Source: Candidatus Hydrogenedentota bacterium (GTDB lineage Bacteria > Hydrogenedentota > Hydrogenedentia > Hydrogenedentales > SLHB01). Taken from it: a stretch of DNA of 64,000 bases. Of this stretch, positions 1-64,000 are shown piece by piece; within the stretch, counting starts at the first letter, position 1, and every line of letters begins with the position of its first letter. The translations under genes were made by a program, and so were the position numbers. The notes under the pieces were generated by a model that was not told where the DNA came from, made no database searches, and saw only the letters and a list, made by a program, of their open reading frames with translations. The stretch lies in the NCBI GenBank assembly GCA_045863335.1, contig BTVY01000011.1, forward strand, positions 61,627 through 125,626, given 5' to 3'.

Positions 1-1
1 C

Positions 2-394
2 AACGTTGCCGAGGTTTATGCGAAACAGGAGAACTTCGGCGGCGAGGTCGATATCAATTCGACCCTCTCCATGAAGTTCCGGAATGGCGCGCTCGGCAGC
101 ATGTCGATCATCGGCAACGCCCCCGCCTGGTATGAAGACCACACCATCATCGGCAGCAAAGGCGCGCTATACTTACGGCAGGGAATCGGGCTGATCCACC
201 AGGATGAAATGGGTAAACCGGTTCGCGTGAAATTGCCGAAATATACGAAAGACCCTGATTTAAATTTCATCGATGTCATACGGGGCAAAGACGTTCCGCA
301 AGCGCCGGCCGAGTGCGGCCTGCGGACCATCGAAGTCACCGAGGCGGCCTGGCGGTCGGCCACTTCTGGAAAAGCGGTGCCCGCGCCGAAATAG
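2..394 (+). CDS. Gfo/Idh/MocA family oxidoreductase, C-terminal part (5' truncated by window)
   Basis: Frame open from base 2 to TAG at 392-394; C-terminal pattern VDINSTLSMKFRNGALG...IIGSKGALY...NFIDVIRG...GLRTIEVTEAAWRSA is typical of the family. Confidence 0.75.
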   Translation, partial: NVAEVYAKQENFGGEVDINSTLSMKFRNGALGSMSIIGNAPAWYEDHTIIGSKGALYLRQGIGLIHQDEMGKPVRVKLPKYTKDPDLNFIDVIRGKDVPQAPAECGLRTIEVTEAAWRSATSGKAVPAPK

Positions 395-463
395 CGGCTG
401 CGTTCGCGATGTTCTGAGACACGGGGCTGACATGCATTTCCATACTCCGGGAGAAACGTCATC

Positions 464-2509
464 GTGACCTTTGCGCTGATCGCCGGCGCCGTGTATATGG
501 CTTCCCTGTCCGGCGCCGAATCGTACCTCGAAGCCCGCGAGGCCGAGATGCAGGGCCGGTACGCCGATGCCGTCCGCCACTACGACGCCGTAACCGGGGA
601 AGATGGATTGTTGCGGTCCTACGCGCTGGTGCGCAGGGCGCGCTGCATCGGCCTGGCCGGAGACGATGCAAAAGCCATCGCCCAGCTCGAACTCTTAGCC
701 ACCGACGACACCCTGGGCGCCGCCCAACGCCTGGCCCTTGAAGAACTCGCCATGCGCTATGACCGGATCGGGCGCCCGGGCGACGCCGCCACGCTGTTGA
801 GAAAGGCGCTGGATGTGCCCGTGTCCGCGCGATACCTGTGGCCCTACCGAATCGCGCTCGTCGACCTGTTGACGAAGACCGACGCGGGAAAAGCGGAAGG
901 CTACACCCTGTGCGCGACGCTCCTCGCCGAGTCGTGGACCCGCACCCGCCGCCTCGAGGCCGCCGAACGCCTCAGGAATTCGCCCGATCTCCAGCATGTG
1001 CTCGATGCCGCCGACGCGTACCTGTACAGCGGCGAGGACCGCGATGCGCAGAACGTCCTGCTCGCCGCGGCGCCGAGGTTGTTACTTGCCGGCAGCGCCC
1101 ACCGGCCCCAGAGCCTTTACCTTCAAGGCCGGCTCCAACTGGGAGGGAAGGATGGCAGCGGTCGGATCATCCTCCGTGAGGTTGCCGAGAACTATCCCGA
1201 ATCGACGTGGGCGGCCGCGGCCTTGCACTACCTGGGTCGGGATTTGTATGGCGCCGGCCAGCACGACGCAGCCAAATCGGCCTTCGACCGGCTCGCCGAA
1301 CACTATCCCGGCAGCGACGACACGGCGCGCGCCCTTTGGTGGTACGGCGAAAAGCTGGCGTCTTCGGGTTCGGAAATGGCGGCCGTGGCCGTCTACCAAC
1401 AGCTCGCGCGGGCCTGTCCCGAGCATCGGCTCGCCGACGACGCCTGGATCGAGTCCGGGCGGCTCCTGCGAGGCCAGAAAAAGCCGGCGGAGGCGATCGA
1501 GGCCTACCAGGCGCTCGCCACGCACCATCCCAACAGCGCGATGGCGGCGGAGGCCCTGTTTGAAAGCGGGCGCCTTAAAGAATCCGGGGGCGATACGGAA
1601 GGCGCGGTCGCGGACTACGGCAAGGCCGCCCGGCTGGTCGGCCAGTTCTACGCCCATCGCGCGGTAGAGCGCCTTCATGAACTCGGCAAAGTCGCGGCCC
1701 CCGACCTGAAGGCCGCCGGAACCGCTTCCTTCGTCCGGCCCGTACCCCTGGGGTTGTTACCGGAGACCGAGTTCCCGCAATCGATCCTCCAAAGCGCCTG
1801 GTATCAGCGGCTGACTTTCTTTGCTAGTCACGGGTTGGAAGAGGCCGAGTGGGAGGCCCTGCACCTGGTCCCCGCCATCCTGGCCGCGGACGACGCCGGC
1901 GTGTACTACCGCGTCTTGTCCGACGCGGGGTTGACGGCCATGGCCGCCGAGTTTGCCGAGGCGACGGGTTGGGGGCTGAAAGACGGGGCGCCGACCCTGG
2001 AGCGGTTGCGCGTGCTTTACCCCCGCGCCTACTGGGGCGACGTCCAACGCATGGCAAGAGAAACAGGCCTCGATCCGTATCTGATTCTCGCCGTGGGAAG
2101 GCAGGAGAGCATCTTCCAATCCCGCGTGGTATCGTCCGCGGGCGCGACCGGCGTGATGCAGCTCATGCCCGCGACGGCCAAATGGCTTGCAAGTATCGAG
2201 CCTGCAGTTAGTAACGACCACGTGGACAACCTGACCCACCCCGAGAACTCGCTGCGGCTGGGCGCCTACTACCTCATCCGCATGGTGGAGCGCAACGACT
2301 CGAATCTGGTATTTGCGTTGGCCTCCTACAACGCGGGTCCGGGGAACGTGTCGAAATGGAAACGGCAGATTCCTACGAGTGATATGGAAGCCTTCGTGGA
2401 GGCTATTCCGTTCACCGAAACCCGGGGTTTTGTCAAGAAAGTCCTGGGCAACTACGCGGCCTATCACTCCATCTATCCCGAGCCCAGCCGCGTGGCGTTG
2501 GCCCAATAG
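464..2509 (+). CDS. TPR-repeat soluble lytic transglycosylase (SLT domain)
   Basis: Hydrophobic N-terminus; TPR/BamD-like repeats (YPES, YPGS, HPNS motifs); C-terminal SLT motifs RQES (catalytic Glu), GVMQLMP, ASYNAG, ETRGFVKKV. Confidence 0.9.
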   Translation: MTFALIAGAVYMASLSGAESYLEAREAEMQGRYADAVRHYDAVTGEDGLLRSYALVRRARCIGLAGDDAKAIAQLELLATDDTLGAAQRLALEELAMRYDRIGRPGDAATLLRKALDVPVSARYLWPYRIALVDLLTKTDAGKAEGYTLCATLLAESWTRTRRLEAAERLRNSPDLQHVLDAADAYLYSGEDRDAQNVLLAAAPRLLLAGSAHRPQSLYLQGRLQLGGKDGSGRIILREVAENYPESTWAAAALHYLGRDLYGAGQHDAAKSAFDRLAEHYPGSDDTARALWWYGEKLASSGSEMAAVAVYQQLARACPEHRLADDAWIESGRLLRGQKKPAEAIEAYQALATHHPNSAMAAEALFESGRLKESGGDTEGAVADYGKAARLVGQFYAHRAVERLHELGKVAAPDLKAAGTASFVRPVPLGLLPETEFPQSILQSAWYQRLTFFASHGLEEAEWEALHLVPAILAADDAGVYYRVLSDAGLTAMAAEFAEATGWGLKDGAPTLERLRVLYPRAYWGDVQRMARETGLDPYLILAVGRQESIFQSRVVSSAGATGVMQLMPATAKWLASIEPAVSNDHVDNLTHPENSLRLGAYYLIRMVERNDSNLVFALASYNAGPGNVSKWKRQIPTSDMEAFVEAIPFTETRGFVKKVLGNYAAYHSIYPEPSRVALAQ

Positions 2510-2687
2510 CCCCCGATGCACAGGTATTTGGGGAATCCCTACAGAAAAGCCGGTCCATAACCGATAAGAGGATAGGCCGTTCGGGTCCGGTAAATTGTTT
2601 GCAAAATTTAGGAATAGTGCATCCCTGTGAAATGCGGGATAGATGCTTAACCTTCTGCGGTCGTGGGAATTGCGCAATCCTTGTTTG

Positions 2688-2718
2688 TTGACACAAATCC
2701 CGTTGTGTGCTATACATT
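2688..2718 (+). promoter_or_regulatory. Putative sigma70 promoter for the 2982 gene
   Basis: TTGACA at 2688-2693, 17 bp spacer, TG-c-TATACA at 2708-2716 (alternatively TACATT at 2713-2718), in an AT-richer intergenic stretch. Confidence 0.55.
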
Positions 2719-2981
2719 GTGTGACATCTTCCGGGCCGCGCGGTACCAGTAGAGGCGCTGCCTTCTGTGGTTATTGAGGGTCCAAGGGGGCCAAGGCGCA
2801 GAAACGAACAGCAAGGTCTAGTGTGTCTTGGTGCTCTTTTGAAAGAGGTAGGAACAGCACGGTTCGCGGCGGTGCGGGGTTGTCGCGGGCTCTTGCCGAA
2901 AACTATGAGCAAAACGTATTCTCAGGCTCCTGACGAAACAACGTGCAGGGGCCGTTTTGCTTTTCGGTGGAGGAAACACAA

Positions 2982-5900
2982 GTGAAGAACTCAAGCGCCG
3001 GATTCCGAATTGTCACGTTTGCGGCCGCGGTCATGCTATTGGCCGTCTTCGTCCCCACCGCAACCGCCCAGAACGTCAACGTTGCCGTAACGAAAGACAG
3101 TACGGAGCCGCAATACATCCCCGGGTCCCTGATTACGTACACCATTGTCGTCTCGAACGCCGGGCCGGATGCCGCGAACGGCGTTGCGATCATGGACCAA
3201 TTCCCCAATGAAGTTTTCGTTTTCAATATCGACGTCACCTTAGCGGGTGGAGCGGTGCGAACTCAGATTAATGGGGATTTGACCCAGATCGACGACGTCG
3301 CCGACATGCCCGCGGGAAGTTCGATCACGTATACCGTTGAAGGCCAGGTTGGAAACGAAGGGGTTACTTTTAACGTTGATGACCTGTTGCCGGATACAGC
3401 GGCCCTGCTCCCCCTCAACGATTGGGCCCCTCTGTTTATCTTCACCATGGAAGCAGGGGAAGCTCCCGAGGAAGGGACGCCCATCGAGAATACGGTCGAC
3501 GTCACGCCCCCGCAAGGTTCAACCGATGCCAGCGCGAACGACGACAGCAGCACCGAAACCGACCTTATTCCAGCGACTGGCGAAGAACGTGAATTGGAGT
3601 CGTTGGTATTTCGAATCAAACCGGACCCCATCCCTGCGTCGGACCGCAGTTACAATACCAGTGGCTTGATTCAGCCCAGCGACATTCTCGAATACGCGGT
3701 CTTTGTCGACGGAAATGTCGATCCTGACGATCGCGGCACCTTCGACAGCGAGGACTTCCTCGTGGTCGGACGGTCCGGCACGGCCTATGCCGGGCTGCCG
3801 CTCATTTTCGACGTGGACGGCATCCACACGGGAACCGGCCTTCCTTTGGACAACGACGGGCCGGGGAATCTCCAATACGATATGGATTTCAGCGACTTCG
3901 AGATTAACGTGTCGTCCTCGGAAGACCCGATCAACTACATTCTCGTGGTTCGGACCACGGCGACTTGGCGCAATCTTCTCACGCTGGCCTACGACGTCAC
4001 CGACGCCCTGATGGTCCTGCCGAACGGCCTTCCGCCCGCCGGCAGTGATGGCAACCCTGACACCTACAATCCGCTGGACGAAGATCCGCTGGATCCCGAA
4101 ACAGCCTATTCATCGGCCTTCAGCGTGTGGGATCGCACCAGCGGCCCAGGCACCAATGCTGCCAATGATCCCGAGTTTGCGAACGCGTGGGCGCACCCGC
4201 GCCGGATGTACACGCCCCTTGCCGAGTACCGCCGTCCGCGTTTCGACGCCATCGGTACGGCCTTCGACCTCGTTACGGGCGAGTTCCTGGAACTCCGTCA
4301 ACTAATGCCCTTGGATAACTGGACCGTGCTCATGGGCATCGATTTGCACGGCGTGGCGGACCGGTTCGGCCCCGCAATATTGAAGGAGGTCAATGTAATC
4401 CTGACGGACATCGGGGCGAACCCCGTCGCACCGGCCGGCAACGGCGGCTTCAATCCGACTAACGGGTTGGAGACGTTAACCAGTGCTGTCGACAGTTTGG
4501 GCGGCGGCAATTTCGATCCGGATACTTCGATTCGCCGGGACTTCGGTTTCAATGGTCTGTGGGTATTTGCGGATACGAACGGAAATGCCGTGTTCGATGC
4601 GCCAACGCCCCTAGCCGGTGGCGGGGTTCAGTATAACGGCGACTATCCCATGTGGCCGGAATTCTACTACTTTAATGACTCGGGGTCGCCGGACGATCAG
4701 AACAATGGACTTCCCCGGTGGGAATATCTGGCTAATCCTCCCGGAGGCGGCGATCCCTGGTGGAAACTACGCATGCGGTTCGATATTGACGGCCGGAGGC
4801 GAGACCTGGCCGCGACACCGGCTGACGAGAACGACGCCGGCTGGTTGGCCCCGACCCCTGACGGCAACAGGAGCAGTTTCTTTACCGGGTTTTACAGTGA
4901 CTACTTCGTTGTCGTGCGGCCCGATAGTGGTTACGCGGACCAGCAGGCCTTGGGCGGCGACGGCGTCGGCATGACGATTGGCGCCGACTTCCGGGCCTTC
5001 ATCGAGCCGCGGCGGTTCAATCCCAACTCTGCCTTTGGCGGAGCCCCGGGCGGACAGTGGGACGGCGGGATATTTGTGTCATCCCAAATTCCGAGTGACA
5101 GCTCTATTCGTGAAGGCAACTATCAGACTACCGCATGGCAGGAAGACCCGCGCTGGGGCGTGTCGGAGCCGTGGTGGCCGCAGAGGACCTTGAACGAGAC
5201 CAACGCCAAGCCGGTCCGTACGGGCGCCGAAATCCATGACCTTGTCATCACGTACGAAACCAATAACCTGTACAGCCAAATCACCAATGTCAACTATGCA
5301 TCTGGACTCCTCCCCGAGGGTGGCGGAGTCGGCGGGTCAATCACGAATTTCGATCTCTGGCTTGACCCCTTCGGCTTGCGGGCGTCCACTTTCCAGAATT
5401 TCCATTCGGTCGGCGTAGGTGCGTGGCGGAACTTCATCAACGGCAACCCATCCGCCGATGACCACATTTTCAACGTGGTTCATTACCCTTACGAAACAGT
5501 GCCATTCTTCCTGGCAGAACACGATTTGCCGCCCTTCGGGCCGCGGTCGGCGTTCCTGCCGATCCCCGCGACGGCGACAACGTTGCCGGACTACTTCACG
5601 TGGCCGGCCTCGCTTCAGCCGGGCGAATATCCGAGGGAATCCCAATGGCCCTTGGCGCAGCGGGCATCACGGTATCTGAAGCAGCACATTGAACCCCAGA
5701 GCACGGCCACGGCCATGCTCGGGATTAACCTCGTGGGTGCGGACGATCCGACTGTCAACGCGATTCAGCAGATCAAACTCCAGCAGATTACGGTGGCATT
5801 CTGGGGTCCCAACTTCGATCCCGCCGTCGATCTGCTTGCGCTCGATCCCTTGGGGACATCGTCCACGTCGGGCGTCATGCTCGTGGAAGATATCTCCGGA

Positions 5901-8597
5901 GATGGCGTATTTGGAGCACAGATCACGCCCGTCGACGCCTTGAACATCGACGCGCCCGTTCAACTGACCAACCTGGCCTGGCGCACCGCTCCGGAACTGG
6001 TTGACTTGACCGGAGACGGCGTAGCCGACGACCTGAGCGGCGACGGCGTGGTAACCGATTTCGACAAGGCTTGGGTGCTTCGCATGCGGCCTGTCTCGCC
6101 GTGGCCTTTGCCCGTGCGCGACGCGCCGGGAGGGAACTTCCCCGGAACCACGGACACTGGAGGCGGTGGCACCGGCGGCGGTGGCGGCGGTGGTGACGAT
6201 GATGACGACGATGAAGAATTCCTTAAGAGTAATTTGGCTGCCGATCCCGGCAAGGGCTATTGGGCCAAAGAGCCGGTTACCTTGACGGAATCCGAAGCCT
6301 TGTCGGCGCTGGCGTCAGAAATGGCCGTATCCACCAAAGCGACCAAGGCGATCGGACCGGAAGGCAATCCGGGTGACGACCTGTTCCTTGTGGTCCGGAC
6401 ATCGGATAAGATCTCGCGCTTCGAGCAGTTCCGCGCGGTCGTGCCATCTACGTTGCCGGAACGTACGCTGCCCACAGACCGGGTGGCGGGAATCCAGCTC
6501 GAACCTCAGACGCCGATCAGTCAGAGCATCTACCAGAAGTCGCAGCCGGAAGAAAACGCGGTTCAACCGTACTACGGTCCGGCCCTTCCGACCTATGCCC
6601 CCGCCACGCCATGGCTGAGTTACGATTTCGGCTACGACATGATCGAAGCCAACATCGCCACCAAGCTGGTCGACCTGACCGGAACGGGCCAGATCATTTC
6701 CAAGAACAGCGGCGACGTGGCCGTATTGGGCATTGACCTAAGCACAAACCGTGGCACGTCCGTAGGCACGGTGGCCTCCGGATCCACGGGGGTCGGTTCT
6801 CCGGCGGAATTCACCGTGGCCGGCGCAGGGTGGACGCCCGGCGCGTTTACCGGCTACTTCCTCGTCGACAAGAACTACCAGTCCTTCCGGATTACGGGGA
6901 ACAACGCCAACCGGCTGTTCCTTCAGGCGAGTGCGAATGCCGCCGGCACGCCCGCATCGGGCGCGTGGCGCGTCGTGCGCGATCCGAGTTTCCTGGAACA
7001 GGTCATCATCGAGTTCTACGACGTCGGCCGGGATGGTGCCTTCAATATCCTCGATGACCTTCTTCCGTTGGACATCAATCCGAACCTGAGCGGCGTCAAA
7101 CTCTACCGCGACAACGACAACGACCCCGCGAACGAGAACGGCGTATTCGACAGCGCGGACATCCCCGTCCCGCTTGATTACGCGCCGTTCCAAATCGGTC
7201 AGGCGGGCGAACCCAGCACGCAGGTGATGATGGTCTTCTCCTCGCCGGGTACGGACAACATCCCGGTGGCCATCGCGAACCAGAAACGCCATCGCCAATG
7301 GATCTACGATACCTTTGGCACCGCGTCGTCTGATCCGGCCGCGGGCTCCGACTTCTTCGTGGTAATCAGCACTTCCGACGGTCTCCAGGTCGGCGACGAC
7401 TTCCGCGTCGGTCTGGTGTCCTGGGGTCCCAATACCCCGACGGAACCCGATCCCGACACCTTCCCGCCGCCTCCGGCGAGCCGGGTCGGCGAGTTCGACG
7501 TGTTCAGCGAATTCCCGTGGGGCGCGCGCGCGCTCGGGTTCATCACCTTCTTCACGGATCAGCCGTACTACAAGCAATTTCCGGAAGAAGACAATTCGGG
7601 ATTCGACTGGGTGCGTTCGACGGCAAACCGCAACACCCAGACGCGCACGATAACGGGTGCGGAAGACGTGGTGCAGGGTGACGATGTCGCCATTACCAAC
7701 GTCTTGCCGAGCCAGTTGCCGAAGGTTGTCGGCGGTGGCGGACTGACCTTGTCCATCACGGGACAGAACTTCGGTACTTCCCCGATTGTCACGCTGGATG
7801 GCGTCGCGTTGACGGTGGTGTCGGCGACGAATACCCAGATTCTCGCGACGATCCCGGGTGGCATCACGCTGGATTCGGACAACAACAATGTGGTCACGCT
7901 GAAGGTTACGAACTCGACCTCCGGTCAGTTCGATACCTACAACGGCTTCACCGTTGTTCCCGGCAGCGGCGGCAACGCCCCGACCATTACTTCGATTAAC
8001 CCGAGTTCCGGCGGGCAAACGGCTTTCCCCGTGACGATCACCGGCACCAACTTCGACGATCCCAAGGTGTTCTTCGGCGGCACCGTCATGCCGATCAACT
8101 CGTGGACGCCGACCAGTATCGTGGTCGGGTTCCCGGTTGGCGGGCTTCCGGTCACGGGACCGCTCGACGTTACCGTCCAGAATCAGGGAACCGGCCTGTT
8201 CGCTGTAGCGCCGGATGGGTTCAACTACATCAACAACCCCGGCGGTGGCGGCGGCGGCGGCGGTTTCCAGGGCGGCGGTGGCTTGCCCACCTGCTTCATC
8301 GCGACCGCAGCCTACGGGTCTCCGTTGGCCGGCAAGCTGGACACCTTCCGTGAATTCCGCGACGCGGTGCTTCTCAAGACGGCCGTCGGCGCGGCGCTGG
8401 TCGACCTGTATTACACGGTCAGCCCGCCCCTAGCCGACTACATTGCGGCCCACCCGGCGATTGCTGCCGCCGTGCGGCTGGCTCTGACACCGGTGGCGTG
8501 GAGCCTCGCGTCTCCGGTACTCGCGCTTACCACCTTCCTCCTGCTGTTGGCCGGCGCCTGGACCGCCCGCCGGCGCTGGAGTGCGGTGCGCGCATAA
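2982..8597 (+). CDS. Large secreted surface protein (1871 aa): DUF11-like domain, four repeated modules, two IPT/TIG domains, Gly linker, CFI-box-CTERM
   Basis: GGAGG at 2969-2973 before GTG 2982; signal peptide ending ATA|Q; VTK...TYTIVVSNAGPDAA motif; IPT motifs (ITGQNFG, ITGTNF); CFIATAAYGS at 8292 followed by FRDAVL...YYTVSPPLAD, a TM helix and RRR. Confidence 0.85.
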   Translation: MKNSSAGFRIVTFAAAVMLLAVFVPTATAQNVNVAVTKDSTEPQYIPGSLITYTIVVSNAGPDAANGVAIMDQFPNEVFVFNIDVTLAGGAVRTQINGDLTQIDDVADMPAGSSITYTVEGQVGNEGVTFNVDDLLPDTAALLPLNDWAPLFIFTMEAGEAPEEGTPIENTVDVTPPQGSTDASANDDSSTETDLIPATGEERELESLVFRIKPDPIPASDRSYNTSGLIQPSDILEYAVFVDGNVDPDDRGTFDSEDFLVVGRSGTAYAGLPLIFDVDGIHTGTGLPLDNDGPGNLQYDMDFSDFEINVSSSEDPINYILVVRTTATWRNLLTLAYDVTDALMVLPNGLPPAGSDGNPDTYNPLDEDPLDPETAYSSAFSVWDRTSGPGTNAANDPEFANAWAHPRRMYTPLAEYRRPRFDAIGTAFDLVTGEFLELRQLMPLDNWTVLMGIDLHGVADRFGPAILKEVNVILTDIGANPVAPAGNGGFNPTNGLETLTSAVDSLGGGNFDPDTSIRRDFGFNGLWVFADTNGNAVFDAPTPLAGGGVQYNGDYPMWPEFYYFNDSGSPDDQNNGLPRWEYLANPPGGGDPWWKLRMRFDIDGRRRDLAATPADENDAGWLAPTPDGNRSSFFTGFYSDYFVVVRPDSGYADQQALGGDGVGMTIGADFRAFIEPRRFNPNSAFGGAPGGQWDGGIFVSSQIPSDSSIREGNYQTTAWQEDPRWGVSEPWWPQRTLNETNAKPVRTGAEIHDLVITYETNNLYSQITNVNYASGLLPEGGGVGGSITNFDLWLDPFGLRASTFQNFHSVGVGAWRNFINGNPSADDHIFNVVHYPYETVPFFLAEHDLPPFGPRSAFLPIPATATTLPDYFTWPASLQPGEYPRESQWPLAQRASRYLKQHIEPQSTATAMLGINLVGADDPTVNAIQQIKLQQITVAFWGPNFDPAVDLLALDPLGTSSTSGVMLVEDISGDGVFGAQITPVDALNIDAPVQLTNLAWRTAPELVDLTGDGVADDLSGDGVVTDFDKAWVLRMRPVSPWPLPVRDAPGGNFPGTTDTGGGGTGGGGGGGDDDDDDEEFLKSNLAADPGKGYWAKEPVTLTESEALSALASEMAVSTKATKAIGPEGNPGDDLFLVVRTSDKISRFEQFRAVVPSTLPERTLPTDRVAGIQLEPQTPISQSIYQKSQPEENAVQPYYGPALPTYAPATPWLSYDFGYDMIEANIATKLVDLTGTGQIISKNSGDVAVLGIDLSTNRGTSVGTVASGSTGVGSPAEFTVAGAGWTPGAFTGYFLVDKNYQSFRITGNNANRLFLQASANAAGTPASGAWRVVRDPSFLEQVIIEFYDVGRDGAFNILDDLLPLDINPNLSGVKLYRDNDNDPANENGVFDSADIPVPLDYAPFQIGQAGEPSTQVMMVFSSPGTDNIPVAIANQKRHRQWIYDTFGTASSDPAAGSDFFVVISTSDGLQVGDDFRVGLVSWGPNTPTEPDPDTFPPPPASRVGEFDVFSEFPWGARALGFITFFTDQPYYKQFPEEDNSGFDWVRSTANRNTQTRTITGAEDVVQGDDVAITNVLPSQLPKVVGGGGLTLSITGQNFGTSPIVTLDGVALTVVSATNTQILATIPGGITLDSDNNNVVTLKVTNSTSGQFDTYNGFTVVPGSGGNAPTITSINPSSGGQTAFPVTITGTNFDDPKVFFGGTVMPINSWTPTSIVVGFPVGGLPVTGPLDVTVQNQGTGLFAVAPDGFNYINNPGGGGGGGGFQGGGGLPTCFIATAAYGSPLAGKLDTFREFRDAVLLKTAVGAALVDLYYTVSPPLADYIAAHPAIAAAVRLALTPVAWSLASPVLALTTFLLLLAGAWTARRRWSAVRA

Positions 8598-8706
8598 GAA
8601 CTATCGGCGCCCTGGAGGCTTGCGAGCCTCCAGGGCAACCCGTTACAGTGATTCCCAACGGGCGCCTGTGTGGGGGCGGTCCCGGCAAGAGAAAGGACAG
8701 TACCCG

Positions 8707-11091
8707 GTGAGCACGACAATTCGCACTGCCCTGCGCGTCTTCATGGTGGCGATTACGGCGGCAACCCTCGTACCCAAGGCCGGGGCATTCTACCCCCAGG
8801 GATTCTTCAACGAGTTTGGGGAACTCATCATCATCACATGGCCTATCGACGTTCTTGACCGAAACAATGACGGCGATGTCAACGGCCCCAACGATGGCGT
8901 CACCCTGAACTTCGAAACCGGCAACGGGGTGGACGGATTTACTACCAACGAAGTGGCCAAGATATTGGCGGGGTACGAAGAGTGGGAGCGCGTCTCCACG
9001 GCCTTCATTGCATTCCGGCAAGGTCAAAGCATTGTCGATCCGGTCGAGCTTACTGCCGGCCTCGACGGCATTGATGCTTTCAACATGGTTTCCTTCGAAT
9101 CGGAGGACGATGTCGAGAATAATGGCTCTCTCGTGGGTGATTCGCTTTCTATCACCCTTATCACGAACTCTTTTGAGGACACCTTCATTACCGTCGGAGA
9201 CTCGACCTTTCCGGTAACCGGCGGACAAATGATCGACGTGGATACGGTCATCGGCTTCGCCGCGCGCGAGATCGAGAACACGAGTGACGAAATCTCCCTG
9301 CAGGGGTTGGCCACCTTTACCGCGGGCCTCACCATTGGTCTCGGTTACAGCCCCCTGGCAAACATTGACGAGAACGCTACCGAGCAACTCGCCAACTTGG
9401 GCAAGTTCGTGAACGTGGAAGACCGGGTGGTAGCGATTCGGAATTTCGACGGCACCATCGGCACCCGGGGCGTGACGTCGACCATGCTGAACGACTTCGT
9501 CGTGCACGTCGAGGACAACGGTTCGCTCACGGACTCCCATCCCGACCTGGCGCCGGACGACATCGCGGCGGTCACCTATCTCTATCCGCGTTCCAGCATC
9601 GATATCTTCTTCGACCTGCACCAGCGCGTGCGCACCCAAGCCCTGGATGGCTACGCGTCCGAACCGATCGCCGGCGCGTGGGTCCGCGCCTGGTGCGACG
9701 CCGACAACAATCCGGGCACCGCGCGCGTTCCGTTCACCGACACCTTCACCGGCCTGTACGAATGGCAGGTGAACACCGACTTCCGGGGGCATTTCGAGCT
9801 CAATAACCTGATCAAACAACTCGAGACCGCTCAGGAGGTGAGCTTCGCAGCGAACTATACCTTCTCGTCCAGCGAATTCCTTCCTCCCATTTTCACCGAT
9901 GACGAGCGCAGCGTATACGATACAACCCACGGCGGTTTCACATTCGGGTCTCCGGATACCCCCGCGGGAGAAGGATTCGGCTTCGACACGCTCTTCCCAG
10001 CGGAAGTCTATTTCGAGGGCGAGAACCTCTTTGGCCTGCAGAATGTCAATCAAGGCACGCCGCTTTACTTTGATCTCAACACGCGCACCATTCGAAGCGT
10101 GACCAGCGGCAAGTCGCTCGATACGCTCCTGGCGACGGGGCGTCCCATGTTTGGCGATCAGAGTTCCGTTTGTCCGCTGAACGTGGTCGTGGCCGGGCTG
10201 GCCCCGATGCAAACCCCGTCTGTCTTCCGCGGACTGCGCGACGATCTCTTGCTCAACACGGCAGCCGGCACGGCACTGGTGGATGCATACTACCGCGCGG
10301 CCCCGACGATGGCTCAGTACCTCGTCGAGCACCGCAACGTTTTGGCCGCGGCCCGGCTGGTGGCTCGCGGGGTGGAATGGGCCGTCGTTCATGCCGAGCT
10401 GCTGCTTCTGCTCGTGTCGGGAGCATTGGTGACGATGCTCGCCGGCCGTTACTTGCGGCGTCGAAACGCCCGGGCCGCTTCTGCGCTGCTGCTCGCGGGG
10501 GGGATGTGCCTGATGGCCGCACCCGCAGACGCGCTCCTGTTGCCCTACGACATCTCCGACTACATGGAGCGTTCCTCCGACGTCATCCACGGCGATGTCA
10601 CGTCCGTTGAATCCTACTGGACTGAAAACAATACGCAGATTGTGACCGACGTGACCGTCTGCGTGAAAACCGCCATCAAGGGGTCGCAGAATGAAGGCGG
10701 GCTGGTTCACTTCCAACTTCCCGTTGGGAGGGTGGGCGCCGTTGGCCGGTTCTCGCCCGAAATCCCCAACTTCAAACGCGGCGAAGAGGTCGTCCTGTTC
10801 CTGAATTGCGGTGAACGGGGCTTCACGATTACGGGCGGAGTCGCCGGAAAGTACGCCGTGAAGGCGGACGCCCGAAGCGGCAAGAAGTACGTGCTGCCCG
10901 TGTCCTTCCCGGGGATGGATCGCCTGAAGAAGGAAGCCATCAAGATTCGCGAGCATAAGGCAGCCGAAGAAGGCGTCGAACTGGCGTCGGTAAACAAGGA
11001 AACCATTCCGGCGGCCATCGAGCTTCAAGAGTTTGTCGACCACCTTCGCCGGGTCGAACGGGAGCGGAATCAGGCAGACGATCGCGCCTAG
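8707..11091 (+). CDS. Secreted matrixin-like (metzincin-fold) pseudoprotease with internal CFI-box-like domain and a second signal peptide plus C-terminal domain (794 aa)
   Basis: AAGGA RBS before GTG 8707; signal peptide ending AGA|F; matrixin-like context (EEWERVS, IDVDTVI, SLQGLAT-FTAGLTIGLGYS, STML, LAPDDIAAVTYLYP); CPLN...FRGLRDDLL...YYRAAP at 10171. Confidence 0.7.
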   Translation: MSTTIRTALRVFMVAITAATLVPKAGAFYPQGFFNEFGELIIITWPIDVLDRNNDGDVNGPNDGVTLNFETGNGVDGFTTNEVAKILAGYEEWERVSTAFIAFRQGQSIVDPVELTAGLDGIDAFNMVSFESEDDVENNGSLVGDSLSITLITNSFEDTFITVGDSTFPVTGGQMIDVDTVIGFAAREIENTSDEISLQGLATFTAGLTIGLGYSPLANIDENATEQLANLGKFVNVEDRVVAIRNFDGTIGTRGVTSTMLNDFVVHVEDNGSLTDSHPDLAPDDIAAVTYLYPRSSIDIFFDLHQRVRTQALDGYASEPIAGAWVRAWCDADNNPGTARVPFTDTFTGLYEWQVNTDFRGHFELNNLIKQLETAQEVSFAANYTFSSSEFLPPIFTDDERSVYDTTHGGFTFGSPDTPAGEGFGFDTLFPAEVYFEGENLFGLQNVNQGTPLYFDLNTRTIRSVTSGKSLDTLLATGRPMFGDQSSVCPLNVVVAGLAPMQTPSVFRGLRDDLLLNTAAGTALVDAYYRAAPTMAQYLVEHRNVLAAARLVARGVEWAVVHAELLLLLVSGALVTMLAGRYLRRRNARAASALLLAGGMCLMAAPADALLLPYDISDYMERSSDVIHGDVTSVESYWTENNTQIVTDVTVCVKTAIKGSQNEGGLVHFQLPVGRVGAVGRFSPEIPNFKRGEEVVLFLNCGERGFTITGGVAGKYAVKADARSGKKYVLPVSFPGMDRLKKEAIKIREHKAAEEGVELASVNKETIPAAIELQEFVDHLRRVERERNQADDRA

Positions 11092-11117
11092 AAATCCCTG
11101 AAACGGAATCGTCTAAC

Positions 11118-11156
11118 ATCAAGCCTCGTGCGACAGGAAGACGCGCGAGGCTTGAT
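11118..11156 (+). terminator. Hairpin, likely terminator after the CFI-box gene pair
   Basis: ATCAAGCCTCGTGCG / CGCGCGAGGCTTGAT, 15-bp stem with one G-U pair; weak U-tract. Confidence 0.5.
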
Positions 11157-11561
11157 TCTGTCAAAGAGCCGCTGGCGGGGGAGTGATCCACCCGGCCGAA
11201 AACCCGCATTTCCCGGCACGGACCATACCCGGCGCAATGTCAGGAGAGTTCCGCAATTCAATCCGTAACATTGCATCGACTCAGGTGGTCCGATAGACTG
11301 TGGGCTCTTCGGCGGAACGGTGCGCTCGGATGCGTCAACCTTGATTCCCGGCAGTGCGTTACCCCAATGTTATTAACGGCTTCGAGATACGTGCCCGCGT
11401 AGCCGGGATTGGCCGGTGAGCGTAGCCCCAGCGCGAGGGCGGGATCTGCCAACCGCAACGCTATATCTAGCCGCCCGCTTGCGGGTGACCGCAAGAACTT
11501 GGGTGGAAAATCGCCACGACGTGCCGCGGGTGCGGGACACGAGAGTGATACGGAGGATAAC

Positions 11562-12482
11562 ATGGTCAAGGGCCTGCTCATTCGACAGGCGTTTGTCATT
11601 ATCGATCTAGGGCTCGCCCTGCTTGTTGCGTTTGTGATGTATCTGATTGCCGAGCAACAGTTGGAATCGCGGGCGCCTAAGGTGAGCCTTCCTCCCATCG
11701 ATCCGGGTGAAGGATCGAACGTAGAACTAGCCAAGCTGGGACCGCAGAACGAGTACGACGTCATTGGAAGCAGCGGTCTTTTTGGCGCGGCGGGAGACAT
11801 GGCCGAGCCGGCCCAAACCGAGCTACCCCCTGTAAGCATGGAGCCGCCGCCGCCGACCCTGCGTTTGCACGCAACTGCGGCCACGGGAGGCCCCGAAAAC
11901 CGGCTGTCCACGGCGATCATCGAGAATAGCGCGGCCCAGTCCGTCCAGAAAATCTCTGCCTACTACCTCGGCCAGCCGGTAACGGACGAACTCGTATTGA
12001 AAGAGGTCTACCCCCGGAAGGTCATTCTAGAGAATCCGACAAAGAACTCGTTTTCCGAACTGCTCATGGCCGAAGCCGATGAGAAGCCGTCGCAGGCAGT
12101 GGCGGCGATGGCAGCCCGTCAACCCCGTCAGCCGGTCCAAACGGCACAGAATACGGATGCAATCGCGTTGGACCGCAACGCGGTCGCGGAGGAATTGGCG
12201 ACGTACGACTACGCCGACGTGGTCAATACGCTCAATCCCGAAATGGCCGAAGACGAGAACGGCAACGTCACGGGGATTACGTCCTCGAATTTTGCCGCGG
12301 TGCCGCTCGCGGCCGAAGTGGGCCTGCAGAACGGCGACGTCATCAACACGGTCAACGGCATCAAAATCGACAGCGACCAGAAGCTCATGGAAATATTCAC
12401 GAAGTTTTCAAACGCGAGCACCTTTCGGCTAGGCATCACGCGGAACGGTTCGCCGCAAATGCTCACGTTCAAATTGGAGTGA
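11562..12482 (+). CDS. gspC: Type II secretion protein C with PDZ domain
   Basis: GGAGG at 11552-11556; N-terminal TM, HR-like domain (TLRLHAT...STAIIEN...LKEVYPRKVIL), C-terminal PDZ (GLQNGDVINTVNG); first gene before the secretin. Confidence 0.85.
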   Translation: MVKGLLIRQAFVIIDLGLALLVAFVMYLIAEQQLESRAPKVSLPPIDPGEGSNVELAKLGPQNEYDVIGSSGLFGAAGDMAEPAQTELPPVSMEPPPPTLRLHATAATGGPENRLSTAIIENSAAQSVQKISAYYLGQPVTDELVLKEVYPRKVILENPTKNSFSELLMAEADEKPSQAVAAMAARQPRQPVQTAQNTDAIALDRNAVAEELATYDYADVVNTLNPEMAEDENGNVTGITSSNFAAVPLAAEVGLQNGDVINTVNGIKIDSDQKLMEIFTKFSNASTFRLGITRNGSPQMLTFKLE

Positions 12483-12492
12483 CCAGCGGAAG

Positions 12493-15093
12493 ATGGATAG
12501 GATGACCAGTGGCTTCAGAATCCCTCGACGGGCAGACCGGGCGCTTCGCCTTTTAGTTCCAATGCTAGCACTCGTTCTGGCGACTCCGTCCCTGCGCGCA
12601 CAAGATGACACAACCCCTGCTCCCCTCGGTTCCGCCGTTAACACTGACCGGGGGGATGGAGAAGCGAAGGGGAGACGCGCGGAACGCAAGCGACAGCGGG
12701 CGGCCGAAACCGCAACGGAATCCGAGGTCGCACCAGAGAATGGTTTGCCCGAAGCCGCCGATCCCGGTCCGGAACCGGAACTAGCCCAAGCCGCGACGGA
12801 AGCTCCGGATGTGTCGATGCCGAATTCGCCCGTCGTTCTCCCGCAGGGCGCCGTGGCAACGTCGCGGGCGGCCGAGGGTCGGCAGGCGCCCGGGGCAACC
12901 GCTGAGGACGTCAGGCAGATCGGAACGCCGCAGGAGTCTCCCGAACTGCCGGAAAACGAATACCGCATCAAGTCCGGCGAGCCCACCAACAAACCAATAC
13001 GATTGGATGTGGACAACCAAGACCTGGGAGTCGTCATTCAGATGCTCGCGCCCATGATTGGCAAGACCTTCGACATCGACCAGCAGGTTGCGGCGCAAAA
13101 AGTGACCGTTATCAGCCACGACGAGATTCCCGCGGACATGGCCTATTACGTGCTCGAATCCATACTCGCGTCTCGCGGCATGAAGATGGTTCAGACGCTG
13201 GACGGGAATCTCATCAAGATTCGTCCGATTGGCGAAGATCTTGCCTATGCCCCGATTGTCGTCGATGGCGAAACCGAGCCCGAAGGATACGATAGCTACG
13301 CGTATCACATCGTTCAGGTGAACTACGGGGATCCGGTTGAACTGTCGAATCTGCTGAAGACGGTGGGGTCGAACCAGGCCCAGGTGAACGTGTACGCCAA
13401 AACGCGCACCTTAATCCTCTACGATACGGCTGTCGGCCTTCGGAATATGCTCAAGTTGCTTGAGACCGTGGACTTGCCCGGTTACGACGAGGCCGTCGAA
13501 TTTTTCTGGTTGAAGTTCACCCGTGCCGAAGTCATTGCGGAACAGATCGAGCAAGTGCTGCTCGGCGGCGAGGGCGAGGCCCAGGCCGGGGCGGTTCCTT
13601 CGGCGCCCCAGGTTCGTACGCCGGCCACGTTGCGCGCCCAGCGACAAACGGCGCTTCAGACGGAATCTACGATCATCGGCGCCGAGTTTTCGCTTCGCAT
13701 GGTGCCCGACGAAAGGCTCAACGCGCTCATCGTGGTTGCGTCGCAACCGCTCATGGAGCAAGTTCGCGACTTGGTGGAACGGCTCGATACGCCCACAACC
13801 CCCGATACCAACAATTTCCACGTGCGCGAATTGCTCCACGCCGACGCGGAAGCGATGGAGACTGCACTGAACGCCATGATCGGCGGCGTGTCGCCTCGTC
13901 AAACCGGAACCGGCGGCGGGGGCGGCGGACAGCAAGGGGCACCCGTCGCAGCCGGAACCGGCGAAGTGCAGCCCTTCGAGAAGCAGGTCACCATTACCCG
14001 CTACGATCAAACGAACGCGCTGCTTATTGTCGCGTCGCCCCAGGACTTCAAGGTGCTCGACAACGTCATCGCGCAACTGGACGTGCCCGCCCGGCAAGTC
14101 CATGTGGAAGCGCAAATCCTCGAAGTCTCCATCAACGATCGGTATCGGCTCGCCGTTGAGTCCGCCGGGCTGACGGCAAACGACTACTTTGCCTTGAACA
14201 ATGTGGTGAATTTGGCCAACGTGTTGACGCAAGGCCCCCTCGGCGCGCTGGAAAACGCGGAAGACATCTTGAACGTCGGAATTATCGACGGGACGACCGA
14301 GATTACGCTTCCAGACGGCGCGGGCGGTTTCATTACGCAGGAGATTCCAAACATTCCACTCCTGCTTACCGCGCTCGAATCGTTGACCGCGCTGGACGTG
14401 CTCTCGCGGCCCAGCCTCACCACCGTGGACAACGAAGAAGCCCACATCCTCGACGGTCAAGAGGTTCCGGTGATCACAGGGTCGCAGCGTCCGCTGGATT
14501 CCGGTTCCGGCGTTACGACCAGTAGTCTGTTCAACCAGACGCAGCGCCGCGACGTGGGTATCCAATTGACGGTTACGCCCCAAATAAGTGAGGGCGATTA
14601 CGTGTTTCTGGAACTGGAGGTCTCCGTCGAACGTCCAATTCAAAGCACGATCGGGCTTGATCCCAACCTGGTCGGTCCGACGTTCTCAAAGTCGGAAATC
14701 ACGAACAAGGTGGTAGTTCGGGACGGGTCCACCGGCGTGCTGGGCGGGCTCATCAGCGAAAGCACCGATCGCTCGAAGCGCCAAACCCCTATCCTGGGCG
14801 ATGTCCCGGGCTTGGGCTGGTTGTTTCGCAGAAAAGACGACCAGCGCGGCAAGCGCAACCTCGTTGTTCTGATCACGCCGCATATCATGAAGGAGGGAAT
14901 CGACTATGACCGCAAGACCGAAGCGGAAATCGACTACGCCACCAAAGCGAATGCGGATATCCTGTTTGAGAAGGGCTTTATCAAGAAAGTGACCGGCAAG
15001 CACCAGATGCGGCAGGACTATCGGCCGACCGAATCCGCGCTCGAAGAAGTGCGGTCTGAACAAGGTTTCCAGCGCGGAGATGTATCGAGATAA
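12493..15093 (+). CDS. gspD: Type II secretion secretin
   Basis: Signal peptide; N0-N3 domains (DERLNALIV, YDQTNALLI); secretin core QVHVEAQILEV, GIQLTVTPQI, PILGDVPGLGWLF, LVVLITPHI. Confidence 0.93.
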   Translation: MDRMTSGFRIPRRADRALRLLVPMLALVLATPSLRAQDDTTPAPLGSAVNTDRGDGEAKGRRAERKRQRAAETATESEVAPENGLPEAADPGPEPELAQAATEAPDVSMPNSPVVLPQGAVATSRAAEGRQAPGATAEDVRQIGTPQESPELPENEYRIKSGEPTNKPIRLDVDNQDLGVVIQMLAPMIGKTFDIDQQVAAQKVTVISHDEIPADMAYYVLESILASRGMKMVQTLDGNLIKIRPIGEDLAYAPIVVDGETEPEGYDSYAYHIVQVNYGDPVELSNLLKTVGSNQAQVNVYAKTRTLILYDTAVGLRNMLKLLETVDLPGYDEAVEFFWLKFTRAEVIAEQIEQVLLGGEGEAQAGAVPSAPQVRTPATLRAQRQTALQTESTIIGAEFSLRMVPDERLNALIVVASQPLMEQVRDLVERLDTPTTPDTNNFHVRELLHADAEAMETALNAMIGGVSPRQTGTGGGGGGQQGAPVAAGTGEVQPFEKQVTITRYDQTNALLIVASPQDFKVLDNVIAQLDVPARQVHVEAQILEVSINDRYRLAVESAGLTANDYFALNNVVNLANVLTQGPLGALENAEDILNVGIIDGTTEITLPDGAGGFITQEIPNIPLLLTALESLTALDVLSRPSLTTVDNEEAHILDGQEVPVITGSQRPLDSGSGVTTSSLFNQTQRRDVGIQLTVTPQISEGDYVFLELEVSVERPIQSTIGLDPNLVGPTFSKSEITNKVVVRDGSTGVLGGLISESTDRSKRQTPILGDVPGLGWLFRRKDDQRGKRNLVVLITPHIMKEGIDYDRKTEAEIDYATKANADILFEKGFIKKVTGKHQMRQDYRPTESALEEVRSEQGFQRGDVSR

Positions 15094-15095
15094 CC

Positions 15096-16832
15096 GTGTC
15101 TACTGAACGACCGACATTGCTTGGCGAAATACTCGTCGCCCACGGCCACGCCCATCAGGAGCAGGTGGACGAAGGGCTTGAGTTGCAGCGCATTCGTCCC
15201 AAACGTATTGGCGAGATCCTCATGGATGTCGGATACGTGGAGGAGGAGCACGTTCTCGAAGCCTTAAGCGACCAGTTCTCCATCCCCTACGAAAAGAACA
15301 TTCACGAGTCGCTGGATTCGTCCCTCACCACAAAGGTGCCGATCAACTTCATTCGCGAATATCGCATGGTGCCATTCCGCCAGAACGGTTCCGCTTTCTA
15401 CGTCGCCATTAACGATCCCGTCAACCTGCTCCCGCTGGACGATCTCCGGTTGTTGCTCGGAGGCCCCGTGCTTCCGGTGCTGTGCCGGGAAGTGGAAATC
15501 CAGCAGGTCATCGACAATTATTTCGATCAGCAGGGCGAAAACGCGCGCGATATGATCGACAACATCGTGTTGTCTGGCGACGACGATGCCGACATCCCTT
15601 CTCTGGACGGGCTCGATTCCGAACGCGACCTGCTCGATCTTGCGAACGAAGCGCCCATCATCAAACTCATCAATCTGCTCATCTCCGGCGCGGTGAAGGA
15701 ACGGGCATCGGATATTCACGTCGAACCTTTCGAGCGGGAGGTGCGTGTCCGGTACCGCATTGACGGTGTGCTCTACGAGAAATTGTCGGTACCCAAGTCG
15801 CAGCAGGCGGCCATCATCTCCCGTGTGAAGATCATGGCGAACCTCAATATTGCCGAGCATCGCCTGCCCCAGGACGGACGCATCAAGATCCGGCTCAGCG
15901 GCAAAGAGATTGATATCCGCGTGTCCATCATCCCCATTGCTTACGGCGAACGCGTCGTCATGCGTATTCTCGAGAAGGGCAATTTCCTCTTCGGGCTCGA
16001 AGAACTGGGCATGGACCAGCACGACTTCAAGTTGTTCAACAAGCTCATCACCAGTTCTCACGGCATCATCCTTGTGACGGGGCCGACGGGATCGGGAAAA
16101 TCGACCACCCTGTATGCCGGCCTGCAACGGGTTAGTTCGCCGGAATTGAACATCATCACCGTCGAAGACCCTATTGAATACCAGATGCCCGGCATCGGCC
16201 AGATTCAGGTGCGCCCCAAGATCGGCCTTACGTTCGCTGCTGGTTTGCGCAGTATTCTTCGCCAAGACCCGGACGTCATTCTCGTCGGCGAAATCCGCGA
16301 CCTCGAAACGGCGGACATGGCCATTCAGGCGTCCTTGACCGGTCACCTGGTGTTTTCCACGCTCCACACCAACGACAGTTCCGGCGCCATCACGCGACTG
16401 GTCAACATGGGCATTGAGCCATTCCTCGTGAGTTCGTCCACGATCGCGATCCTGGCGCAGCGCCTGGTCCGCAACATCTGCAAGCATTGCAAGGAAGAGT
16501 ATGAACCGGAACTCGAGAGCTTGCTGGAACTGGGATTGACCGAAGACCAGGCCCGGGGAAAGACGGCGTTTCGCGGGCTCGGCTGCGAGCGCTGTCAGGG
16601 ACGCGGGTATTTCGGCCGGACTGGTATTTTTGAACTGCTCGTCATGACGGCTCGCGTGCAGGAACTGACCCTGCAGGGCGCGGATTCCAATGTCATCAAA
16701 CGTGAAGCCAAACGGGAAGGCATGCGCACGCTTCGGGAAGACGGCGCCTCCAAAGTATTCAAGGGCGTGTCAACGATCGAGGAGGTGATGCGCGTTACTC
16801 GAGATGACATCCTCATGGAAGTGACGGAGTAG
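15096..16832 (+). CDS. gspE: Type II secretion ATPase with MshEN-like N-terminus
   Basis: ASDIHVEP, RYRIDG, Walker A GPTGSGKST, TVEDPIEY, LRQDPDVILVGEIRD, CKHC/CERC Zn motif; lies between gspD and gspF. Confidence 0.95.
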   Translation: MSTERPTLLGEILVAHGHAHQEQVDEGLELQRIRPKRIGEILMDVGYVEEEHVLEALSDQFSIPYEKNIHESLDSSLTTKVPINFIREYRMVPFRQNGSAFYVAINDPVNLLPLDDLRLLLGGPVLPVLCREVEIQQVIDNYFDQQGENARDMIDNIVLSGDDDADIPSLDGLDSERDLLDLANEAPIIKLINLLISGAVKERASDIHVEPFEREVRVRYRIDGVLYEKLSVPKSQQAAIISRVKIMANLNIAEHRLPQDGRIKIRLSGKEIDIRVSIIPIAYGERVVMRILEKGNFLFGLEELGMDQHDFKLFNKLITSSHGIILVTGPTGSGKSTTLYAGLQRVSSPELNIITVEDPIEYQMPGIGQIQVRPKIGLTFAAGLRSILRQDPDVILVGEIRDLETADMAIQASLTGHLVFSTLHTNDSSGAITRLVNMGIEPFLVSSSTIAILAQRLVRNICKHCKEEYEPELESLLELGLTEDQARGKTAFRGLGCERCQGRGYFGRTGIFELLVMTARVQELTLQGADSNVIKREAKREGMRTLREDGASKVFKGVSTIEEVMRVTRDDILMEVTE

Positions 16833-16836
16833 CGCG

Positions 16837-18057
16837 ATGGCGGTTTTCGAATACGAGGCAATGGCCAAGAGTGGCAAGGCGGTCCGCGGCATTATCGACG
16901 CCGACACACCTGCAGCCGCACGCCGGAAACTCCGGGAACAGGCCCTTTACCCCACGAAGCTGGAAGAGACGTCCGCGAAGTCGGCTTCGGGCCGTGGCAA
17001 GGGCGAGTCAAGCACCAGTTTCAGCCGCGTTTCCAACCGGGACGTGGCGATCATGACGCGCCAGTTGGCGGTCCTGTTGCAGGCCGGGATGCCGCTCGTC
17101 GAAGCCCTTGGCGCATTGCTTGAGCAGACCTCCAATCAACGCCTGCGAAAGACCATCTACGAAGTCCGCGACCGCGTCAACGAAGGTGTCACGCTCGCGG
17201 ATTCGCTAGCGGCGCACAGCCGGATATTTTCCGAACTCTACGTGAACATGGTGCGGGCGGGTGAAGCGAGCGGCGCATTGGAAAGCGTTTTGCTCCGCCT
17301 CGCGGACATTCTCGAACGCCAGGTGCGGTTGAAAAACAAGATCGCGTCCATGCTGGCCTATCCCATCCTCATGGCGCTCGTCGGCACGGGCATCATTACC
17401 TTCATGATGGGGTTCATCGTTCCCAAGATCGTGCAGATCTTCGAGAAGCAGCAGCGGGAACTTCCCCTGGTGACCACGATCATGATCACCACCTGCAACT
17501 TCATTCGCGAGTGGTGGATTCTCATTTTGCTCTGTATCGCGGGCGGATTTGTACTGTGGCGCATCTGGGTGGGCCGTCCCGAAGGGCGCCGCCGCTGGGA
17601 TGCTATCAAGCTTCGCATGCCCGTGATGGGCGCCCTCTACGTCAAGATGATCAGCGCCCGGTTCTCGCGAACCCTCGGCACCATGCTGCAGAGCGGCCTC
17701 ATCATGATGACCGCCCTGGACGTGGTAAAGAGTGTCGTCGAAAACAAGGTCGTCGAAAATGCCATGGACGACGTGAAGAGCGGTGTCCGCCGCGGTCGTG
17801 ACCTGACGGTCCCCTTGCGGGAAACGGGCGTCTTTCCGCCCATGCTGATTCATATGGTGGAGTTGGGGCAGCGAAGCGGCGAGTTGGAGAACATGTTGAT
17901 CCGCGTGGCGGACACCTACGATGAAGATATCGAGATGACGGTAAACGGCATCGTTAGCTTGCTGGAGCCGCTCATGATCGTCGTGATGGGTGTTGTCGTC
18001 GGTTTCCTGGTGTTTTCCATCCTGCTGCCCATATTCGACATGAGTTCCGGAATTTGA
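16837..18057 (+). CDS. gspF: Type II secretion inner membrane platform protein
   Basis: RQLAVLLQAGMPL, GEASGAL, YPIL, FSRTLGTML, LLEP motifs; three TM segments. Confidence 0.95.
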   Translation: MAVFEYEAMAKSGKAVRGIIDADTPAAARRKLREQALYPTKLEETSAKSASGRGKGESSTSFSRVSNRDVAIMTRQLAVLLQAGMPLVEALGALLEQTSNQRLRKTIYEVRDRVNEGVTLADSLAAHSRIFSELYVNMVRAGEASGALESVLLRLADILERQVRLKNKIASMLAYPILMALVGTGIITFMMGFIVPKIVQIFEKQQRELPLVTTIMITTCNFIREWWILILLCIAGGFVLWRIWVGRPEGRRRWDAIKLRMPVMGALYVKMISARFSRTLGTMLQSGLIMMTALDVVKSVVENKVVENAMDDVKSGVRRGRDLTVPLRETGVFPPMLIHMVELGQRSGELENMLIRVADTYDEDIEMTVNGIVSLLEPLMIVVMGVVVGFLVFSILLPIFDMSSGI

Positions 18058-18071
18058 CGAGGAGAGGTCCC

Positions 18072-18536
18072 ATGAACGCAACATGCATTTCCCACTCAGA
18101 CCGGCGGTCCCTGTCAGCGAGCCGGAACGCCCAATCGGGGTTCACCCTGATCGAGTTGATGGTCGTGATTGTCATCCTGGGTCTGCTCGCTGCCGTGGTG
18201 GTGCCCCGGTTCATCGGCGCAACGGACGACGCGAAGGTCGCCGCCGCCAAGACGCAGGTACACGCCTTTCGCATGGCGCTGGACATGTACAAGCTGAAGT
18301 TCGGCAATTATCCAAAGACCTCGGAAGGGCTTCAGGCGCTCATTAACAATCCGAAGCAGAATTTCCTTCAGGAAGAGAACATTCCGCCCGATCCTTGGGG
18401 CAATCCCTATCAGTACACCGCTCCGGGCAATAACGGCCGCGATTACGATCTCCAGTCGTTTGGCGCCGACGGTGCGCCCGGCGGCACCGGGTTCAATGCG
18501 GACGTCCAGAGCTGGAACCTCCAGGCGAGCGAGTAA
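18072..18536 (+). CDS. gspG: Major pseudopilin
   Basis: G|FTLIELMVV prepilin site; ALDMYKL...YP..EGL.AL, DPWGNPYQY, SFGADG..GG.G..AD. Confidence 0.95.
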   Translation: MNATCISHSDRRSLSASRNAQSGFTLIELMVVIVILGLLAAVVVPRFIGATDDAKVAAAKTQVHAFRMALDMYKLKFGNYPKTSEGLQALINNPKQNFLQEENIPPDPWGNPYQYTAPGNNGRDYDLQSFGADGAPGGTGFNADVQSWNLQASE

Positions 18537-18548
18537 CGTGAGCAGGTC

Positions 18549-19358
18549 ATGGACATTCGCGACCACAGATGCGAACCTACCTTGCGATGCAAACGTGGAA
18601 CGACCGGCTTCACGCTGATCGAACTCGTTTTCGTCGTCGGGCTTATCATCGTCGTGCTTGCGATTGCCATGCCCCGATTGTTGCCCGTCTTCGCCTTCAG
18701 TCAACTGGAGGGTGCCGCCCGCCATATCGCGAATTACGGACGTTCCACCGTCGCCTATTCCGCCTTCAGCCAGGAACCCGTCACGTTCCGGTTCGATTTC
18801 GAGACTGGCAAGTACGTGGTGCTTCGCTGGGTCGAGAAGGAAGACGAAAGTATCTTTGAAGGCTCCGACCTTGCCGTCCAGAACACGCAGTTTGAGTTGA
18901 ACGCGGAGACGGCCCTGCAGTTGGCCAATCAACAGGGGCTTTCGCCGGAAGATCGCGCGCTGCAAATGATCGAGTTCGAGCGGCAACTCGACCTGGCCTT
19001 CCGGAAGTCGCTGGAAGCCCGGGCAAAGAACGTACCCCGCGAAGGCATGCTCTCCGAAATCGATCCCCTCGCCGAGTTCGACTTCTCGCTGGACGAGGAG
19101 GAAGAAGAACTGCGCGAAGAGCTTCATACCTCGACCATCGAACCGACCGTGCTTCCTGAAGGCGTCACCATGCAGTCGATCCGCGTTGGCGTCGAGGAAT
19201 TTGTCGCTGGAGCGGTCGATGTCGAGATCACCCCGGTCGGGCTTACGGAGGAGGTTGTCTTCCTCCTGCAAGGGTCGGACGGCGACACCTATTCCGTTGC
19301 CTGGGACCCCATCACTGGCGGCGCGCACCTGTCCCACGGCGAGGTGCTGCCATTATGA
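18549..19358 (+). CDS. gspH: Minor pseudopilin H-like, with acidic insertion
   Basis: G|FTLIELV prepilin site; position directly after gspG. Confidence 0.8.
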   Translation: MDIRDHRCEPTLRCKRGTTGFTLIELVFVVGLIIVVLAIAMPRLLPVFAFSQLEGAARHIANYGRSTVAYSAFSQEPVTFRFDFETGKYVVLRWVEKEDESIFEGSDLAVQNTQFELNAETALQLANQQGLSPEDRALQMIEFERQLDLAFRKSLEARAKNVPREGMLSEIDPLAEFDFSLDEEEEELREELHTSTIEPTVLPEGVTMQSIRVGVEEFVAGAVDVEITPVGLTEEVVFLLQGSDGDTYSVAWDPITGGAHLSHGEVLPL

Positions 19359-19807
19359 AGCGTCTACGCAAAGGCGAGTCCGGTTTCACACTCATCGAAG
19401 TCATGATCGCCATGGCCGTACTTGGGTCCGCGCTCTTCGTGTTGCTGCAGGCCCACCACGGCGCGCTCAGCGTACATAACGAACTGCGCGACGAAGTGCT
19501 CATGAGGAACCTGATGGCGCTGGCGGTGGGCATCGCCGAGGTCGAGGTGGCCGGCGGCAATCTCACCGACTCCCAGGAGTTCGGCGACCGGTATCCGGAT
19601 TTCGACTACTCCTTTGACGCGCAACCCGTGGGCGAAGGCTATCCTGCGTTGTACGACGTGCTTGTGAAAGTCACCGGTCCCAACGTCGAGCGGGAGATTC
19701 ACACCTTCATGTTCACCCGTGATCCGCAGGCGTTCCTGGCCGCGGGACTGAATCCCGAGGCCATTGCCGCCGCGCAGCAGGGCGGCGGCGTCGAGGTCGA
19801 AGAATGA
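19355..19807 (+). CDS. gspI: Minor pseudopilin I
   Basis: G|FTLIEVMIAMAVL; 150 aa; ATGA overlaps with neighbours. Confidence 0.8.
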   Translation: MKRLRKGESGFTLIEVMIAMAVLGSALFVLLQAHHGALSVHNELRDEVLMRNLMALAVGIAEVEVAGGNLTDSQEFGDRYPDFDYSFDAQPVGEGYPALYDVLVKVTGPNVEREIHTFMFTRDPQAFLAAGLNPEAIAAAQQGGGVEVEE

Positions 19808-20778
19808 AGCGCGCAGGGTTCACCTTGATCGAAGTGCTTATCGCGATCTCCATTCTGTCGGTGATCGTGCTGGTCCTTTACGCAAGCTTCAGCAGCGTCA
19901 CCAACACCATGGAAGCCGCGCGCGTCAGTTCCGAAGAATTGCGCCTGCGCATGTTCCTGCAACGCAGCTTTCGCTCGAATCTCATGTCCATCTATACCGA
20001 CCGCACGATGGAGAACGAAGTCTTCCGGTTCGTGGGCGTCGATGATGAAACGCGGGATGGTCCCAACGACAATCTTCGTTTTGTGTCCGTGAATACGCTC
20101 ATGGGCGGCAAGGCCCTGCCAGGCGACCTCAAGGAGGTGCGGTACGGGACCATCGGCGGCGAGGAATCCGAGTTCAACCCCATCGACTTCAATGAGGATT
20201 CCGACTCGCCACTTGACGATCAGCTCAAGCTGCAAGCCTTGGAGACGCCCATTTTCGGGTCGAATGCCCAGGAACTCGATGAGGAAACCGGATTCCTCAA
20301 GCCGTCCGAAGAGAGCGAATCCAGCATGGGCATCGGGGAGACTCCGACCTATGAGGCCCCCTCGTGGTCGGTGCCGATTCGAACGGTAGATTTCTCCTAC
20401 TTCGACGGGCTCGAATGGGTAGACGAGTGGGATTCGCAACTCGTGGGACGGATCCCGTGGTGCGTTCGCGTGCGCATCAACTTCGCCCGCACCGAAGAGC
20501 AACTCGAAGAAGAAAAGCGCGAACGACTCGACATCCTGGAGTACCCGGACTTCGACATGGTCGTTCCGCTTCCGCCAGGGTTGGGCACGACACAGGACGC
20601 ACGATCCTTACAAGAACTCTCCGAGCTTTCCGACGAAGAGATTGGCGACATCAGAAACCCGGCCGAAGAGGAAGCGCAAAAACCCGATCAGGTAATTGGA
20701 TCCCCAGGTGGCGGGGCCGATTCCCAGCGCGGAGGCAGACGCGGGGGACGGAGTCTTGGTGGAGGCATCTCGCAATGA
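19804..20778 (+). CDS. gspJ: Minor pseudopilin J
   Basis: G|FTLIEVLIAISIL; FSYFDG.EW.DEW...P.CVRVRI C-terminal motif. Confidence 0.85.
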   Translation: MKRAGFTLIEVLIAISILSVIVLVLYASFSSVTNTMEAARVSSEELRLRMFLQRSFRSNLMSIYTDRTMENEVFRFVGVDDETRDGPNDNLRFVSVNTLMGGKALPGDLKEVRYGTIGGEESEFNPIDFNEDSDSPLDDQLKLQALETPIFGSNAQELDEETGFLKPSEESESSMGIGETPTYEAPSWSVPIRTVDFSYFDGLEWVDEWDSQLVGRIPWCVRVRINFARTEEQLEEEKRERLDILEYPDFDMVVPLPPGLGTTQDARSLQELSELSDEEIGDIRNPAEEEAQKPDQVIGSPGGGADSQRGGRRGGRSLGGGISQ

Positions 20779-21863
20779 GAAATCGCGGGCCGCACCACAA
20801 TCGAAAGCGTGATGAAGGCGTCGCTCTGCTGTTGACCTTGCTCTTCGTCGTCTTGTTGACCGCCCTCGTCGTCGAGTACGTGTACGAAACCCAAGTGGAG
20901 ACTGCGGTTGTAGACGCCCATCTCCGCGATTTTGAAGCCATGACCGCCGCCAAATCCGGTGTCATGGCAGGACTTTCGCTGGTGGTCGCGGATACCTTTG
21001 CGCTTCCCGGGCAAACTGTGGCCGACGGCGGCGCAGCATCCTTGTCCGGCGCTACGGGAGAGTCCATTTCCGGCGGCATCGCCTACGACAGTCTCGACGA
21101 GCCCTGGGCTTACGGGGTGCCTTTTCAGGCCTTCAACGATGCGGTCATGGAATGTTCCATATCCGACGAGTACGGCAAGCTGAACTTGAACGCGCTCTTC
21201 AACACACGATCCGAAACCGGCGACGCGGACCTGGCCCTAGAGCAGACCTTGCGGTACTTGTTTACCGAACGCGGCGCTGAAGAGGATGTCACCGACGCGA
21301 TACTCGACTGGCTGGATCCGGATGACGATCCAAGGCCGCTGGGTGCGGAGTACGATTACTACCAGTCCCTCGAGACGCCATATACTTGCAAGAACGGACC
21401 CATGACATCCGTCGAGGAACTGTTGCTGGTTCGGGGCATGACACCGGAACTGTATTTTGGCGATCCGGCGCTGGAACAGCTTCCGCTTCCCGAGCTGTTG
21501 ACCACCAACGGTCATACCTCCGGCCGGATCAACTTGAACACGGCGCAGTACGAATTGCTACTGGCCCTCGGCGAGGCCATCGGCATGCCGGGGCTCGCTG
21601 ATATCGCCATTCAGGAGCGGGAATTGAGCCCCTTCGTTAGCATCGAAGATATCGAAAGCCGGGGCGTAGTGCCGACAGAGGCCGAAAACGAGGAAGGTGA
21701 AACGGAACAGGTGCGCCCCTTCGTCGTGAACAGCAACGTCTTCCGCATTCGGGGCAACGGGCTCTCGGGCGATGGACGCGTGCGGATTGAAGTCCTGCTA
21801 TGGCGGGATGCACAGTTGGGTCCGGAAGGCTTCCGGATTCTTCAGTGGAGAGAGCTGCGATGA
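20775..21863 (+). CDS. gspK: Minor pseudopilin K
   Basis: G|VALLLTL (no Glu5); ISDEYGKLNLN, ILDWLDPDD, KNGP..SVEELLLVRG, RINLNTA; ATG overlaps the gspJ stop, GGAGG upstream. Confidence 0.9.
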   Translation: MRNRGPHHNRKRDEGVALLLTLLFVVLLTALVVEYVYETQVETAVVDAHLRDFEAMTAAKSGVMAGLSLVVADTFALPGQTVADGGAASLSGATGESISGGIAYDSLDEPWAYGVPFQAFNDAVMECSISDEYGKLNLNALFNTRSETGDADLALEQTLRYLFTERGAEEDVTDAILDWLDPDDDPRPLGAEYDYYQSLETPYTCKNGPMTSVEELLLVRGMTPELYFGDPALEQLPLPELLTTNGHTSGRINLNTAQYELLLALGEAIGMPGLADIAIQERELSPFVSIEDIESRGVVPTEAENEEGETEQVRPFVVNSNVFRIRGNGLSGDGRVRIEVLLWRDAQLGPEGFRILQWRELR

Positions 21864-23422
21864 AACTATCGGCAAAGATTGCCGCGATTGAATTGGATGG
21901 CGACGAGGTCCGGGTCGCGGTCGTGAAGACCGGCGGTCGGCACCCCGTGGTTTTGGAAGCGCAGGTCGCGCGGGTTCGTGACACCACGCCGGAGGTACGG
22001 CGCAACTCCTTCGTGCAAGCGATCGGCGAGGCGGTCGGACGCCTCAAGACGAAGCCTGCGTTGTATGTACTGTGCGTCGGCTGTCACCAAAGCATCGTTC
22101 GCGCGTTGACGATCCCCTTCAAGGGGAGCCGAAAAGTCGCGGCGGCGGTAGCCTTCGAGCTGGAACCCTTTCTGGCCGTTCCCATTGAGGACCTCGTCGT
22201 CGATCATTGCACCATTCGCGAAGTCGAAGGCGAAACAGAAGTCCTCGCCGTGGGCGTTCGGACGAGTTTGTTGGCGGAGCAGATTGACCTGCTCCAAGAG
22301 GCCGGCATCAACGTCGAGGGAATTACCCTGGATGTGGCGGGCCTGACCAGCCTCTGGATGGGGCGGCGTAAAAGTGTCGCCGGACTTCACGCGATCCTGC
22401 ACGTGCGCGCGAATACCGCGATTCTGACCATTACCTTCAATCGGTCGATCGCCTTCTTCCGCCCCTTGGCGATTCCCGTGTCCCGTATACGGGAAGAGCC
22501 TCAGGCGGTGGCTCGCGAGGTCCGGAACTCGCTTCGGGCGTTCTCCGCCAACTGGCGGGGCGACGAGACCATCTCCGAACTCACCGTAACGGGTATCGAC
22601 CTCGCGCCGGCCGAACGGGATGAATTTGAAGGCAGTCTTCAATGTGCCGTTCACTATGAGAGTCTTATTGACGATCTCAAGGGCACAGCCGCACTCACGG
22701 CTGTTCCCGTGGATACCGTTGTGCCGGAGGAAGGCGAACCCGGGCAAGTCTATCCGGAATCCCCGGCCGTCGCACCTGACGAGTGGGCGGCGGTCCTGGG
22801 CACCGCCTTCTCTTCCGGCGGCGGCGGGGTCAGTTTTGAATTGCGCAAGGGCATCCTGGCGCCACCGAACGCCATGAAGAACATGGTGTTGCACGGGGCC
22901 TTCTCCGCAGCGCTGCTGGGCCTCGCCGCGGTCGGATTCGCGACCTACTGCGTCCTCGATTACCGGAGCAATCAGGCCGAAATTGAACGTGCCGGCACGG
23001 AGATATGGCGCATTTACTCCGAGACGTTTCCGAACTCCGAGATCGTTCAGAGCGGACGGCTGCCCACCGACATCGGCGGGATTCAGAGCATTCAGGCTAT
23101 GCAGGATGCCTACGAAAAGGAGATGGCCACAGGCACGCGATTGCCTGTGGACCTGCTCACCCGTCCGAACTTTCTCGAGATTCTCAAGGAGGTCAGCACG
23201 ACCCTGCCCGGCGACACCGTCAAGGTAACCGACATTACGATCCGCGACAACCGGGGGCAAAGTCAGACGCTCACGATTGAGGGTGAAGTAGACGAAGTCG
23301 CCGCGCTGAACCAAGCCTTCGACGAATTGAAGCAATCGACTTTGATGCAGGTGAGTGAAGAGCCGATCCGACAGACCATTCCCGGCGGCAAGACTGCCTT
23401 TACGATTACTGCGACCATATAG
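21860..23422 (+). CDS. gspL: Type II secretion protein L
   Basis: Actin-like cytoplasmic domain (AAIELDG...VRALTIPF...FELEPFL), single TM, periplasmic domain; ATGA overlap with gspK. Confidence 0.8.
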   Translation: MKLSAKIAAIELDGDEVRVAVVKTGGRHPVVLEAQVARVRDTTPEVRRNSFVQAIGEAVGRLKTKPALYVLCVGCHQSIVRALTIPFKGSRKVAAAVAFELEPFLAVPIEDLVVDHCTIREVEGETEVLAVGVRTSLLAEQIDLLQEAGINVEGITLDVAGLTSLWMGRRKSVAGLHAILHVRANTAILTITFNRSIAFFRPLAIPVSRIREEPQAVAREVRNSLRAFSANWRGDETISELTVTGIDLAPAERDEFEGSLQCAVHYESLIDDLKGTAALTAVPVDTVVPEEGEPGQVYPESPAVAPDEWAAVLGTAFSSGGGGVSFELRKGILAPPNAMKNMVLHGAFSAALLGLAAVGFATYCVLDYRSNQAEIERAGTEIWRIYSETFPNSEIVQSGRLPTDIGGIQSIQAMQDAYEKEMATGTRLPVDLLTRPNFLEILKEVSTTLPGDTVKVTDITIRDNRGQSQTLTIEGEVDEVAALNQAFDELKQSTLMQVSEEPIRQTIPGGKTAFTITATI

Positions 23423-23454
23423 CGGCCCACTCGGCTTTTGGGAGGATAGAACTT

Positions 23455-23976
23455 GTGCCGAAATTGAACCTGCAACCCCGCGAACGCGCCGTCGTCATCC
23501 TTGGCGCAGTCGCGCTAGTGGCCATCGTTTTGTACTGGGGATTCCAAGGGCCCTATGACGCGTACAAGAACTCCGCCGCCCAAGTCAGTGCGGCGCGCAC
23601 CCGTCTACAGCAGGCTCAACTCTGGCAGGCGGAGATCGAAACCGCGCGTGCGCGGGAGAGCGAGATCCTGGGCCTGATGAATCGGCACGCTCAGGGATTC
23701 GACCTTTGGGCCCACATCGATCGTGCGGTGAAGGATACCGAACTAACCGGTCGCGCCGAAGTGCTCAGTAGCCGTACCGGTGCCGCCCCCGGTAGCAACC
23801 TGTCCGCCGTGGACCTCACGCTCAATGGCGTTTCCACGGGCGAACTGGTTTCCTTGCTCCATCGAATCTACGGTGGCGGCGCATTCGTGTCCATGGAACG
23901 CCTCGACGAACTCAAACCCGCAACCAGCGGACAAGGTCTCGACGCCCGAATGCGGCTGATTGCCCCCAAACTTTAG
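23455..23976 (+). CDS. gspM: Type II secretion protein M
   Basis: LQPRER motif before TM, coiled coil, VDLTLNGVS..ELVSLLHRI. Confidence 0.8.
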   Translation: MPKLNLQPRERAVVILGAVALVAIVLYWGFQGPYDAYKNSAAQVSAARTRLQQAQLWQAEIETARARESEILGLMNRHAQGFDLWAHIDRAVKDTELTGRAEVLSSRTGAAPGSNLSAVDLTLNGVSTGELVSLLHRIYGGGAFVSMERLDELKPATSGQGLDARMRLIAPKL

Positions 23977-24496
23977 TGCGGTATTCTCACACGCGCTTGC
24001 GAACGGCAAGGGTACCCGGTCCACAGCGTCGCCCAAGACTTCGTCTGTGCGATGTAAGTCGTTTATCTGAAGCGTCTTACGCGTAGATTCCTCTTCGGGC
24101 GCTGCCTTGAATTCTGCTCTTCATAGGCCTGAACGCATGGTGCCAAGCCCAGGTTTAAACTTGACTTTCTGGCCCATGTACGGGACAATGCATAAGCATG
24201 TGGCAACCGGATATCGGGGTGCATCTCCGGCGAAGTCGCGTGCGCTCTTGTGTGGGTGAGGATCGAGACCTGTCTCTGCCTTCGTGGCGTGACGATTGGG
24301 GAAACCATCGTTGCTTTGCAGAACTGCTGGCTGCACAGTTCATCACGACGTGAATGCACCCCCAACTTTGTCTTTTCGCCCTCCCATGCGTGCGCTGTGC
24401 ACAGCCGGTCAAACCGAACAGAATTCTCAAAAGGTAATTTATTGACAGTATCGAATCTAAGTGCAGCAAAATCAACATTATGTAGCACTATTTCCA

Positions 24497-24526
24497 TTGA
24501 CTTTTTCGAGGTTTCTCTGGTACATT
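24497..24526 (+). promoter_or_regulatory. Putative sigma70 promoter of the pilus operon
   Basis: TTGACT 24497-24502, 18 bp spacer, extended -10 TG-g-TACATT 24518-24526; a second TTGACA at 24442 in an AT-rich tract. Confidence 0.6.
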
Positions 24527-24555
24527 GTAGGTGCTGAAGACAAGGGTGAAGGACC

Positions 24556-26448
24556 GTGGCACAACTAACTACAAATATGGGTGGAAAGCCGGCGAACGCT
24601 GGCGGGTATAGCTTGTTCGGCCAGACTCTGGTGGAACGAGGCATCATTACCCAGAAACAGCTTGACGAGGCCATCCACAAACAGCAAACCTCATTGGGGA
24701 ATCGGCGTCTGGGCGAAATCCTCGTCCGGATGGGGTACATCAGCAAGAGCCACATCTCCGAAGGCCTCGCCGATCAGCTGGGCATCCCGATCATTCGCTT
24801 ATCCGATCGCGAGGTGCCGGAACGCATTCGCAACATGATCGAACCGTCGGTGGCGACCCTCTACAAGGTCGTGCCCATCGGTGAAGAAGGCCCCACCCTT
24901 CTCGTCGCAACGGCCGACCCAACCAACGTTACCCATCTCGACAACCTCGAACGCCTGCTGGATCGCCCCATCATTCCTCAATTGACCACGCCGGAAGAAA
25001 TCCGCGAGGCACTCGCGAAATATTACGGTATGACCGAAAAGACCGTCGAAAGCATGCTCTCGACGGTGAGCAGCGCAAGCACCATGAGCACGCTCAGCAC
25101 CATGTCCAACGTCAGCTCCATGGCGTCCTCCATGAGCAGCCTTGGCAGCAGCATGTCCGCGAGCGACATCAGTTTGAGCAGCATCAGCGTCGACAGCGTG
25201 GACATGGATTCGGATATCGGCGGCGGGTTGGGAGACGACGATGACGACGCGGACAGCCCGGTTGTCCGTTATATCAATCACTTGATTCTGGAAGCATTTC
25301 GACTGCGGGCCAGCGATATTCATGTGGAACCCGGCAAACGGGATGTGAAGGTGCGGTACCGCATTGACGGTATCCTCCATCTCATGCCGCCGCCGCCCAA
25401 GCGTGCGCAACCCTCCATCATTTCGCGCTTGAAGATCATGTCGGGGATGGACATCTCCGAACGCCGAATTCCGCAGGACGGCCGTATCAAGATCCAGCTT
25501 GCCGGTAAGATGGTCGACTTGCGCGTCAGCGCCTTACCGGCCACCCACGGCGAAAGCGTGGTCATGCGTATCTTGGACAAGAGCGGCTTGCTGCTCGGTC
25601 TGGGACAGTTGGGCTTCGCCGCGGAAGACCAGCGTCGTTGGGAAGAGCTGCTCGGCCAGGCGACGGGCGTCGTGTTGGTTACCGGACCTACCGGTTCCGG
25701 CAAGACGACGACGTTGTACGCGTCGTTGCACCAGTTGAACCAGCCGGACACCAAGCTGATTACCGTGGAAGACCCCGTTGAATACCAGTTGAACGGCATC
25801 AACCAGGTACAAATTCAGCATGATATCGGTTGGAACTTCTCTCGCGCCCTTCGCGCCATATTCCGTCAGGACCCGGACATCGTGATGGTCGGTGAGATTC
25901 GTGACGAGGAGACTGCGGAGATCGCCATCAAGGCGGCTCTGACCGGTCATCTTGTGTTCTCCACGCTCCACACCAACGACGCGCCCAGCGCGTTCATCCG
26001 GCTGATTGATATTGGAATTCGCCCATTTCTAGTGGCATCCGGCGTGCGCGCCATTTTGGCCCAGCGCTTGGTGCGCACCATTTGCTCGACGTGCAAGGAG
26101 ATCTATCAACCGTCCGACCTCGAGAAAGAACGGTTGGGATTGAAAGTGGACTGGAGCAAGGTCGAGGTCTTCCACGGCGCCGGTTGCGACAACTGCAACC
26201 ACACCGGCTATTCCGGGCGGTTGGGCGTCTACGAATTGATGATGACCACCGATGAGATCCGCAACGCCATCATGGAGAACACTTCCTCCGGTTCCCTGCG
26301 GCGCCTGGCCCGGATTGGGGGCATGACCACCATGCGCGAGGATGGTTGGAGAAAGGTCCTTAATGGTGTCACATCGGTGGAAGAGGTGATTCGCGTTACG
26401 CAAGCCGACGAGCCCCTCAGGAACGCCAAACAACCGGCAAGCGTATAA
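24556..26448 (+). CDS. pilB: PilB/GspE family extension ATPase 1, with MshEN-like domain and Ser/Met-rich linker
   Basis: RLGEILVRMGYI; ASDIHVEP; GPTGSGKTT; RQDPDIVMVGEIRD; CSTC/CDNC. Confidence 0.9.
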   Translation: MAQLTTNMGGKPANAGGYSLFGQTLVERGIITQKQLDEAIHKQQTSLGNRRLGEILVRMGYISKSHISEGLADQLGIPIIRLSDREVPERIRNMIEPSVATLYKVVPIGEEGPTLLVATADPTNVTHLDNLERLLDRPIIPQLTTPEEIREALAKYYGMTEKTVESMLSTVSSASTMSTLSTMSNVSSMASSMSSLGSSMSASDISLSSISVDSVDMDSDIGGGLGDDDDDADSPVVRYINHLILEAFRLRASDIHVEPGKRDVKVRYRIDGILHLMPPPPKRAQPSIISRLKIMSGMDISERRIPQDGRIKIQLAGKMVDLRVSALPATHGESVVMRILDKSGLLLGLGQLGFAAEDQRRWEELLGQATGVVLVTGPTGSGKTTTLYASLHQLNQPDTKLITVEDPVEYQLNGINQVQIQHDIGWNFSRALRAIFRQDPDIVMVGEIRDEETAEIAIKAALTGHLVFSTLHTNDAPSAFIRLIDIGIRPFLVASGVRAILAQRLVRTICSTCKEIYQPSDLEKERLGLKVDWSKVEVFHGAGCDNCNHTGYSGRLGVYELMMTTDEIRNAIMENTSSGSLRRLARIGGMTTMREDGWRKVLNGVTSVEEVIRVTQADEPLRNAKQPASV

Positions 26449-26490
26449 GGAGTTTCGGTTCGGGCCGGACAACCCAAGGAGAGAAGTTCG

Positions 26491-27615
26491 ATGGCGTATG
26501 AAATGGTCAGCTTGCTGCGGATGCTGATTGACCGGGATGGATCCGACTTGCATCTCGCTGTAGACAATCCACCGGTCGGCCGCGTGCATGGCCATTTGCA
26601 GTATTTTGGCGAGAACCCGCTGACCGCGGATGATACCGAGCGGCTGATGAAGAGCATCGCGTCGGTGGACAACCAGCAGGAGTTGCAGGAAGTCGGCGGT
26701 TCGGACTTCGGATTCGCCTTCGAGGACATCGCTCGTTTCCGTGTGTCCATCTTTAAGCAGAAAGGCTACGTGGGGCTCGTGCTGCGATTGATCCCGCGCA
26801 AGATCATGACCTTCGAGGAAATCGGGTTGCCCCAGAGCTTGAAGACCGTGATCAACCAGCCTCGCGGATTGATCCTGGTGACCGGCCCAACAGGTTCCGG
26901 AAAGAGCACCAGCCTCGCAACGATGATCGACTGGCTCAACACCGAGTACGACCACCATTTCATCACCATTGAAGACCCCATCGAGTATTACCACACCCAT
27001 AAGCGCGGTGTCGTTACCCAGCGTGAAGTGGGGGTGGACGTGCCCACGTTCTCCGAGGCCCTGCGCCGCGCGTTGCGTCAGGACCCGGACGTGATTTTGG
27101 TCGGGGAAATGCGCGACCTTGACACCATCGGTGCGGCCGTGACCGCAGCCGAAACGGGGCACTTGGTGTTCGGCACCCTGCACACGACCGGCGCTGTGCG
27201 TACGATCGACCGTCTTGTCGACGCGTTCCCGACAAATCAACAGGAACAGATTCGGACCCAGCTTGCGGGTAACCTCAAAGCCATCATTTCCCAGTCACTT
27301 GTCCCGCGCAAGAGCGGTTTTGGGCGCGTCGCCGCATTTGAAGTGATGATTACGACGCCGGCCATCCAGAACCTCATTCGTGAGAACAAGTCTTTCCGTA
27401 TCACGTCCGCCATCCAGACCGGACACAAGTACGGCATGAACTTGCTGGACGAACATCTCCTCGCGCTCTTTCGGAAGGGTATCATCAAGTACGAAGACGC
27501 GCTCGGCCGGGCACAGCAGCCCGAAGAATTTGAAGCGAACGCCCGGGCCATGGCGCCGGAAGGCGAAATCCCCGCGGCGAAACCCCAGCAACGCAAACAA
27601 GGCATTCAGGTATAG
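26491..27615 (+). CDS. pilT: Type IV pilus retraction ATPase
   Basis: GSDLHL, RFRVSIF, GPTGSGKST, TIEDPIEY, LRQDPDVILVGEMRD, AETGHLVFGTLHT, AIQNLIRE (AIRNLIRE helix). Confidence 0.95.
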   Translation: MAYEMVSLLRMLIDRDGSDLHLAVDNPPVGRVHGHLQYFGENPLTADDTERLMKSIASVDNQQELQEVGGSDFGFAFEDIARFRVSIFKQKGYVGLVLRLIPRKIMTFEEIGLPQSLKTVINQPRGLILVTGPTGSGKSTSLATMIDWLNTEYDHHFITIEDPIEYYHTHKRGVVTQREVGVDVPTFSEALRRALRQDPDVILVGEMRDLDTIGAAVTAAETGHLVFGTLHTTGAVRTIDRLVDAFPTNQQEQIRTQLAGNLKAIISQSLVPRKSGFGRVAAFEVMITTPAIQNLIRENKSFRITSAIQTGHKYGMNLLDEHLLALFRKGIIKYEDALGRAQQPEEFEANARAMAPEGEIPAAKPQQRKQGIQV

Positions 27616-27632
27616 CATAAGGTGCAAGGACC

Positions 27633-29381
27633 ATGGCGGTAATACAAGACCGGCAACTTGGCGATATCCTGGTCGAGCAGGGCGTGATCAGCCCGCTCGA
27701 ACTGGACGAAGCGCTTCAGCGGCAACGGCTCACCGGCGAAATGCTTGGCCGCGTGCTGTTCAAGATGAACCTGTGCGACGAGCAGGACATCATCGACGCG
27801 CTCGGCGTCCAGGCTGGGATGGAACGCGTCGACATCACCAAATTGAAGGTACCCGACGAGGTCCTCCGGAAGGTGCCGGCCGACGTCGCCAAGTTCTACA
27901 ACGTCGTACCGATTCGCGAAACGGACGGCAAACTGGTCGTCGCCATGGCCGACCCGCTCAACCTGGGTATCCGGGATACGATTCAGCAAATCGTGGGAAT
28001 GGAAGTGAAGGGCGCCATCAGCAATCCGCAGGACGTGGCCACCTTCATCAAGAATAATTACACGTTCGAATCCGACAACATCCATGAGACCTTGAACGAA
28101 CTCATCGAACGCGTGGGTGATGCCGAACTGACGATGGAAGAGCTGGGGCAGCAGGAAATCGTCGGCGACGTGGACAACCTCGTGCAGTTGGCGCAAGAGC
28201 CGGAAGTCATCAAGATCGTGAACCTCGTGCTTCTCGACGCCGTCACCAAACGCGCGTCGGATATTCACTTCGAAGTTTACGAAGAGGATTTCCGAATTCG
28301 AATCCGCATTGACGGCGTGTTGCACGAGATCTCCAGCCCGCCGAAGGCCTTGTCCCTCGCGTTGATTTCGCGCGTCAAGGTCATGTGCAACATGGACATC
28401 GGCGAGCGCCGCCTGCCGCAGGACGCGCGTATCGAACTCAAGATCGGCGATTCCGAGGTCGATATCCGCGTTGCCACGCTTCCCACCTTGTACGGCGAGA
28501 ACGTGGTGATGCGTATCCTCGATCGAACGGCGGTGAAAGTGGAACTCGACAAGCTCGGTTTCACGCCCCAGGCGCTGAAGTCTATCAGCAACGTGATTAG
28601 CAAGCCCAATGGCATTTTCCTCGTAACCGGCCCGACCGGTTCCGGAAAGACGACCACCCTCTACGCGTGCCTGAACGATCTCAACCAAGTCGGCGTAAAG
28701 ATTATCACCACCGAGGACCCGGTCGAATTGCAGATCGACCGGATTATCCAGGTCCAGGTGCGCGAAGAAGTGGGGCTGACCTTTGCCGCGTCGCTTCGAT
28801 CGATCCTTCGTCAGGACCCGGACATCGTAATGGTCGGTGAAATTCGCGACCTGGAAACCGCCCAGATCGCCGTAGAGGCGTCGCTGACCGGTCACCTGGT
28901 GCTGAGCACGATCCACACGAACAGCGCGCCTGAAACCATCACGCGTCTGCTTGACATGGACCTGGAACCATTCCTGATCACCTCGTCGTTGGAGGCCGTC
29001 CTGGCGCAGCGCCTGGTGCGCACCGTGTGCCGCCACTGCCGCAAGCCCTACCGGCCCGACGAGAAGGAAATGGATCTCCTCGGGCTGCCTGCGGCGTGGC
29101 GGAAAGACCCGAATCTGAAGTTCTTCCGGCCGGAGGGCTGCCCCGCCTGCGACTACATCGGCTACATGGGCCGCGTTGGGCTGTTTGAACTGCTCGTGGT
29201 CGACGATCACATCTGCGAGCTGATTCAGGAACGGGCAATGGCGTATGAAATTCGCAAGTACGCGCGCAAGAAACTCGGCATGAAGACCCTCCGGGAAGAG
29301 GGCATCATCAAGTGCGCCCAAGGCATTACCACCGCCGACGAGGTGCTCGCGCACACGGATAAGTTCGAAGACGACGATTGA
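27633..29381 (+). CDS. pilB: PilB/GspE family extension ATPase 2
   Basis: Degenerate MshEN (QLGDILVEQG); VVAMADP; ASDIHFE; GPTGSGKTT; LRQDPD; CRHC/CPAC. Confidence 0.9.
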   Translation: MAVIQDRQLGDILVEQGVISPLELDEALQRQRLTGEMLGRVLFKMNLCDEQDIIDALGVQAGMERVDITKLKVPDEVLRKVPADVAKFYNVVPIRETDGKLVVAMADPLNLGIRDTIQQIVGMEVKGAISNPQDVATFIKNNYTFESDNIHETLNELIERVGDAELTMEELGQQEIVGDVDNLVQLAQEPEVIKIVNLVLLDAVTKRASDIHFEVYEEDFRIRIRIDGVLHEISSPPKALSLALISRVKVMCNMDIGERRLPQDARIELKIGDSEVDIRVATLPTLYGENVVMRILDRTAVKVELDKLGFTPQALKSISNVISKPNGIFLVTGPTGSGKTTTLYACLNDLNQVGVKIITTEDPVELQIDRIIQVQVREEVGLTFAASLRSILRQDPDIVMVGEIRDLETAQIAVEASLTGHLVLSTIHTNSAPETITRLLDMDLEPFLITSSLEAVLAQRLVRTVCRHCRKPYRPDEKEMDLLGLPAAWRKDPNLKFFRPEGCPACDYIGYMGRVGLFELLVVDDHICELIQERAMAYEIRKYARKKLGMKTLREEGIIKCAQGITTADEVLAHTDKFEDDD

Positions 29382-29471
29382 TAGTGAGTCGGTCCGGCAT
29401 GAGCCGGTTTCCGGGAGGTTTCGTTGAAGATCAGGTATACGTGCCGCGGCACGGACGCAGGAGAATGAACG

Positions 29472-30710
29472 GTGGCCAAGTTTGCGTATAAGGCAATGAA
29501 CCGCGATGGCAAGGAAGTGTTTGGCGTCATCGATTCTGAAAGCCAGGCCCTCGCCATCAACGACATTCGCGGATTGGGACTGTACCCCACGACCGTTCGC
29601 GAAGCCCGCAAGAGTGACGAGCGCCGCGCGCGCCGGCAGAAAAAAGGCATCGGCGACCTATACTTCGGCGGCATCAAGACCAAGCAGTTGGTCATCATGA
29701 CCCGCCAGTTGTCGACCCTCATCGACGCCGGGCTGCCGCTCCTGCGCAGCATCAATGTGCTGATCGCGCAGCAGAAGCCTTCCAAACTCAAAGACGTACT
29801 CACCGAGATGTCGGGAGATATTCAAGGCGGCTCGACGTTCTCCGAGGCCCTCGCGAAGCACCCCAAGTATTTTGACCGGCTTTTCGTCAACATGGTGCGC
29901 GCGGGCGAGGTCGGCGGTATGCTCGAGGTCGTATTGAACCGGCTCGCCATCTTCATGGAGCGCCGGCAGGCCCTGAAGCGCCGCGTCAAAGGCGCCATGA
30001 TTTATCCGATCGCCGTGTTGCTCATCGCGACCATCATCGTCTTGTTCCTGCTGTCGTACGTGGTGCCCGAGTTTGCGGAGGTCTTCAAGGATTTCGACGC
30101 CCAGTTGCCCTGGATGACACGCTTCCTCATCGATGTGGGGGATTTCCTCAAGTTTCAGTATTGGAAACTCCTGCTGTACTTCAACGGGACCATCATCTTT
30201 TTCAAAATCCTGTTCAAGTTCAAGTTGACCAAGCGCATCTGCGACCGCGTGTTTCTCAAGCTGCCGCTCATCGGCGATCTCATTACGAAGGTGGCCGTTG
30301 CCCGTTTCTCGCGCACCCTGGGCACGCTGATCACTTCGGGCGTACCGATCCTGCAGTCCTTGCGCATCACCAAGGAAACCATCGGCAACGAGGTGATCGA
30401 AAACGCGGTGCAGAAGGTGCACGACAGCATCAAGGAAGGCGACACCATCGCCGCGCCGCTGGACGAATCCAAAGTGTTCCCGCCCATGGTCGTGAACATG
30501 ATCGACGTAGGCGAGGAAACCGGCAGCCTGGATTCCATGCTCATGAAGGTGGCCGACATTTACGACGCCGAAGTGGAGATCGCCGTGGAGACGATGCTGC
30601 GGCTCATGGAACCGGCGATCATTATCGTGCTCGGGTTCATCATCGGCTTCATCGTGATCGCGCTCTACTTGCCCATCTTCTCGCTGGCCGACGTGATTAG
30701 TGGACAATAA
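29472..30710 (+). CDS. pilC: Type IV pilus platform protein
   Basis: RQLSTLIDAGLPL, GEVGGML, AMIYP, FSRTLGTL.SGVP, GEETGSLD, MEP. Confidence 0.92.
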   Translation: MAKFAYKAMNRDGKEVFGVIDSESQALAINDIRGLGLYPTTVREARKSDERRARRQKKGIGDLYFGGIKTKQLVIMTRQLSTLIDAGLPLLRSINVLIAQQKPSKLKDVLTEMSGDIQGGSTFSEALAKHPKYFDRLFVNMVRAGEVGGMLEVVLNRLAIFMERRQALKRRVKGAMIYPIAVLLIATIIVLFLLSYVVPEFAEVFKDFDAQLPWMTRFLIDVGDFLKFQYWKLLLYFNGTIIFFKILFKFKLTKRICDRVFLKLPLIGDLITKVAVARFSRTLGTLITSGVPILQSLRITKETIGNEVIENAVQKVHDSIKEGDTIAAPLDESKVFPPMVVNMIDVGEETGSLDSMLMKVADIYDAEVEIAVETMLRLMEPAIIIVLGFIIGFIVIALYLPIFSLADVISGQ

Positions 30711-30759
30711 GGTATCGACGGCGCGGCTGCGGGAGCCGCTGGATAGGAGACAGACAGCA

Positions 30760-31536
30760 ATGAAACGCAATGAAGCCTTCACCCTGGTGGAGTTGCTCGT
30801 GGTGATCGCCATCATCGCCATCCTGGCGGGCATCATCATTCCCAACGTCCCCGGATTCATCGCCAAGGCGCGCATGACCCGCGCCTACGGAGAGATCAAA
30901 GGCATCGATCTCGCCCTCACGAAGATGCTGACCGACGCCAACCGGCAGGACTTCCGGAGCGGGTTCTTTGATGCGTTTCCAAATGAGTCTTTCGATGTGT
31001 CGGTAGGCATTTACCAGGAAGTCTTCTACAACCTGTTGCGAAACGGTAAGAACGCTGAAAGCAGCCTGGACTGGCCCGCCGGCGTCATCATCAATCCCGA
31101 CGTCAAACGGAAACTTGGATCTTCTTACATGGAACTCGCGGCAGATCCGTGGGGCCAATTGTACTACTTCTATCCAGGTCCTTTCCGCGCGCGCGATCTC
31201 GGTTCGACGGTCCCCATCGATCTCGGGGTGGTCCCGTTCCGCATCTACTATCCCGACTTGAGCGTACCGGGCGGACCCAGGCCGGATCCGCCGCACACGA
31301 TCGAGAATGTCGAAGATCCGGACGATCCCGCTGCGGAGCCATTTACCGTCGGCTACGCGGCGCCGCGGGATCTTACCATGTACATCTGGTCCTCCGGTGG
31401 CAACTTGGTTCCCAATCAGTTGGGATATCCCGGGTATGGCGGTCCGGCGGTGGAATACGGTCTGGATTTCATGGGCGGTGGAGACGACATCAACAACTGG
31501 GACAACGACCAGAGTTGGGCCGGGTTCTATAACTAA
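30760..31536 (+). CDS. Prepilin (candidate major pilin), GspG-like motifs, 258 aa
   Basis: AGGAGA RBS; A|FTLVELLVVIAII; DPWGQLYYFYPG; IWSSG...GGDDINNW. Confidence 0.85.
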   Translation: MKRNEAFTLVELLVVIAIIAILAGIIIPNVPGFIAKARMTRAYGEIKGIDLALTKMLTDANRQDFRSGFFDAFPNESFDVSVGIYQEVFYNLLRNGKNAESSLDWPAGVIINPDVKRKLGSSYMELAADPWGQLYYFYPGPFRARDLGSTVPIDLGVVPFRIYYPDLSVPGGPRPDPPHTIENVEDPDDPAAEPFTVGYAAPRDLTMYIWSSGGNLVPNQLGYPGYGGPAVEYGLDFMGGGDDINNWDNDQSWAGFYN

Positions 31537-31551
31537 GCTCGGGGAAGGAGA

Positions 31552-31578
31552 CCGCGCCGCCAACGGGTAGCGGCGCGG
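31552..31578 (+). other. GC-rich hairpin between first pilin and minor pilins
   Basis: CCGCGCCGC-N9-GCGGCGCGG perfect 9-bp stem, no U tail. Confidence 0.5.
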
Positions 31579-31625
31579 CGCCAGCAGGCAGCAACGATGG
31601 ACCTGCGGGTCCCGGAGTTGGTTAC

Positions 31626-32438
31626 GTGCAACGGATAGTACATAGGAATCACGGCTTCTCGCTGGTCGAGATGCTCATCGTCATCGCGCTCATCGCCGCG
31701 CTGGCGGGGCTCGCGATTCCCGCGATATCCCGGGCCGGCGGGTTCATGAGCGACGATCCCGATATCGCCGCCCGCGAACTGTACGCCTCCATGCGCGCCG
31801 CCCGCATCTACGCCACCACCTACCGGGTGAACACCGCGGTTGTTTACGGGGTGACAGATCCGGCACAGACTGTCGATAGCGTGACGAACGAGAATGTGCG
31901 CGTGATCGATAGCTACGGTCTGGCCCGGCAACTAACGAGTGACGAGCGAAGATCACTTGGAATTTCCGCGACGAACGTCTACGCGCTCATCGAGGATCGG
32001 GAGGCCTACTTCCGACGGCTTCCCGCGAACTCGTGCATCGCGTCGATTAACAACGATTACGAACTGGAAATCGGCATCAATGCGGACGGTACCGTCCGCG
32101 AAGGCCTGGTGCCGGTTTTACTTGTCGATCTGGATACCACGGAAATTCCGGCAACGGCTACCGTGGTCGCGCCAATCTACACGACGGATTTCGGTGTGGA
32201 TGCGTTTCCCGCACACGTTTTTACCCCTTCGGGGTTCATGGAGCCAGAATCTTCACCCGTGGCGCGTTTCACGGTCAACGTGGCACTCATGCCGGACGCT
32301 TCCCTCGAGGAGCGATACACCATCGCCCCCGGCGACGAAGATCCCCAGACCGGCAACGTGCTCGACGAAGGCCAGTTGAAAGTGCCGGTCCGGATCGAAC
32401 TGTTCCGGACGACGGGGCGGGTGAAGATGACCTCATAA
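31626..32438 (+). CDS. Minor pilin, FimT/FimU/GspH-like
   Basis: G|FSLVEMLIVIALI; ARELYASMRAARIYA; VFTPSG; C-terminal TTGRVK. Confidence 0.8.
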   Translation: MQRIVHRNHGFSLVEMLIVIALIAALAGLAIPAISRAGGFMSDDPDIAARELYASMRAARIYATTYRVNTAVVYGVTDPAQTVDSVTNENVRVIDSYGLARQLTSDERRSLGISATNVYALIEDREAYFRRLPANSCIASINNDYELEIGINADGTVREGLVPVLLVDLDTTEIPATATVVAPIYTTDFGVDAFPAHVFTPSGFMEPESSPVARFTVNVALMPDASLEERYTIAPGDEDPQTGNVLDEGQLKVPVRIELFRTTGRVKMTS

Positions 32439-32448
32439 GGAAGTGGAC

Positions 32449-32874
32449 ATGTTTCGACTGTATAAAGAAGAACGGGGCTTTTCCCCGGTTGAAGTACTGG
32501 TCGCGATGGCGATTCTCGCCATCGGCATTATGGCCATCATGCGGTTGTTCCCCTCCGGGTTGCGGGCCTCCCGCGTCGCCCAGGAGCGCACCATCGCCGC
32601 CGAACTCGCGGACGCCAACATGGGCCGTCTGCGCATGACCGGCGCGAGCAACATCCTCGGCATGGCCAAGGCGTCCGCCCTCTATGGCCAGAGCACGGCC
32701 TCCGGTATCTATCTCGACGGCCGCGTCGACACGACCGGCGCCGTGGACGGCCATTCCACCGTGATCACGCGCGTGGCCGGACCCCTGGAAGAGACCCGCG
32801 TGCGCGTGGTGTTCTCCGTCGACTTCCCGGACGGACGCCGCGAGAACTTTGTAACGTACGTGACGGACTATTGA
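32449..32874 (+). CDS. Minor pilin, PilV/GspI-like
   Basis: G|FSPVEVLVAMAILAIGIMA; short globular domain; start could also be GTG 32443. Confidence 0.8.
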   Translation: MFRLYKEERGFSPVEVLVAMAILAIGIMAIMRLFPSGLRASRVAQERTIAAELADANMGRLRMTGASNILGMAKASALYGQSTASGIYLDGRVDTTGAVDGHSTVITRVAGPLEETRVRVVFSVDFPDGRRENFVTYVTDY

Positions 32875-34532
32875 TGTACACAACCACCGGGACGCAGGCC
32901 ATGAGTCGAACGCATCGTGTCCGAGGGTTCACCCTCGTCGAACTGCTGATCGCGACCGCATTGTTCTCGATCATTATGGCGGCCATCGTGACGCTGTTTG
33001 TGGCGAGCCTGCACGCCGTCAAGTCGGCCTACCTCGCCAGCGACGCGTACGAAACCTCCCGCGGCGCCTTCGCCGTCGTGGAACGCGATCTCACAACCGT
33101 CTTCACCATGCGCGACTACGGCGACTACTACCAGTTCTACGGCACACCCCAGGGCATGAGCATGATCGGCCTCGTCCGCGATCCCGACGGCGGCAGCACG
33201 ACCCTTGGCCGCATTACCTACGTCATGCTACCTGTGGTTATCAAGAACTCGGCAGACACGTTTGCAGTGACAGATCCTTTCAACCTGCCCCAACTCAATA
33301 CAAGACCTGTACCTATTCAAATGACGAATGACGGGGGGACCCCGGCGGATCCTCTTGACGATACTGTCGATGACTTCTTTGTCGGCACCGCTGCGCTTGT
33401 GCGATTTGTCGAGCCAGGCGTGGAAGATCTGGACACCTACCCGTTTGACTGGGATGAGCTTAATGCCGCGTTTCCGACCAACCCTGAGCTTCCTGTCCCT
33501 ACAATTGCGGAGCAACTAGATGCCGCAACTGGCGTGACGAATGGATGGAGCGATGTAAACCGACGTATTCGACTAACCCCTGCTGAGCAAGAATTACTTG
33601 CTGCAAAAAAACGCGAACTATGGATCAGCATGCTTTCCGCGCAGGATTTTTGGACTACCTACCTGACTTTTGGGCAAGAAGTTTATCCCAACGCGTGGGG
33701 GTACTTTGATCGGAACGGGGATCCTGTACGTGGTTGGTTGGTCCCCCGAGATAATTTCGACAACGATGGCGACGGTTTTGTGGATGAAGACGACGAGCTA
33801 ATCCTGGATCCAAGAGACTACGTAGTTGCTGAGAACATCGGACTTGTTACTCCAATTAATGCAGCGCATTTTGTGCCGTTGTATCCCATGCAGAGTTTTC
33901 ATCCCTTATCCGATCCCGTGCGAAGCCTATATCCGATTAACGTGCAGGCAACGCTCAGTACGCAGGTATCGTCTCCTATCAGTTTTGGCAATCTGACGGT
34001 GAAAACATACGTGAATGGCGTCTTTGATACGACGACCGACATACCCATTTCACCTACGATGTCTCTCGAAGATCTGCTAGACCGATTCAACTACGATTTT
34101 CCCGGAGACCCCGACGACGTGCCCGGTGTGTACGCCGTCGTCAACGGTGGAACCATTGAGATCGGCCCAGAGCAGTATTATAACCCTGTGACAGGTGATC
34201 CAGATCCAAGCGTTCAGTTCAGCTTTACGTTCGGCAACGATACCAGCGGCGTGCTGCGCGCGCTCGGGCTGTACGGTCAGTTCTTCCGGTACGGGCGGGT
34301 GCTGGCCACTTCCGAGTTGGACGTGCGATCTTCCTGGAACTCCGCGCTCAATGTGGGTACCACGGCCAACGTGGGTAACCCGCTCACGCCGCGGCTGCCG
34401 GAGATCGTCGCGTTGCGGTTGCCTTTCGCGTACGAACGGCCTTATCCGACGGCGCCCCAGTTCGAGCGTAACCTGGAACAAGTGATCGACGTGCCGACCG
34501 CGTACTCGCGCTCGGCACTGGGTGGAGCCTGA
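32874..34532 (+). CDS. Minor pilin, PilW/GspJ-like, enlarged (552 aa)
   Basis: G|FTLVELLIATALF; AFAVVERDL helix; C-terminal LPEIVALRL; TGATG overlap with the previous gene. Confidence 0.8.
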   Translation: MYTTTGTQAMSRTHRVRGFTLVELLIATALFSIIMAAIVTLFVASLHAVKSAYLASDAYETSRGAFAVVERDLTTVFTMRDYGDYYQFYGTPQGMSMIGLVRDPDGGSTTLGRITYVMLPVVIKNSADTFAVTDPFNLPQLNTRPVPIQMTNDGGTPADPLDDTVDDFFVGTAALVRFVEPGVEDLDTYPFDWDELNAAFPTNPELPVPTIAEQLDAATGVTNGWSDVNRRIRLTPAEQELLAAKKRELWISMLSAQDFWTTYLTFGQEVYPNAWGYFDRNGDPVRGWLVPRDNFDNDGDGFVDEDDELILDPRDYVVAENIGLVTPINAAHFVPLYPMQSFHPLSDPVRSLYPINVQATLSTQVSSPISFGNLTVKTYVNGVFDTTTDIPISPTMSLEDLLDRFNYDFPGDPDDVPGVYAVVNGGTIEIGPEQYYNPVTGDPDPSVQFSFTFGNDTSGVLRALGLYGQFFRYGRVLATSELDVRSSWNSALNVGTTANVGNPLTPRLPEIVALRLPFAYERPYPTAPQFERNLEQVIDVPTAYSRSALGGA

Positions 34533-34537
34533 GTAGC

Positions 34538-34755
34538 GAATTATGAATTATGAATTACGAATTATGAATTGCGACTGAAGATAGCGTAGCTCGGCGGCGG
34601 ACAACAGAGTTAGGAATTGCGAACTGGGAATAACGAATCGAGTTCACGGATCCAACCATGTGAACCAGCGATTACAGGGCAAGAATGCAGAACCGAAAAA
34701 CGCTTTCGCGCCCCCAGTTTTCAATTCTTAATTCATAATTCCTAATTCGTAATTA
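34538..34755. repeat. Inverted arrays of 7-bp tandem repeats (GAATTAY-type)
   Basis: GAATTAT/GAATTAT/GAATTAC/GAATTAT/GAATTGC at 34538-34572; degenerate array at 34607-34641; inverted array TCAATTC/TTAATTC/ATAATTC/CTAATTC/GTAATTA at 34721-34755. Confidence 0.9.
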
Positions 34756-34769
34756 AAGAAGGTGCCAAG

Positions 34770-37700
34770 ATGATACAGGGATCCGAAAATCGCGGCGCTG
34801 CGCTCATCATTGCGGTGGCCATTTTTACGATACTGCTCGTGGTGGCGCTGACGTTTTATTCGTCCAGCAAGATCGAGTTGCAGACCGCCACCAACGTCGA
34901 AAACGGGATGCGGACCGACCTCATCAGCAACGCGGGCATCGCGTTGGCCGTGTCCATGCTGCAAAACGACTCGCAACTTTATCCCCACACCACGTCCATC
35001 GACCATCCCTGGACCACCTACTTCAACGGCACCTGGATCGCCGGTAAGCCCTGGGCCTTCGCGAACGGGGTCCCCTGGGCGCCGAATCCATTCACCGGTT
35101 TCGACCGCACATCCGTACCGTATGTGTTGTACGAAAATGTGTTGGCCATGGAAGCGGACATCACGAACGATATTCAGACAGCGCTCACGGCAAATAACCT
35201 TGACCGCGTCGCGCGGTTGCAACAGGTCCGGGCGCCGCTCTACGTGCCCCGCTATCAGGGATTCCCCACGCTCGCTAGTCTCGAGGATCCGGCCACGAAT
35301 GCCTTCGTCGTCGACTACGCCTTCGATCAAACCCAGGTCGATCCCAATTACGACCCGAGCACGGACGGCGCCCCGACCGCGCCGCAACTGACGCCCCAAC
35401 AGCAGATCGCGTTCTGGGCCGACGTGGACAACGACGAAGACGGCTTGCCGGATTCCGTGTGGATCCCCGTGCCTATAGAACTCTTTTTCGGCGGCGTCGA
35501 CAAGGATGAAGACGGGATCGTCAGTGTAGACGAAGGCGGCGACGGCATCGACAACGATCTCGACGGTTTCATTGACGAAGAGAACGAGACCGCGGTTTTC
35601 GTCTACTGGGGCGGCAACGACGGACGCGACAATGACGCCGACGGATTGGTGGACGAAGGCGACGAACAGAAACTGTTTCTGACCGCGCCCATTGTGGACC
35701 AGGACGGGTTCACCATGTTCAACAACATCGACGTGCGTGTAAACGCTGCCGTCCTCGCGGAATACGTCCTTCCCTATACGGGTGCTGTCGGCACCGTCGT
35801 GCAGAACGCCGCGTTCACCGGCACCAACGACGTGGACGCCATCGACAACGACTACTCCATGATCGTGAGCGATGCCAAGGGGCATGCATACGACTTCCTT
35901 AACGGGGATACCACTCCCGACGACGACGATGAACGCGCCTACGCCGCTCAACAGGCCGTGCGGGAATACAATAGAATCGATACCTCGGCCTACCCGACCA
36001 TCGCACCGTTCCAAGTCGTCTCCGCCAGTGGCGAACCCGTGTGCGAAATTGCGGGCCGGGTCGCGGTGCTTATCACCGACGAGGCGTCCAAGATCAACCT
36101 GAATACCGCGGGTGGTCTGGCAGCGACGTCGGATGCTAGCGGAAACCTCCAATTGACATGGGCCTTGAATGAAGGCATGGGCACTCGGGAGGTGGATATC
36201 CGGTCCGTACCGAACTTTGGCGTGTTTACGGGTCAGCAGGTTGCCCAACTTCGGAATGGCTCGCCGGAAGAGGGTACACCCTTCGCGATCAACACCAACC
36301 TGAATGGCATACCCTACGAGTATGACGCCGCCCTCCCCGGATACGGCGGCGTAGACGACGACGGCAACGCGTTGGCCCTCTCGCTCAACGGAATCGATGA
36401 CGACGGCGACGGTTTCGTGGATGAGCTTTGGGAAGGGATCGACGAACCGGCGGAACACCAGTTGTTCCGGCCCCTGCGCAACAGCCTCGCCGAAACCGAT
36501 GCCTTCGACAACGATGGGGACGATTCCCTCGATGAAATTGGCGAGTTTGGCGATCGCTTATTCCGTACGCAGGATCAAGTATCCATGGTCGACGGGTTCT
36601 TCAATCAGGCGGATACCCCACGTTGGCTGCGCAACTCCATCACCACCCAGTCCACGGACCGCAACCAGCGCAACCAGTACTACACCCGCGACGGCAACGG
36701 CAACATCCTCCAGCAGCTCATCCCGCCCACCAGCGGCCTGAAGCTCGACTACAACTACGCCCTCGCCGACAACATCGCCCTGGCCTTGCAGGAGGATTGG
36801 GACTATCCGAATTTCGCGGACGTGTTTTATGCGTCCGCTGTGTTCAGCAGTCCCGCAGACCCGACCGACGACGTTATTGCACTGTACTCCCAGGGATTGC
36901 GCCGGGAAGATGTCAATATCGTAGACGCGCCCTTTGGCTTGCGAGAATCACCAACCGACCCAATCGTGTTCGATGCCGACGCGGAACTGCGGTCCTACCA
37001 GCTCGCGCTGAACATCATGGAACACCGCGACCGCGACAGCGTTGGAAACTATGCGGAAGTCCGCGTGCGGGATGCGTGGTGGCAGGAAGTCGTGGGTGCG
37101 GACAACGATCCCAACACGTTTGACGGCGATCTCAACCCTGGGACCATCGACGGTACCGGCGACTTGCGGCAGATTACCTACCGCATGCGCGGTGTCGAAA
37201 GCGTCCGCATCACTGAACTCATGGTGCGCCCCGTCCGCCGCGTCGAGGCCGAAGCGGTGGTCGGCGGCGCCGCCGAGTTTGATCCCAACCGCTTCAGTGC
37301 CGCCGAAGGCCGCACCAATGATTTCGATTTCGTGTCCGAGACGATCCTGGAGCGCGAACCTGGACTGGCGCCGTCTAACGGTTCATTCGACTGGCAAAAC
37401 GATGGCAATGGGATCCTTGGGGCAAGGGAAGTGCTCGAAACGGATTCGACCCTGGTCAGCGATGGGGGGGCGTTTTCTGCTCCGAACGTCATTCAATTCC
37501 GGTTTGGCCCGAGTCCTCAATTGCCGCCCGGCCGGTATTACTTGATGTTCAATTCGACGGACGCGGCTGGCAATCCGACCGTAACGGACCCCAGCGACCT
37601 GGATTTCGTCGTCAAGTACGCGCGGGAAGATGGGGCCGGTGTTGATTCAGATATTCTTGAGGACATCATCAACAGTCCTGATGATCCGTTCTTGTTTCCG

Positions 37701-40700
37701 ACTGCGGACGAACCTCAGATTGGGTACCAGAATGGTGCTGATCCCGTAACGGCGGTCGCGGGCCAGGAGAGCGGGTGGGTGTTCCTGCCTACCAGCGCGG
37801 CAGATGAAACGCTGAACGTCCCCGTTGGGTCGGAAGGGTATGCGGGGGTACCAGCATCGGCCAATCTAAAGAATGAGGCTTTTACCGTCGTCATACCGCC
37901 ATATGTGCAGAATCCTCTGGAGCAGTACTACCTGTACGTGGCGATTGCCAATACGAAGACTCCGGGTGAAACGCTTTCTATTAACTACTTCGATTTCAGC
38001 CAGGAACCAGACCACGAATGGATCGAGATCACGAACATTGCCGAAGGTTCTGAGCCGGTGGATGTCAGCGGCTGGCAGGTGCAGATAGGCGGCGACCTGA
38101 CAAGCGTGGGCACATCGTTGTTTACCATTCCTGATAGAACGCTGATCGCGCCCAATTCCTCGATCTTGTTGGGATTCAACAAGTACGACGTGGGAGCGGA
38201 TAACTTTGGACTGCCCAATGCGAACTACGGTGGATGGCCCGACGTCTTTAAGAATGGCATCGGCCTTGTGCGTGGCCCCGCAGCCGGAGATCTGAACGAC
38301 ATCTCCGAGCCGCCTGTCCCGCGCTACGCCGCTGTTGGCGAGACGGGATTCCTGGACTCCATTATCTGGGGGACCCCCTTAGGATCGGCAGCCGCGCAGA
38401 GCATATTCTATCGACCCGACCCGGATGAAAACGTTGACTTCATCGACAGCAACGGCGACGGGCTTGGTGAAGGGTTTGGCGTTGGTGCTACACCGCTGGC
38501 AAGCGACGATCTTGTCATCTCGTCGGGGCTGGACGATCTGCCGCTTGGGATCGTTTCCGGTTTCAACGGCGGCGATGCATCTACCAAGGCATGGGATCGC
38601 ATTATCGAATTGGATGTTGCATTTCCTGACACCATTCTTGAAGCTGGGGCAACACCAGACGACCAACGCCGAAACGTGGCCCGCATGGTGCTCGGCGGCG
38701 GCGTGCTTCCCAATTATCCGGAGTTCGACCTGCTCGACAACGACTTTGATGCTTCCGTTCTCGATATCGACGGGATCGACAACGACGGGGACGGGTTCAT
38801 TGACGAAGGACGGGATGGCCTGGATAACGACGGAGATACATTGATCGATGAGGAGGACGAAAGCGAGGGCATCGACGAGGGCCGTTTCCGCCGGGTGAAC
38901 GGGCTCGTCGTGCCCGGAACCTACGACGACGATTTCGTGGACTTCGGTTTTGCCTCCCTGCCGCCGGATTATGTGCGGGGCGGGGGTGCGAACTTGTGGT
39001 GGGATTGGAAGAACTTTGTCGAGCGCCGGTACTTTCCCGGCGAGAGCGTGGTGGTGACACTGTACCAAGGCTCCGCGGGCGTGGGCAAGATTGCCGACCG
39101 CGTAACATACACCCAACACGACGTGGAGAACCGGTCCTTCGACGACAAGCTCAGTTGCCCTTATCCGTCCACCGAAATCCCCAACGCGGGGATTGAATGG
39201 GCGTGGCCCGCGAACACGATGGGGATCGATTTCTACAAGTCGCTCGAGCGGCGTCACCCGCTGTTCAACGGCGACCGCGTCGGCACGCAGAACCGTTGGC
39301 TCGCCACCGACGGCAACTATGACGACTGGCACGAAGGCACCGCCCGAATTTCGCGATTGTTGGGCGTGCCGGTTATCGGTTTAGATGAAGTGGGGTTTGG
39401 CCACGGGTTCAGCGGGTCACCCTTGCGGCCAAACTTCTACCAGCGCCGGCTCGAGCAGCCGGGCGGTTTGGTCGATCACGACCCCGGCGTGGGCAGCTAC
39501 ATCTGGACCTTCGACCGCGCCAAGGTGCGGAACCGGCAACTGGCGTCCATCGGCGATTTGATAACCGTGCCCCACATGACCCTGACAAAGCAGTTTGGCA
39601 ATGCCGGTGCAGAGATTCTGGGCGCGGAAAGCTTGGCAGGTCAGGGTGTGATGCTCGGGCGCGACTTCCCGAAAGATCTGCGCGCCGTCCTCGAGACGGG
39701 GCGTCTGGATTCCATCGTGCTGAGCGTGGCCACGGCCGACTTCTATCCCCTGTATCCGCGCTATGCTCACGTTGGGCCGCCGGGAGGCGACGACACGCTG
39801 GTGCAGTGGGAAATAAATCCGCTTTCGGGCGTCCGCGTCCGGGGTCCGCGCGCATGGTCGCCCGTGTTTTTGACACCCCTCGACCTAGCCGGGAGTGAAC
39901 CGCCCGGTTTAACAATCGATACGGATCCGGTAGCGGTGCCGGTTTTCTACCCGAATCTAACGAACGCACCCGCGTATCCAATCGAATTGAACTTCCTACT
40001 GAAACCGATTGCGACGTACCCGAATATGGGTCCGGTGGATTTCGTCGGAGCACCTGGAGTTCCCGCGCCGCGCTGGCCCCTGGAGAAACGCGCCGTCATG
40101 TACGTGTCGGAGAATCCACAAGGATTCGAACCCTCGCGCTATGACCATGCGCAGGCCACGCCGGTTGGAATTACGGTTGACCATCCTTCCGAAGCGCTTT
40201 TTGTGTGGGACGGTGACGACGGTTTGCCGAACGGCGAATACGACCTCTACGTCGTTACCCTGGACGATTTATCCGGCTTGGACTCCCCCACGCAGTTGGC
40301 GCCTTCCGTCTCGGAGGACTTTGGGGTCGAGTTTGTCGCCCGCGCGCTCGCCGCGGACCCTGCCGTGGCCGGGGTCGATATCGCGGTCTTGACGGACGTC
40401 GATGGAGACCGGCAGGTGTGGTTCGATTCCGGCAACCGGCTGCCCGACACGGAAGAGCTTGGGATGACGCCGGGCTTGCCTCGTCCGGAGAACTACGGCC
40501 TCAAGACCGGCTTGTCGCCCGCCAGCGACGGGTCCATTCACTACGGCGTCGTCAAGGTGGAAAACAATTACCTGGCCGTGTTCATCCGCAACTGGGCCCC
40601 TCCGGGAACGCTGAACCGCGTGTCCCGCGTGGTCCTGACGACCCGCGACAAGACGACGGGCCGTATCAACGTCAACACCGCCATCACGCGGATGGTAGAA

Positions 40701-41354
40701 CATTCAGGCGGGTTTGGGGCGTACAACCCGCTAGTTGGCATGCCAGGAATCATTGGCGAAATGTTGCCCAATGGAACCTTCAATCCAAGACCCGTGGCGG
40801 ATACGGTCGATATTGAGCCGGACGACTTGGACAGTGCAGGCGTTTCCGCGCTTGATCCGCTTGCACTGAACGACCCCTTGGGCCGCGCCGAACGAATTGG
40901 CGCCGTCACGTCCCGCGGAAATGTTGGTGGCGATGGCTTGGGACTGGCCGATGGTAGAGGTTTTCAGACCGTGGATCGCCTTGATGGACGTTACTATCAG
41001 TTCCAGTCCGAATTGGTTGCACTTGGGGACAATTTGATCTTCGTGCCGGCGTTGCAGTTAACACCCGCGTTTCTGGCCCCGAATCTCGTGCCCAACGCGA
41101 TTTGGCCCCCCGAAGATGCTGCCGAGACCCTTCAGGCCGCAGAACTTCAGGCCATACAGTTCGACGAAATGCTCGCGCGGTACAAGCGCATCGCCAATAT
41201 CGTCACGGCGCGGTCCGACGTATTCGAGATCATTGTGACCGCCCAGAGCGGCTACGGGTTCGACGCCAACGACGACGGGCTCATTAACTGGCGCGACGAC
41301 GAAGAGTTCGTGGTCAACGGTGAACGAAAGTCCCGAACCGTGTACGAACGGTGA
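34770..41354 (+). CDS. Giant GspK/PilX-like minor pilin (2194 aa) with many DxDxDG Ca-binding motifs and a lamin-tail-like domain
   Basis: RG|AALIIAVAIF (no Glu5); ITDEASKINLNTA; GRINVNTA; TARSDVFEIIVTAQ; HEWIEITN...VDVSGWQV...FTIP. Confidence 0.8.
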   Translation: MIQGSENRGAALIIAVAIFTILLVVALTFYSSSKIELQTATNVENGMRTDLISNAGIALAVSMLQNDSQLYPHTTSIDHPWTTYFNGTWIAGKPWAFANGVPWAPNPFTGFDRTSVPYVLYENVLAMEADITNDIQTALTANNLDRVARLQQVRAPLYVPRYQGFPTLASLEDPATNAFVVDYAFDQTQVDPNYDPSTDGAPTAPQLTPQQQIAFWADVDNDEDGLPDSVWIPVPIELFFGGVDKDEDGIVSVDEGGDGIDNDLDGFIDEENETAVFVYWGGNDGRDNDADGLVDEGDEQKLFLTAPIVDQDGFTMFNNIDVRVNAAVLAEYVLPYTGAVGTVVQNAAFTGTNDVDAIDNDYSMIVSDAKGHAYDFLNGDTTPDDDDERAYAAQQAVREYNRIDTSAYPTIAPFQVVSASGEPVCEIAGRVAVLITDEASKINLNTAGGLAATSDASGNLQLTWALNEGMGTREVDIRSVPNFGVFTGQQVAQLRNGSPEEGTPFAINTNLNGIPYEYDAALPGYGGVDDDGNALALSLNGIDDDGDGFVDELWEGIDEPAEHQLFRPLRNSLAETDAFDNDGDDSLDEIGEFGDRLFRTQDQVSMVDGFFNQADTPRWLRNSITTQSTDRNQRNQYYTRDGNGNILQQLIPPTSGLKLDYNYALADNIALALQEDWDYPNFADVFYASAVFSSPADPTDDVIALYSQGLRREDVNIVDAPFGLRESPTDPIVFDADAELRSYQLALNIMEHRDRDSVGNYAEVRVRDAWWQEVVGADNDPNTFDGDLNPGTIDGTGDLRQITYRMRGVESVRITELMVRPVRRVEAEAVVGGAAEFDPNRFSAAEGRTNDFDFVSETILEREPGLAPSNGSFDWQNDGNGILGAREVLETDSTLVSDGGAFSAPNVIQFRFGPSPQLPPGRYYLMFNSTDAAGNPTVTDPSDLDFVVKYAREDGAGVDSDILEDIINSPDDPFLFPTADEPQIGYQNGADPVTAVAGQESGWVFLPTSAADETLNVPVGSEGYAGVPASANLKNEAFTVVIPPYVQNPLEQYYLYVAIANTKTPGETLSINYFDFSQEPDHEWIEITNIAEGSEPVDVSGWQVQIGGDLTSVGTSLFTIPDRTLIAPNSSILLGFNKYDVGADNFGLPNANYGGWPDVFKNGIGLVRGPAAGDLNDISEPPVPRYAAVGETGFLDSIIWGTPLGSAAAQSIFYRPDPDENVDFIDSNGDGLGEGFGVGATPLASDDLVISSGLDDLPLGIVSGFNGGDASTKAWDRIIELDVAFPDTILEAGATPDDQRRNVARMVLGGGVLPNYPEFDLLDNDFDASVLDIDGIDNDGDGFIDEGRDGLDNDGDTLIDEEDESEGIDEGRFRRVNGLVVPGTYDDDFVDFGFASLPPDYVRGGGANLWWDWKNFVERRYFPGESVVVTLYQGSAGVGKIADRVTYTQHDVENRSFDDKLSCPYPSTEIPNAGIEWAWPANTMGIDFYKSLERRHPLFNGDRVGTQNRWLATDGNYDDWHEGTARISRLLGVPVIGLDEVGFGHGFSGSPLRPNFYQRRLEQPGGLVDHDPGVGSYIWTFDRAKVRNRQLASIGDLITVPHMTLTKQFGNAGAEILGAESLAGQGVMLGRDFPKDLRAVLETGRLDSIVLSVATADFYPLYPRYAHVGPPGGDDTLVQWEINPLSGVRVRGPRAWSPVFLTPLDLAGSEPPGLTIDTDPVAVPVFYPNLTNAPAYPIELNFLLKPIATYPNMGPVDFVGAPGVPAPRWPLEKRAVMYVSENPQGFEPSRYDHAQATPVGITVDHPSEALFVWDGDDGLPNGEYDLYVVTLDDLSGLDSPTQLAPSVSEDFGVEFVARALAADPAVAGVDIAVLTDVDGDRQVWFDSGNRLPDTEELGMTPGLPRPENYGLKTGLSPASDGSIHYGVVKVENNYLAVFIRNWAPPGTLNRVSRVVLTTRDKTTGRINVNTAITRMVEHSGGFGAYNPLVGMPGIIGEMLPNGTFNPRPVADTVDIEPDDLDSAGVSALDPLALNDPLGRAERIGAVTSRGNVGGDGLGLADGRGFQTVDRLDGRYYQFQSELVALGDNLIFVPALQLTPAFLAPNLVPNAIWPPEDAAETLQAAELQAIQFDEMLARYKRIANIVTARSDVFEIIVTAQSGYGFDANDDGLINWRDDEEFVVNGERKSRTVYER

Positions 41355-41449
41355 TCCACCGACCCAGGCTCCGCCGGAGGCTTTGCCGAGGCGAGTTTCA
41401 CCGAGTGTGGGTCACGCGTTGCGTGACGTATTGAGAAACTAGTTGAAGA

Positions 41450-41535
41450 TGGATTCCCGCCTTCGCGGGAATGACGGAGAGGGCAGTAGCCTCGGACATG
41501 GCACTACGCGTCATTCCCGCGAAGGCGGGAATCCA
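41450..41535. repeat. REP/dRS3-like palindromic element pair
   Basis: TGGATTCCCGCCTTCGCGGGAATGACG (41450-41476) and its exact reverse complement (41509-41535); each contains ATTCCC-N8-GGGAAT. Confidence 0.9.
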
Positions 41536-41690
41536 CTGTCTGGTAAGCAACCTGTCTACGATCGTAAACCGTTCGCGCAGGTCTGGCGTGCCGACACTGA
41601 GTGGGCTCTTGGGTCCACGGCAATTGGCACACGTTGTCTCGGCGTAGCCCTCGGCCAAATTTGGGCTGGTGGATAGAGGAGTTTGAATAC

Positions 41691-44600
41691 ATGCGGCATC
41701 GGACAGTTGCAGCGACCCGCTCGGTGTTTGCCGGATTCCTTGCGATCGCGATGATAGCCGGGTTCTCGCCCGCCTCCGCGCAAATAGGCCCGGTCTATAC
41801 AGCGTGTCAAGGCCCCAATTGCCCGGTGGGTTCATTTGATGACCTCCAGGAAGCGATTGATGAGGCGACCGATGCGGGGGCGACCGGTAACCAGGCGCTG
41901 GTTCTGGTGTATGGCGGAACAACGTGGGTCGAGAATCTGATAATCGAGGCGGACGCCAATATCCGTATCCTGGGCGTGCCGCTTGACGCACAGCAGATAA
42001 TCGCGCTGATTGACACAGACGGGGGCGATTTCACGCTAACGTTCCGCGATCCCCTGACGGACACGGACGAGACTACGGCGGCCATTCCTTTCGACGCCAC
42101 GGCCGCGGATGTTCAGGCGGAACTCGAAGCGTTAACCACCATCGATCCAGGCGACGTCATCGTAACCGGGCCAGACGGTGGACCCTACGAAGTCCAATTT
42201 GGAGGAAACTTCGTCGGTGTTCGTATGAACCTGCTCGTCGCGAATAACAATCTGACCAATACCGGTCCGGAAGAACCGTTCATCATCGTGGAATCTCTCG
42301 AAGGACCGCAGAACGTCGTCATCGACGGCAGCGGGTCCGGGATCGTCATCGAGGTGGTGGCGGAACCCGATATGGACGAAGCAGACCGGCTCATCGTCGA
42401 GGGCATTACCATTCAGAATGGATCCGACGGCGTGCAGCTCGTCGATTTGGACGGCGAGGATGTGCCGTTTTCTCCTACATTTAACCGGTGCTATATCCGG
42501 GATAACACCGACAATGGCGTCCGCGTCCAAGGGGACGGTGATCCGCTCTTGGTGAACTGCAGCATCAGTGAAAACGGACAGTCCGGTGTCTTCGTCGGGG
42601 ATGGATCGGGCGTTGGCAGTGGCGCCTTTGCGGACATTCTGCATTGCTCCATCATCGACAACGAAGAGCGGGGCATCTATGTCGAAACTGCCGGGAACAG
42701 CGCCCGTGTCCGAAACACCCTCGTTTTCCGTAACGGTTCCGGTGCGGCCACACAAGGTGGCGTCATCTGGGAAATCAACCCGTTCATAGAGCCAAGCGTG
42801 GGTCCGGTGGAGGGTGGGACCCCCGTCACGATTACGGGTTTAGACTTCGGGGCGGCTCCTGTCGTGTATTTCGGGCCTCCCGACAAGCCGGACACGATAG
42901 CCCTCAACATTACGGTCAATGGCGCGGGAACCCAGATTACCTGCGAAACTCCACCGGCATGGACCGGCGCGCCGGGACCGGTCGATGTATACATCGAACG
43001 TGCCGACGGGTTCGTCATTCGTGTGCCGAACGGCTTTACCTATCAGGCCGCCGCGGCGGTCGATCCGATCCCCATCGTTACGCGCGTCTCGCCGGGCTGG
43101 GGTCCGGTCGACAACGCCAGCACGACGGGTATTGACGAAAGTGCAATCGATGTCTATGTCTATGGGGCAAATTTCGATCCCGACTGTGAGGTTTGGTTCG
43201 ACTTCAATGGGAACGAGGCCATCAACGCCGGGATCGATGGACAGTCGCCTCGGGTGCGGTGGATAAACTCGGGCTTGCTGTTAGCCCGTGTGCCGACGAG
43301 AGCCACCCCGACCACGCCACCGGTGATCGACGTGTTGGTCCGTAATGTGCCTAGCGGCCGAGACAGCCTCGCAGGTCCGCTCAAAGACTACGAATACCGG
43401 AACGTGACTGCGCTCGCGCCGCAGATCGATTCCATCGTCCCAAGCCGGAGCACCGAACTGGACGGCGGCGGCGTTACCGCGGAGATCATCGGCGCGAACT
43501 TCGACCCGGACTGCGTCGTGCTAATCGGCGGCATCCTCTGCACGTATGGCTCGGTGGACGTGAGCGGCCAGGTCATTCGCAGCGTGATCGTCCCCGTTTC
43601 CCAATTTGGCGGTGGAGGCTCCTACGACGTCACCGTAATCAACCCGGATGGTACCTGGGACGTGTTGCCGCGCGGCTTCACGTATTTCCCCACCGGCGAA
43701 CCAGGAACGGACGCCGGTACAGACGTATGGCGCGTCGCCAACTTTGTGGAACGTACCGCAGGCGGAGTCCGGAGTATCTTCGGGCATGGGTTCGACTTCA
43801 ACGTCGATCTCGAAACCGGTGGTACCGCCTTTGCAACCAACGTCCAGCCGATCGCGCAGCGGGAGATACCGTTTACCTATCCCGCAAACACCGACGGCCT
43901 CGGCCTTGCTGCCGGGGTTTCCGCAGTGCCGATTGACGTAATGAATGTGGGGACGCAGCAGGGTGGCCCGTCGACCCAGCCGCTTGCCTCGACGACGCTC
44001 GTCTATGCCGAGCAAAGGGCTATCGCTCCTGGTGCGGGGCAGGCCCTGTATTTCGAGATCGGATCCGTGACCGCCGCGCTGAATCCGGGCAATCCCGACG
44101 ACATCAGCGTGCAGATCTTGAACTACCAGACCGAAATGAGCATCTACGTGGGCGACGTGCTGGTGAATCCGGCGGACTATAGTGCCCCCGCGCCACCCAG
44201 TGCTGCAATTGGGGCTAGCGCGACCGTCACGTTCCCGGCTCCCGCTCAACCCAACGGCGTATGGGGCCCGGTTGATGTGCGGGTGGAGTTGCCCGACACC
44301 AGCGCGCTGAACGGCACGGGTGAACTCTTGTACTACGTGGCGGAAAACGCCTACAGCTACCGGCGTGCCGATCAGGCGCCCGAAGCCTATTCCGTGACGC
44401 CCAATACCGTGCCGGACAATGATGACAATGGTCCGGTATCCGTTCTCATCAGCGGCGCGAATTTCGTTGGGCCGAGCGGTGCGGGCGTGTATACGCGCGT
44501 GTTGCTCGATCCTGATACGACCGATGATAACGGGAACGAGATCGATCTTAGTGCCGTTACCGGTACCTATTCCGTGATTTCGTTCAACAGCATCACTTTC

Positions 44601-47600
44601 GCAATCGATTTGGATACTGTAGACCCGACGTTTCCACGCAATACCCCCGTCGACCTCGTTCTGGAACAGTACGACGCGACGGCTGGGACGGTCTTAGTCT
44701 CGGGCGGGAACCCATTACGTTCGCGGTTGAGTGGCGCGATTCGATTTGAAGATGCGACAGCGCCACCTCAGATCACGTCCGTGGCAAACCAAACCGACCT
44801 TACGGCAACCGGACCGGTCAGCGGTTACGATGCCGTTGGCAATACCGATTTCCTGGTAGATATCACGGGTAGTGGATTCTCAACGGGCGGCGTTGTTGAA
44901 CCGATTGTCCTCTTCGGGACCGCGCAAGCCGAGGTGCAGAGTTTTAGCCCCGGGGCCATCACGGTCGAATTGCCACCGGCGCCGAACGGCTTGCCGGGTA
45001 TCTACGACGTAACCGTGATCCGGCCCGACGACCAGATCAGCGGCAGTCTCGTGGGTGGGTTCACCTACTACATGGACGGCGCGCCGTACATCAACGAGAT
45101 CGTGCCGAATCACATGGCCTCCGACGAGGCTGGACCGTACTTCGTAACCATTCGCGGCTACAATTTTGACGATTTGGTGGACGTTCGCTTCAACGGACCG
45201 TCCGGCGATATCACCATTTCGGATGTGCGAAGCATATCTCCGTACGAGATTGTGGTTGTCGCGCCTGACCCTGCCAGTTTGGCTACGGACCCCGGAGACT
45301 ATCCCACCGGGATTGCAACGGTTCCAGTGACTGTCCAGAACCGTACAGATTTGGATGCGACGCAAGCTGGTTCGCAAGGATTTGTCAGCAACGCCGTTGA
45401 ATTTTACCTACACAACGATCGCGAGAATTTGACCGCAAACATACCCGAGCTGTTGTACAACGACGTGTACGACAACAACCAATTCGACTACCTGAACGTG
45501 TCGCCCGGCACCGGAAGCATTTCGATCGATCCCGCTCTGCTGCCTGACGCGCCTTGGTTGGGCAAATTGATTGTGGATACCGACGATGCGCCCTTGCTGA
45601 ATACAGCGGGACCGTTCACGGTGGATCCCCACACCATCACGGATTTTGAGGGCGATGTTCGTCCGACAGGTGATGGCGCGGAGATCGGGGCCGATGAAAT
45701 ACGGGACCTGTTGGACGGCGACAGCATTGATCAGGCGGTCTGGATTTTCGCCCGCCCCACGCCAAATCCGGTGGGAAAGATGGATGCCGATGAGCTGTTG
45801 GTGGAACTCATCTTCACGGCGAATATTGTCACTGACGACACCGAGGTGTTCATTGGCCCGCAAGGCGGTATTCCAGCGGATCCGGCTCACCGAATCCCGC
45901 TCGAATTGTTTGAGCAGATCGGGCGTGGTCACTACCTGTTCCGAAACCCCGAACCTATCGAAACCTTGGTGGTAGATAATACTCCATCGGGATTGGGGCA
46001 AGGCGATATCGTGGCGGACGGTCATGCGGCGATCTATGTTGAGGATTTGGTGAATTTCCCGCCTGGACGGGAAATACTGGGCTACACGGGAGATCCCGTA
46101 ACCTCCTTGGATCATGGCGGCTTTATTCAGTCCCAAGCGATAAACGGGCGGCATTTCCTGATCGACACCGTGCCACCGCGGATTTACGTGGAGATCTACG
46201 AATCCGCCATTGGAGACTACTTGAACGCGTTGGATATTTTTCCAAATCCGCCTCCAGTAAGCCATGATGATGAGATGGTATCTGGGAATGCCAACCCTGC
46301 AAGTCACCCGCCCCCGTCTTTCCCGTTACCCCCGACGGGAGTGACCGTGGAACTTCCGACGACGTGGTCGCCCGCAACGTTGCCGGCCCCGGTCGATTAC
46401 AATGGTGCGTTGACGTTACCTCCGCTGGCGGGTGTTGACGGGACGAAGATTTTCTTCAACAACGGATCGCTGGCCCAGGATTCGGGGGTGAGTCCTGTCG
46501 GTTCGCCGCTCAATTTTGTCGCGGTCGTAACGTTTATAGATAAGCCGCCCACAGAAGGGCTCGATCCGCGTGCGCCTGAAATCAATGGATCGGCAACGGA
46601 TCAGGATTTCTTCTCCCTTAGTCCTAGTACCAACCGGCAAGTGGCAGGCTTCCTTCCTGAAGTCGTGGATGATCCCGTTTCAGACAGCCTTGATACCGGA
46701 GAGGCACGTTGGATACTTGGCGCAGATAGCGTGATTTTTAGCGGAGTGCCGGCGACGGGTAACTTCAGTACATTTGACGCGGGGGTGCCCAACCCCGGGG
46801 TATTCGATCCCAACTTGTACCCGTTCGATTCGGTTCCTGACCCGTCGACTCCTACAAACTCACCGAATCACGGCCTTTCGGCAGCGTGGACAGTTGGGCC
46901 GATTCCCGCGCTTACGATTCCGCTTGATCATATTCATGGCGAAGGTGTCATGGTTGCCACAGATTTGGCGGGGAACTCCACCGAAGACATAACCGCTTTC
47001 CTGACGGATCCGCTACATGTCTGGTGGATCATTGACGTACACAGCGAGATTTTCCCAGACCTTCCAGACGGGTTCGCCACGAAACGGCCTTACTTCACCA
47101 TGGAGCTTGACCGGTCGTTCAATCCGCAGCCCGCGGGTGGGCCACCACCGATCTTCACGTACCGCATCTACGCGTCGCCGGACTTTTGCGGAGACTACGA
47201 AGTACGCAGCCCGTGGCGTCCATGGTCGCCCAACAAGAGCATTGACGACATTCCGAATTACGTCACCGAAGGCGAATGGGTCTTACTCGTAGTGATTGGG
47301 GCTGACGAGGCCGGGAACGTGGAGAAGTGGCCGTTGCCAGGTTCGCCTGTCGACGGGCCGATTGACCTTTGCACGGCGACACCCATACCGGGCGCGAGAA
47401 ACTGGAAACGGTTCCTGTTTACCGGGTTTGACGCCCCGGAAACGGTGATCGATCCCACGTTCTGGCACGATGTTAACGACAACAACAATATTGACAACGA
47501 ACCCAATTTCGGCAGCAGCCGCTTGATCCCGTTGCCGGACGACATCGGCATTCCCGTGCGCGCTGAATTCCTCGTATCGGCCATCCGCCCGCCGGGTCAG

Positions 47601-48026
47601 TCGGCCCCCATTCGGATTCAATGGCAACTGATCGAGGACGGGGTGCTCGCGGACCAGTTCATCGATGCAACAACCACGCCCGGAAGTTTTGATCTGGGCG
47701 TATACACCGCCAATGGTCAGGTTCGGCGAATCACCGCGCCGGTCGACATCGCCACCTTGACGGGCCAACCTGGGTTGGGCGATGTTCCGTTCCGGCAGCG
47801 GCCGATAACGTACGTGTACCGGGCGGCCGCCTACTTCGACGACAATCTCGACACTACACCTGACCCGACGGATAATAACGGCGTGTTTGACCCCAGTGCA
47901 GGCGAAATCATGGACCCGACGCCGGCGAATGTGTATTTCACGGTGGTGCCGACGGGGGTGTCGAATTACATCAAGGCGCCGACGGATGACGATTCGCAGC
48001 CGATCAAGGAGCAGGAGATTCGGTAG
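41691..48026 (+). CDS. Large secreted protein (2111 aa): right-handed beta-helix with about 8 inserted IPT/TIG domains; candidate adhesin
   Basis: GAGGAG RBS; signal peptide ASA|Q; LQEAID, EGITIQNG, NCSISEN, HCSIIDN repeats; IPT motifs (GPVEGGTPVTITG, GANF, GFTY); DFEGDVRP....EIGADE. Confidence 0.8.
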   Translation: MRHRTVAATRSVFAGFLAIAMIAGFSPASAQIGPVYTACQGPNCPVGSFDDLQEAIDEATDAGATGNQALVLVYGGTTWVENLIIEADANIRILGVPLDAQQIIALIDTDGGDFTLTFRDPLTDTDETTAAIPFDATAADVQAELEALTTIDPGDVIVTGPDGGPYEVQFGGNFVGVRMNLLVANNNLTNTGPEEPFIIVESLEGPQNVVIDGSGSGIVIEVVAEPDMDEADRLIVEGITIQNGSDGVQLVDLDGEDVPFSPTFNRCYIRDNTDNGVRVQGDGDPLLVNCSISENGQSGVFVGDGSGVGSGAFADILHCSIIDNEERGIYVETAGNSARVRNTLVFRNGSGAATQGGVIWEINPFIEPSVGPVEGGTPVTITGLDFGAAPVVYFGPPDKPDTIALNITVNGAGTQITCETPPAWTGAPGPVDVYIERADGFVIRVPNGFTYQAAAAVDPIPIVTRVSPGWGPVDNASTTGIDESAIDVYVYGANFDPDCEVWFDFNGNEAINAGIDGQSPRVRWINSGLLLARVPTRATPTTPPVIDVLVRNVPSGRDSLAGPLKDYEYRNVTALAPQIDSIVPSRSTELDGGGVTAEIIGANFDPDCVVLIGGILCTYGSVDVSGQVIRSVIVPVSQFGGGGSYDVTVINPDGTWDVLPRGFTYFPTGEPGTDAGTDVWRVANFVERTAGGVRSIFGHGFDFNVDLETGGTAFATNVQPIAQREIPFTYPANTDGLGLAAGVSAVPIDVMNVGTQQGGPSTQPLASTTLVYAEQRAIAPGAGQALYFEIGSVTAALNPGNPDDISVQILNYQTEMSIYVGDVLVNPADYSAPAPPSAAIGASATVTFPAPAQPNGVWGPVDVRVELPDTSALNGTGELLYYVAENAYSYRRADQAPEAYSVTPNTVPDNDDNGPVSVLISGANFVGPSGAGVYTRVLLDPDTTDDNGNEIDLSAVTGTYSVISFNSITFAIDLDTVDPTFPRNTPVDLVLEQYDATAGTVLVSGGNPLRSRLSGAIRFEDATAPPQITSVANQTDLTATGPVSGYDAVGNTDFLVDITGSGFSTGGVVEPIVLFGTAQAEVQSFSPGAITVELPPAPNGLPGIYDVTVIRPDDQISGSLVGGFTYYMDGAPYINEIVPNHMASDEAGPYFVTIRGYNFDDLVDVRFNGPSGDITISDVRSISPYEIVVVAPDPASLATDPGDYPTGIATVPVTVQNRTDLDATQAGSQGFVSNAVEFYLHNDRENLTANIPELLYNDVYDNNQFDYLNVSPGTGSISIDPALLPDAPWLGKLIVDTDDAPLLNTAGPFTVDPHTITDFEGDVRPTGDGAEIGADEIRDLLDGDSIDQAVWIFARPTPNPVGKMDADELLVELIFTANIVTDDTEVFIGPQGGIPADPAHRIPLELFEQIGRGHYLFRNPEPIETLVVDNTPSGLGQGDIVADGHAAIYVEDLVNFPPGREILGYTGDPVTSLDHGGFIQSQAINGRHFLIDTVPPRIYVEIYESAIGDYLNALDIFPNPPPVSHDDEMVSGNANPASHPPPSFPLPPTGVTVELPTTWSPATLPAPVDYNGALTLPPLAGVDGTKIFFNNGSLAQDSGVSPVGSPLNFVAVVTFIDKPPTEGLDPRAPEINGSATDQDFFSLSPSTNRQVAGFLPEVVDDPVSDSLDTGEARWILGADSVIFSGVPATGNFSTFDAGVPNPGVFDPNLYPFDSVPDPSTPTNSPNHGLSAAWTVGPIPALTIPLDHIHGEGVMVATDLAGNSTEDITAFLTDPLHVWWIIDVHSEIFPDLPDGFATKRPYFTMELDRSFNPQPAGGPPPIFTYRIYASPDFCGDYEVRSPWRPWSPNKSIDDIPNYVTEGEWVLLVVIGADEAGNVEKWPLPGSPVDGPIDLCTATPIPGARNWKRFLFTGFDAPETVIDPTFWHDVNDNNNIDNEPNFGSSRLIPLPDDIGIPVRAEFLVSAIRPPGQSAPIRIQWQLIEDGVLADQFIDATTTPGSFDLGVYTANGQVRRITAPVDIATLTGQPGLGDVPFRQRPITYVYRAAAYFDDNLDTTPDPTDNNGVFDPSAGEIMDPTPANVYFTVVPTGVSNYIKAPTDDDSQPIKEQEIR

Positions 48027-48170
48027 GAGGCTTGCGTAATGCGTTCGGATACGGTTAAATAGGAGCGCGGCAGATCCGCGGACAGTGGTGGACACACCCG
48101 ATGCTTGCGTCGGAAGTTGTGGCGCCGCGGTACTACGCTCTGGGGTAGGAGTGTGAGCTAACCTGCGAGG

Positions 48171-49571
48171 GTGTCCATGACGGCACGCCAGCGGCTTGCG
48201 ATCGCGACGTTGTTCGCCATTTGCGTCCTTTCTTGGGTGGGATGCGGTGGCGGGGCGAAGGAGCAGCACCCGACGACGATCATCGTCGAGTCGAGCCCGG
48301 AAAGCGGGGCCGCAGTGACCATTAACGGGGAACCTTACGGGGAGACCCCGGTTACGGCTCGGGGGTTGGCGCCCGGCGCGGTGCTGGTGGAAGTCACCAA
48401 GGAAGGGTACAAAGACGCGTACGATACGGTACGCGTGCCGGATCAGGGCGAAGCCCGGTTTGAGTTGAAGATGGAGCCGCTGGTGGGCTACGTGACCATC
48501 ATGTCCGAGCCGGACGGCGCGGACGTGTACCTCGATGGACGGGTGCATCTGGGGGTCACGCCCTTGATCGAGCTTCCGATCCCTTCCGGGCAACGGACGT
48601 TGGAGCTGCGGAAGGAGCGGTATCAGAACGCGACGGTGACTTTGGACGTGCGGACGGATTTCAAGTACCGGAAGACGTACGCATTGACACCGAAGAAGGC
48701 CCGGCTCCAGGTGTATTCGATGCCCACGGGCGCCAATGTCTGGCTGAACAACCAGATCCTGGCGGAAAAGACGCCGGTGCAACTGGATCTGGCTCCGGGC
48801 GCGTATACGGTCAGCGTCTATGCCCGTGGCTACGTCATGGCCGAGGACGTCGTAGAGTTGAATCCGGCGGACGAACGCGTTGTGGACCTCAAGATGAAGG
48901 AAGGGGCCGCTCCGCCGGGGATGGTGCTGATTCCGGGCGGTGAATTCTTGTTCGGCGAAGACAATCAAGCGCCCGACGAACGGCCCCGGCAGGCTGTCAT
49001 GCTGGATGCTTACTACATCGACAAGTATGAAGTGACCAACGCCCAGTACAAGGCGGTGTTCCCATCGCACACATTTGAAGAGGAATTCGAAAACTACCCG
49101 GTGACCAACGTCTCCTGGGAGCAGGCATCCGCATACGCGGCTGCGGTTGGAAAGCGATTGCCGACGGAGGAGGAATGGGAAAAGGCCGCGCGGGGAACGG
49201 ACGGACGCGCGTATCCGTGGGGCGAGCTGTTTGACGACAGCCTTGCCAACACGGGGGGCGGGATCAACCCGAAACCCACCGAGGTTGGCGAGTTCCGGGG
49301 CGGCGCGTCTCCGTACGGTTGCCTGGACATGGCAGGCAACGTGTACGAATGGACATCGAGTTGGTACAAGGCCTATTCCGGCAACTCCGAGATCAAGAAG
49401 GACTACGGCCAGGTATACCGCGTGCTTCGTGGAGGGTCTTTCCGCACAAGCAGTTACGACGCGCGCTGTGCCAAGCGGCATTACGCGCGAATGGATGCAA
49501 CGAGAAACGACTATGGTTTTCGCTGCGTAGCGGATGTTGCCGACACATCCGGCAAGCCGGGAGCCAAATAA
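48171..49571 (+). CDS. PEGA-domain / FGE-sulfatase (SUMF1-like) lipoprotein
   Basis: Lipobox WVG|C; three PEGA repeats (SSPESGA, SEPDGA, SMPTGA); YEVTNAQY, RLPTEEEWEKAARG, DMAGNVYEW, RGGS, GFRC. Confidence 0.9.
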   Translation: MSMTARQRLAIATLFAICVLSWVGCGGGAKEQHPTTIIVESSPESGAAVTINGEPYGETPVTARGLAPGAVLVEVTKEGYKDAYDTVRVPDQGEARFELKMEPLVGYVTIMSEPDGADVYLDGRVHLGVTPLIELPIPSGQRTLELRKERYQNATVTLDVRTDFKYRKTYALTPKKARLQVYSMPTGANVWLNNQILAEKTPVQLDLAPGAYTVSVYARGYVMAEDVVELNPADERVVDLKMKEGAAPPGMVLIPGGEFLFGEDNQAPDERPRQAVMLDAYYIDKYEVTNAQYKAVFPSHTFEEEFENYPVTNVSWEQASAYAAAVGKRLPTEEEWEKAARGTDGRAYPWGELFDDSLANTGGGINPKPTEVGEFRGGASPYGCLDMAGNVYEWTSSWYKAYSGNSEIKKDYGQVYRVLRGGSFRTSSYDARCAKRHYARMDATRNDYGFRCVADVADTSGKPGAK

Positions 49572-49618
49572 TACCGGTACAGTGAGTTTGGAAACAGTTG
49601 TCACGAGGGATTTTATTG

Positions 49619-49647
49619 TTGACAACCTCACTTACGTATACTACAAT
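49619..49647 (+). promoter_or_regulatory. Near-consensus sigma70 promoter upstream of pilM
   Basis: TTGACA 49619-49624, 17 bp spacer, TACAAT 49642-49647. Confidence 0.8.
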
Positions 49648-49798
49648 CGAAACTAAGGGCTTACGAGGTCTTGACAGGCCTGCGCCGGTTAGAATTCTCC
49701 GATCTTTCAGGCGTAACGTGTTGCCGTAGTGGGACATTGTGGGGATGTCGGCAACGCGCTGACCTCTGAGTGCTCTGGGTGAAGGGACAGGTGATCCG

Positions 49799-52039
49799 AT
49801 GGCAAAAGCGAAACGCTCACGGATGAAACGGCTCGTTCTTGACGTGGGCTCCAGTGCCGTACGTCTATGCGAACTCTCGCATACGAAGACGGGATACCAA
49901 CTCACCAAATATTACCATCGCGAGTTCGGAATCGATCCCTCCATGGACGAAGACGAACAGCGCAAGGTCCGCGCCGAAACCGTGCGCACTCTCCTGAAAG
50001 ACGCCAAGGTCCGGCACAAGAAGACCGTCCTCGGCGTTCCGGGGCAATCGGTGTTCACCCGCACGCGCGCACTCCCGCCGGTCCCTGAATATAAAGTTAC
50101 GCAAATCGTTCGTTACGAGATTCAACAACAGATCCCCTTCTCGCTCGATCAGATCGCGTTTGATTATCAGGTGCTGCAGCGCACCGAGGCCGGCGGCTAC
50201 GACGTGCTCATGGCGGCTATCAAAGTCGATGTCGTCGAAAAACGGCTCGATATCATTCGCGATGTGAAACGCCAGGTCGACACCGTGGACGTGTGCCCGC
50301 TGGCCGCGTACAACTGGCTGAAATACACGGGCGAGTTCGGCGAAGAAGGGGACTGCGTCGCCTTGATCGATTTGGGCGCCGCCACGACCGACATCGTCAT
50401 CGAGCGCGACAACCAGTTCCGGTTCACGCGCAGCCTCAATCTGGGCGGCAACGACGTTTCCTCCGCCATCGCGGCAGAGTTCGGCGTGTCCTTCGCCGAC
50501 GCCGAGAAGATGAAGCGGGAACGCGGGTTCGCGCCTTCGGGCGATCCGCAGCGCGACGGCAAAGGCGGCGAGGTCATCGGGCGTGTGCTGAATCGCCTGG
50601 TCTCCGAAATATCCCGCTCCTTTGCCTACTTCCGGTCCCAGCCAGGGGGCGGCCCCGTATCGCGGATTATCGTTACCGGGGGCGGCGCGTGTCTCCGCAA
50701 CATGATCCCCTTTTTGCAGCGCCAGCTCGGCATTGAGGTGCGCGTCGCGCAGCCGCTGGCGGGTCTGGCGATTACCCCGGGGGCGCAGGAAGTAAACGAG
50801 CATCCCGAACAGGCAGCGGTAGCGTTGGGCCTCGCCCTTCGATGCTGCGAACGCGTCGCCATCGGCGTGAACCTGATCCCGCCGCGAATCCTGGAAGCGG
50901 CGCGACGCAAGGAACAAGCGGTCTACTGGGCGTTGTCACTACTCACGCTCGGGCTCATCGTGCTGTCCATCGTCCCCTCGATGGCGCAGCGGAACAACAT
51001 GATACTCGAGCAGATCGAGCTCGAGAAGACAGCCATCAGCCGCTACGACCCGCGAATTGTCAATCCGAACACCCCACCGCAATCCTGGAAGTCGCCGCAT
51101 GAAACGGAACTAAGCGACGTCAAAGCCGAGATTGCGCGGTATAAGGACATCGTAACGAAGCTCGATGGCGCGTATACCGCGTTCAAACCTTGGCTTGACT
51201 ACCTGAATACCGTCAACGATTCCCGTCCCCCCGGTAAACTCGTGCTGTTGTGGTCCGTGGAAAGCACGTGGCTCGAAGGCGCGGCGGCGCCCGCCGCGAG
51301 TTCCTCTTCCCGGCCAAGCAGTCGAAGTGAAGGCCGACGGAGTCGCAGCCGCGGCGGTGACGACGATGAAGACGATTCCGCTGCCTCCACCGCAGGTAGC
51401 TCGGGTGTTATTCAAGCCCCTCCACTGAAATACTCGAGTACGGGATTTCGGGGCATCATCTCCAACGACGCTGTCAATGCTACCGTGGGTAGAGGGCGGC
51501 GCGGCGGCGACACTCAATCGGAAGCTCAAGGACCCAGCGAGAATCCAGGCCGGTATAACGGCTTGACAATCCAGGGATATGCCGACAGCGTCGAGACCAT
51601 CCAGCAATACGTCGAGAATCTCCGGGAATCCAACGACTTTCTGGAAGGCAAAGGTGTGTTTTGGGACGACCGATTTACCGATCCCGTACCTCCGACCGTC
51701 CTGGACAATGCCGGGCAAGTGACTTCTTCGCCAAGCCAGATGGGAGGCGGCGGATTTCGGGATAGCGGTGGTGATGACGATGAGGGCCGGCGGGGCCGGG
51801 GCCGGGGTGGCGCGATATCCATTGGCCAAAACATCGGTGGTTACGGACGGCCCGGGGGACAGAGCGATGCGAGCCTCTGGATGAACCCATCCGCGTTGTA
51901 TCCGTTCCGCATCGACCTTCAGTTCTCGGGAGAGCCGGCAGATGAGCAGGCTCCCACAGCCGGTTCCGGGGCATCAGCCGCGGCGCGCTTTCAACAGGGC
52001 GGTGGCTTGAGGCCGCTAATCAACAGAGAAGAAGACTAA
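49799..52039 (+). CDS. pilM: PilM-PilN fusion (actin-like domain + TM + periplasmic domain)
   Basis: LDVGSSAVR, IPFSLD, IDLGAATT, GGNDV, IVTGGG, AVALGLALR, immediately followed by the PilN motif VNLIPP (50867), TM and LTIQGYA. Confidence 0.85.
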   Translation: MAKAKRSRMKRLVLDVGSSAVRLCELSHTKTGYQLTKYYHREFGIDPSMDEDEQRKVRAETVRTLLKDAKVRHKKTVLGVPGQSVFTRTRALPPVPEYKVTQIVRYEIQQQIPFSLDQIAFDYQVLQRTEAGGYDVLMAAIKVDVVEKRLDIIRDVKRQVDTVDVCPLAAYNWLKYTGEFGEEGDCVALIDLGAATTDIVIERDNQFRFTRSLNLGGNDVSSAIAAEFGVSFADAEKMKRERGFAPSGDPQRDGKGGEVIGRVLNRLVSEISRSFAYFRSQPGGGPVSRIIVTGGGACLRNMIPFLQRQLGIEVRVAQPLAGLAITPGAQEVNEHPEQAAVALGLALRCCERVAIGVNLIPPRILEAARRKEQAVYWALSLLTLGLIVLSIVPSMAQRNNMILEQIELEKTAISRYDPRIVNPNTPPQSWKSPHETELSDVKAEIARYKDIVTKLDGAYTAFKPWLDYLNTVNDSRPPGKLVLLWSVESTWLEGAAAPAASSSSRPSSRSEGRRSRSRGGDDDEDDSAASTAGSSGVIQAPPLKYSSTGFRGIISNDAVNATVGRGRRGGDTQSEAQGPSENPGRYNGLTIQGYADSVETIQQYVENLRESNDFLEGKGVFWDDRFTDPVPPTVLDNAGQVTSSPSQMGGGGFRDSGGDDDEGRRGRGRGGAISIGQNIGGYGRPGGQSDASLWMNPSALYPFRIDLQFSGEPADEQAPTAGSGASAAARFQQGGGLRPLINREED

Positions 52040-52965
52040 TGAAGAAGCAGCACATCGTTGCGATTGTCGTTCTCTTGGTCGTCGCTGGAGCGCTCGGTGC
52101 CGGTTATCAGTTCTATTTCAAGGAACAGCTCGAGGAATACAGCGAGAACGAGACTTTTCTGACTCAAATTCGCGCCAAACGAGCGGATTTGGACCGTCAG
52201 TTCGACGGCAAGAAGCCGGACGACGTCGTCGCCGCCTATCGTAACCTCGTCAATCCTTGGGCGGATGCGACCGAGACTCGGGCGCGTCCGTTCCGCTTCG
52301 ATGAATATACTTCCGTCGAGCCGATGCCCGAAGGCGAAATCCCAAAGCCTTATTACATTCGGCAAGTTGAATCCATGAAGAATCAACTGCTTCAGGATGC
52401 CTATACCGGCGGTGTTCCGATTCCCGGTGTGGATCCATACTTCGGGCAGTATAACCCGTCCCAGTTGGCCGGTACGACGATTACTGCCGAAGACGCGAAC
52501 AAGTGGCTTAAAGAAGTCCACTTTGGATCTTCCATCGTTCGGAAGCTCATGGCCAACGGCGCTCTGCAGATCAACAACTTTGGATTCTGGTCGCCCCGGG
52601 TGGTCGAAGGTGTGCTGAATGCCCGGACCTTCGGTGTGGACATGTGGATCCGCATGGGTGACTATTGCCGGTTGGTCCAGGAACTGCAATACGACGAGCA
52701 GACGTTTTTCAGTGTCGCGTCATTTCGTATGACCAATCCGTATCTGAAGTACTACGACCCCCCCCTGCGGGTGGAAATGCTTGTCACGATGGCAGAATAC
52801 CTCGCTCCAGACGCGCCTGCCGGAACCGGTAGCGGAAGCGCGGGGACGGACCTGGCCGACACCTCCGCTGGCGGTCAGCAGAGTATCGAGGAGACTCTCA
52901 CGCGAATGGGGCAGAATCGCGAGCCGGCCGGTGGCGGACCCAACGACGAGCCCGCGGTGGAATAG
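52039..52965 (+). CDS. PilO-like alignment subcomplex protein
   Basis: N-terminal TM plus coiled coil; TAATG coupling to pilMN; position. Confidence 0.6.
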   Translation: MKKQHIVAIVVLLVVAGALGAGYQFYFKEQLEEYSENETFLTQIRAKRADLDRQFDGKKPDDVVAAYRNLVNPWADATETRARPFRFDEYTSVEPMPEGEIPKPYYIRQVESMKNQLLQDAYTGGVPIPGVDPYFGQYNPSQLAGTTITAEDANKWLKEVHFGSSIVRKLMANGALQINNFGFWSPRVVEGVLNARTFGVDMWIRMGDYCRLVQELQYDEQTFFSVASFRMTNPYLKYYDPPLRVEMLVTMAEYLAPDAPAGTGSGSAGTDLADTSAGGQQSIEETLTRMGQNREPAGGGPNDEPAVE

Positions 52966-53053
52966 ATGAACCACGTGCCACTAGATCGCAAATCGCGGCG
53001 ACAGCATACACCGCTCGGTAACGACACGAAACGAGCCCAAGGCGTACATATCC

Positions 53054-53572
53054 ATGAATGATTTCTTGACCATACTGCAGAAGACGGGCGCATGGATCTG
53101 GACCCAGAAAGAGAAGATGGTCCTATTAATACTGGTGGTTGTCTTCGGCTTCCGGGTCTATCAGGTGGTTAGTGGACCCCCGCCCGAACCTCCAGAAGGC
53201 CCCACTCGAGTCGCCGCGGAAGAAAACCCCGATATGCCGGGAGCCCGCCCAGTACCCCCGCCCAAGACGGATTTCCAGAGCTTGGTCAATCGGAACCCAT
53301 TTTCCGTGTACGGGGTATCTGCGGCCACCGACGAGGGCCGGGATGGTGAACCGCGAATCGACCTCGTGCTCGTCCGAGTTGTGCCGTGGAACGACGGGAC
53401 CTACCGGGCAGAGATTATTAGCTCGCAGGACAGCCGGCCACGGCGATACGAAGAGAACGAACCTTTCGAGGGGTACCGGGTGGAGAGTATCAACCCCTCA
53501 GCGAATACGGTGACTGTCTATTCCAGCGAGCACGGACGAAGTTTTACGTTGCAGGCTCAGGAAGCGCCTTGA
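53054..53572 (+). CDS. PilP/GspC-HR-like membrane-anchored protein
   Basis: TM, Pro-rich linker, RNPF motif, small beta domain; directly before the secretin. Confidence 0.6.
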   Translation: MNDFLTILQKTGAWIWTQKEKMVLLILVVVFGFRVYQVVSGPPPEPPEGPTRVAAEENPDMPGARPVPPPKTDFQSLVNRNPFSVYGVSAATDEGRDGEPRIDLVLVRVVPWNDGTYRAEIISSQDSRPRRYEENEPFEGYRVESINPSANTVTVYSSEHGRSFTLQAQEAP

Positions 53573-53627
53573 GTGGGGATTGGGAATTGAGTATAGTTGA
53601 CAAAAATTGCGGGAGGAATACACGCTC

Positions 53628-56600
53628 ATGAGTAACTGGTTGCCGCGGTCGACCACCGCACACAGCCTCATTGTTGCCTTGCTGGTCGCGCTACTGGCTC
53701 CGCTGACCCCGGTTGCCGGCGCTCAGGAATCCGGCGCATCCGCGTCGGTCGATGCAGCAAGCACAGCGGGGGAAAGCGCTGCTCCCGAAGGGATCTCGGA
53801 GGCCGACAAGTTCTATCGAGAAGGCCTGTCCCTCTACAGCCGGGACATGTATCGCGAAGCGCTCAATGCGTTCAATCGCGCGCTGGCACTGGATCCCAAT
53901 CACGAAAACGCCCAGAAAATGGTCGTGAAGTGCGAAGGTAAAATCCAGATGGCCGCCGCCGGAGAATCACCAAGTACGGTCGAAAGCTTCAATGTGATCG
54001 ACCCGGAAGCCATCCAGAGCGAAACGGAAGGCGGTGTGCCCGAGACGGCTGAGGATCTCAAGTACACTCGAACGAAAGAGTTGATGTTGGAAGGCCAGTT
54101 CTATCTGGAGAACGGCAAGTACAACAAGGCTCAGGAATACTTCGAGCAGATCCTCCTGATCGATCCCGGTAACAAAACCGCAACGCGTCTGCTCGCGGAA
54201 GCCACAGTGGGCGCGTACAAGGAAGAGATTCGGGACGACTGGCAACAGCTGGAAATTGACCGGCAGCGCATTCGTACCGGAATCGAAAAGAGCAAACTCC
54301 TCCCCGAAGGCGCGGACGACAAAGGCATCAAAGAGCCTCAAATCTCGGTGCCGGTCGAAGAAGAAGAGTACGCGGTCGAACGAGAAAAGACCGACGTCGA
54401 AATGGCTTTGGATTCCCCCGTCTCAATCGAGTTCGACGACGAACACATCACACGCATTACCGAGTTTATCGCCGAATACGTCGGTATCAACATCGTGGTT
54501 GATGCCCGTGTCGTTCTGCCTCCGCGCCAGGCCGCGCCCGCAACGACCGGCGTCCCAGGACAGCCCACGCCGTTCCCCGGCGCACTGCCTCCGGGAGCCG
54601 GCACCGGAGCGCCCGGAGGATTACCCCCCGGCGCTCTTCCCACACCGGGTGCGCCGGGTTTGCAACCGGGTGGCATCGGCACAATCAATCAGGCTCAGGG
54701 GCTTCAAGTTCAGCCGCAGACAACCGCGACTGGAGAGGAAGTCACCGATGGGTACGTTCCCTACATTAAACTGGAAGACGTTCCACTCAGCGATGCACTC
54801 AAGGCGTTGCTGCGACCCTTGAATCTTTCGTACTCCGTACAACCCGGATTTCTGTGGATAAGTACCGCAGAGAAAATCCGCACGGAATCGTTCGAAGAGT
54901 TGGAGACCCGCATTTACGAACTCCGCAACGCGGGCGCCGAGACGCTATTCAAGATCGTAATTCGAAACCCCGGCGGCCAAGGCGCGTCCAATTTCGGTAT
55001 TGGCGGCGGAGGCGGCGGTAACTTTGGCGGAGGCGGCGGCAACTTCGGCGGAGGCAACTTCGGCGGAGGCAACTTCGGCGGAGGCAACTTCGGCGGAGGC
55101 GGCGGCAACTTCGGCGGCGGCAACTTTGGCGGAGGCGGCGGCAACTTCGGCGGAGGCGGCGGCAACTTCGGCGGAGGCGGCAACTTCGGCGGAGGCGGCA
55201 ACTTTGGCGGAGGCGGCAACTTCGGCGGAGGCGGCAACTTCGGCGGAGGCGGCGGAAACTTCGGCGGAGGAGGCGGCGGCTTCGGCGGCGGCGGCGGTGC
55301 CCAATTCTCCAACATATCCGATCTATTCGGCAGCATCAGTGATTTGGCGGTTGGTGAAACTCCCGCAGTGATCGGCCTCAGCACAAGCGGTACCGGTTTG
55401 ACGACCGGGTCGCTCGGCGGTGGTCAGCTCGGCGGTGGCCAGCTCGGCGGTACCGCTGGTGGAAGGCGAGGGGGCGCTGCCGGCACAGGCAGCCAATTCG
55501 GCGGTACGACAGGCGGCGGGTTGCAGTCGGGCCAAGGCGGGTTGCAAGGGACCGAGGGTCTTGGCGGCGCGGCTGGCCTGGGCGGCTTCCAAGGACAGGC
55601 GGAAGTGCTCACAATCCTGGAGAACGCGATTCCACCCGTCATTGAACCGTACACCGGCGAAGTGTTGTCGTGGATGGTCTATAACCCCGCGATCAACCAA
55701 TTGCTCGTGCACTCCACGCCGACCTATCTCGAAACCTTGGAAGAGCTGATTTCCAATCTCGATGTGACGCCCAAACAGGTCAGCATCGAATCGAAGTTCG
55801 TGACTATCAGTGTGACTGACCTCGACAAAATCGGGTTCTCCTGGGACTTGACTTTGAGCGATCAAAACAGCCGGCCGCGTCAAATCGAGGATCTCGCGGA
55901 TGCGACCCGTTCCTACGACGTGGACGGCGATGGCGCCTTGGAAGACATCCCGTTCTACTCGAAGCCGGATGGCTCGCAGGTCATCGACAACACGGTCGTC
56001 TCCAGCATTATCGAGGCGGTAGCCAACCCCGGCCCCGCCGGAACCTCGTCAATTACGGGTACGATTCTCAACAACGCGGACGGCGACACGCTCAGTGTAA
56101 CGATGGATTACCTGAACAGCTTGACCGACACCGAATTGTTGAGCGCCCCGCGGGTGACCACGATGAACCGCAAACCGGCCGTCATCGCGGATATCCTGAC
56201 ACAGACGTTTAACACCCAGGTCATCTCAACGCTGCAAACAAGCGACGCCGGCTTCGGTGGCACACCCACCACCAGCGCGCAACAGCAACTGCTCTTTACG
56301 CAGTTCTTCTTCGGAATCACCCTGTCTGTGACGCCTCAGATCACCGGCGGCAACCAGGTTCGCTTGTGGCTGAACCCGCAGGTAACGACCCAACAGGGTG
56401 AAGACCGGTTCGTGCAGCGCAGCATCATCGACGGCGACACGCTCGAAGCCGAGATCGCATTCCCGCGCACCTCGGTGCAGTCGATCTGGACCAACGTCAT
56501 CGTACGTGACGGCGATACCTTGGTGCTTGGCGGTCTCATCACTGACCGGACGACCAAGGGACAAGAACGCGTACCGTATCTCTCTGAGATTCCGGTGCTC

Positions 56601-56714
56601 GGGTTCTTCTTCCGAGGCAAGTCAACGCAGATCGAGCAGTCAAGCCTGCTTATCTTCGTGACCGTCGACATCATCGATCCGACGGGAGCGCGCTTCTTCG
56701 AAGCCGCGGCCTAA
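53628..56714 (+). CDS. pilQ: Pilus secretin with TPR repeats and Gly-rich inserts (1028 aa)
   Basis: GGAGG RBS; signal peptide; TPRs (ALALDPNH, ILLIDPGN); QVSIESKFV, LLSAPRVTT, GITLSVTPQI, VPYLSEIPVLGFFF, LLIFVT. Confidence 0.85.
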   Translation: MSNWLPRSTTAHSLIVALLVALLAPLTPVAGAQESGASASVDAASTAGESAAPEGISEADKFYREGLSLYSRDMYREALNAFNRALALDPNHENAQKMVVKCEGKIQMAAAGESPSTVESFNVIDPEAIQSETEGGVPETAEDLKYTRTKELMLEGQFYLENGKYNKAQEYFEQILLIDPGNKTATRLLAEATVGAYKEEIRDDWQQLEIDRQRIRTGIEKSKLLPEGADDKGIKEPQISVPVEEEEYAVEREKTDVEMALDSPVSIEFDDEHITRITEFIAEYVGINIVVDARVVLPPRQAAPATTGVPGQPTPFPGALPPGAGTGAPGGLPPGALPTPGAPGLQPGGIGTINQAQGLQVQPQTTATGEEVTDGYVPYIKLEDVPLSDALKALLRPLNLSYSVQPGFLWISTAEKIRTESFEELETRIYELRNAGAETLFKIVIRNPGGQGASNFGIGGGGGGNFGGGGGNFGGGNFGGGNFGGGNFGGGGGNFGGGNFGGGGGNFGGGGGNFGGGGNFGGGGNFGGGGNFGGGGNFGGGGGNFGGGGGGFGGGGGAQFSNISDLFGSISDLAVGETPAVIGLSTSGTGLTTGSLGGGQLGGGQLGGTAGGRRGGAAGTGSQFGGTTGGGLQSGQGGLQGTEGLGGAAGLGGFQGQAEVLTILENAIPPVIEPYTGEVLSWMVYNPAINQLLVHSTPTYLETLEELISNLDVTPKQVSIESKFVTISVTDLDKIGFSWDLTLSDQNSRPRQIEDLADATRSYDVDGDGALEDIPFYSKPDGSQVIDNTVVSSIIEAVANPGPAGTSSITGTILNNADGDTLSVTMDYLNSLTDTELLSAPRVTTMNRKPAVIADILTQTFNTQVISTLQTSDAGFGGTPTTSAQQQLLFTQFFFGITLSVTPQITGGNQVRLWLNPQVTTQQGEDRFVQRSIIDGDTLEAEIAFPRTSVQSIWTNVIVRDGDTLVLGGLITDRTTKGQERVPYLSEIPVLGFFFRGKSTQIEQSSLLIFVTVDIIDPTGARFFEAAA
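54990..55299 (+). repeat. Coding tandem repeat (GGC GGA GGC [GGC]n AAC TTC) encoding about 15 G3-6NF units
   Basis: Directly visible 15/18/21-bp units within the secretin gene. Confidence 0.95.
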
Positions 56715-56735
56715 TCATCGAATCCGTATCTCAAC

Positions 56736-56774
56736 ACGGGCGGCCCGAATAAACACGGGCCGCCCGTTCCTTTC
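56736..56774 (+). terminator. Rho-independent terminator-like hairpin after the secretin
   Basis: ACGGGCGGCCCG-N8-CGGGCCGCCCGT 12-bp stem followed by TCCTTTC. Confidence 0.65.
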
Positions 56775-56779
56775 GTGAC

Positions 56780-58045
56780 ATGATCTACGCGATCTACGAT
56801 ATCGCTACGACACTTGCAGCGCCGCCCATCGCGGGGTGGCTGTTCGTGCATCCCTCCTTGCGGCCGTTGTTGGGCCGATTCCGGCCGCAGGTCTCCAATG
56901 CTCCAGACCGCCCGGTCTGTATTCAGGCCTGCAGCGTCGGCGAGGTTGCTGTCACATGCGGGCTTGTCGCACAGACCCTGGATCGCTGGCCCACCGTACC
57001 CGTTGTGGTCACATCGTCCACGATCAATGGTCAACGCCGAATCGCCGAACTCCTGCCCCGGACTCCGGCTGCGTGGTTCCCTGTGGATCAACGCGCATCC
57101 GTGAATGGGTTTTACGAACGCCTGCGCCCTCGTGCGCTCATACTCGTGGAAACCGAGATCTGGCCTAACGCCATCCGTATCGCACGGCGTAGAGATATTC
57201 CGGTCCTGATTGTGAACGCCCGGATTAGCGACAAACACTACCCGCGCTATCAGCGTCTTCGACCGCTGCTGAAACCGGTCATGCGTCAACTCTCGGGCGT
57301 GGCCGCGCAGAACGATACCTACGCCGAGCGTTTCCGTGAGCTTGGAGTCCCCGCGGCGAGCGTCCGGGTTACGGGGAACATCAAATTCGACGGTTTGATC
57401 ACCGGATTCGATGCGGCCGATCAGCAATCGCTCCGCAAAAACGCGGCGCTCGACGGAGGGCAGCCCATCATCATCTTCGGCAGTACCCGCCCCGGGGATG
57501 AGGAATTGGCCGCGAGAACCTGGGCGACGATTCGCGCGAAGTATCCAACCGCGCAACTCGTCGTGGCGCCCCGCCACACCGAACGCGCCGGAGATATCGC
57601 CAGAGTTTTTGACGAGCCCGTGCGTTTCCGGTCGCAGCGACCCCCAACCGGCCCTGACTCGCGAGTCTTGATTGTCGATACCGTGGGCGAACTTGTTTCG
57701 TTCTATGCGCTCGCTGACGTTGCGGTTGTGGGAGGCAGCTTCTATCCCGGAGTGAACGGCCACAATCCACTGGAACCCGCGGCTTTGGGTGTACCCACCG
57801 TATTTGGGCCGTACATGCGCAACTTCATGGACCCGGCGGAAGCACTTCTGCGATACGGCGGGGCCCTGCAAGTGACGAAACCAGATGACCTCACCGCCGC
57901 GTTGCATGAGATCCTGGATTCTCCCGAGCGCACAAACAAGCTTGTTGCCGGGGCGCGGGAGGCGATCGCTGCCAACCGGGGCGCGACCGCGCGCACACTG
58001 GAGTTCATCGAACCGTTTATCCACGAGAGTGCGCCCCATGAATGA
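56780..58045 (+). CDS. waaA: 3-deoxy-D-manno-octulosonic acid (Kdo) transferase
   Basis: ACSVGE, LVETEIWPN, NARISD, TGNIKFD, GSTR, APRH.ER, DTVGEL, GGS, GHNPLEPA, FGP. Confidence 0.95.
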   Translation: MIYAIYDIATTLAAPPIAGWLFVHPSLRPLLGRFRPQVSNAPDRPVCIQACSVGEVAVTCGLVAQTLDRWPTVPVVVTSSTINGQRRIAELLPRTPAAWFPVDQRASVNGFYERLRPRALILVETEIWPNAIRIARRRDIPVLIVNARISDKHYPRYQRLRPLLKPVMRQLSGVAAQNDTYAERFRELGVPAASVRVTGNIKFDGLITGFDAADQQSLRKNAALDGGQPIIIFGSTRPGDEELAARTWATIRAKYPTAQLVVAPRHTERAGDIARVFDEPVRFRSQRPPTGPDSRVLIVDTVGELVSFYALADVAVVGGSFYPGVNGHNPLEPAALGVPTVFGPYMRNFMDPAEALLRYGGALQVTKPDDLTAALHEILDSPERTNKLVAGAREAIAANRGATARTLEFIEPFIHESAPHE

Positions 58046-59084
58046 GTGGTTTGGGCTGTTGGGTATTGTCATCGCAAGCGCGTCGATACTCGCATTACGC
58101 CAACCCCTTGTCGCGATACTCGACAGCGTGCTTGAATGGCTTGATAATCGATTCGAGCGCCAGGTTTGGCGTCGTCAAAGCGACACGACCATGGCCGTCA
58201 CCCTGCTGTTTCCCGGCTTGGGAATCCTCGCTGTGTTCGGCTTCGCTCCCCTCATTTATGCGCTATATATCAGTCTCTTCGACACCCGGGCAGGCGCCTT
58301 TGCCGGCCATGGAAACTACATCCGGGCTTGGCATGATCCCGAGTTTTGGGGCGGCATTCGGGTCACCATCTACTACGCCATCGGCACCATTCCGGCAACC
58401 CTGATCCTGAGTTTTGCAGTCGCATGGTTATTGTTCCGAATCGGCCGGGGCCGCGGTTTCTTCCGTACGGTCTACTTCCTGCCTTATGTAACATCAGCCG
58501 TCGCAGCAGCCACCGTATGGCGCGTCTTGCTTCGGCCCCACTCGGGCTACGCAAACGCGCTGATGGAAGCGCTCGGGCTTCCCGCGCAACTCTGGCTCAT
58601 TGAGCAGCGCGGCGTTCTGCATTTGCTTACCAACGGCTGGATTGGGCCGGAGGTAGGTCCCAGTCTGGCTCTCGTTTGCATTATCGCCTTCGACATCTGG
58701 CATGCGAGCGGGTTTGGCGTTGTTATCTTCCTGGCCGGCTTGACGGCGATTCCGCGGGAGCTGGAGGAGGCGGCCATCGTAGACGGGGCCCGGCCCTGGC
58801 AGGTCATGACGCGGGTGGTGCTCCCGCTCCTGTCGCCCACCGTGTTCTTCCTCGCGATCGTGAGTGCGATTAAGGCCTTTCAAGCCTTCAACAGCTTCTA
58901 CGCCCTCACCAACACGGCCCGCAGCACGGACACCCAGAACCTCGTCATCTACATCTACTCGCAACTCTACGAAAGCCAGAACTACGGCTACGGAGCGACC
59001 GTCGCCGTGTGTCTTTGTGTGGCAATCGTCGGGTTAACGCTGGTTCAGTGGCGGGTTCTCGGACGATGGGTTCACTACGAATGA
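58038..59084 (+). CDS. Carbohydrate ABC transporter permease (MalF/UgpA-like)
   Basis: FFRTVYFLPYV; LAGL..IP.ELEEAA.VDGA (EAA loop); LPLLSPT. Confidence 0.92.
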   Translation: MNEWFGLLGIVIASASILALRQPLVAILDSVLEWLDNRFERQVWRRQSDTTMAVTLLFPGLGILAVFGFAPLIYALYISLFDTRAGAFAGHGNYIRAWHDPEFWGGIRVTIYYAIGTIPATLILSFAVAWLLFRIGRGRGFFRTVYFLPYVTSAVAAATVWRVLLRPHSGYANALMEALGLPAQLWLIEQRGVLHLLTNGWIGPEVGPSLALVCIIAFDIWHASGFGVVIFLAGLTAIPRELEEAAIVDGARPWQVMTRVVLPLLSPTVFFLAIVSAIKAFQAFNSFYALTNTARSTDTQNLVIYIYSQLYESQNYGYGATVAVCLCVAIVGLTLVQWRVLGRWVHYE

Positions 59085-59893
59085 GGCGGCACGCGGTTGC
59101 ATACGGTCTTCTCAGCGCGGGCGCGCTCCTCACCGTGTTTCCGTTCGTATGGATGGTCGTGACCGCGTTCAAGCCGGATTCCGAAGCCGGTGCGATGACC
59201 CTCGACCTTTGGCCGAGCGCATGGCAGTGGGAGAATGTCACACGTACCTTTCAGGTTGCGCCATTCGCTCTTTACTTCTACAACACCTTTGCCGTAGCCA
59301 TTACCGTGACCCTTTCCGTCGTCGCGACATCGCTTTTGGCGGGCTACGCCTTTGCCAACCTGCGATTTGCTGCCAAGAATGTCCTCTTTTTGCTCGTACT
59401 TGCGACGATGATGATTCCTTTCGAGGTTGCCTTGATCCCCAATTTCCTCATCATACGCGGTCTCGGTTGGTACAATACCTACGCGGCGCTCATCATCCCG
59501 TGGTGCGCAAACGCTTTCTCCATTTTCCTCGTTCGGCAAGCGTTTCTAGGCCTGCCAAAGGACTATTTCGACGCCGCCCGGATCGACGGATGCGGCCACC
59601 TCCGGTTTTTGCTGCGCGTTGCCGTGCCGCTGGTAAAGCCCACACTTGTAACCGTTGCGCTCTTCGCGTTTCTTGGAAGCTACAACGCGCTCATGTGGCC
59701 CATCATCGTCACGAGCGACAAAGACATGCGGGTCGTTCAATACGGGCTGACCGTGTTCTGGGGTGAAGGAGGCGTGCGCGTCAACCTCCTCATGTGTGCG
59801 TCCGCCATTGTCATCCTTCCCACTGTGGCGATATACTTCGCAGCACAACGGTATTTCCTTGAAAGTTCGCTCAGCGCGGGAATCAAAGGGTAA
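59081..59893 (+). CDS. Carbohydrate ABC transporter permease (MalG/UgpE-like)
   Basis: PFVWMV.TAFK; AGYAFA; TMMIP; LPKDYFDAARIDG; ATGA overlap. Confidence 0.92.
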   Translation: MRRHAVAYGLLSAGALLTVFPFVWMVVTAFKPDSEAGAMTLDLWPSAWQWENVTRTFQVAPFALYFYNTFAVAITVTLSVVATSLLAGYAFANLRFAAKNVLFLLVLATMMIPFEVALIPNFLIIRGLGWYNTYAALIIPWCANAFSIFLVRQAFLGLPKDYFDAARIDGCGHLRFLLRVAVPLVKPTLVTVALFAFLGSYNALMWPIIVTSDKDMRVVQYGLTVFWGEGGVRVNLLMCASAIVILPTVAIYFAAQRYFLESSLSAGIKG

Positions 59894-59939
59894 ATCCATC
59901 GCTGGCTATCCGTACGGACCACACCAGGAAAATTTCCGC

Positions 59940-61253
59940 ATGTACCGAAAGCTCGCAGGTTTCACTCTTTTAGCGGTCGTGATTACAGGCTGCGGCGTTC
60001 CAGGCGGCCCGCCCGATACGCAGGGTACGGAGGGAACCGGTTTTCGGCCCGTCGACGCGAACGCCGCGCTGCTGTGGGATCGCCAGACCCTCGAGACCGC
60101 CGAGCTGATCGGGCAGATTGCGGATGAGTTCAATTCGTCCCGCAACGGAATGCCCGTCAAAGTAGAGCATCTCGGCGGTTACACGGATATTAACCGGAAA
60201 GTCTCCGTGAGCATTCAAGCCCGCACTTTGCCCGCTATGGCCGTGGGATACGAAAGCATGACCAGCGAATACGCCAGGGCGAGGGCAGTCGTTCCTCTGG
60301 ACCCCTACATCGAGGATCCCGAAATCGGCATGTCCGAGGAAGATCTCGCAGATTTCTTCCCCGGCATGCTCCAGTCCAACATCTACCCCCAGTTGGACGG
60401 CGGCATGTACTCCTTCCCATTCACCAAGAGCGTCTTGATGATGTACTTCAACAAACGCGTCCTTCGCGCTGCGGGAATCGAGTCGCCGCCGAAAACCTGG
60501 GACGAGTTTCTCGCGCAATGCCGGCAGATTAAAGAGCGCACCGGCGTCAGTGCCTACGCGGTGGATATCGATTGCTCCACCCTCGACGGAATGATCTACA
60601 GCATGGGGGGCGAACTCGTACGAGACACGGAATCCCTGTTTGACCAACCGCCCACCATCAGGCTCTTCGAACTCCTTGCAACCCTCGCGAAAGAAGACTT
60701 AGCCTATCGAATTCAACCCGGCACCTACGATGATCGGGAAGAATTCGCCCGTGACCGCGCGGCGTTTTTCTTCCGATCCAGCAGTCACCGTCCCTATACG
60801 GCAGCCTTATTCGGCGCAAACACCGATGACTGGGGCATGGCCATGATTCCTCAAGGAAATCCGGAGACGCCCGTGACCGTCTTGTACGGCGGAAACATCT
60901 GCGTGTTTCGGACCACCCAGGAGCACGAACGTACTGCCTGGGAGTTCATAAAGCACTTCACTTCCCCCGAGATTTCGGTTCGTTGGGCGTTGGGTAGCGG
61001 CTACCTCCCCATCCGGAAATCAGCAGCGTCGCACCCTGATATGCAGGCCTTCTTCAAGCAGTGGGAATTCAACCGGGCCGCCTTCGACTGCCTGCCGTAC
61101 GCCCGACCGGAACCAAACCTTGTGGGCTGGCAGGAAGTCAGAACCCTGGTCGAGCGCGCCGCGGCAGAAGTCATGAACGGTTTGAAGGAACCGGCTCAGG
61201 CGGCCGACGCGTTGAAACGCCAAGCGGACGCTGCAATCGCCGCAGCGCGGTAG
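59940..61253 (+). CDS. ABC transporter substrate-binding lipoprotein (UgpB-like)
   Basis: Lipobox ITG|C; YSFPF.KS..MYFNK; PKTWDE; AWEFIK; SGYLPIRKSA. Confidence 0.9.
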   Translation: MYRKLAGFTLLAVVITGCGVPGGPPDTQGTEGTGFRPVDANAALLWDRQTLETAELIGQIADEFNSSRNGMPVKVEHLGGYTDINRKVSVSIQARTLPAMAVGYESMTSEYARARAVVPLDPYIEDPEIGMSEEDLADFFPGMLQSNIYPQLDGGMYSFPFTKSVLMMYFNKRVLRAAGIESPPKTWDEFLAQCRQIKERTGVSAYAVDIDCSTLDGMIYSMGGELVRDTESLFDQPPTIRLFELLATLAKEDLAYRIQPGTYDDREEFARDRAAFFFRSSSHRPYTAALFGANTDDWGMAMIPQGNPETPVTVLYGGNICVFRTTQEHERTAWEFIKHFTSPEISVRWALGSGYLPIRKSAASHPDMQAFFKQWEFNRAAFDCLPYARPEPNLVGWQEVRTLVERAAAEVMNGLKEPAQAADALKRQADAAIAAAR

Positions 61254-61273
61254 CGCATGCGGTTCGGTCAAAC

Positions 61274-61519
61274 CTACTCGGTGGATTCGCCGCCCGGGCC
61301 ATCGTGCTCGGCACTGAATTCCTCCAGGGCCTCCTCGATCTGGAGTTTGGTCTCCCGTTCGAGAATATCGTGGTCCGTCTTCCGCCGTTTCAGCGTTCGT
61401 CGATCGTGATGGGTGAAGACCGTGCCACCCCCTTTTCTGCGTTCCGGGCTCCTTCGGCGGTCTTTCTGCCATTTACCGGACTTGTCTTTGTAATATCCCG
61501 GACGGTGTTCTTCGCTCAC
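61274..61519 (-). CDS. Small Arg-rich hypothetical protein with DRR/ERR repeats
   Basis: GGAG RBS before GTG 61519 (ATG 61531 is an alternative); DRRRSPERRK...DRRTLKRRKTD, acidic C-terminal helix. Confidence 0.65.
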   Translation of the reverse strand: MSEEHRPGYYKDKSGKWQKDRRRSPERRKGGGTVFTHHDRRTLKRRKTDHDILERETKLQIEEALEEFSAEHDGPGGESTE

Positions 61520-61605
61520 GATTCGCTCCATCTGCGTCGACGTTTCGTTGTTTCCCCCGCGCGTTGCGCGTCGGCAATGAGTATAAGTCGCGGCCGCGAA
61601 CCGCG

Positions 61606-62490
61606 TCAATCTGTCTGCACCGATCCCGCCGCGCTCTCATCCAGACTTCGATTCCGTTCGATGGCCTCCGGGCCGATGATGCCGGAAAGCCACAGCAGCA
61701 ACTGCCCGGAACTGGTCGACACGGCCTCCAATATCTCCGTGCCTTCGGCGGAACCTTGGTATTCGCGAACCTCGCAATGGCCCGGCGCGAGTGCCCTCAG
61801 CGACTCAGCCGTTGCCAGGCCATGGACGTCATCGGTTGATACCATCAGCAAAACCGGACGTGCCCCAAATGCTTGGAGCAATTCCTCAACTGCGATCCCA
61901 TCCAGACTCCGCTCGGGTGTCAGGAGAACCGCCGCTTGAATACCCGATTGCGGCCCCGCGTACTTCAACGCGAGATTGGCGCCCGATTCCGCGCCGATAA
62001 CCGCCAGGTTGTCCGGATCCGCGCCATTCTGTAGCAATGCAAGGCGCGCCGCCTCCAGATCGAGCAGTGCACCTGCCCCATTCATGTCCACCGAGCCCGC
62101 TACCATGTTGGTGCTCTCGCCGTATCCCCGGCGGTCAAAGGCCAGCACGTGGTACCCCTCGCGCTGCGCCTTGCGTGCGAAGGATTCGAAACTCGCGCGC
62201 GTCTCGTCGTCACCGTGAACGAGTATCAGCCCCGGCGAACCTGCCTGGGAAGGAGCATAAGATGTTCCCACCAGGCGGACGCCATCTCGGGTCAGGAAGG
62301 AGAACTCCCGGGACGTCAGATGTTCCACCGCAGCCGGGCTGCCGCAACCGGGCAGAATCAGGAAGGTAACCAGCACAAAGAAAGGAGAGGACAAGCACGA
62401 TGCCCATCGACATGCGCTCGAACAGAAACGCAGGGGGCCGCCGCATCGCGACCCCCCTAATGCGCTCGAATCAACCGACGGCGAACACAC
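61606..62490 (-). CDS. Alpha/beta-hydrolase-fold lipoprotein, catalytic motifs degenerate (start uncertain, TTG 62394 possible)
   Basis: Lipobox LPG|C; TRDGVRL, LILVHG, AFDRRGYGES, VIGAESGANLA, GSAEGT. Confidence 0.8.
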   Translation of the reverse strand: MCSPSVDSSALGGSRCGGPLRFCSSACRWASCLSSPFFVLVTFLILPGCGSPAAVEHLTSREFSFLTRDGVRLVGTSYAPSQAGSPGLILVHGDDETRASFESFARKAQREGYHVLAFDRRGYGESTNMVAGSVDMNGAGALLDLEAARLALLQNGADPDNLAVIGAESGANLALKYAGPQSGIQAAVLLTPERSLDGIAVEELLQAFGARPVLLMVSTDDVHGLATAESLRALAPGHCEVREYQGSAEGTEILEAVSTSSGQLLLWLSGIIGPEAIERNRSLDESAAGSVQTD

Positions 62491-62797
62491 TCTGGAGCTT
62501 CATGGCAAGGCTCACGTCGCCCTTGATTTTCAGTTTTCCCGTGAGGAATGCCGTTTGACCGCTGAGCTGCCCGGACACGATCTTCATCCAGTCCTCGTCA
62601 CTGGCCGTCAACGTAATACTCGGATTCTCGGCCGTGCCCTTGGCAACCTCCGCCTTTCCGTCGGCGATTGCCACGTACCATTCGCCGCCGCCATCGCCGG
62701 TGATCGTGAACTGGTACGTCGCGTTCATCCCGCTGATCTTGGCGGGGTCGACTTTGCCCTGAAGCTCCGAAAAGAATCCTTCCACTGTGTCTGCCAT
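62471..62797 (-). CDS. SCP2 sterol/lipid-binding domain protein
   Basis: YQFTITGDGGGEWYV...AFLTGKLKIKGD..LAMKL; GGAGGTG RBS upstream. Confidence 0.92.
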   Translation of the reverse strand: MADTVEGFFSELQGKVDPAKISGMNATYQFTITGDGGGEWYVAIADGKAEVAKGTAENPSITLTASDEDWMKIVSGQLSGQTAFLTGKLKIKGDVSLAMKLQSVFAVG

Positions 62798-63886
62798 CGC
62801 TCTTTCTCACCTCCGAGTTTTGCGGCCAGGCGCCGCCCGACCTATCGTTGTTTCCTCGGCGGCCCGATTTGAAAGTTGCCGCCACGAACGATGAAATTGA
62901 TGCCCCGAATCTCACACCTTGTCGCCCGCCGCCGAAACCGTCAAGACATCTGGCGACGGAGGTTAATGTAGCATAGCGCCGTTGAGTCGTCAACGAATAC
63001 GGCATTCTCACATCGAGTGCGATCTGCGTTTCAGCAAGGAAATACGGGGCGATCCGTGATTGAAACGGTGCGCTGTGTTTCCTCGATCGCTGCACAATCT
63101 CGATGTCGATTTGCGTTGCGACGGAACGCCAGGTGTGGGCGAAGAGACGCGAGAGAACCGGTTGCGAATGGATCAAGAGGGCGTGCGAGGGCCCAAAAGT
63201 CCCGAAAAATTTCCGCCGATTCGAGAAAAAATGCTTGCTATTTTTTTAATTGTTTGATACACACATATGTAGACGCTGCATGACGATACGTGTTTGCAGC
63301 CGTCGAGAACAGTTGTAGCGGCAAGGAAATGATCGCAAACGCGGCGATCATGAATACAGTTGAAGAACGATCGGAACGTACCTGTGGCGCGGGCAACTTT
63401 AAACAAAACAGCGTACGATGCCCGGTTCGAGTCGACACGCAGTGGTCGCGTTTGAACGGATGCGCATCCCAATTCTCGCGGAGGGAGCACCTGACGTGCG
63501 ATCGGGCGGAACGGCAAACCGCTCACGCTTGCACCCTTCCAGTCTTCGGCTCTCATCCTAGTGGGGGAACTTAGCCGTCCAAACCTGTCCAATGTCGATT
63601 CGAAACCCGCATGTCCAGCTTGAGACATTAGGAGGTGTCCATGGCGGGCGCGGCACCGGAGTACGGTTCCGAAAGGCCTTGCGTTATAGTCAATGTTGCG
63701 GTAGTTCGTTGCACCCGAACACCGCGGCGATGCATCAGTTGAACCATCGCGAACGCGAGTTCGCTGGTTGAGCGTCCCACGGGCACCCGTGGGAACGGTC
63801 CTGATCTCGGGTGGCCACCTGTGGTGGCTGGATTGATGCCCGGCAGGGTCGGAGGAAAAGAGGCAGCTCGAAAGGAGGAATAAGGA

Positions 63887-64000
63887 ATGGCAGTGAAGAA
63901 AAAGGCGGCGAAGAAGAAGCCTGCGGCCAAGAAGAAGGTAGCGGCGAAGAAGCCGGCTGCGAAGAAGAAGGCAGCGGCGAAGAAGAAACCCGCTGCGAAG
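63887..64000 (+). CDS. Histone H1-like Lys/Ala/Pro-rich protein (3' truncated)
   Basis: AGGAGG and TAAGGA RBS; MAVKKKAAKKKPAAKKKVAAKKPAAKKKAAAKKKPAAK; absent from the ORF track because no stop lies in the window. Confidence 0.85.
   Translation, partial: MAVKKKAAKKKPAAKKKVAAKKPAAKKKAAAKKKPAAK

Follow-up and report, generated by a model that had tools for sequence, protein, structure and literature searches.

Most known cases of polyproteins processed through an internal signal peptide are viral, and bacterial genes contribute very few. The cytochrome b-c1 precursor FbcH of Bradyrhizobium japonicum is reportedly encoded by one gene yielding two proteins, by means of an internal signal-peptidase-type site behind membrane helices; its products are said to be respiratory subunits that both stay membrane-bound, with neither a sorting signal nor a protease-inhibitor logic. 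MMPs carry an N-terminal cysteine-switch pro-domain. In TIMP-MMP complexes (e.g., TIMP-1/MMP-3, 1uea, and N-TIMP-3/TACE, 3cki), the N-terminus of the inhibitor is made by signal peptidase and docks in the active-site cleft of the enzyme, and TIMP activity is lost when the alpha-amino group is blocked or extended (PMC3003256). A bacterial metzincin and a TIMP-like exported protein, Mtz and Tim, are found in one transcription unit in Listeria monocytogenes, and the authors found no previous description of TIMP-like proteins in bacteria (PMC8235301). The same report cites serralysin-AprI pairs, in which a cognate inhibitor is likewise co-encoded and acts through a zinc-NH2 bond, but with another inhibitor fold and from separate genes. 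Finally, the MYXO-, JDVT- and Synerg-CTERM signals (10.1101/2023.06.07.544157 and PMC11980579) and the NCBIfam CFI-box-CTERM share an invariant Cys, a transmembrane (TM) helix, an Arg cluster and a link to type II secretion.

The ingredients of the locus described here thus each have a precedent, while the presence of a protease and a TIMP-like partner in one gene with a mid-chain signal peptide appears to be new; a search of literature listings, which covered few subscription papers, found no case in bacteria of a protease and its inhibitor made as one polyprotein and parted by an internal signal peptide. The window (the whole 64,000-nucleotide stretch analysed, from a Candidatus Hydrogenedentota bacterium) contains an ORF of 794 aa (8707..11091; forward strand, as for all features below), which runs uninterrupted from GTG 8707 to a stop codon at 11089-11091 and is preceded by a ribosome-binding site, AGAAAGGA, at 8690-8697. 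Promoter and terminator signals were not found above chance within 8500-11700. The initial annotation had read this ORF as a polyprotein, and the features on which it relied are all present where it had placed them. The same layout was found in 72 full-length proteins of 738-1163 aa, with 28-74% identity to the window protein; four further fusions, found later, are outside all counts of 72. A Pfam search with the window protein yielded no family for either large domain; a DUF4131 match, far under the cut-off, spanned the hydrophobic junction, and a sequence search of the PDB gave nothing useful. Annotation pipelines see a single hypothetical protein and both products are missed.

The reading that we consider probable is that of a signal-peptidase-processed Sec polyprotein, in which two cuts by signal peptidase I would yield a membrane-anchored metzincin and a TIMP-like cap in a 1:1 ratio, each with the free N-terminus that it needs. 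Signal peptide 1 (residues 1-27, 8707..8787) would export the matrixin-fold domain, with the predicted cut A27|F28 giving the mature N-terminus directly and with no pro-peptide. The CFI-box-like segment and the helix that follows would then stop transfer and anchor the matrixin-fold product in the inner membrane. The Arg-rich patch RYLRRRNAR (residues 581-589, 10447..10473), the tail of the sorting signal, would remain cytoplasmic and also provide the n-region for signal peptide 2, whose h- and c-region lie at 10474..10533 and which would restart export. The predicted cut A609|L610 would free the TIMP-fold protein, whose new N-terminus would enter the active-site cleft of its partner, as TIMPs do in MMPs. 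The TIMP-fold protein would thus be the pro-domain of the SP-TIMP-like-matrixin proteins considered below, supplied in trans and in a 1:1 ratio. In zinc-binding members, it would keep the protease latent during export, and in zinc-less members, including that of the window, the two would stay paired as a heterodimer with a role in folding or structure. From its membrane anchor, the first product may pass to the adjacent type II secretion system.

The first predicted cut is at a conserved site, with A at column 27 in 68 of the 72 proteins, F or Y at column 28 in 70, and a median of 27 residues ahead. As the catalytic fold starts directly behind signal peptide 1, there is no pro-domain, and a pro-peptide is absent from all 72 proteins. 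AlphaFold2 on an alignment of 71 sequences gave a model with pLDDT 83.7 and pTM 0.78. VIA-align matched its matrixin-like domain (residues 28-297, 8788..9597; matched part about 31-297) to MMP-2 (Z 10.6, rmsd 3.8, 154 residues aligned), MMP-9 (Z 10.1) and AprA (Z 9.9), and in the Atlas it reached 0.91 to PF00413 clusters. The models thus point to an MMP/matrixin fold. PF00413 itself has no match in the window protein but matches 25 of 28 zinc-motif fused homologs, 10 of which reach the cut-off; comparison of the N-domain alignment with P0173 by hhalign gave nothing useful. The domain is followed by a beta-sandwich (residues 298-485, 9598..10161), weakly assigned as CnaB/transthyretin-like (Z 6.2-6.8 to pilin and related domains).

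The motif HExxHxxGxxH is present in 35 of the 72 homologs, with one more carrying Ala for Gly, and is absent from the window protein, where the degenerate site (9316..9348) presents F204, T205, L208 and Y214 in place of the His, Glu, His and His of homologs. The Met-turn is retained (M260, 9484-9486), as is Met at column 260 in 67 of the 72. Judged by its residues, the window copy is a catalytically dead pseudoprotease without zinc ligands. The missing motif had escaped the initial annotation. On a FastTree tree (71 rows, P0039 being excluded owing to an insertion), the zinc-motif state changes 11 times, with at least 9 changes forced by well-supported branches. As 37 of the 72 members lack the full zinc motif and the state changed this often, inhibition is not the sole job of the partner.

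The second product, a C-terminal domain that the initial annotation had put at about 185 aa, does span 185 aa (10534..11088); its predicted release would leave the N-terminus free. Structural comparison by VIA aligned its model (609-788) with chain 1-121 of N-TIMP-3 (Z 9.3, rmsd 2.9, 117 of 121 residues aligned), while a second model gave Z 7.1 over the same range. The top ten VIA rows were all TIMP/NTR-module chains, namely TIMP-3, agrin NtA, complement C345C, PCOLCE1 and TIMP-1. Foldseek gave E 0.006, and the nearest Pfam-bearing Atlas clusters were TIMP, NtA and NTR at 0.82-0.86, which serve as leads only. Since residue 1 of TIMP-3 aligns with model residue 609, residue 1 of TIMP falls on the predicted cut. 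The PF00965 TIMP model does not match and no Pfam family matches the domain at E 1, while Cys at +1, the equivalent of TIMP Cys1, is found in only one of the 72 proteins. The models thus suggest a TIMP/NTR fold with middling fold scores and, as Cys1 and a Pfam match are missing, the domain should be considered TIMP-like by model but outside the TIMP family. Unlike TIMP-MMP pairs, the domain also lacks the disulphide pattern, the partners derive from one chain, there is no cysteine-switch pro-domain and half of the proteases are without zinc ligands. A need for a free alpha-amino group, as described for TIMPs (PMC3003256), would explain why an internal signal peptide is found instead of a plain linker.

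The same unnamed domain is found well beyond the fusions. A profile search with the C-terminal domain retrieved 10,603 clusters at E 0.001, in which stand-alone versions are very common, and the close non-fused relatives are mostly stand-alone secreted proteins. The long non-fused matches (P0091 and P0171-P0174) carry the domain N-terminal to an HExxH domain in five of five cases, three with PF00413; as the search for this permuted layout scored 8,000 candidates, the count indicates that the layout exists and does not imply that it is usual. The initial annotation had described the domain as one usually placed N-terminal to matrixin-like domains, which holds for these five long matches, although most of the close non-fused relatives stand alone. 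Both the SP-TIMP-like-matrixin and stand-alone proteins share the domain with the polyprotein (E 1e-17 to 1e-36, hhalign 98.5%) and carry it directly behind the signal peptide. They differ in the reversed domain order, in a partner that lies in cis or has a gene of its own, and in having no internal signal peptide. An NCBIfam search with 36 stand-alone relatives and a search of plasmids with P0132 gave nothing useful.

We then considered the two products as a complex, modelled from residues 28-486 and 610-794. The complex scored 0.79, the best of three controls scoring 0.00, relative to a mark that was reached by 116 of 157 solved pairs and 2 of 215 mismatched pairs, a calibration that holds only roughly as our own paired alignment was used. 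The runs share at least 76% of contacts and the partner pLDDT is at least 80. At the interface, residues 610-614 of the partner meet residues 204, 208 and 213-214 (the zinc-ligand positions) and 262-264 (after the Met-turn), while the sharpest contacts are not those of the N-terminus but a strand pairing, 149-156 with 677-683. The TIMP-fold protein's N-terminus is thus predicted to sit in the active-site cleft, although this placement may reflect likeness to solved MMP-TIMP complexes. Binding of the two products is likely, and inhibition in zinc-binding members is favoured with somewhat less confidence. The permuted enzyme/pro-domain or chaperone arrangement proposed in the initial annotation thus gains a mechanism, in the TIMP fold and docking at the active site, while the word enzyme fits only about half of the family, the window copy being a pseudoprotease.

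These data should also be considered in terms of a cleaved polyprotein whose TIMP-fold product is not an inhibitor but a folding chaperone, a secretion adaptor or a substrate-binding enhancer, bound by beta-strand pairing. PCOLCE1, agrin and complement contain NTR modules that have no inhibitor function. Such modules score within 1.2 Z of TIMP-3, the strongest predicted contacts are strand-to-strand, and half of the family, including the window copy, has kept the domain without zinc ligands. Moreover, the Tim protein of Listeria is a cleavage target of its metzincin and works together with the enzyme instead of opposing it (PMC8235301); Tim is, however, a lipoprotein encoded by a second gene. 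On the other hand, the complex model brings the N-terminus into contact with the zinc-ligand positions and, as all 72 proteins are without a pro-peptide, active members would need another brake. Gln at +1, which could cyclise and so block the amine, a point against the main reading, is found in 19 of the 72 proteins and is rare in those with the zinc motif (2 of 35, as compared to 17 of 37 zinc-less members; Fisher p 1e-4), though the distribution is not independent of kinship. As a sign of co-evolution with enzyme death, Gln at +1 was rejected, as kinship-corrected independent pairs gave a median p of 0.25, which is not significant. We consider a non-inhibitory role for the released partner improbable, although it should be kept in mind.

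The predicted polyprotein processing depends on the second signal peptide. Across the 72 proteins, hydropathy follows the order of helix, basic patch, helix and polar c-region. The basic n-region contains 3-6 Lys/Arg per 8-residue window ahead of the h-region in 72/72, and the h-region is free of charged residues from -16 to -7 in 72/72, with a mean hydropathy of 2.2-2.7. In the window protein, this second hydrophobic stretch covers residues 590-605 and is followed by ADA at 10525-10533. By alignment, column -1 is Ala or Gly in 70 of the 72 and column -3 is Ala, Ser or Val in 66, while at the HMM-projected domain start, small residues are found at both -1 and -3 in 60 of the 72, as compared to 1-4 at offsets +1 to +6. 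A home-made signal-peptidase-I matrix, for which 57 of these proteins' own N-terminal signal peptides were the sole training set, put its best internal site no more than four residues from where the domain starts in 63 of the 72, most misses being the preceding helix. The stretch thus scores as the signal-peptidase-I-like sequence for which it had been taken. In stand-alone relatives, the domain begins at the equivalent point behind a signal peptide of its own. In P0092, a shorter Cys/TM/Arg signal replaces the CFI box and signal peptide 2 is retained, which suggests that the anchor is exchangeable while signal peptide 2 is not. An NCBIfam search with this alternative signal gave no CTERM model at E 0.01, and its resemblance to signals of the Cys type was judged by eye. 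From these sequence patterns, we regard cleavage at the internal site as highly probable.

Were there no second cut, the two hydrophobic segments would form a helical hairpin, leaving a membrane protein with two TM segments and both domains on the outside. The topology allows for this, the second cleavage rests on prediction, and internal cleavage by signal peptidase I is rare in bacteria. Nonetheless, the Ala-X-Ala pattern is kept as well as it is in signal peptide 1, a helix-breaking Pro is often found ahead of the segment, and the cut coincides with the start of both the stand-alone relatives and TIMP-3, such that we find an uncut hairpin quite unlikely. Less likely still is an in-frame internal translation start before the Arg patch, which would make signal peptide 2 an ordinary N-terminal one. 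The window does contain GGAG five bases before an in-frame GTG (10429), as well as an ATG (10435). These codons are, however, both missing from a locus that is 82% identical (L008), none of the 41 codons tested in another locus (L007) is an in-frame start, and such a start would leave the absence of a stop codon after the TM helix unexplained. As start codons are not conserved and Shine-Dalgarno sequences are no stronger at 15 junctions than in 140 windows inside the gene (p 0.14), an internal start was rejected as a conserved mechanism.

The fusion itself is genuine and not an artefact. A full-length protein search gave 16 matches, 15 of which, including the window's own, are of 781-806 aa; all 8 of the named members are from Hydrogenedentota. 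The sole short match (P0017, 458 aa) corresponds to locus L010, where a frameshift lies inside the N-terminal part and the junction is intact. A genome scan, seeded with two motifs of the N-terminal part such that split genes would also be caught, revealed 15 loci, 13 in Hydrogenedentota, 1 uncultured and 1 in Nitrospiraceae. A stop codon or frameshift after the TM helix in homologs would have pointed to an artefact, yet none of the 14 loci covering the junction contains one (L001 ends before it), and neither the 72 full-length proteins nor the genome scan includes a split form. With 72 divergent fused proteins and 14/14 loci intact at the junction, a fusion artefact was rejected. Of 164 collected proteins, 163 match the C-terminal-domain profile, comprising the 72 fusions, 19 pieces that are truncated at the N-terminus but share the junction, 71 short proteins that either stand alone or are fragments, and a single protein with a different layout. 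The conserved fusion and the predicted internal site thus support the view in the initial annotation that one ORF yields two extracytoplasmic products. The polyprotein likely originated by read-through fusion of a protease-CTERM gene and a downstream TIMP-like gene bearing a signal peptide. Finally, that two functionally unrelated exported proteins were joined only for co-expression, or in assembly, is hardly credible despite how common the stand-alone domain is, given the conserved fusions and loci, the reverse-order fusion of both domain types in other proteins and a complex model that passes.

As had been noted initially, the CFI-box-like segment (10171..10377), which starts at Cys489, is internal rather than terminal, being followed by the TM helix (residues 565-580, 10399..10446; a putative stop-transfer anchor from the hydropathy profile of the 72 proteins), the Arg patch, signal peptide 2 and the 185-aa domain, such that 205 residues lie beyond the Arg patch. 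The NF041770 CFI_box_CTERM model matches residues 505-551 of the window protein (E 2.4e-9, 36.9 bits, with a cut-off of 40) and gives 41.0 bits on the isolated fragment. Among 24 fused homologs tried, 23 match and 9 reach 40 bits. Cys489 is conserved in 71 of the 72 proteins and a TM helix and Arg cluster follow the domain, although the signature is not Cys-Phe-Ile, the next residue being Pro in 65. Matches to midcut-by-XrtH (E 0.3) and CheD (E 0.02) were far under the cut-off. The segment thus differs from the Cys-type CTERM signals in being internal, in having a second signal peptide after it and in its CPL motif. Our search, which covered few subscription papers, found no literature on the CFI box, and the term is absent from the main text of the myxosortase preprint.

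The same NF041770 model reaches 91 bits at the true C-terminus of the upstream gene product, an exported protein of 1884 aa (2943..8597) with DUF11, two IPT/TIG domains and a normal terminal CFI-box-CTERM. A large CFI-box gene is found upstream in 15/15 loci. Downstream lies a type II secretion operon (11409..23422), with gspC and gspD assigned by Pfam and the next genes read as gspE-L from their sequences; gspC is found downstream in 13 of the 14 loci with downstream sequence. These synteny counts should be taken to reflect zinc-less members, as all 15 loci are of this type. The adjoining type II system is a candidate export route for the anchored product. Other proteins with Cys-type CTERM signals undergo cleavage, are probably lipidated and reach the surface via type II secretion (PMC11980579 and 10.1101/2023.06.07.544157), and we infer a similar route for the window polyprotein by analogy. 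Sorting at Cys489 with export by this system is, nonetheless, held tentatively, at just under an even chance.

Taken together, we propose a lineage-wide polyprotein whose signal peptide 2 begins with the recycled Arg tail of a surface-sorting signal, such that one ribosome would deliver a membrane-anchored MMP-like protease and a cysteine-free TIMP-fold inhibitor with exact free N-termini. Repeated loss of zinc ligands would then have turned many such pairs into surface heterodimers that lack catalysis and are linked to type II secretion. The released domain would offer the first way into an unnamed family, more than 10,000 clusters in size, that acts on bacterial matrixins as their pro-domain or inhibitor; this family may represent the prokaryotic root of TIMP-MMP control. 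We give this proposal as a whole an even chance of being right. If true, it would provide a clear and widespread example of a bacterial polyprotein processed via an internal signal peptide, and a function could be named for a very large family that neither Pfam nor NCBIfam models. A sorting signal described as C-terminal could work mid-chain and, as it could work inside a chain, the unstudied CFI-box signal would become testable. Moreover, a bacterial partner of MMP-like enzymes that has the TIMP fold but is free of cysteines would bear on the origin of TIMP-MMP control.

The TIMP-like domain with which the fused protein ends belongs to a family of 10,603 clusters at 50% identity (profile matches at E 0.001), for which there is no Pfam or NCBIfam model, and the closest Atlas clusters are hypothetical proteins of Myxococcota and Pseudomonadota. 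Another layout is found in the database protein P0091 (707 aa), where a lipoprotein-type signal is followed by two tandem TIMP-like domains and then by an active matrixin.

P0039 (1163 aa), a member of the fused family, has its matrixin domain interrupted by another zinc-metalloprotease domain (NF038122, E 5e-20). P0092 carries at residues ~500-566, instead of the CFI-box segment, a short Cys/Gly-rich, TM and Arg signal, which was matched by no NCBIfam model and is possibly another sorting signal. Among the genome loci, the record of L008 is titled Nitrospiraceae, yet this locus shares 82% identity and full synteny with the Hydrogenedentota locus, reflecting either mis-binning or transfer. At L010, a frameshift within the N-terminal part of the fused gene (~11500-11700 of that locus), possibly a sequencing indel, splits it into the database proteins P0017 (458 aa) and P0166 (347 aa).

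Elsewhere in the window, positions 24556-56714 appear, as read from the sequences, to hold a second cluster, for secretion or for type IV pili, with two further putative PilB/GspE-type ATPases, PilT-, PilC- and PilM-like genes, giant predicted proteins of 2194 and 2141 aa, and an ORF that resembles a secretin and contains a long Gly-Gly-Gly-Asn-Phe repeat (53607-56714).

In the CFI-box protein encoded upstream of the fused gene, Gln stands immediately behind the predicted signal peptide in all seven copies compared (window 2943-8597, L002, L003, L005, L013, L014 and L015). This predicted mature start is reminiscent of the pyroglutamate 'Q-rule' of Bacteroidota. Upstream of the CFI-box gene lies a TPR and soluble lytic transglycosylase gene (window 464-2509), and as such a gene is found there in seven of the 15 loci, the locus seems tied to envelope remodelling.

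What the first reader, a model, noticed from the sequence alone, without database searches (positions are those of the whole stretch)
54970..55600. Secretin with a ~200-aa Gly-rich, FG-repeat insert inside its N3 domain: a nucleoporin-like disordered plug?
Seen: between ETRIYEL and the VYNPAINQLLVHSTP strand lie about 15 G3-6-N-F repeats followed by GGQL/GGRRGG low-complexity sequence. Known: N3 loops of secretins face the channel lumen and some GspD proteins have shorter Ser/Gly loops there; secretins are 12-15-mers. Inference: about 200 Phe-Gly motifs would line the vestibule and could form a deformable FG-type barrier that seals the channel yet admits the unusually large tip complex of this locus. 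The DNA repeat may also vary in copy number. Gly/Phe-rich loops occur in some planctomycete secretin-like proteins, but I know of no functional description.
Basis: partly seen in the sequence, partly recalled or inferred. Interest (0 to 1): 0.75.

Follow-up and report, generated by a model that had tools for sequence, protein, structure and literature searches.

The report
Glycine-rich disordered loop in a pilus secretin
A pilus outer-membrane channel protein of an uncultured sludge bacterium (Hydrogenedentota) carries a real, phylum-wide 200-residue glycine-rich floppy loop with a conserved core, and a separate secreted protein carries a matching copy, so the two probably build a soft plug or collar at the channel.

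Summary
ORF 53607-56714 (+) is a PilQ-type secretin fused to TPR repeats. Residues 463-663 form a 201-aa insert that is 53% Gly, with 14 G3-6-N-F units.

- **Not an artefact.** All 86 orthologs examined have 71-232 aa at this site. The nearest outgroup secretins have 34-40 aa.
- **Different organism.** It is Hydrogenedentota, not a planctomycete.
- **Phe is not the conserved feature.** The interspersed hydrophobic residue is F, M, Y or L depending on lineage (F dominant in 35 of 86).
The insert is arm-island-arm, with a conserved ~35-aa island (SNISDLF..VGE.PA.IG).
An unlinked secreted small paralog carries the same arm plus island.
- **The two proteins track each other.** Their arm chemistry and island sequence match within a genome (0 of 20000 permutations) without DNA-level copying. 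This argues for selection and shared function.

My best reading (about 0.5) is a cohesive, compliant Gly/hydrophobic mesh at the periplasmic side of the channel. It resembles abductin or Gly-loop elastomers more than FG nucleoporins.

Still open: which N3 loop holds the insert, whether it sits in the lumen, what the island binds, and the exact repeat number. Insert length does not track the size of the giant tip protein.

The parts
53607..56714 (+). PilQ-type secretin gene (1035 aa from TTG; a likelier start is the ATG at 53628, residue 8, followed by a signal-peptide-like hydrophobic stretch)
   Evidence: ORF list and translation. Pfam Secretin 6.4e-35. Best solved relative is V. cholerae PilQ 6w6m, by Foldseek (E 8.9e-21) and by sequence. 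The ESM Atlas holds the sequence from residue 8.
53799..54296 (+). N-terminal TPR region (residues 65-230)
   Evidence: Pfam TPR_1, TPR_2 and TPR_19. AF2 helices at 65-230 with pLDDT above 90.
54393..54884 (+). STN/N0-like domain (residues 263-426), itself split by a disordered Pro/Gly-rich insert at residues 315-374 (nt 54549-54728)
   Evidence: Weak Pfam STN hit at 388-419. AF2 secondary structure and pLDDT.
54903..54968 (+). Strand beta1 of the last N domain (ETRIYEL, residues 433-438) plus the conserved alpha1-like segment AGAETLFKIVIRN (442-454)
   Evidence: AF2 strand E433-438; pLDDT falls below 50 from residue 448. Nearly invariant columns in the 93-sequence alignment. hhalign places it on beta1-alpha1 of the window's own GspD N3 (E 0.082, weak).
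54993..55286 (+). Arm 1 (residues 463-560): 98 aa, (G3-6-N-F) x14 plus G6F, no charged residue, no Pro
   Evidence: DNA tandem array 55007-55297. AF2 pLDDT about 30.
55287..55400 (+). Conserved island (residues 561-598): GGGGAQFSNISDLFGSISDLAVGETPAVIGLSTSGTGL, net charge -3
   Evidence: An island HMM hits 77 of 86 orthologs at domain E<=1e-4. N, I, F, D, V, G and E columns are invariant in 42 islands. In the genome the HMM hits only this ORF and one other.
55401..55595 (+). Arm 2 (residues 599-663): 65 aa, Gly-rich but more polar (GGGQL, GGRRGG, GLGGAAGLGGFQG)
   Evidence: Across orthologs arm 2 is a median 43% Gly and 21% S/T/N/Q.
55596..55760 (+). Rest of the last N (N3-like) domain: helix 666-674, strands 689-693 and 698-703, helix 705-718
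   Evidence: AF2, pLDDT 69-93. Pfam Secretin_N profile positions 36-69 match residues 691-724. hhalign places helix 666-674 on alpha1 of the window's GspD N1/N3 (E 0.004 and 0.001).
55776..56678 (+). Secretin double-barrel domain (residues 724-1024)
   Evidence: Pfam Secretin at 837-1024. AF2 long strands at 724-1023. Foldseek hits to 40 secretin chains at E<=1e-3.
49799..53572 (+). Upstream alignment-complex genes: PilM-PilN fusion (49799-52039), a 308-aa ORF (52039-52965) and a 172-aa ORF (53054-53572). The last two are PilO and PilP by position only.
   Evidence: Pfam PilM_2 5.5e-48 and a weak PilN hit. The two small ORFs have no Pfam hit. The order is kept in 16 genomes.
34770..48026 (+). 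Two giant ORFs (2194 and 2141 aa) upstream in the same locus. The first has a GspK/PilX-like hydrophobic N-terminus.

Best explanation
**What it is.** The insert is a real, selected, lineage-specific module of the type IV pilus secretin of Hydrogenedentota. It splits the last periplasmic N (N3-like) domain and has three parts:
- Arm 1 is an uncharged, proline-free run of G3-6 followed by one hydrophobic or aromatic 'sticker'.
- The island is a conserved acidic stretch of about 35 aa (SNISDLF..I.D..VGE.PA.IG).
- Arm 2 is Gly-rich and more polar.

**The second component.** A secreted small paralog, encoded elsewhere in the genome, carries the same arm plus island at its C-terminus. Its sticker chemistry and island sequence track those of the secretin genome by genome.

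**How it probably works (inferred).** The 12-15 loops of a ring, together with the small protein, would form a cohesive, rubber-like Gly/hydrophobic mesh. The mesh would be held together by like-with-like sticker contacts and by the island. I place it at the periplasmic side of the channel. There it would cork the vestibule when no pilus is present and be pushed aside into a collar when the pilus passes.

**Shown:** anatomy, conservation, disorder prediction, the two-protein co-variation, and the restriction of the island to two architectures.

**Inferred:** luminal root, cohesion, and the plug or collar function.
For: **Identity and context**
- It is a secretin in a PilB/PilT/PilC, pilin and PilMN locus.

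**Conservation of the insert**
- The site holds 71-232 aa in 86 of 86 orthologs, against 34-40 aa in 7 of 7 outgroup secretins.
- 69 of 86 inserts are at least 40% Gly.
- The arm 1 'grammar' is kept while residues change. In 72 orthologs the medians are 72% Gly, 16% FYWLMIV, 0% acidic and 0% Pro, with a sticker spacing of 4.
- Arms turn over fast. GGGGNF here becomes GGQGGGGF in a relative that is 95% identical in its C-terminal part.

**The island**
- It is present in 77 of 86 orthologs.
- In 1.84 billion representative proteins a 35-position island profile finds 157 at E<=1e-3.
- Of the best 150, 130 are small proteins and 119 of those carry the same N-terminal domain. Six are PilQ-type, 12 are fragments and 2 are false hits.
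- In this genome the island HMM hits only the secretin and G000:C49:18061-18990.

**Co-variation of the two proteins**
- The non-Gly composition of the two arms has cosine 0.733 within a genome against 0.347 between genomes, over 15 genomes. No permutation of 20000 reaches this.
- Taking one genome per genus (11 genomes) gives 0.782 against 0.324, again 0 of 20000. The dominant sticker is identical in 13 of 15.
- Island identity is 20.8 of 28 within a genome against 17.1 of 28 between genomes, 0 of 20000.
- This is not DNA copying. The longest shared DNA word is 9-20 nt within a genome, against a cross-genome mean of 13.1 and maximum of 28.
- The same codon is used at identical residues 0.40 of the time within a genome and 0.41 between genomes.
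- One genome (G019) lacks the island in both proteins.

**Location by homology**
- Both possible N3 loop sites project into the channel in solved secretins.
- The InvG loop leaves the lumen when the needle is present.

**Material analogy**
- Abductin, a random-coil compressible rubber, has the consensus GGFGGMGGGX (passages).
- Low-complexity hydrophobic domains with few or no FG motifs also form hydrogels (passages).
Against: - There is no structural or experimental datum on where the loop lies. AF2 gives no confident placement (pLDDT under 50 for residues 448-662), and I had no coordinates.
- Which N3 loop is split remains ambiguous. AF2 and hhalign favour the site before the helix that packs as alpha1. 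The pre-insert segment, however, also looks like a canonical alpha1.
- A 14-mer's inserts total about 237 kDa and 288 nm3 dry. That exceeds the annulus left by a pilus of about 6 nm (about 177 nm3; my estimate). A permanent luminal gasket is therefore impossible, and displacement has to be assumed.
- One lineage (G014) has Ser/Asn-rich arms with 23% Gly and almost no stickers.
- 9 of 86 orthologs lack a clear island.
- The co-variation tests treat related genomes as independent. Ancient gene conversion followed by synonymous saturation cannot be excluded.
- The small paralog with an island was seen in only 24 of 41 relatives, among the loci I fetched.
Confidence: 0.5

Rival explanations
1. Tether and latch. 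The Gly-rich arms are only passive flexible leashes. The working part is the island, a docking peptide. It would clamp neighbouring subunits, bind another machine part or peptidoglycan-associated factor, or recruit or compete with the small paralog. There would be no barrier or gel function.
For: - The island is the only well-conserved sequence in the insert. It is portable: it lies at the C-terminus of 130 of the best 150 profile hits, and four small proteins carry two copies.
- In InvG, parts of the N3 variable loop become ordered and clamp the ring between subunits (passages).
- The island co-varies between the two proteins and is lost from both in G019.
Against: - Passive leashes would not need a conserved sticker density (16% hydrophobic, spacing 4).
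- Nor would they need sticker chemistry matched between two unlinked genes.
- 100-aa arms are far longer than needed to reach anywhere within a ring.
- AF2 docks the island nowhere in cis.
Confidence: 0.25
2. This is an FG-nucleoporin-type selective barrier in which Phe-Gly motifs as such line the vestibule and admit the large tip complex.
For: - This genome's insert has 18 FG dipeptides, which gives about 216-270 per ring of 12-15.
- It is disordered and uncharged.
- FG domains need hydrophobic cohesion and no globular fold (passages).
Against: - F is the dominant sticker in only 35 of 86 orthologs. FG dipeptides number 0-3 in several full-length orthologs.
- The spacers are Gly runs, not variable polar spacers.
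- No transport-receptor analogue is known.
- Insert length is unrelated to the size of the giant ORFs (rho 0.29, p 0.28, n 16).
- The volume argument also applies.
Confidence: 0.1
3. A tolerated, essentially neutral low-complexity expansion. Replication slippage of a GGC-rich repeat occurred in a permissive surface loop, and the result has no function of its own.
For: - The DNA is a tandem array with 80-86% unit identity.
- Unit type and number change between close relatives.
- The window's own GspD has a short G6 run in its N3 loop.
- Assemblies often break here.
Against: - The insert is kept in 86 of 86 orthologs across a phylum, with conserved composition rules.
- It holds a conserved island.
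- Its amino-acid chemistry matches a second, unlinked gene without DNA identity.
- The insert is the most Gly-rich stretch in a genome where only 6 ORFs reach the threshold.
Confidence: 0.07
4. Assembly artefact or a mis-called frame.
For: No contig of four public runs bridges the array. The opposite and shifted frames are also open across it.
Against: - The same frame carries conserved sequence on both sides and the island in the middle.
- More than 100 independent assemblies show the insert.
- The flanks, and all but one of the listed internal k-mer contigs of runs X1 and X2, match the window without a difference.
Confidence: 0.01

Closest known systems
Type IVa pilus secretin PilQ (solved: V. 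cholerae 6w6m, P. aeruginosa 6ve2-4)
   Same: - It has a C-terminal double-barrel secretin domain preceded by an N3-type domain and an N0/STN-like domain.
- It is encoded downstream of pilM/N/O/P-like genes.
- 6w6m is the best fold match (E 8.9e-21) and the best sequence match.
   Different: - It scores 149.9 bits against the TIGR02515 cut-off of 284.35.
- Pfam finds no AMIN domain.
- It has an N-terminal TPR region, a 60-aa Pro/Gly insert in the N0-like domain, and the 201-aa Gly-rich insert in N3.
N3-domain insertions of T3SS secretins InvG/MxiD: the beta-hairpin 'beta-INSERTION' (beta1-alpha1) and the variable loop (alpha1-beta2)
   Same: - The domain is the same, and the insert sits at one of these same two topological sites.
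- Those loops face the channel. The hairpin props the gate. The variable loop accounts for a periplasmic constriction and threads out between N3 and N1 when the needle is present (passages).
   Different: - Those inserts are about 16 and about 28-50 aa, and are partly ordered.
- This one is 201 aa, over half Gly and predicted fully disordered except for a conserved island.
- There is no sequence similarity.
Disordered N3 loop of phage f1 pIV, and the Gly-containing N3 loop of the window's own GspD (12493-15093)
   Same: [quoted passage not shown]
- The GspD in this window has a 35-aa alpha1-beta2 loop with a G6 run.
   Different: Both loops are an order of magnitude shorter, with no sticker pattern, no island and no partner protein.
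FG nucleoporin domains (GLFG/Nup98 type)
   Same: - Both are channel-anchored and intrinsically disordered, with low charge and multivalent hydrophobic or aromatic motifs next to Gly.
- Cohesion through hydrophobic residues is the stated requirement for a hydrogel (passages).
   Different: - Phe is not conserved here.
- The spacers are Gly runs of 3-6, not variable polar spacers.
- Sticker density is far higher.
- There is no receptor system.
- The setting is a bacterial periplasm.
- This is a resemblance in physics, not homology.
Abductin and other Gly-rich elastomers or 'glycine-loop' proteins
   Same: - Abductin is Gly-rich with interspersed F and M, has very low proline, and is a random coil. 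Its consensus is GGFGGMGGGX (passage).
- Several orthologs read almost like that, for example GGFGGQQGGMGGGGFGG.
   Different: - Abductin is a cross-linked extracellular animal material, and no cross-linking residues are evident here.
- The likeness is in composition only.
- The comparison with keratin or loricrin glycine loops is recalled, not checked.

Membership tests
Secretin superfamily (Pfam PF00263) | C-terminal secretin domain scoring above the curated cut-off | tested here: met
   120.7 bits against a cut-off of 27.5, residues 837-1024.
Secretin superfamily (Pfam PF00263) | Double beta-barrel fold with an N3-type ring domain beneath it | tested here: met
   The AF2 model has long beta strands at 724-1023 and a beta-alpha-beta-beta-alpha set at 433-438 and 666-718. 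40 PDB chains match at Foldseek E<=1e-3, all of them secretins.
Type IV pilus secretin PilQ (NCBIfam TIGR02515) | Score above the curated cut-off | tested here: not met
   149.9 bits against 284.35. GspD, MshL and Amuc_1098 models are also far below their cut-offs.
Type IV pilus secretin PilQ (by context) | Encoded with pilM/N/O/P, pilB/T/C and pilins | tested here: met
   A PilM-PilN fusion lies upstream and two small ORFs sit in the PilO and PilP positions. Two PilB-like ATPases, PilT, PilC and three N_methyl pilins are also present. The gene order is kept in 16 genomes.
Type IV pilus secretin PilQ (by context) | AMIN domains at the N-terminus (common in T4aP PilQ; recalled) | tested here: not met
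   Pfam lists no AMIN domain. TPR repeats are found instead.
FG-nucleoporin-type barrier domain | Many FG/FxFG/GLFG motifs in a domain of hundreds of residues | tested here: inconclusive
   There are 18 FG in 201 aa in this genome. F is the dominant sticker in only 35 of 86 orthologs, and some orthologs have 0 FG.
FG-nucleoporin-type barrier domain | Intrinsic disorder, no globular fold | tested here: met
   AF2 pLDDT is under 50 for residues 448-577 and 587-662.
FG-nucleoporin-type barrier domain | Motifs separated by spacers of variable, mostly polar sequence | tested here: not met
   The spacers are Gly runs. Arm 1 has a median of 72% Gly, 7% S/T/N/Q and a sticker spacing of 4. The definition comes from passages.
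FG-nucleoporin-type barrier domain | Cohesion or hydrogel formation, and selective passage of receptors | not testable with these tools
   This needs purified peptide assays.
Secretin N3 variable loop (alpha1-beta2) as in InvG 217-267 | Insertion lies between the first helix and the second strand of N3 | tested here: inconclusive
   The pre-insert segment aligns to beta1-alpha1 of the window's GspD N3 (hhalign E 0.082). The post-insert helix also aligns to alpha1 (E 0.001-0.004). AF2 builds only the post-insert helix with confidence. Pfam on fragments is silent.
T3SS secretin beta-INSERTION (beta1-alpha1) | A beta-hairpin after beta1 that props GATE1 and GATE2 | tested here: not met
   AF2 models no hairpin; the region is a coil with pLDDT about 30. 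Only the topological position may be shared.
Abductin-like Gly-rich elastomer | Gly-rich, low-proline, random-coil repeats with interspersed F/M | tested here: met
   Arm 1 has 0% Pro, 72% Gly and 16% hydrophobic residues. The abductin consensus comes from a passage. This is a likeness in composition, not homology.
Abductin-like Gly-rich elastomer | Covalently cross-linked network with rubber elasticity | not testable with these tools
   No Cys- or Tyr-rich cross-link domain is evident. Testing needs mechanics on purified protein.

The most novel reading that the evidence does not exclude
A bacterial, two-component protein gel inside a secretion channel. It would be made of 12-15 Gly/aromatic loops of a pilus secretin and a secreted paralog carrying the same arm and island. 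These would co-condense by like-with-like sticker contacts into a cohesive, rubber-like cork. The cork would seal the periplasmic vestibule and be displaced reversibly each time the pilus, with its giant tip proteins, passes. In physics this is a prokaryotic counterpart of the nuclear-pore selective phase, and it would have evolved independently.
Probability: 0.2. Interest if true: 0.9.

Novelty: new variant of a known kind. Interest (0 to 1): 0.7.

Why it matters
Secretins are thought to seal with a folded gate. Their N3 loops are short and are mostly ignored because they are disordered in maps. Here a whole phylum keeps about 200 residues per subunit of sticker-and-spacer sequence at that place. 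It also keeps a soluble partner protein whose chemistry tracks the loop.

If these form a mesh, it would be the first gel-like or elastomeric sealing element described in a bacterial envelope machine. It would also be a natural series of F, Y, M and L sticker variants for testing how such materials are tuned.

Even the modest reading is useful. It defines a new portable module (Gly arm plus island) and a new uncharacterised protein family of about 130 clusters at 50% identity. It also shows that a split N domain can carry a very large insert.

Six literature searches found no description of it in their listings.

Tried and rejected
- **Complex prediction.** I gave it the secretin TPR region (residues 60-235), the small paralog's island and the secretin's island as partner. 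The score was 0.00 in both runs, controls were not run, and the tool's verdict was 'no answer'. This is neither for nor against binding.
- **Read-level repeat count.** All four runs are k-mer contigs that stop at about 55049 and resume at about 55224-55267. Only 40-81-nt pieces lie in between and none bridges the array. Two one-contig 'skips' (255 and 136 nt) have sides of 21-23 nt and may come from other organisms. The copy number is therefore unverified.
- **Insert length against giant upstream ORF size.** Spearman 0.29, p 0.28, in 16 non-independent genomes. There is no support for scaling.
- **Gene conversion as the cause of the arm and island matching.** I found no signal.
- **Pfam on fragments 428-459, 422-468 and 660-724, to decide which helix is alpha1.** Only profile positions 36-69 matched.
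- **hhalign against single GspD N domains.** Both candidates align weakly to alpha1.
- **Fold of the small paralog's N-terminal domain.** The best VIA Z is 4.9 and the rest are 4.2 or lower. The matches are small Sm/SH3-like barrels, below the level the tool calls meaningful.
- **Pfam on the small paralogs.** Only STN appears, in 8 of 11.
- **Neighbours of the small paralog.** These are an aldo/keto reductase and a MoxR ATPase, with no pilus genes.
- **ESM Atlas.** It shows only that TPR-secretin fusions exist in Verrucomicrobiota and Acidobacteriota clusters.
- **Literature.** Searches listed no paper on Gly-rich inserts in secretins or on Hydrogenedentota pili. I saw listings only for those. 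I read passages of 10.1101/2021.07.20.453082, PMC6155069, PMC7058355, PMC7545093, PMC13052691 and PMC3553378.
- **Supplements.** The supplementary figures of the InvG and MxiD papers show the N3 loop topology.
- **Recalled, not checked.** The pilus diameter of about 6 nm; the partial specific volume of 0.73 ml/g used; LARKS and glycine-loop comparisons; AMIN domains in PilQ.
- **Signal peptides.** Those of the secretin and of the small paralog are judged by eye.
- **Small paralog count.** '24 of 41 genomes' covers only the loci I fetched. One search's '41 of 41' includes hits on the secretin itself.
- **Rows dropped from the pair analyses.** Arms with fewer than 5 non-Gly residues were left out. 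Pairs without a recognisable motif (G017, G018) were left out.


Full report
**What is there.** The finding lies in ORF 53607-56714 (+), 1035 aa.
- Pfam finds a C-terminal Secretin domain (120.7 bits), N-terminal TPR repeats, a weak STN hit, and only the second half of a Secretin_N domain, at residues 691-724.
- The NCBIfam PilQ, GspD, MshL and Amuc_1098 models all match far below their cut-offs.
- The gene closes a type IV pilus locus. That locus holds two PilB-like ATPases, PilT, PilC, three N-methyl pilins and two giant ORFs. An FGE-sulfatase/PEGA protein, a PilM-PilN fusion and two small ORFs in the PilO and PilP positions follow.
- A separate T2SS-like cluster with its own GspD lies at 12493-18057.
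- Names attached to the closest database relatives place the organism in Candidatus Hydrogenedentota, not Planctomycetes.

**The observation.**
- ETRIYEL is at residues 433-439 and VYNPAINQLLVHSTP starts at 691.
- Residues 463-663 (nt 54993-55595) are 201 aa with 107 Gly, 20 Phe, 15 Asn and 18 FG dipeptides. They hold 14 G3-6-N-F units plus one G6F, followed by GGGQL and GGRRGG sequence.
- The DNA is a tandem array of period 18/21 with about 15 copies.
- In the 6.75-Mb genome only 6 ORFs reach 45% Gly over 60 aa, and this is the top one. None of the other secretin-domain loci I scanned (6 of the 7 others) has a Gly-rich stretch.
- The description and coordinates are therefore correct.

**It is not an artefact, but the copy number is open.**
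- The ortholog is found in 41 of 41 related genomes.
- All 18 full-length copies read from those genomes have a Gly-rich insert of 84-243 aa at the same site.
- In a 93-sequence alignment, 86 of 86 orthologs have 71-232 aa there (median 177; 69 of 86 are at least 40% Gly). Seven of 7 outgroup secretins (Kiritimatiellia-type) have 34-40 aa.
- Many relatives' genes are cut at contig ends inside the repeat.
- In four public runs the contigs stop at the array, and none bridges it. The number of units in this window is therefore unverified.
- Close relatives differ in unit type and number. GGGGNF here becomes GGQGGGGF in a protein 95% identical over the C-terminal part.

- The insert is not uniform. 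In nearly all orthologs, a conserved stretch of about 35 aa lies between a first arm (G3-6 plus one hydrophobic residue) and a second, more polar Gly-rich arm. Its consensus is (D)VTxISNISDLFSxIxDxxVGExPAxIGLxxxGTG.
- An HMM of this island hits 77 of 86 orthologs at E<=1e-4.
- Some of the remaining orthologs keep only its second half.
- The hydrophobic 'sticker' of arm 1 varies by lineage: F dominant in 35, M in 24, Y in 16, L in 7, I in 3, V in 1.
- What is conserved is the grammar. Over 72 orthologs the medians are 72% Gly, 16% hydrophobic, no acidic residue, no Pro, and a sticker spacing of 4.

**A second protein with the same module.**
- The island HMM hits exactly two ORFs in this genome. 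One is the secretin. The other is G000:C49:18061-18990 (-), about 272 aa.
- That ORF has a signal-peptide-like start, a small beta-rich N-terminal domain, a Gly/Phe arm and the island at its very C-terminus.
- It lies between efflux-pump and MoxR-ATPase genes, far from pilus genes.
- Relatives have the same small protein, usually with more. Their copies run: signal peptide, N-domain, the second half of an STN domain, a beta1-like LETRxY, TLPKIVVRNPGG, the arm, the island, and then the end. This amounts to a copy of secretin residues about 375-600 on a different N-terminus.
- Pfam sees only STN, in 8 of 11.
- AF2 of one member gives a confident N-domain plus helix (pLDDT about 95), a moderately confident STN half, and disordered arm and island.
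- Fold search gives only weak small-barrel matches (best Z 4.9).
- A 35-position island profile searched against 1.84 billion representative proteins finds 157 at E<=1e-3. Of the best 150, 130 are small proteins, and 119 of those carry the N-domain and 93 the STN half. A further 6 are PilQ-type, 12 are fragments and 2 are false hits. Four small ones carry two islands.
- The island is therefore a portable module confined to these two architectures.

**Co-variation.** Arms and islands of the two proteins match within a genome.
- *Arms.* For 15 genomes with both arms, the cosine between non-Gly compositions is 0.733 within a genome and 0.347 between genomes. None of 20000 re-pairings reaches this.
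- With one genome per genus (11), the values are 0.782 and 0.324, again 0 of 20000.
- The dominant sticker is the same in 13 of 15. Within the window's own genus, two genomes are F in both proteins and three are Y in both.
- *Islands.* Identity is 20.8 of 28 residues within a genome and 17.1 of 28 between genomes, 0 of 20000.
- *Not recent DNA copying.* The longest shared DNA words in the arms are 9-20 nt within a genome, against a cross-genome mean of 13.1 and maximum of 28.
- Identical island residues use the same codon 40% of the time within genomes and 41% between them.
- In G019 both proteins lack the island.
- *Caveats.* Related genomes are not independent, and old conversion events cannot be excluded.

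**Where the insert sits.**
- AF2 on 93 sequences (mean pLDDT 67) gives strand 433-438. Residues 448-577 and 587-662 then fall below pLDDT 50, with only the short stretch between (part of the island) just above it. After that come helix 666-674, strands 689-693 and 698-703, helix 705-718, and the barrel.
- On that model the insert lies between beta1 and the helix that packs as alpha1.
- The pre-insert segment YELRNAGAETLFKIV, however, looks like the canonical beta1-turn-alpha1 of the window's own GspD N domains.
- hhalign aligns both the pre-insert segment (E 0.082) and the post-insert helix (E 0.001-0.004) to alpha1.
- Pfam on fragments does not decide.
- I had no coordinates, so the site stays ambiguous. 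It is either the beta1-alpha1 site, where InvG/MxiD carry the beta-hairpin that props the gate, or the alpha1-beta2 variable loop.
- For both sites, the passages I read place the loops in the channel. The hairpin supports the gate. The variable loop accounts for a periplasmic constriction and threads out between N3 and N1 once the needle is present. pIV has a disordered N3 loop pointing to the pore centre.
- A luminal root is therefore an inference from homology, not a result.

**Physical limits.**
- One insert is 17.0 kDa. Fourteen make 237 kDa, or about 288 nm3 dry.
- That is more than the roughly 177 nm3 annulus left around a 6-nm pilus in a chamber 9 nm wide and 5 nm tall. These dimensions are recalled or taken from pIV and VcPilQ passages.
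- A permanent luminal gasket is therefore excluded. The loops must leave the lumen when the pilus is out, as the InvG loop does, or they sit mainly below or around the ring.

- The order giant ORF, giant ORF, FGE/PEGA, PilMN, PilO, PilP, PilQ is kept in most of 16 genomes.
- Insert length does not follow the largest upstream ORF (rho 0.29, p 0.28).
- The shortest insert among the genomic orthologs (84 aa, G033) goes with ORFs of 2779 and 1722 aa.

**Interpretation.**
- The conserved composition rules, the fast residue turnover, the island, and the matching with an unlinked secreted paralog all argue for function, and for joint function of the two proteins.
- The arm is uncharged and proline-free, with a hydrophobic residue every 4-7 positions. 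It is closer to abductin (GGFGGMGGGX, random-coil rubber) than to FG domains, whose motifs are separated by variable spacers.
- The same paper notes that hydrophobic low-complexity domains with few or no FG motifs gel as well.
- I therefore favour (0.5) a cohesive, compliant mesh made by the ring's loops and the small protein at the periplasmic side of the channel. It would be displaced by the pilus.
- A pure tether-and-latch role for the island comes second (0.25).
- The Phe-Gly-specific nucleoporin model is a narrow sub-case that the ortholog data weaken (0.1).
- Neutral expansion (0.07) and artefact (0.01) are unlikely.

**Limits.**
- The complex prediction gave no verdict and is not used as evidence.
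- No RNA data were examined.
- Signal peptides, the Ca-site-like motif and the SLT-like fusion were judged by eye.

Noticed in passing
G000:C49:18061-18990 (-) = L039:8062-8877 (-), outside the window: A secreted small paralog (about 272 aa) has a beta-rich N-domain, a Gly/Phe arm and the same island at its C-terminus. It belongs to a family of about 130 clusters at 50% identity with no Pfam family beyond a partial STN.
   Followed up: yes
window 54549-54728 (secretin residues 315-374): A second disordered insert, Pro/Gly-rich, splits the STN/N0-like domain of the same secretin (AF2 pLDDT under 50). Both periplasmic domains of this secretin are therefore split by long flexible loops.
   Followed up: partly
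window 55908-55976 (secretin residues about 768-790): An Asp/Gly-rich stretch, YDVDGDGALEDIPFYSKPDGS, lies inside the secretin domain. D771, D775 and G776 are nearly invariant in the family alignment. It looks like a calcium site by eye.
   Followed up: no
window 12493-15093: A separate GspD-type secretin (N0 plus three Secretin_N domains) has a 35-aa N3 loop containing a G6 run. GspE and GspF follow at 15096-18057.
   Followed up: partly
window 34770-41354 and 41601-48026: Two giant ORFs (2194 and 2141 aa) lie in the pilus locus. The first has a GspK/PilX-like hydrophobic N-terminus and a lamin-tail-like hit. The second has beta-helix and TIG domains. Most of 16 relatives have giant ORFs in the same position.
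   Followed up: partly
window 48171-49571: A protein with three PEGA domains and an FGE-sulfatase domain sits between the giant ORFs and pilMN. An ORF of similar size (about 460-550 aa) holds this position in most of 16 relatives, but I checked its domains only in this window.
   Followed up: no
window 49799-52039: The PilM-PilN fusion (746 aa) has long Ser/Arg/Asp/Gly low-complexity stretches in its periplasmic part, including 'GGGGFRDSGGDDDEGRRGRGRGG'.
   Followed up: no
G000:C16:70349-72769 (+): An 807-aa ORF has a Gly/Leu-rich stretch (LGGGLGGGLGGGGSLLGSLGGYGGGGGLFGGGGG) ahead of a long helical part. It was not annotated here. It shows that Gly-rich stretches in this genome do not all use the same sticker.
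   Followed up: no
L096 (G022:C10), 469-aa ORF: The N-terminal domain of the small paralog also occurs fused to a C-terminal part that, by eye, looks like a lytic transglycosylase (ESNFN...GLMQLMP). This hints that the domain targets proteins to the cell wall or to the pilus machine.
   Followed up: no
P0124-P0127: Four small-family members carry two islands separated by a second Gly-rich arm. This mirrors the arm-island-arm layout of the secretin.
   Followed up: partly
L094 (G014) and L095/L063 (G019): There are two exceptions. The G014 secretin has Ser/Asn-rich arms (23% Gly), and no small paralog with an island was seen there. G019 has Met/Gly arms, and the island is absent from both the secretin and the small paralog.
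   Followed up: partly
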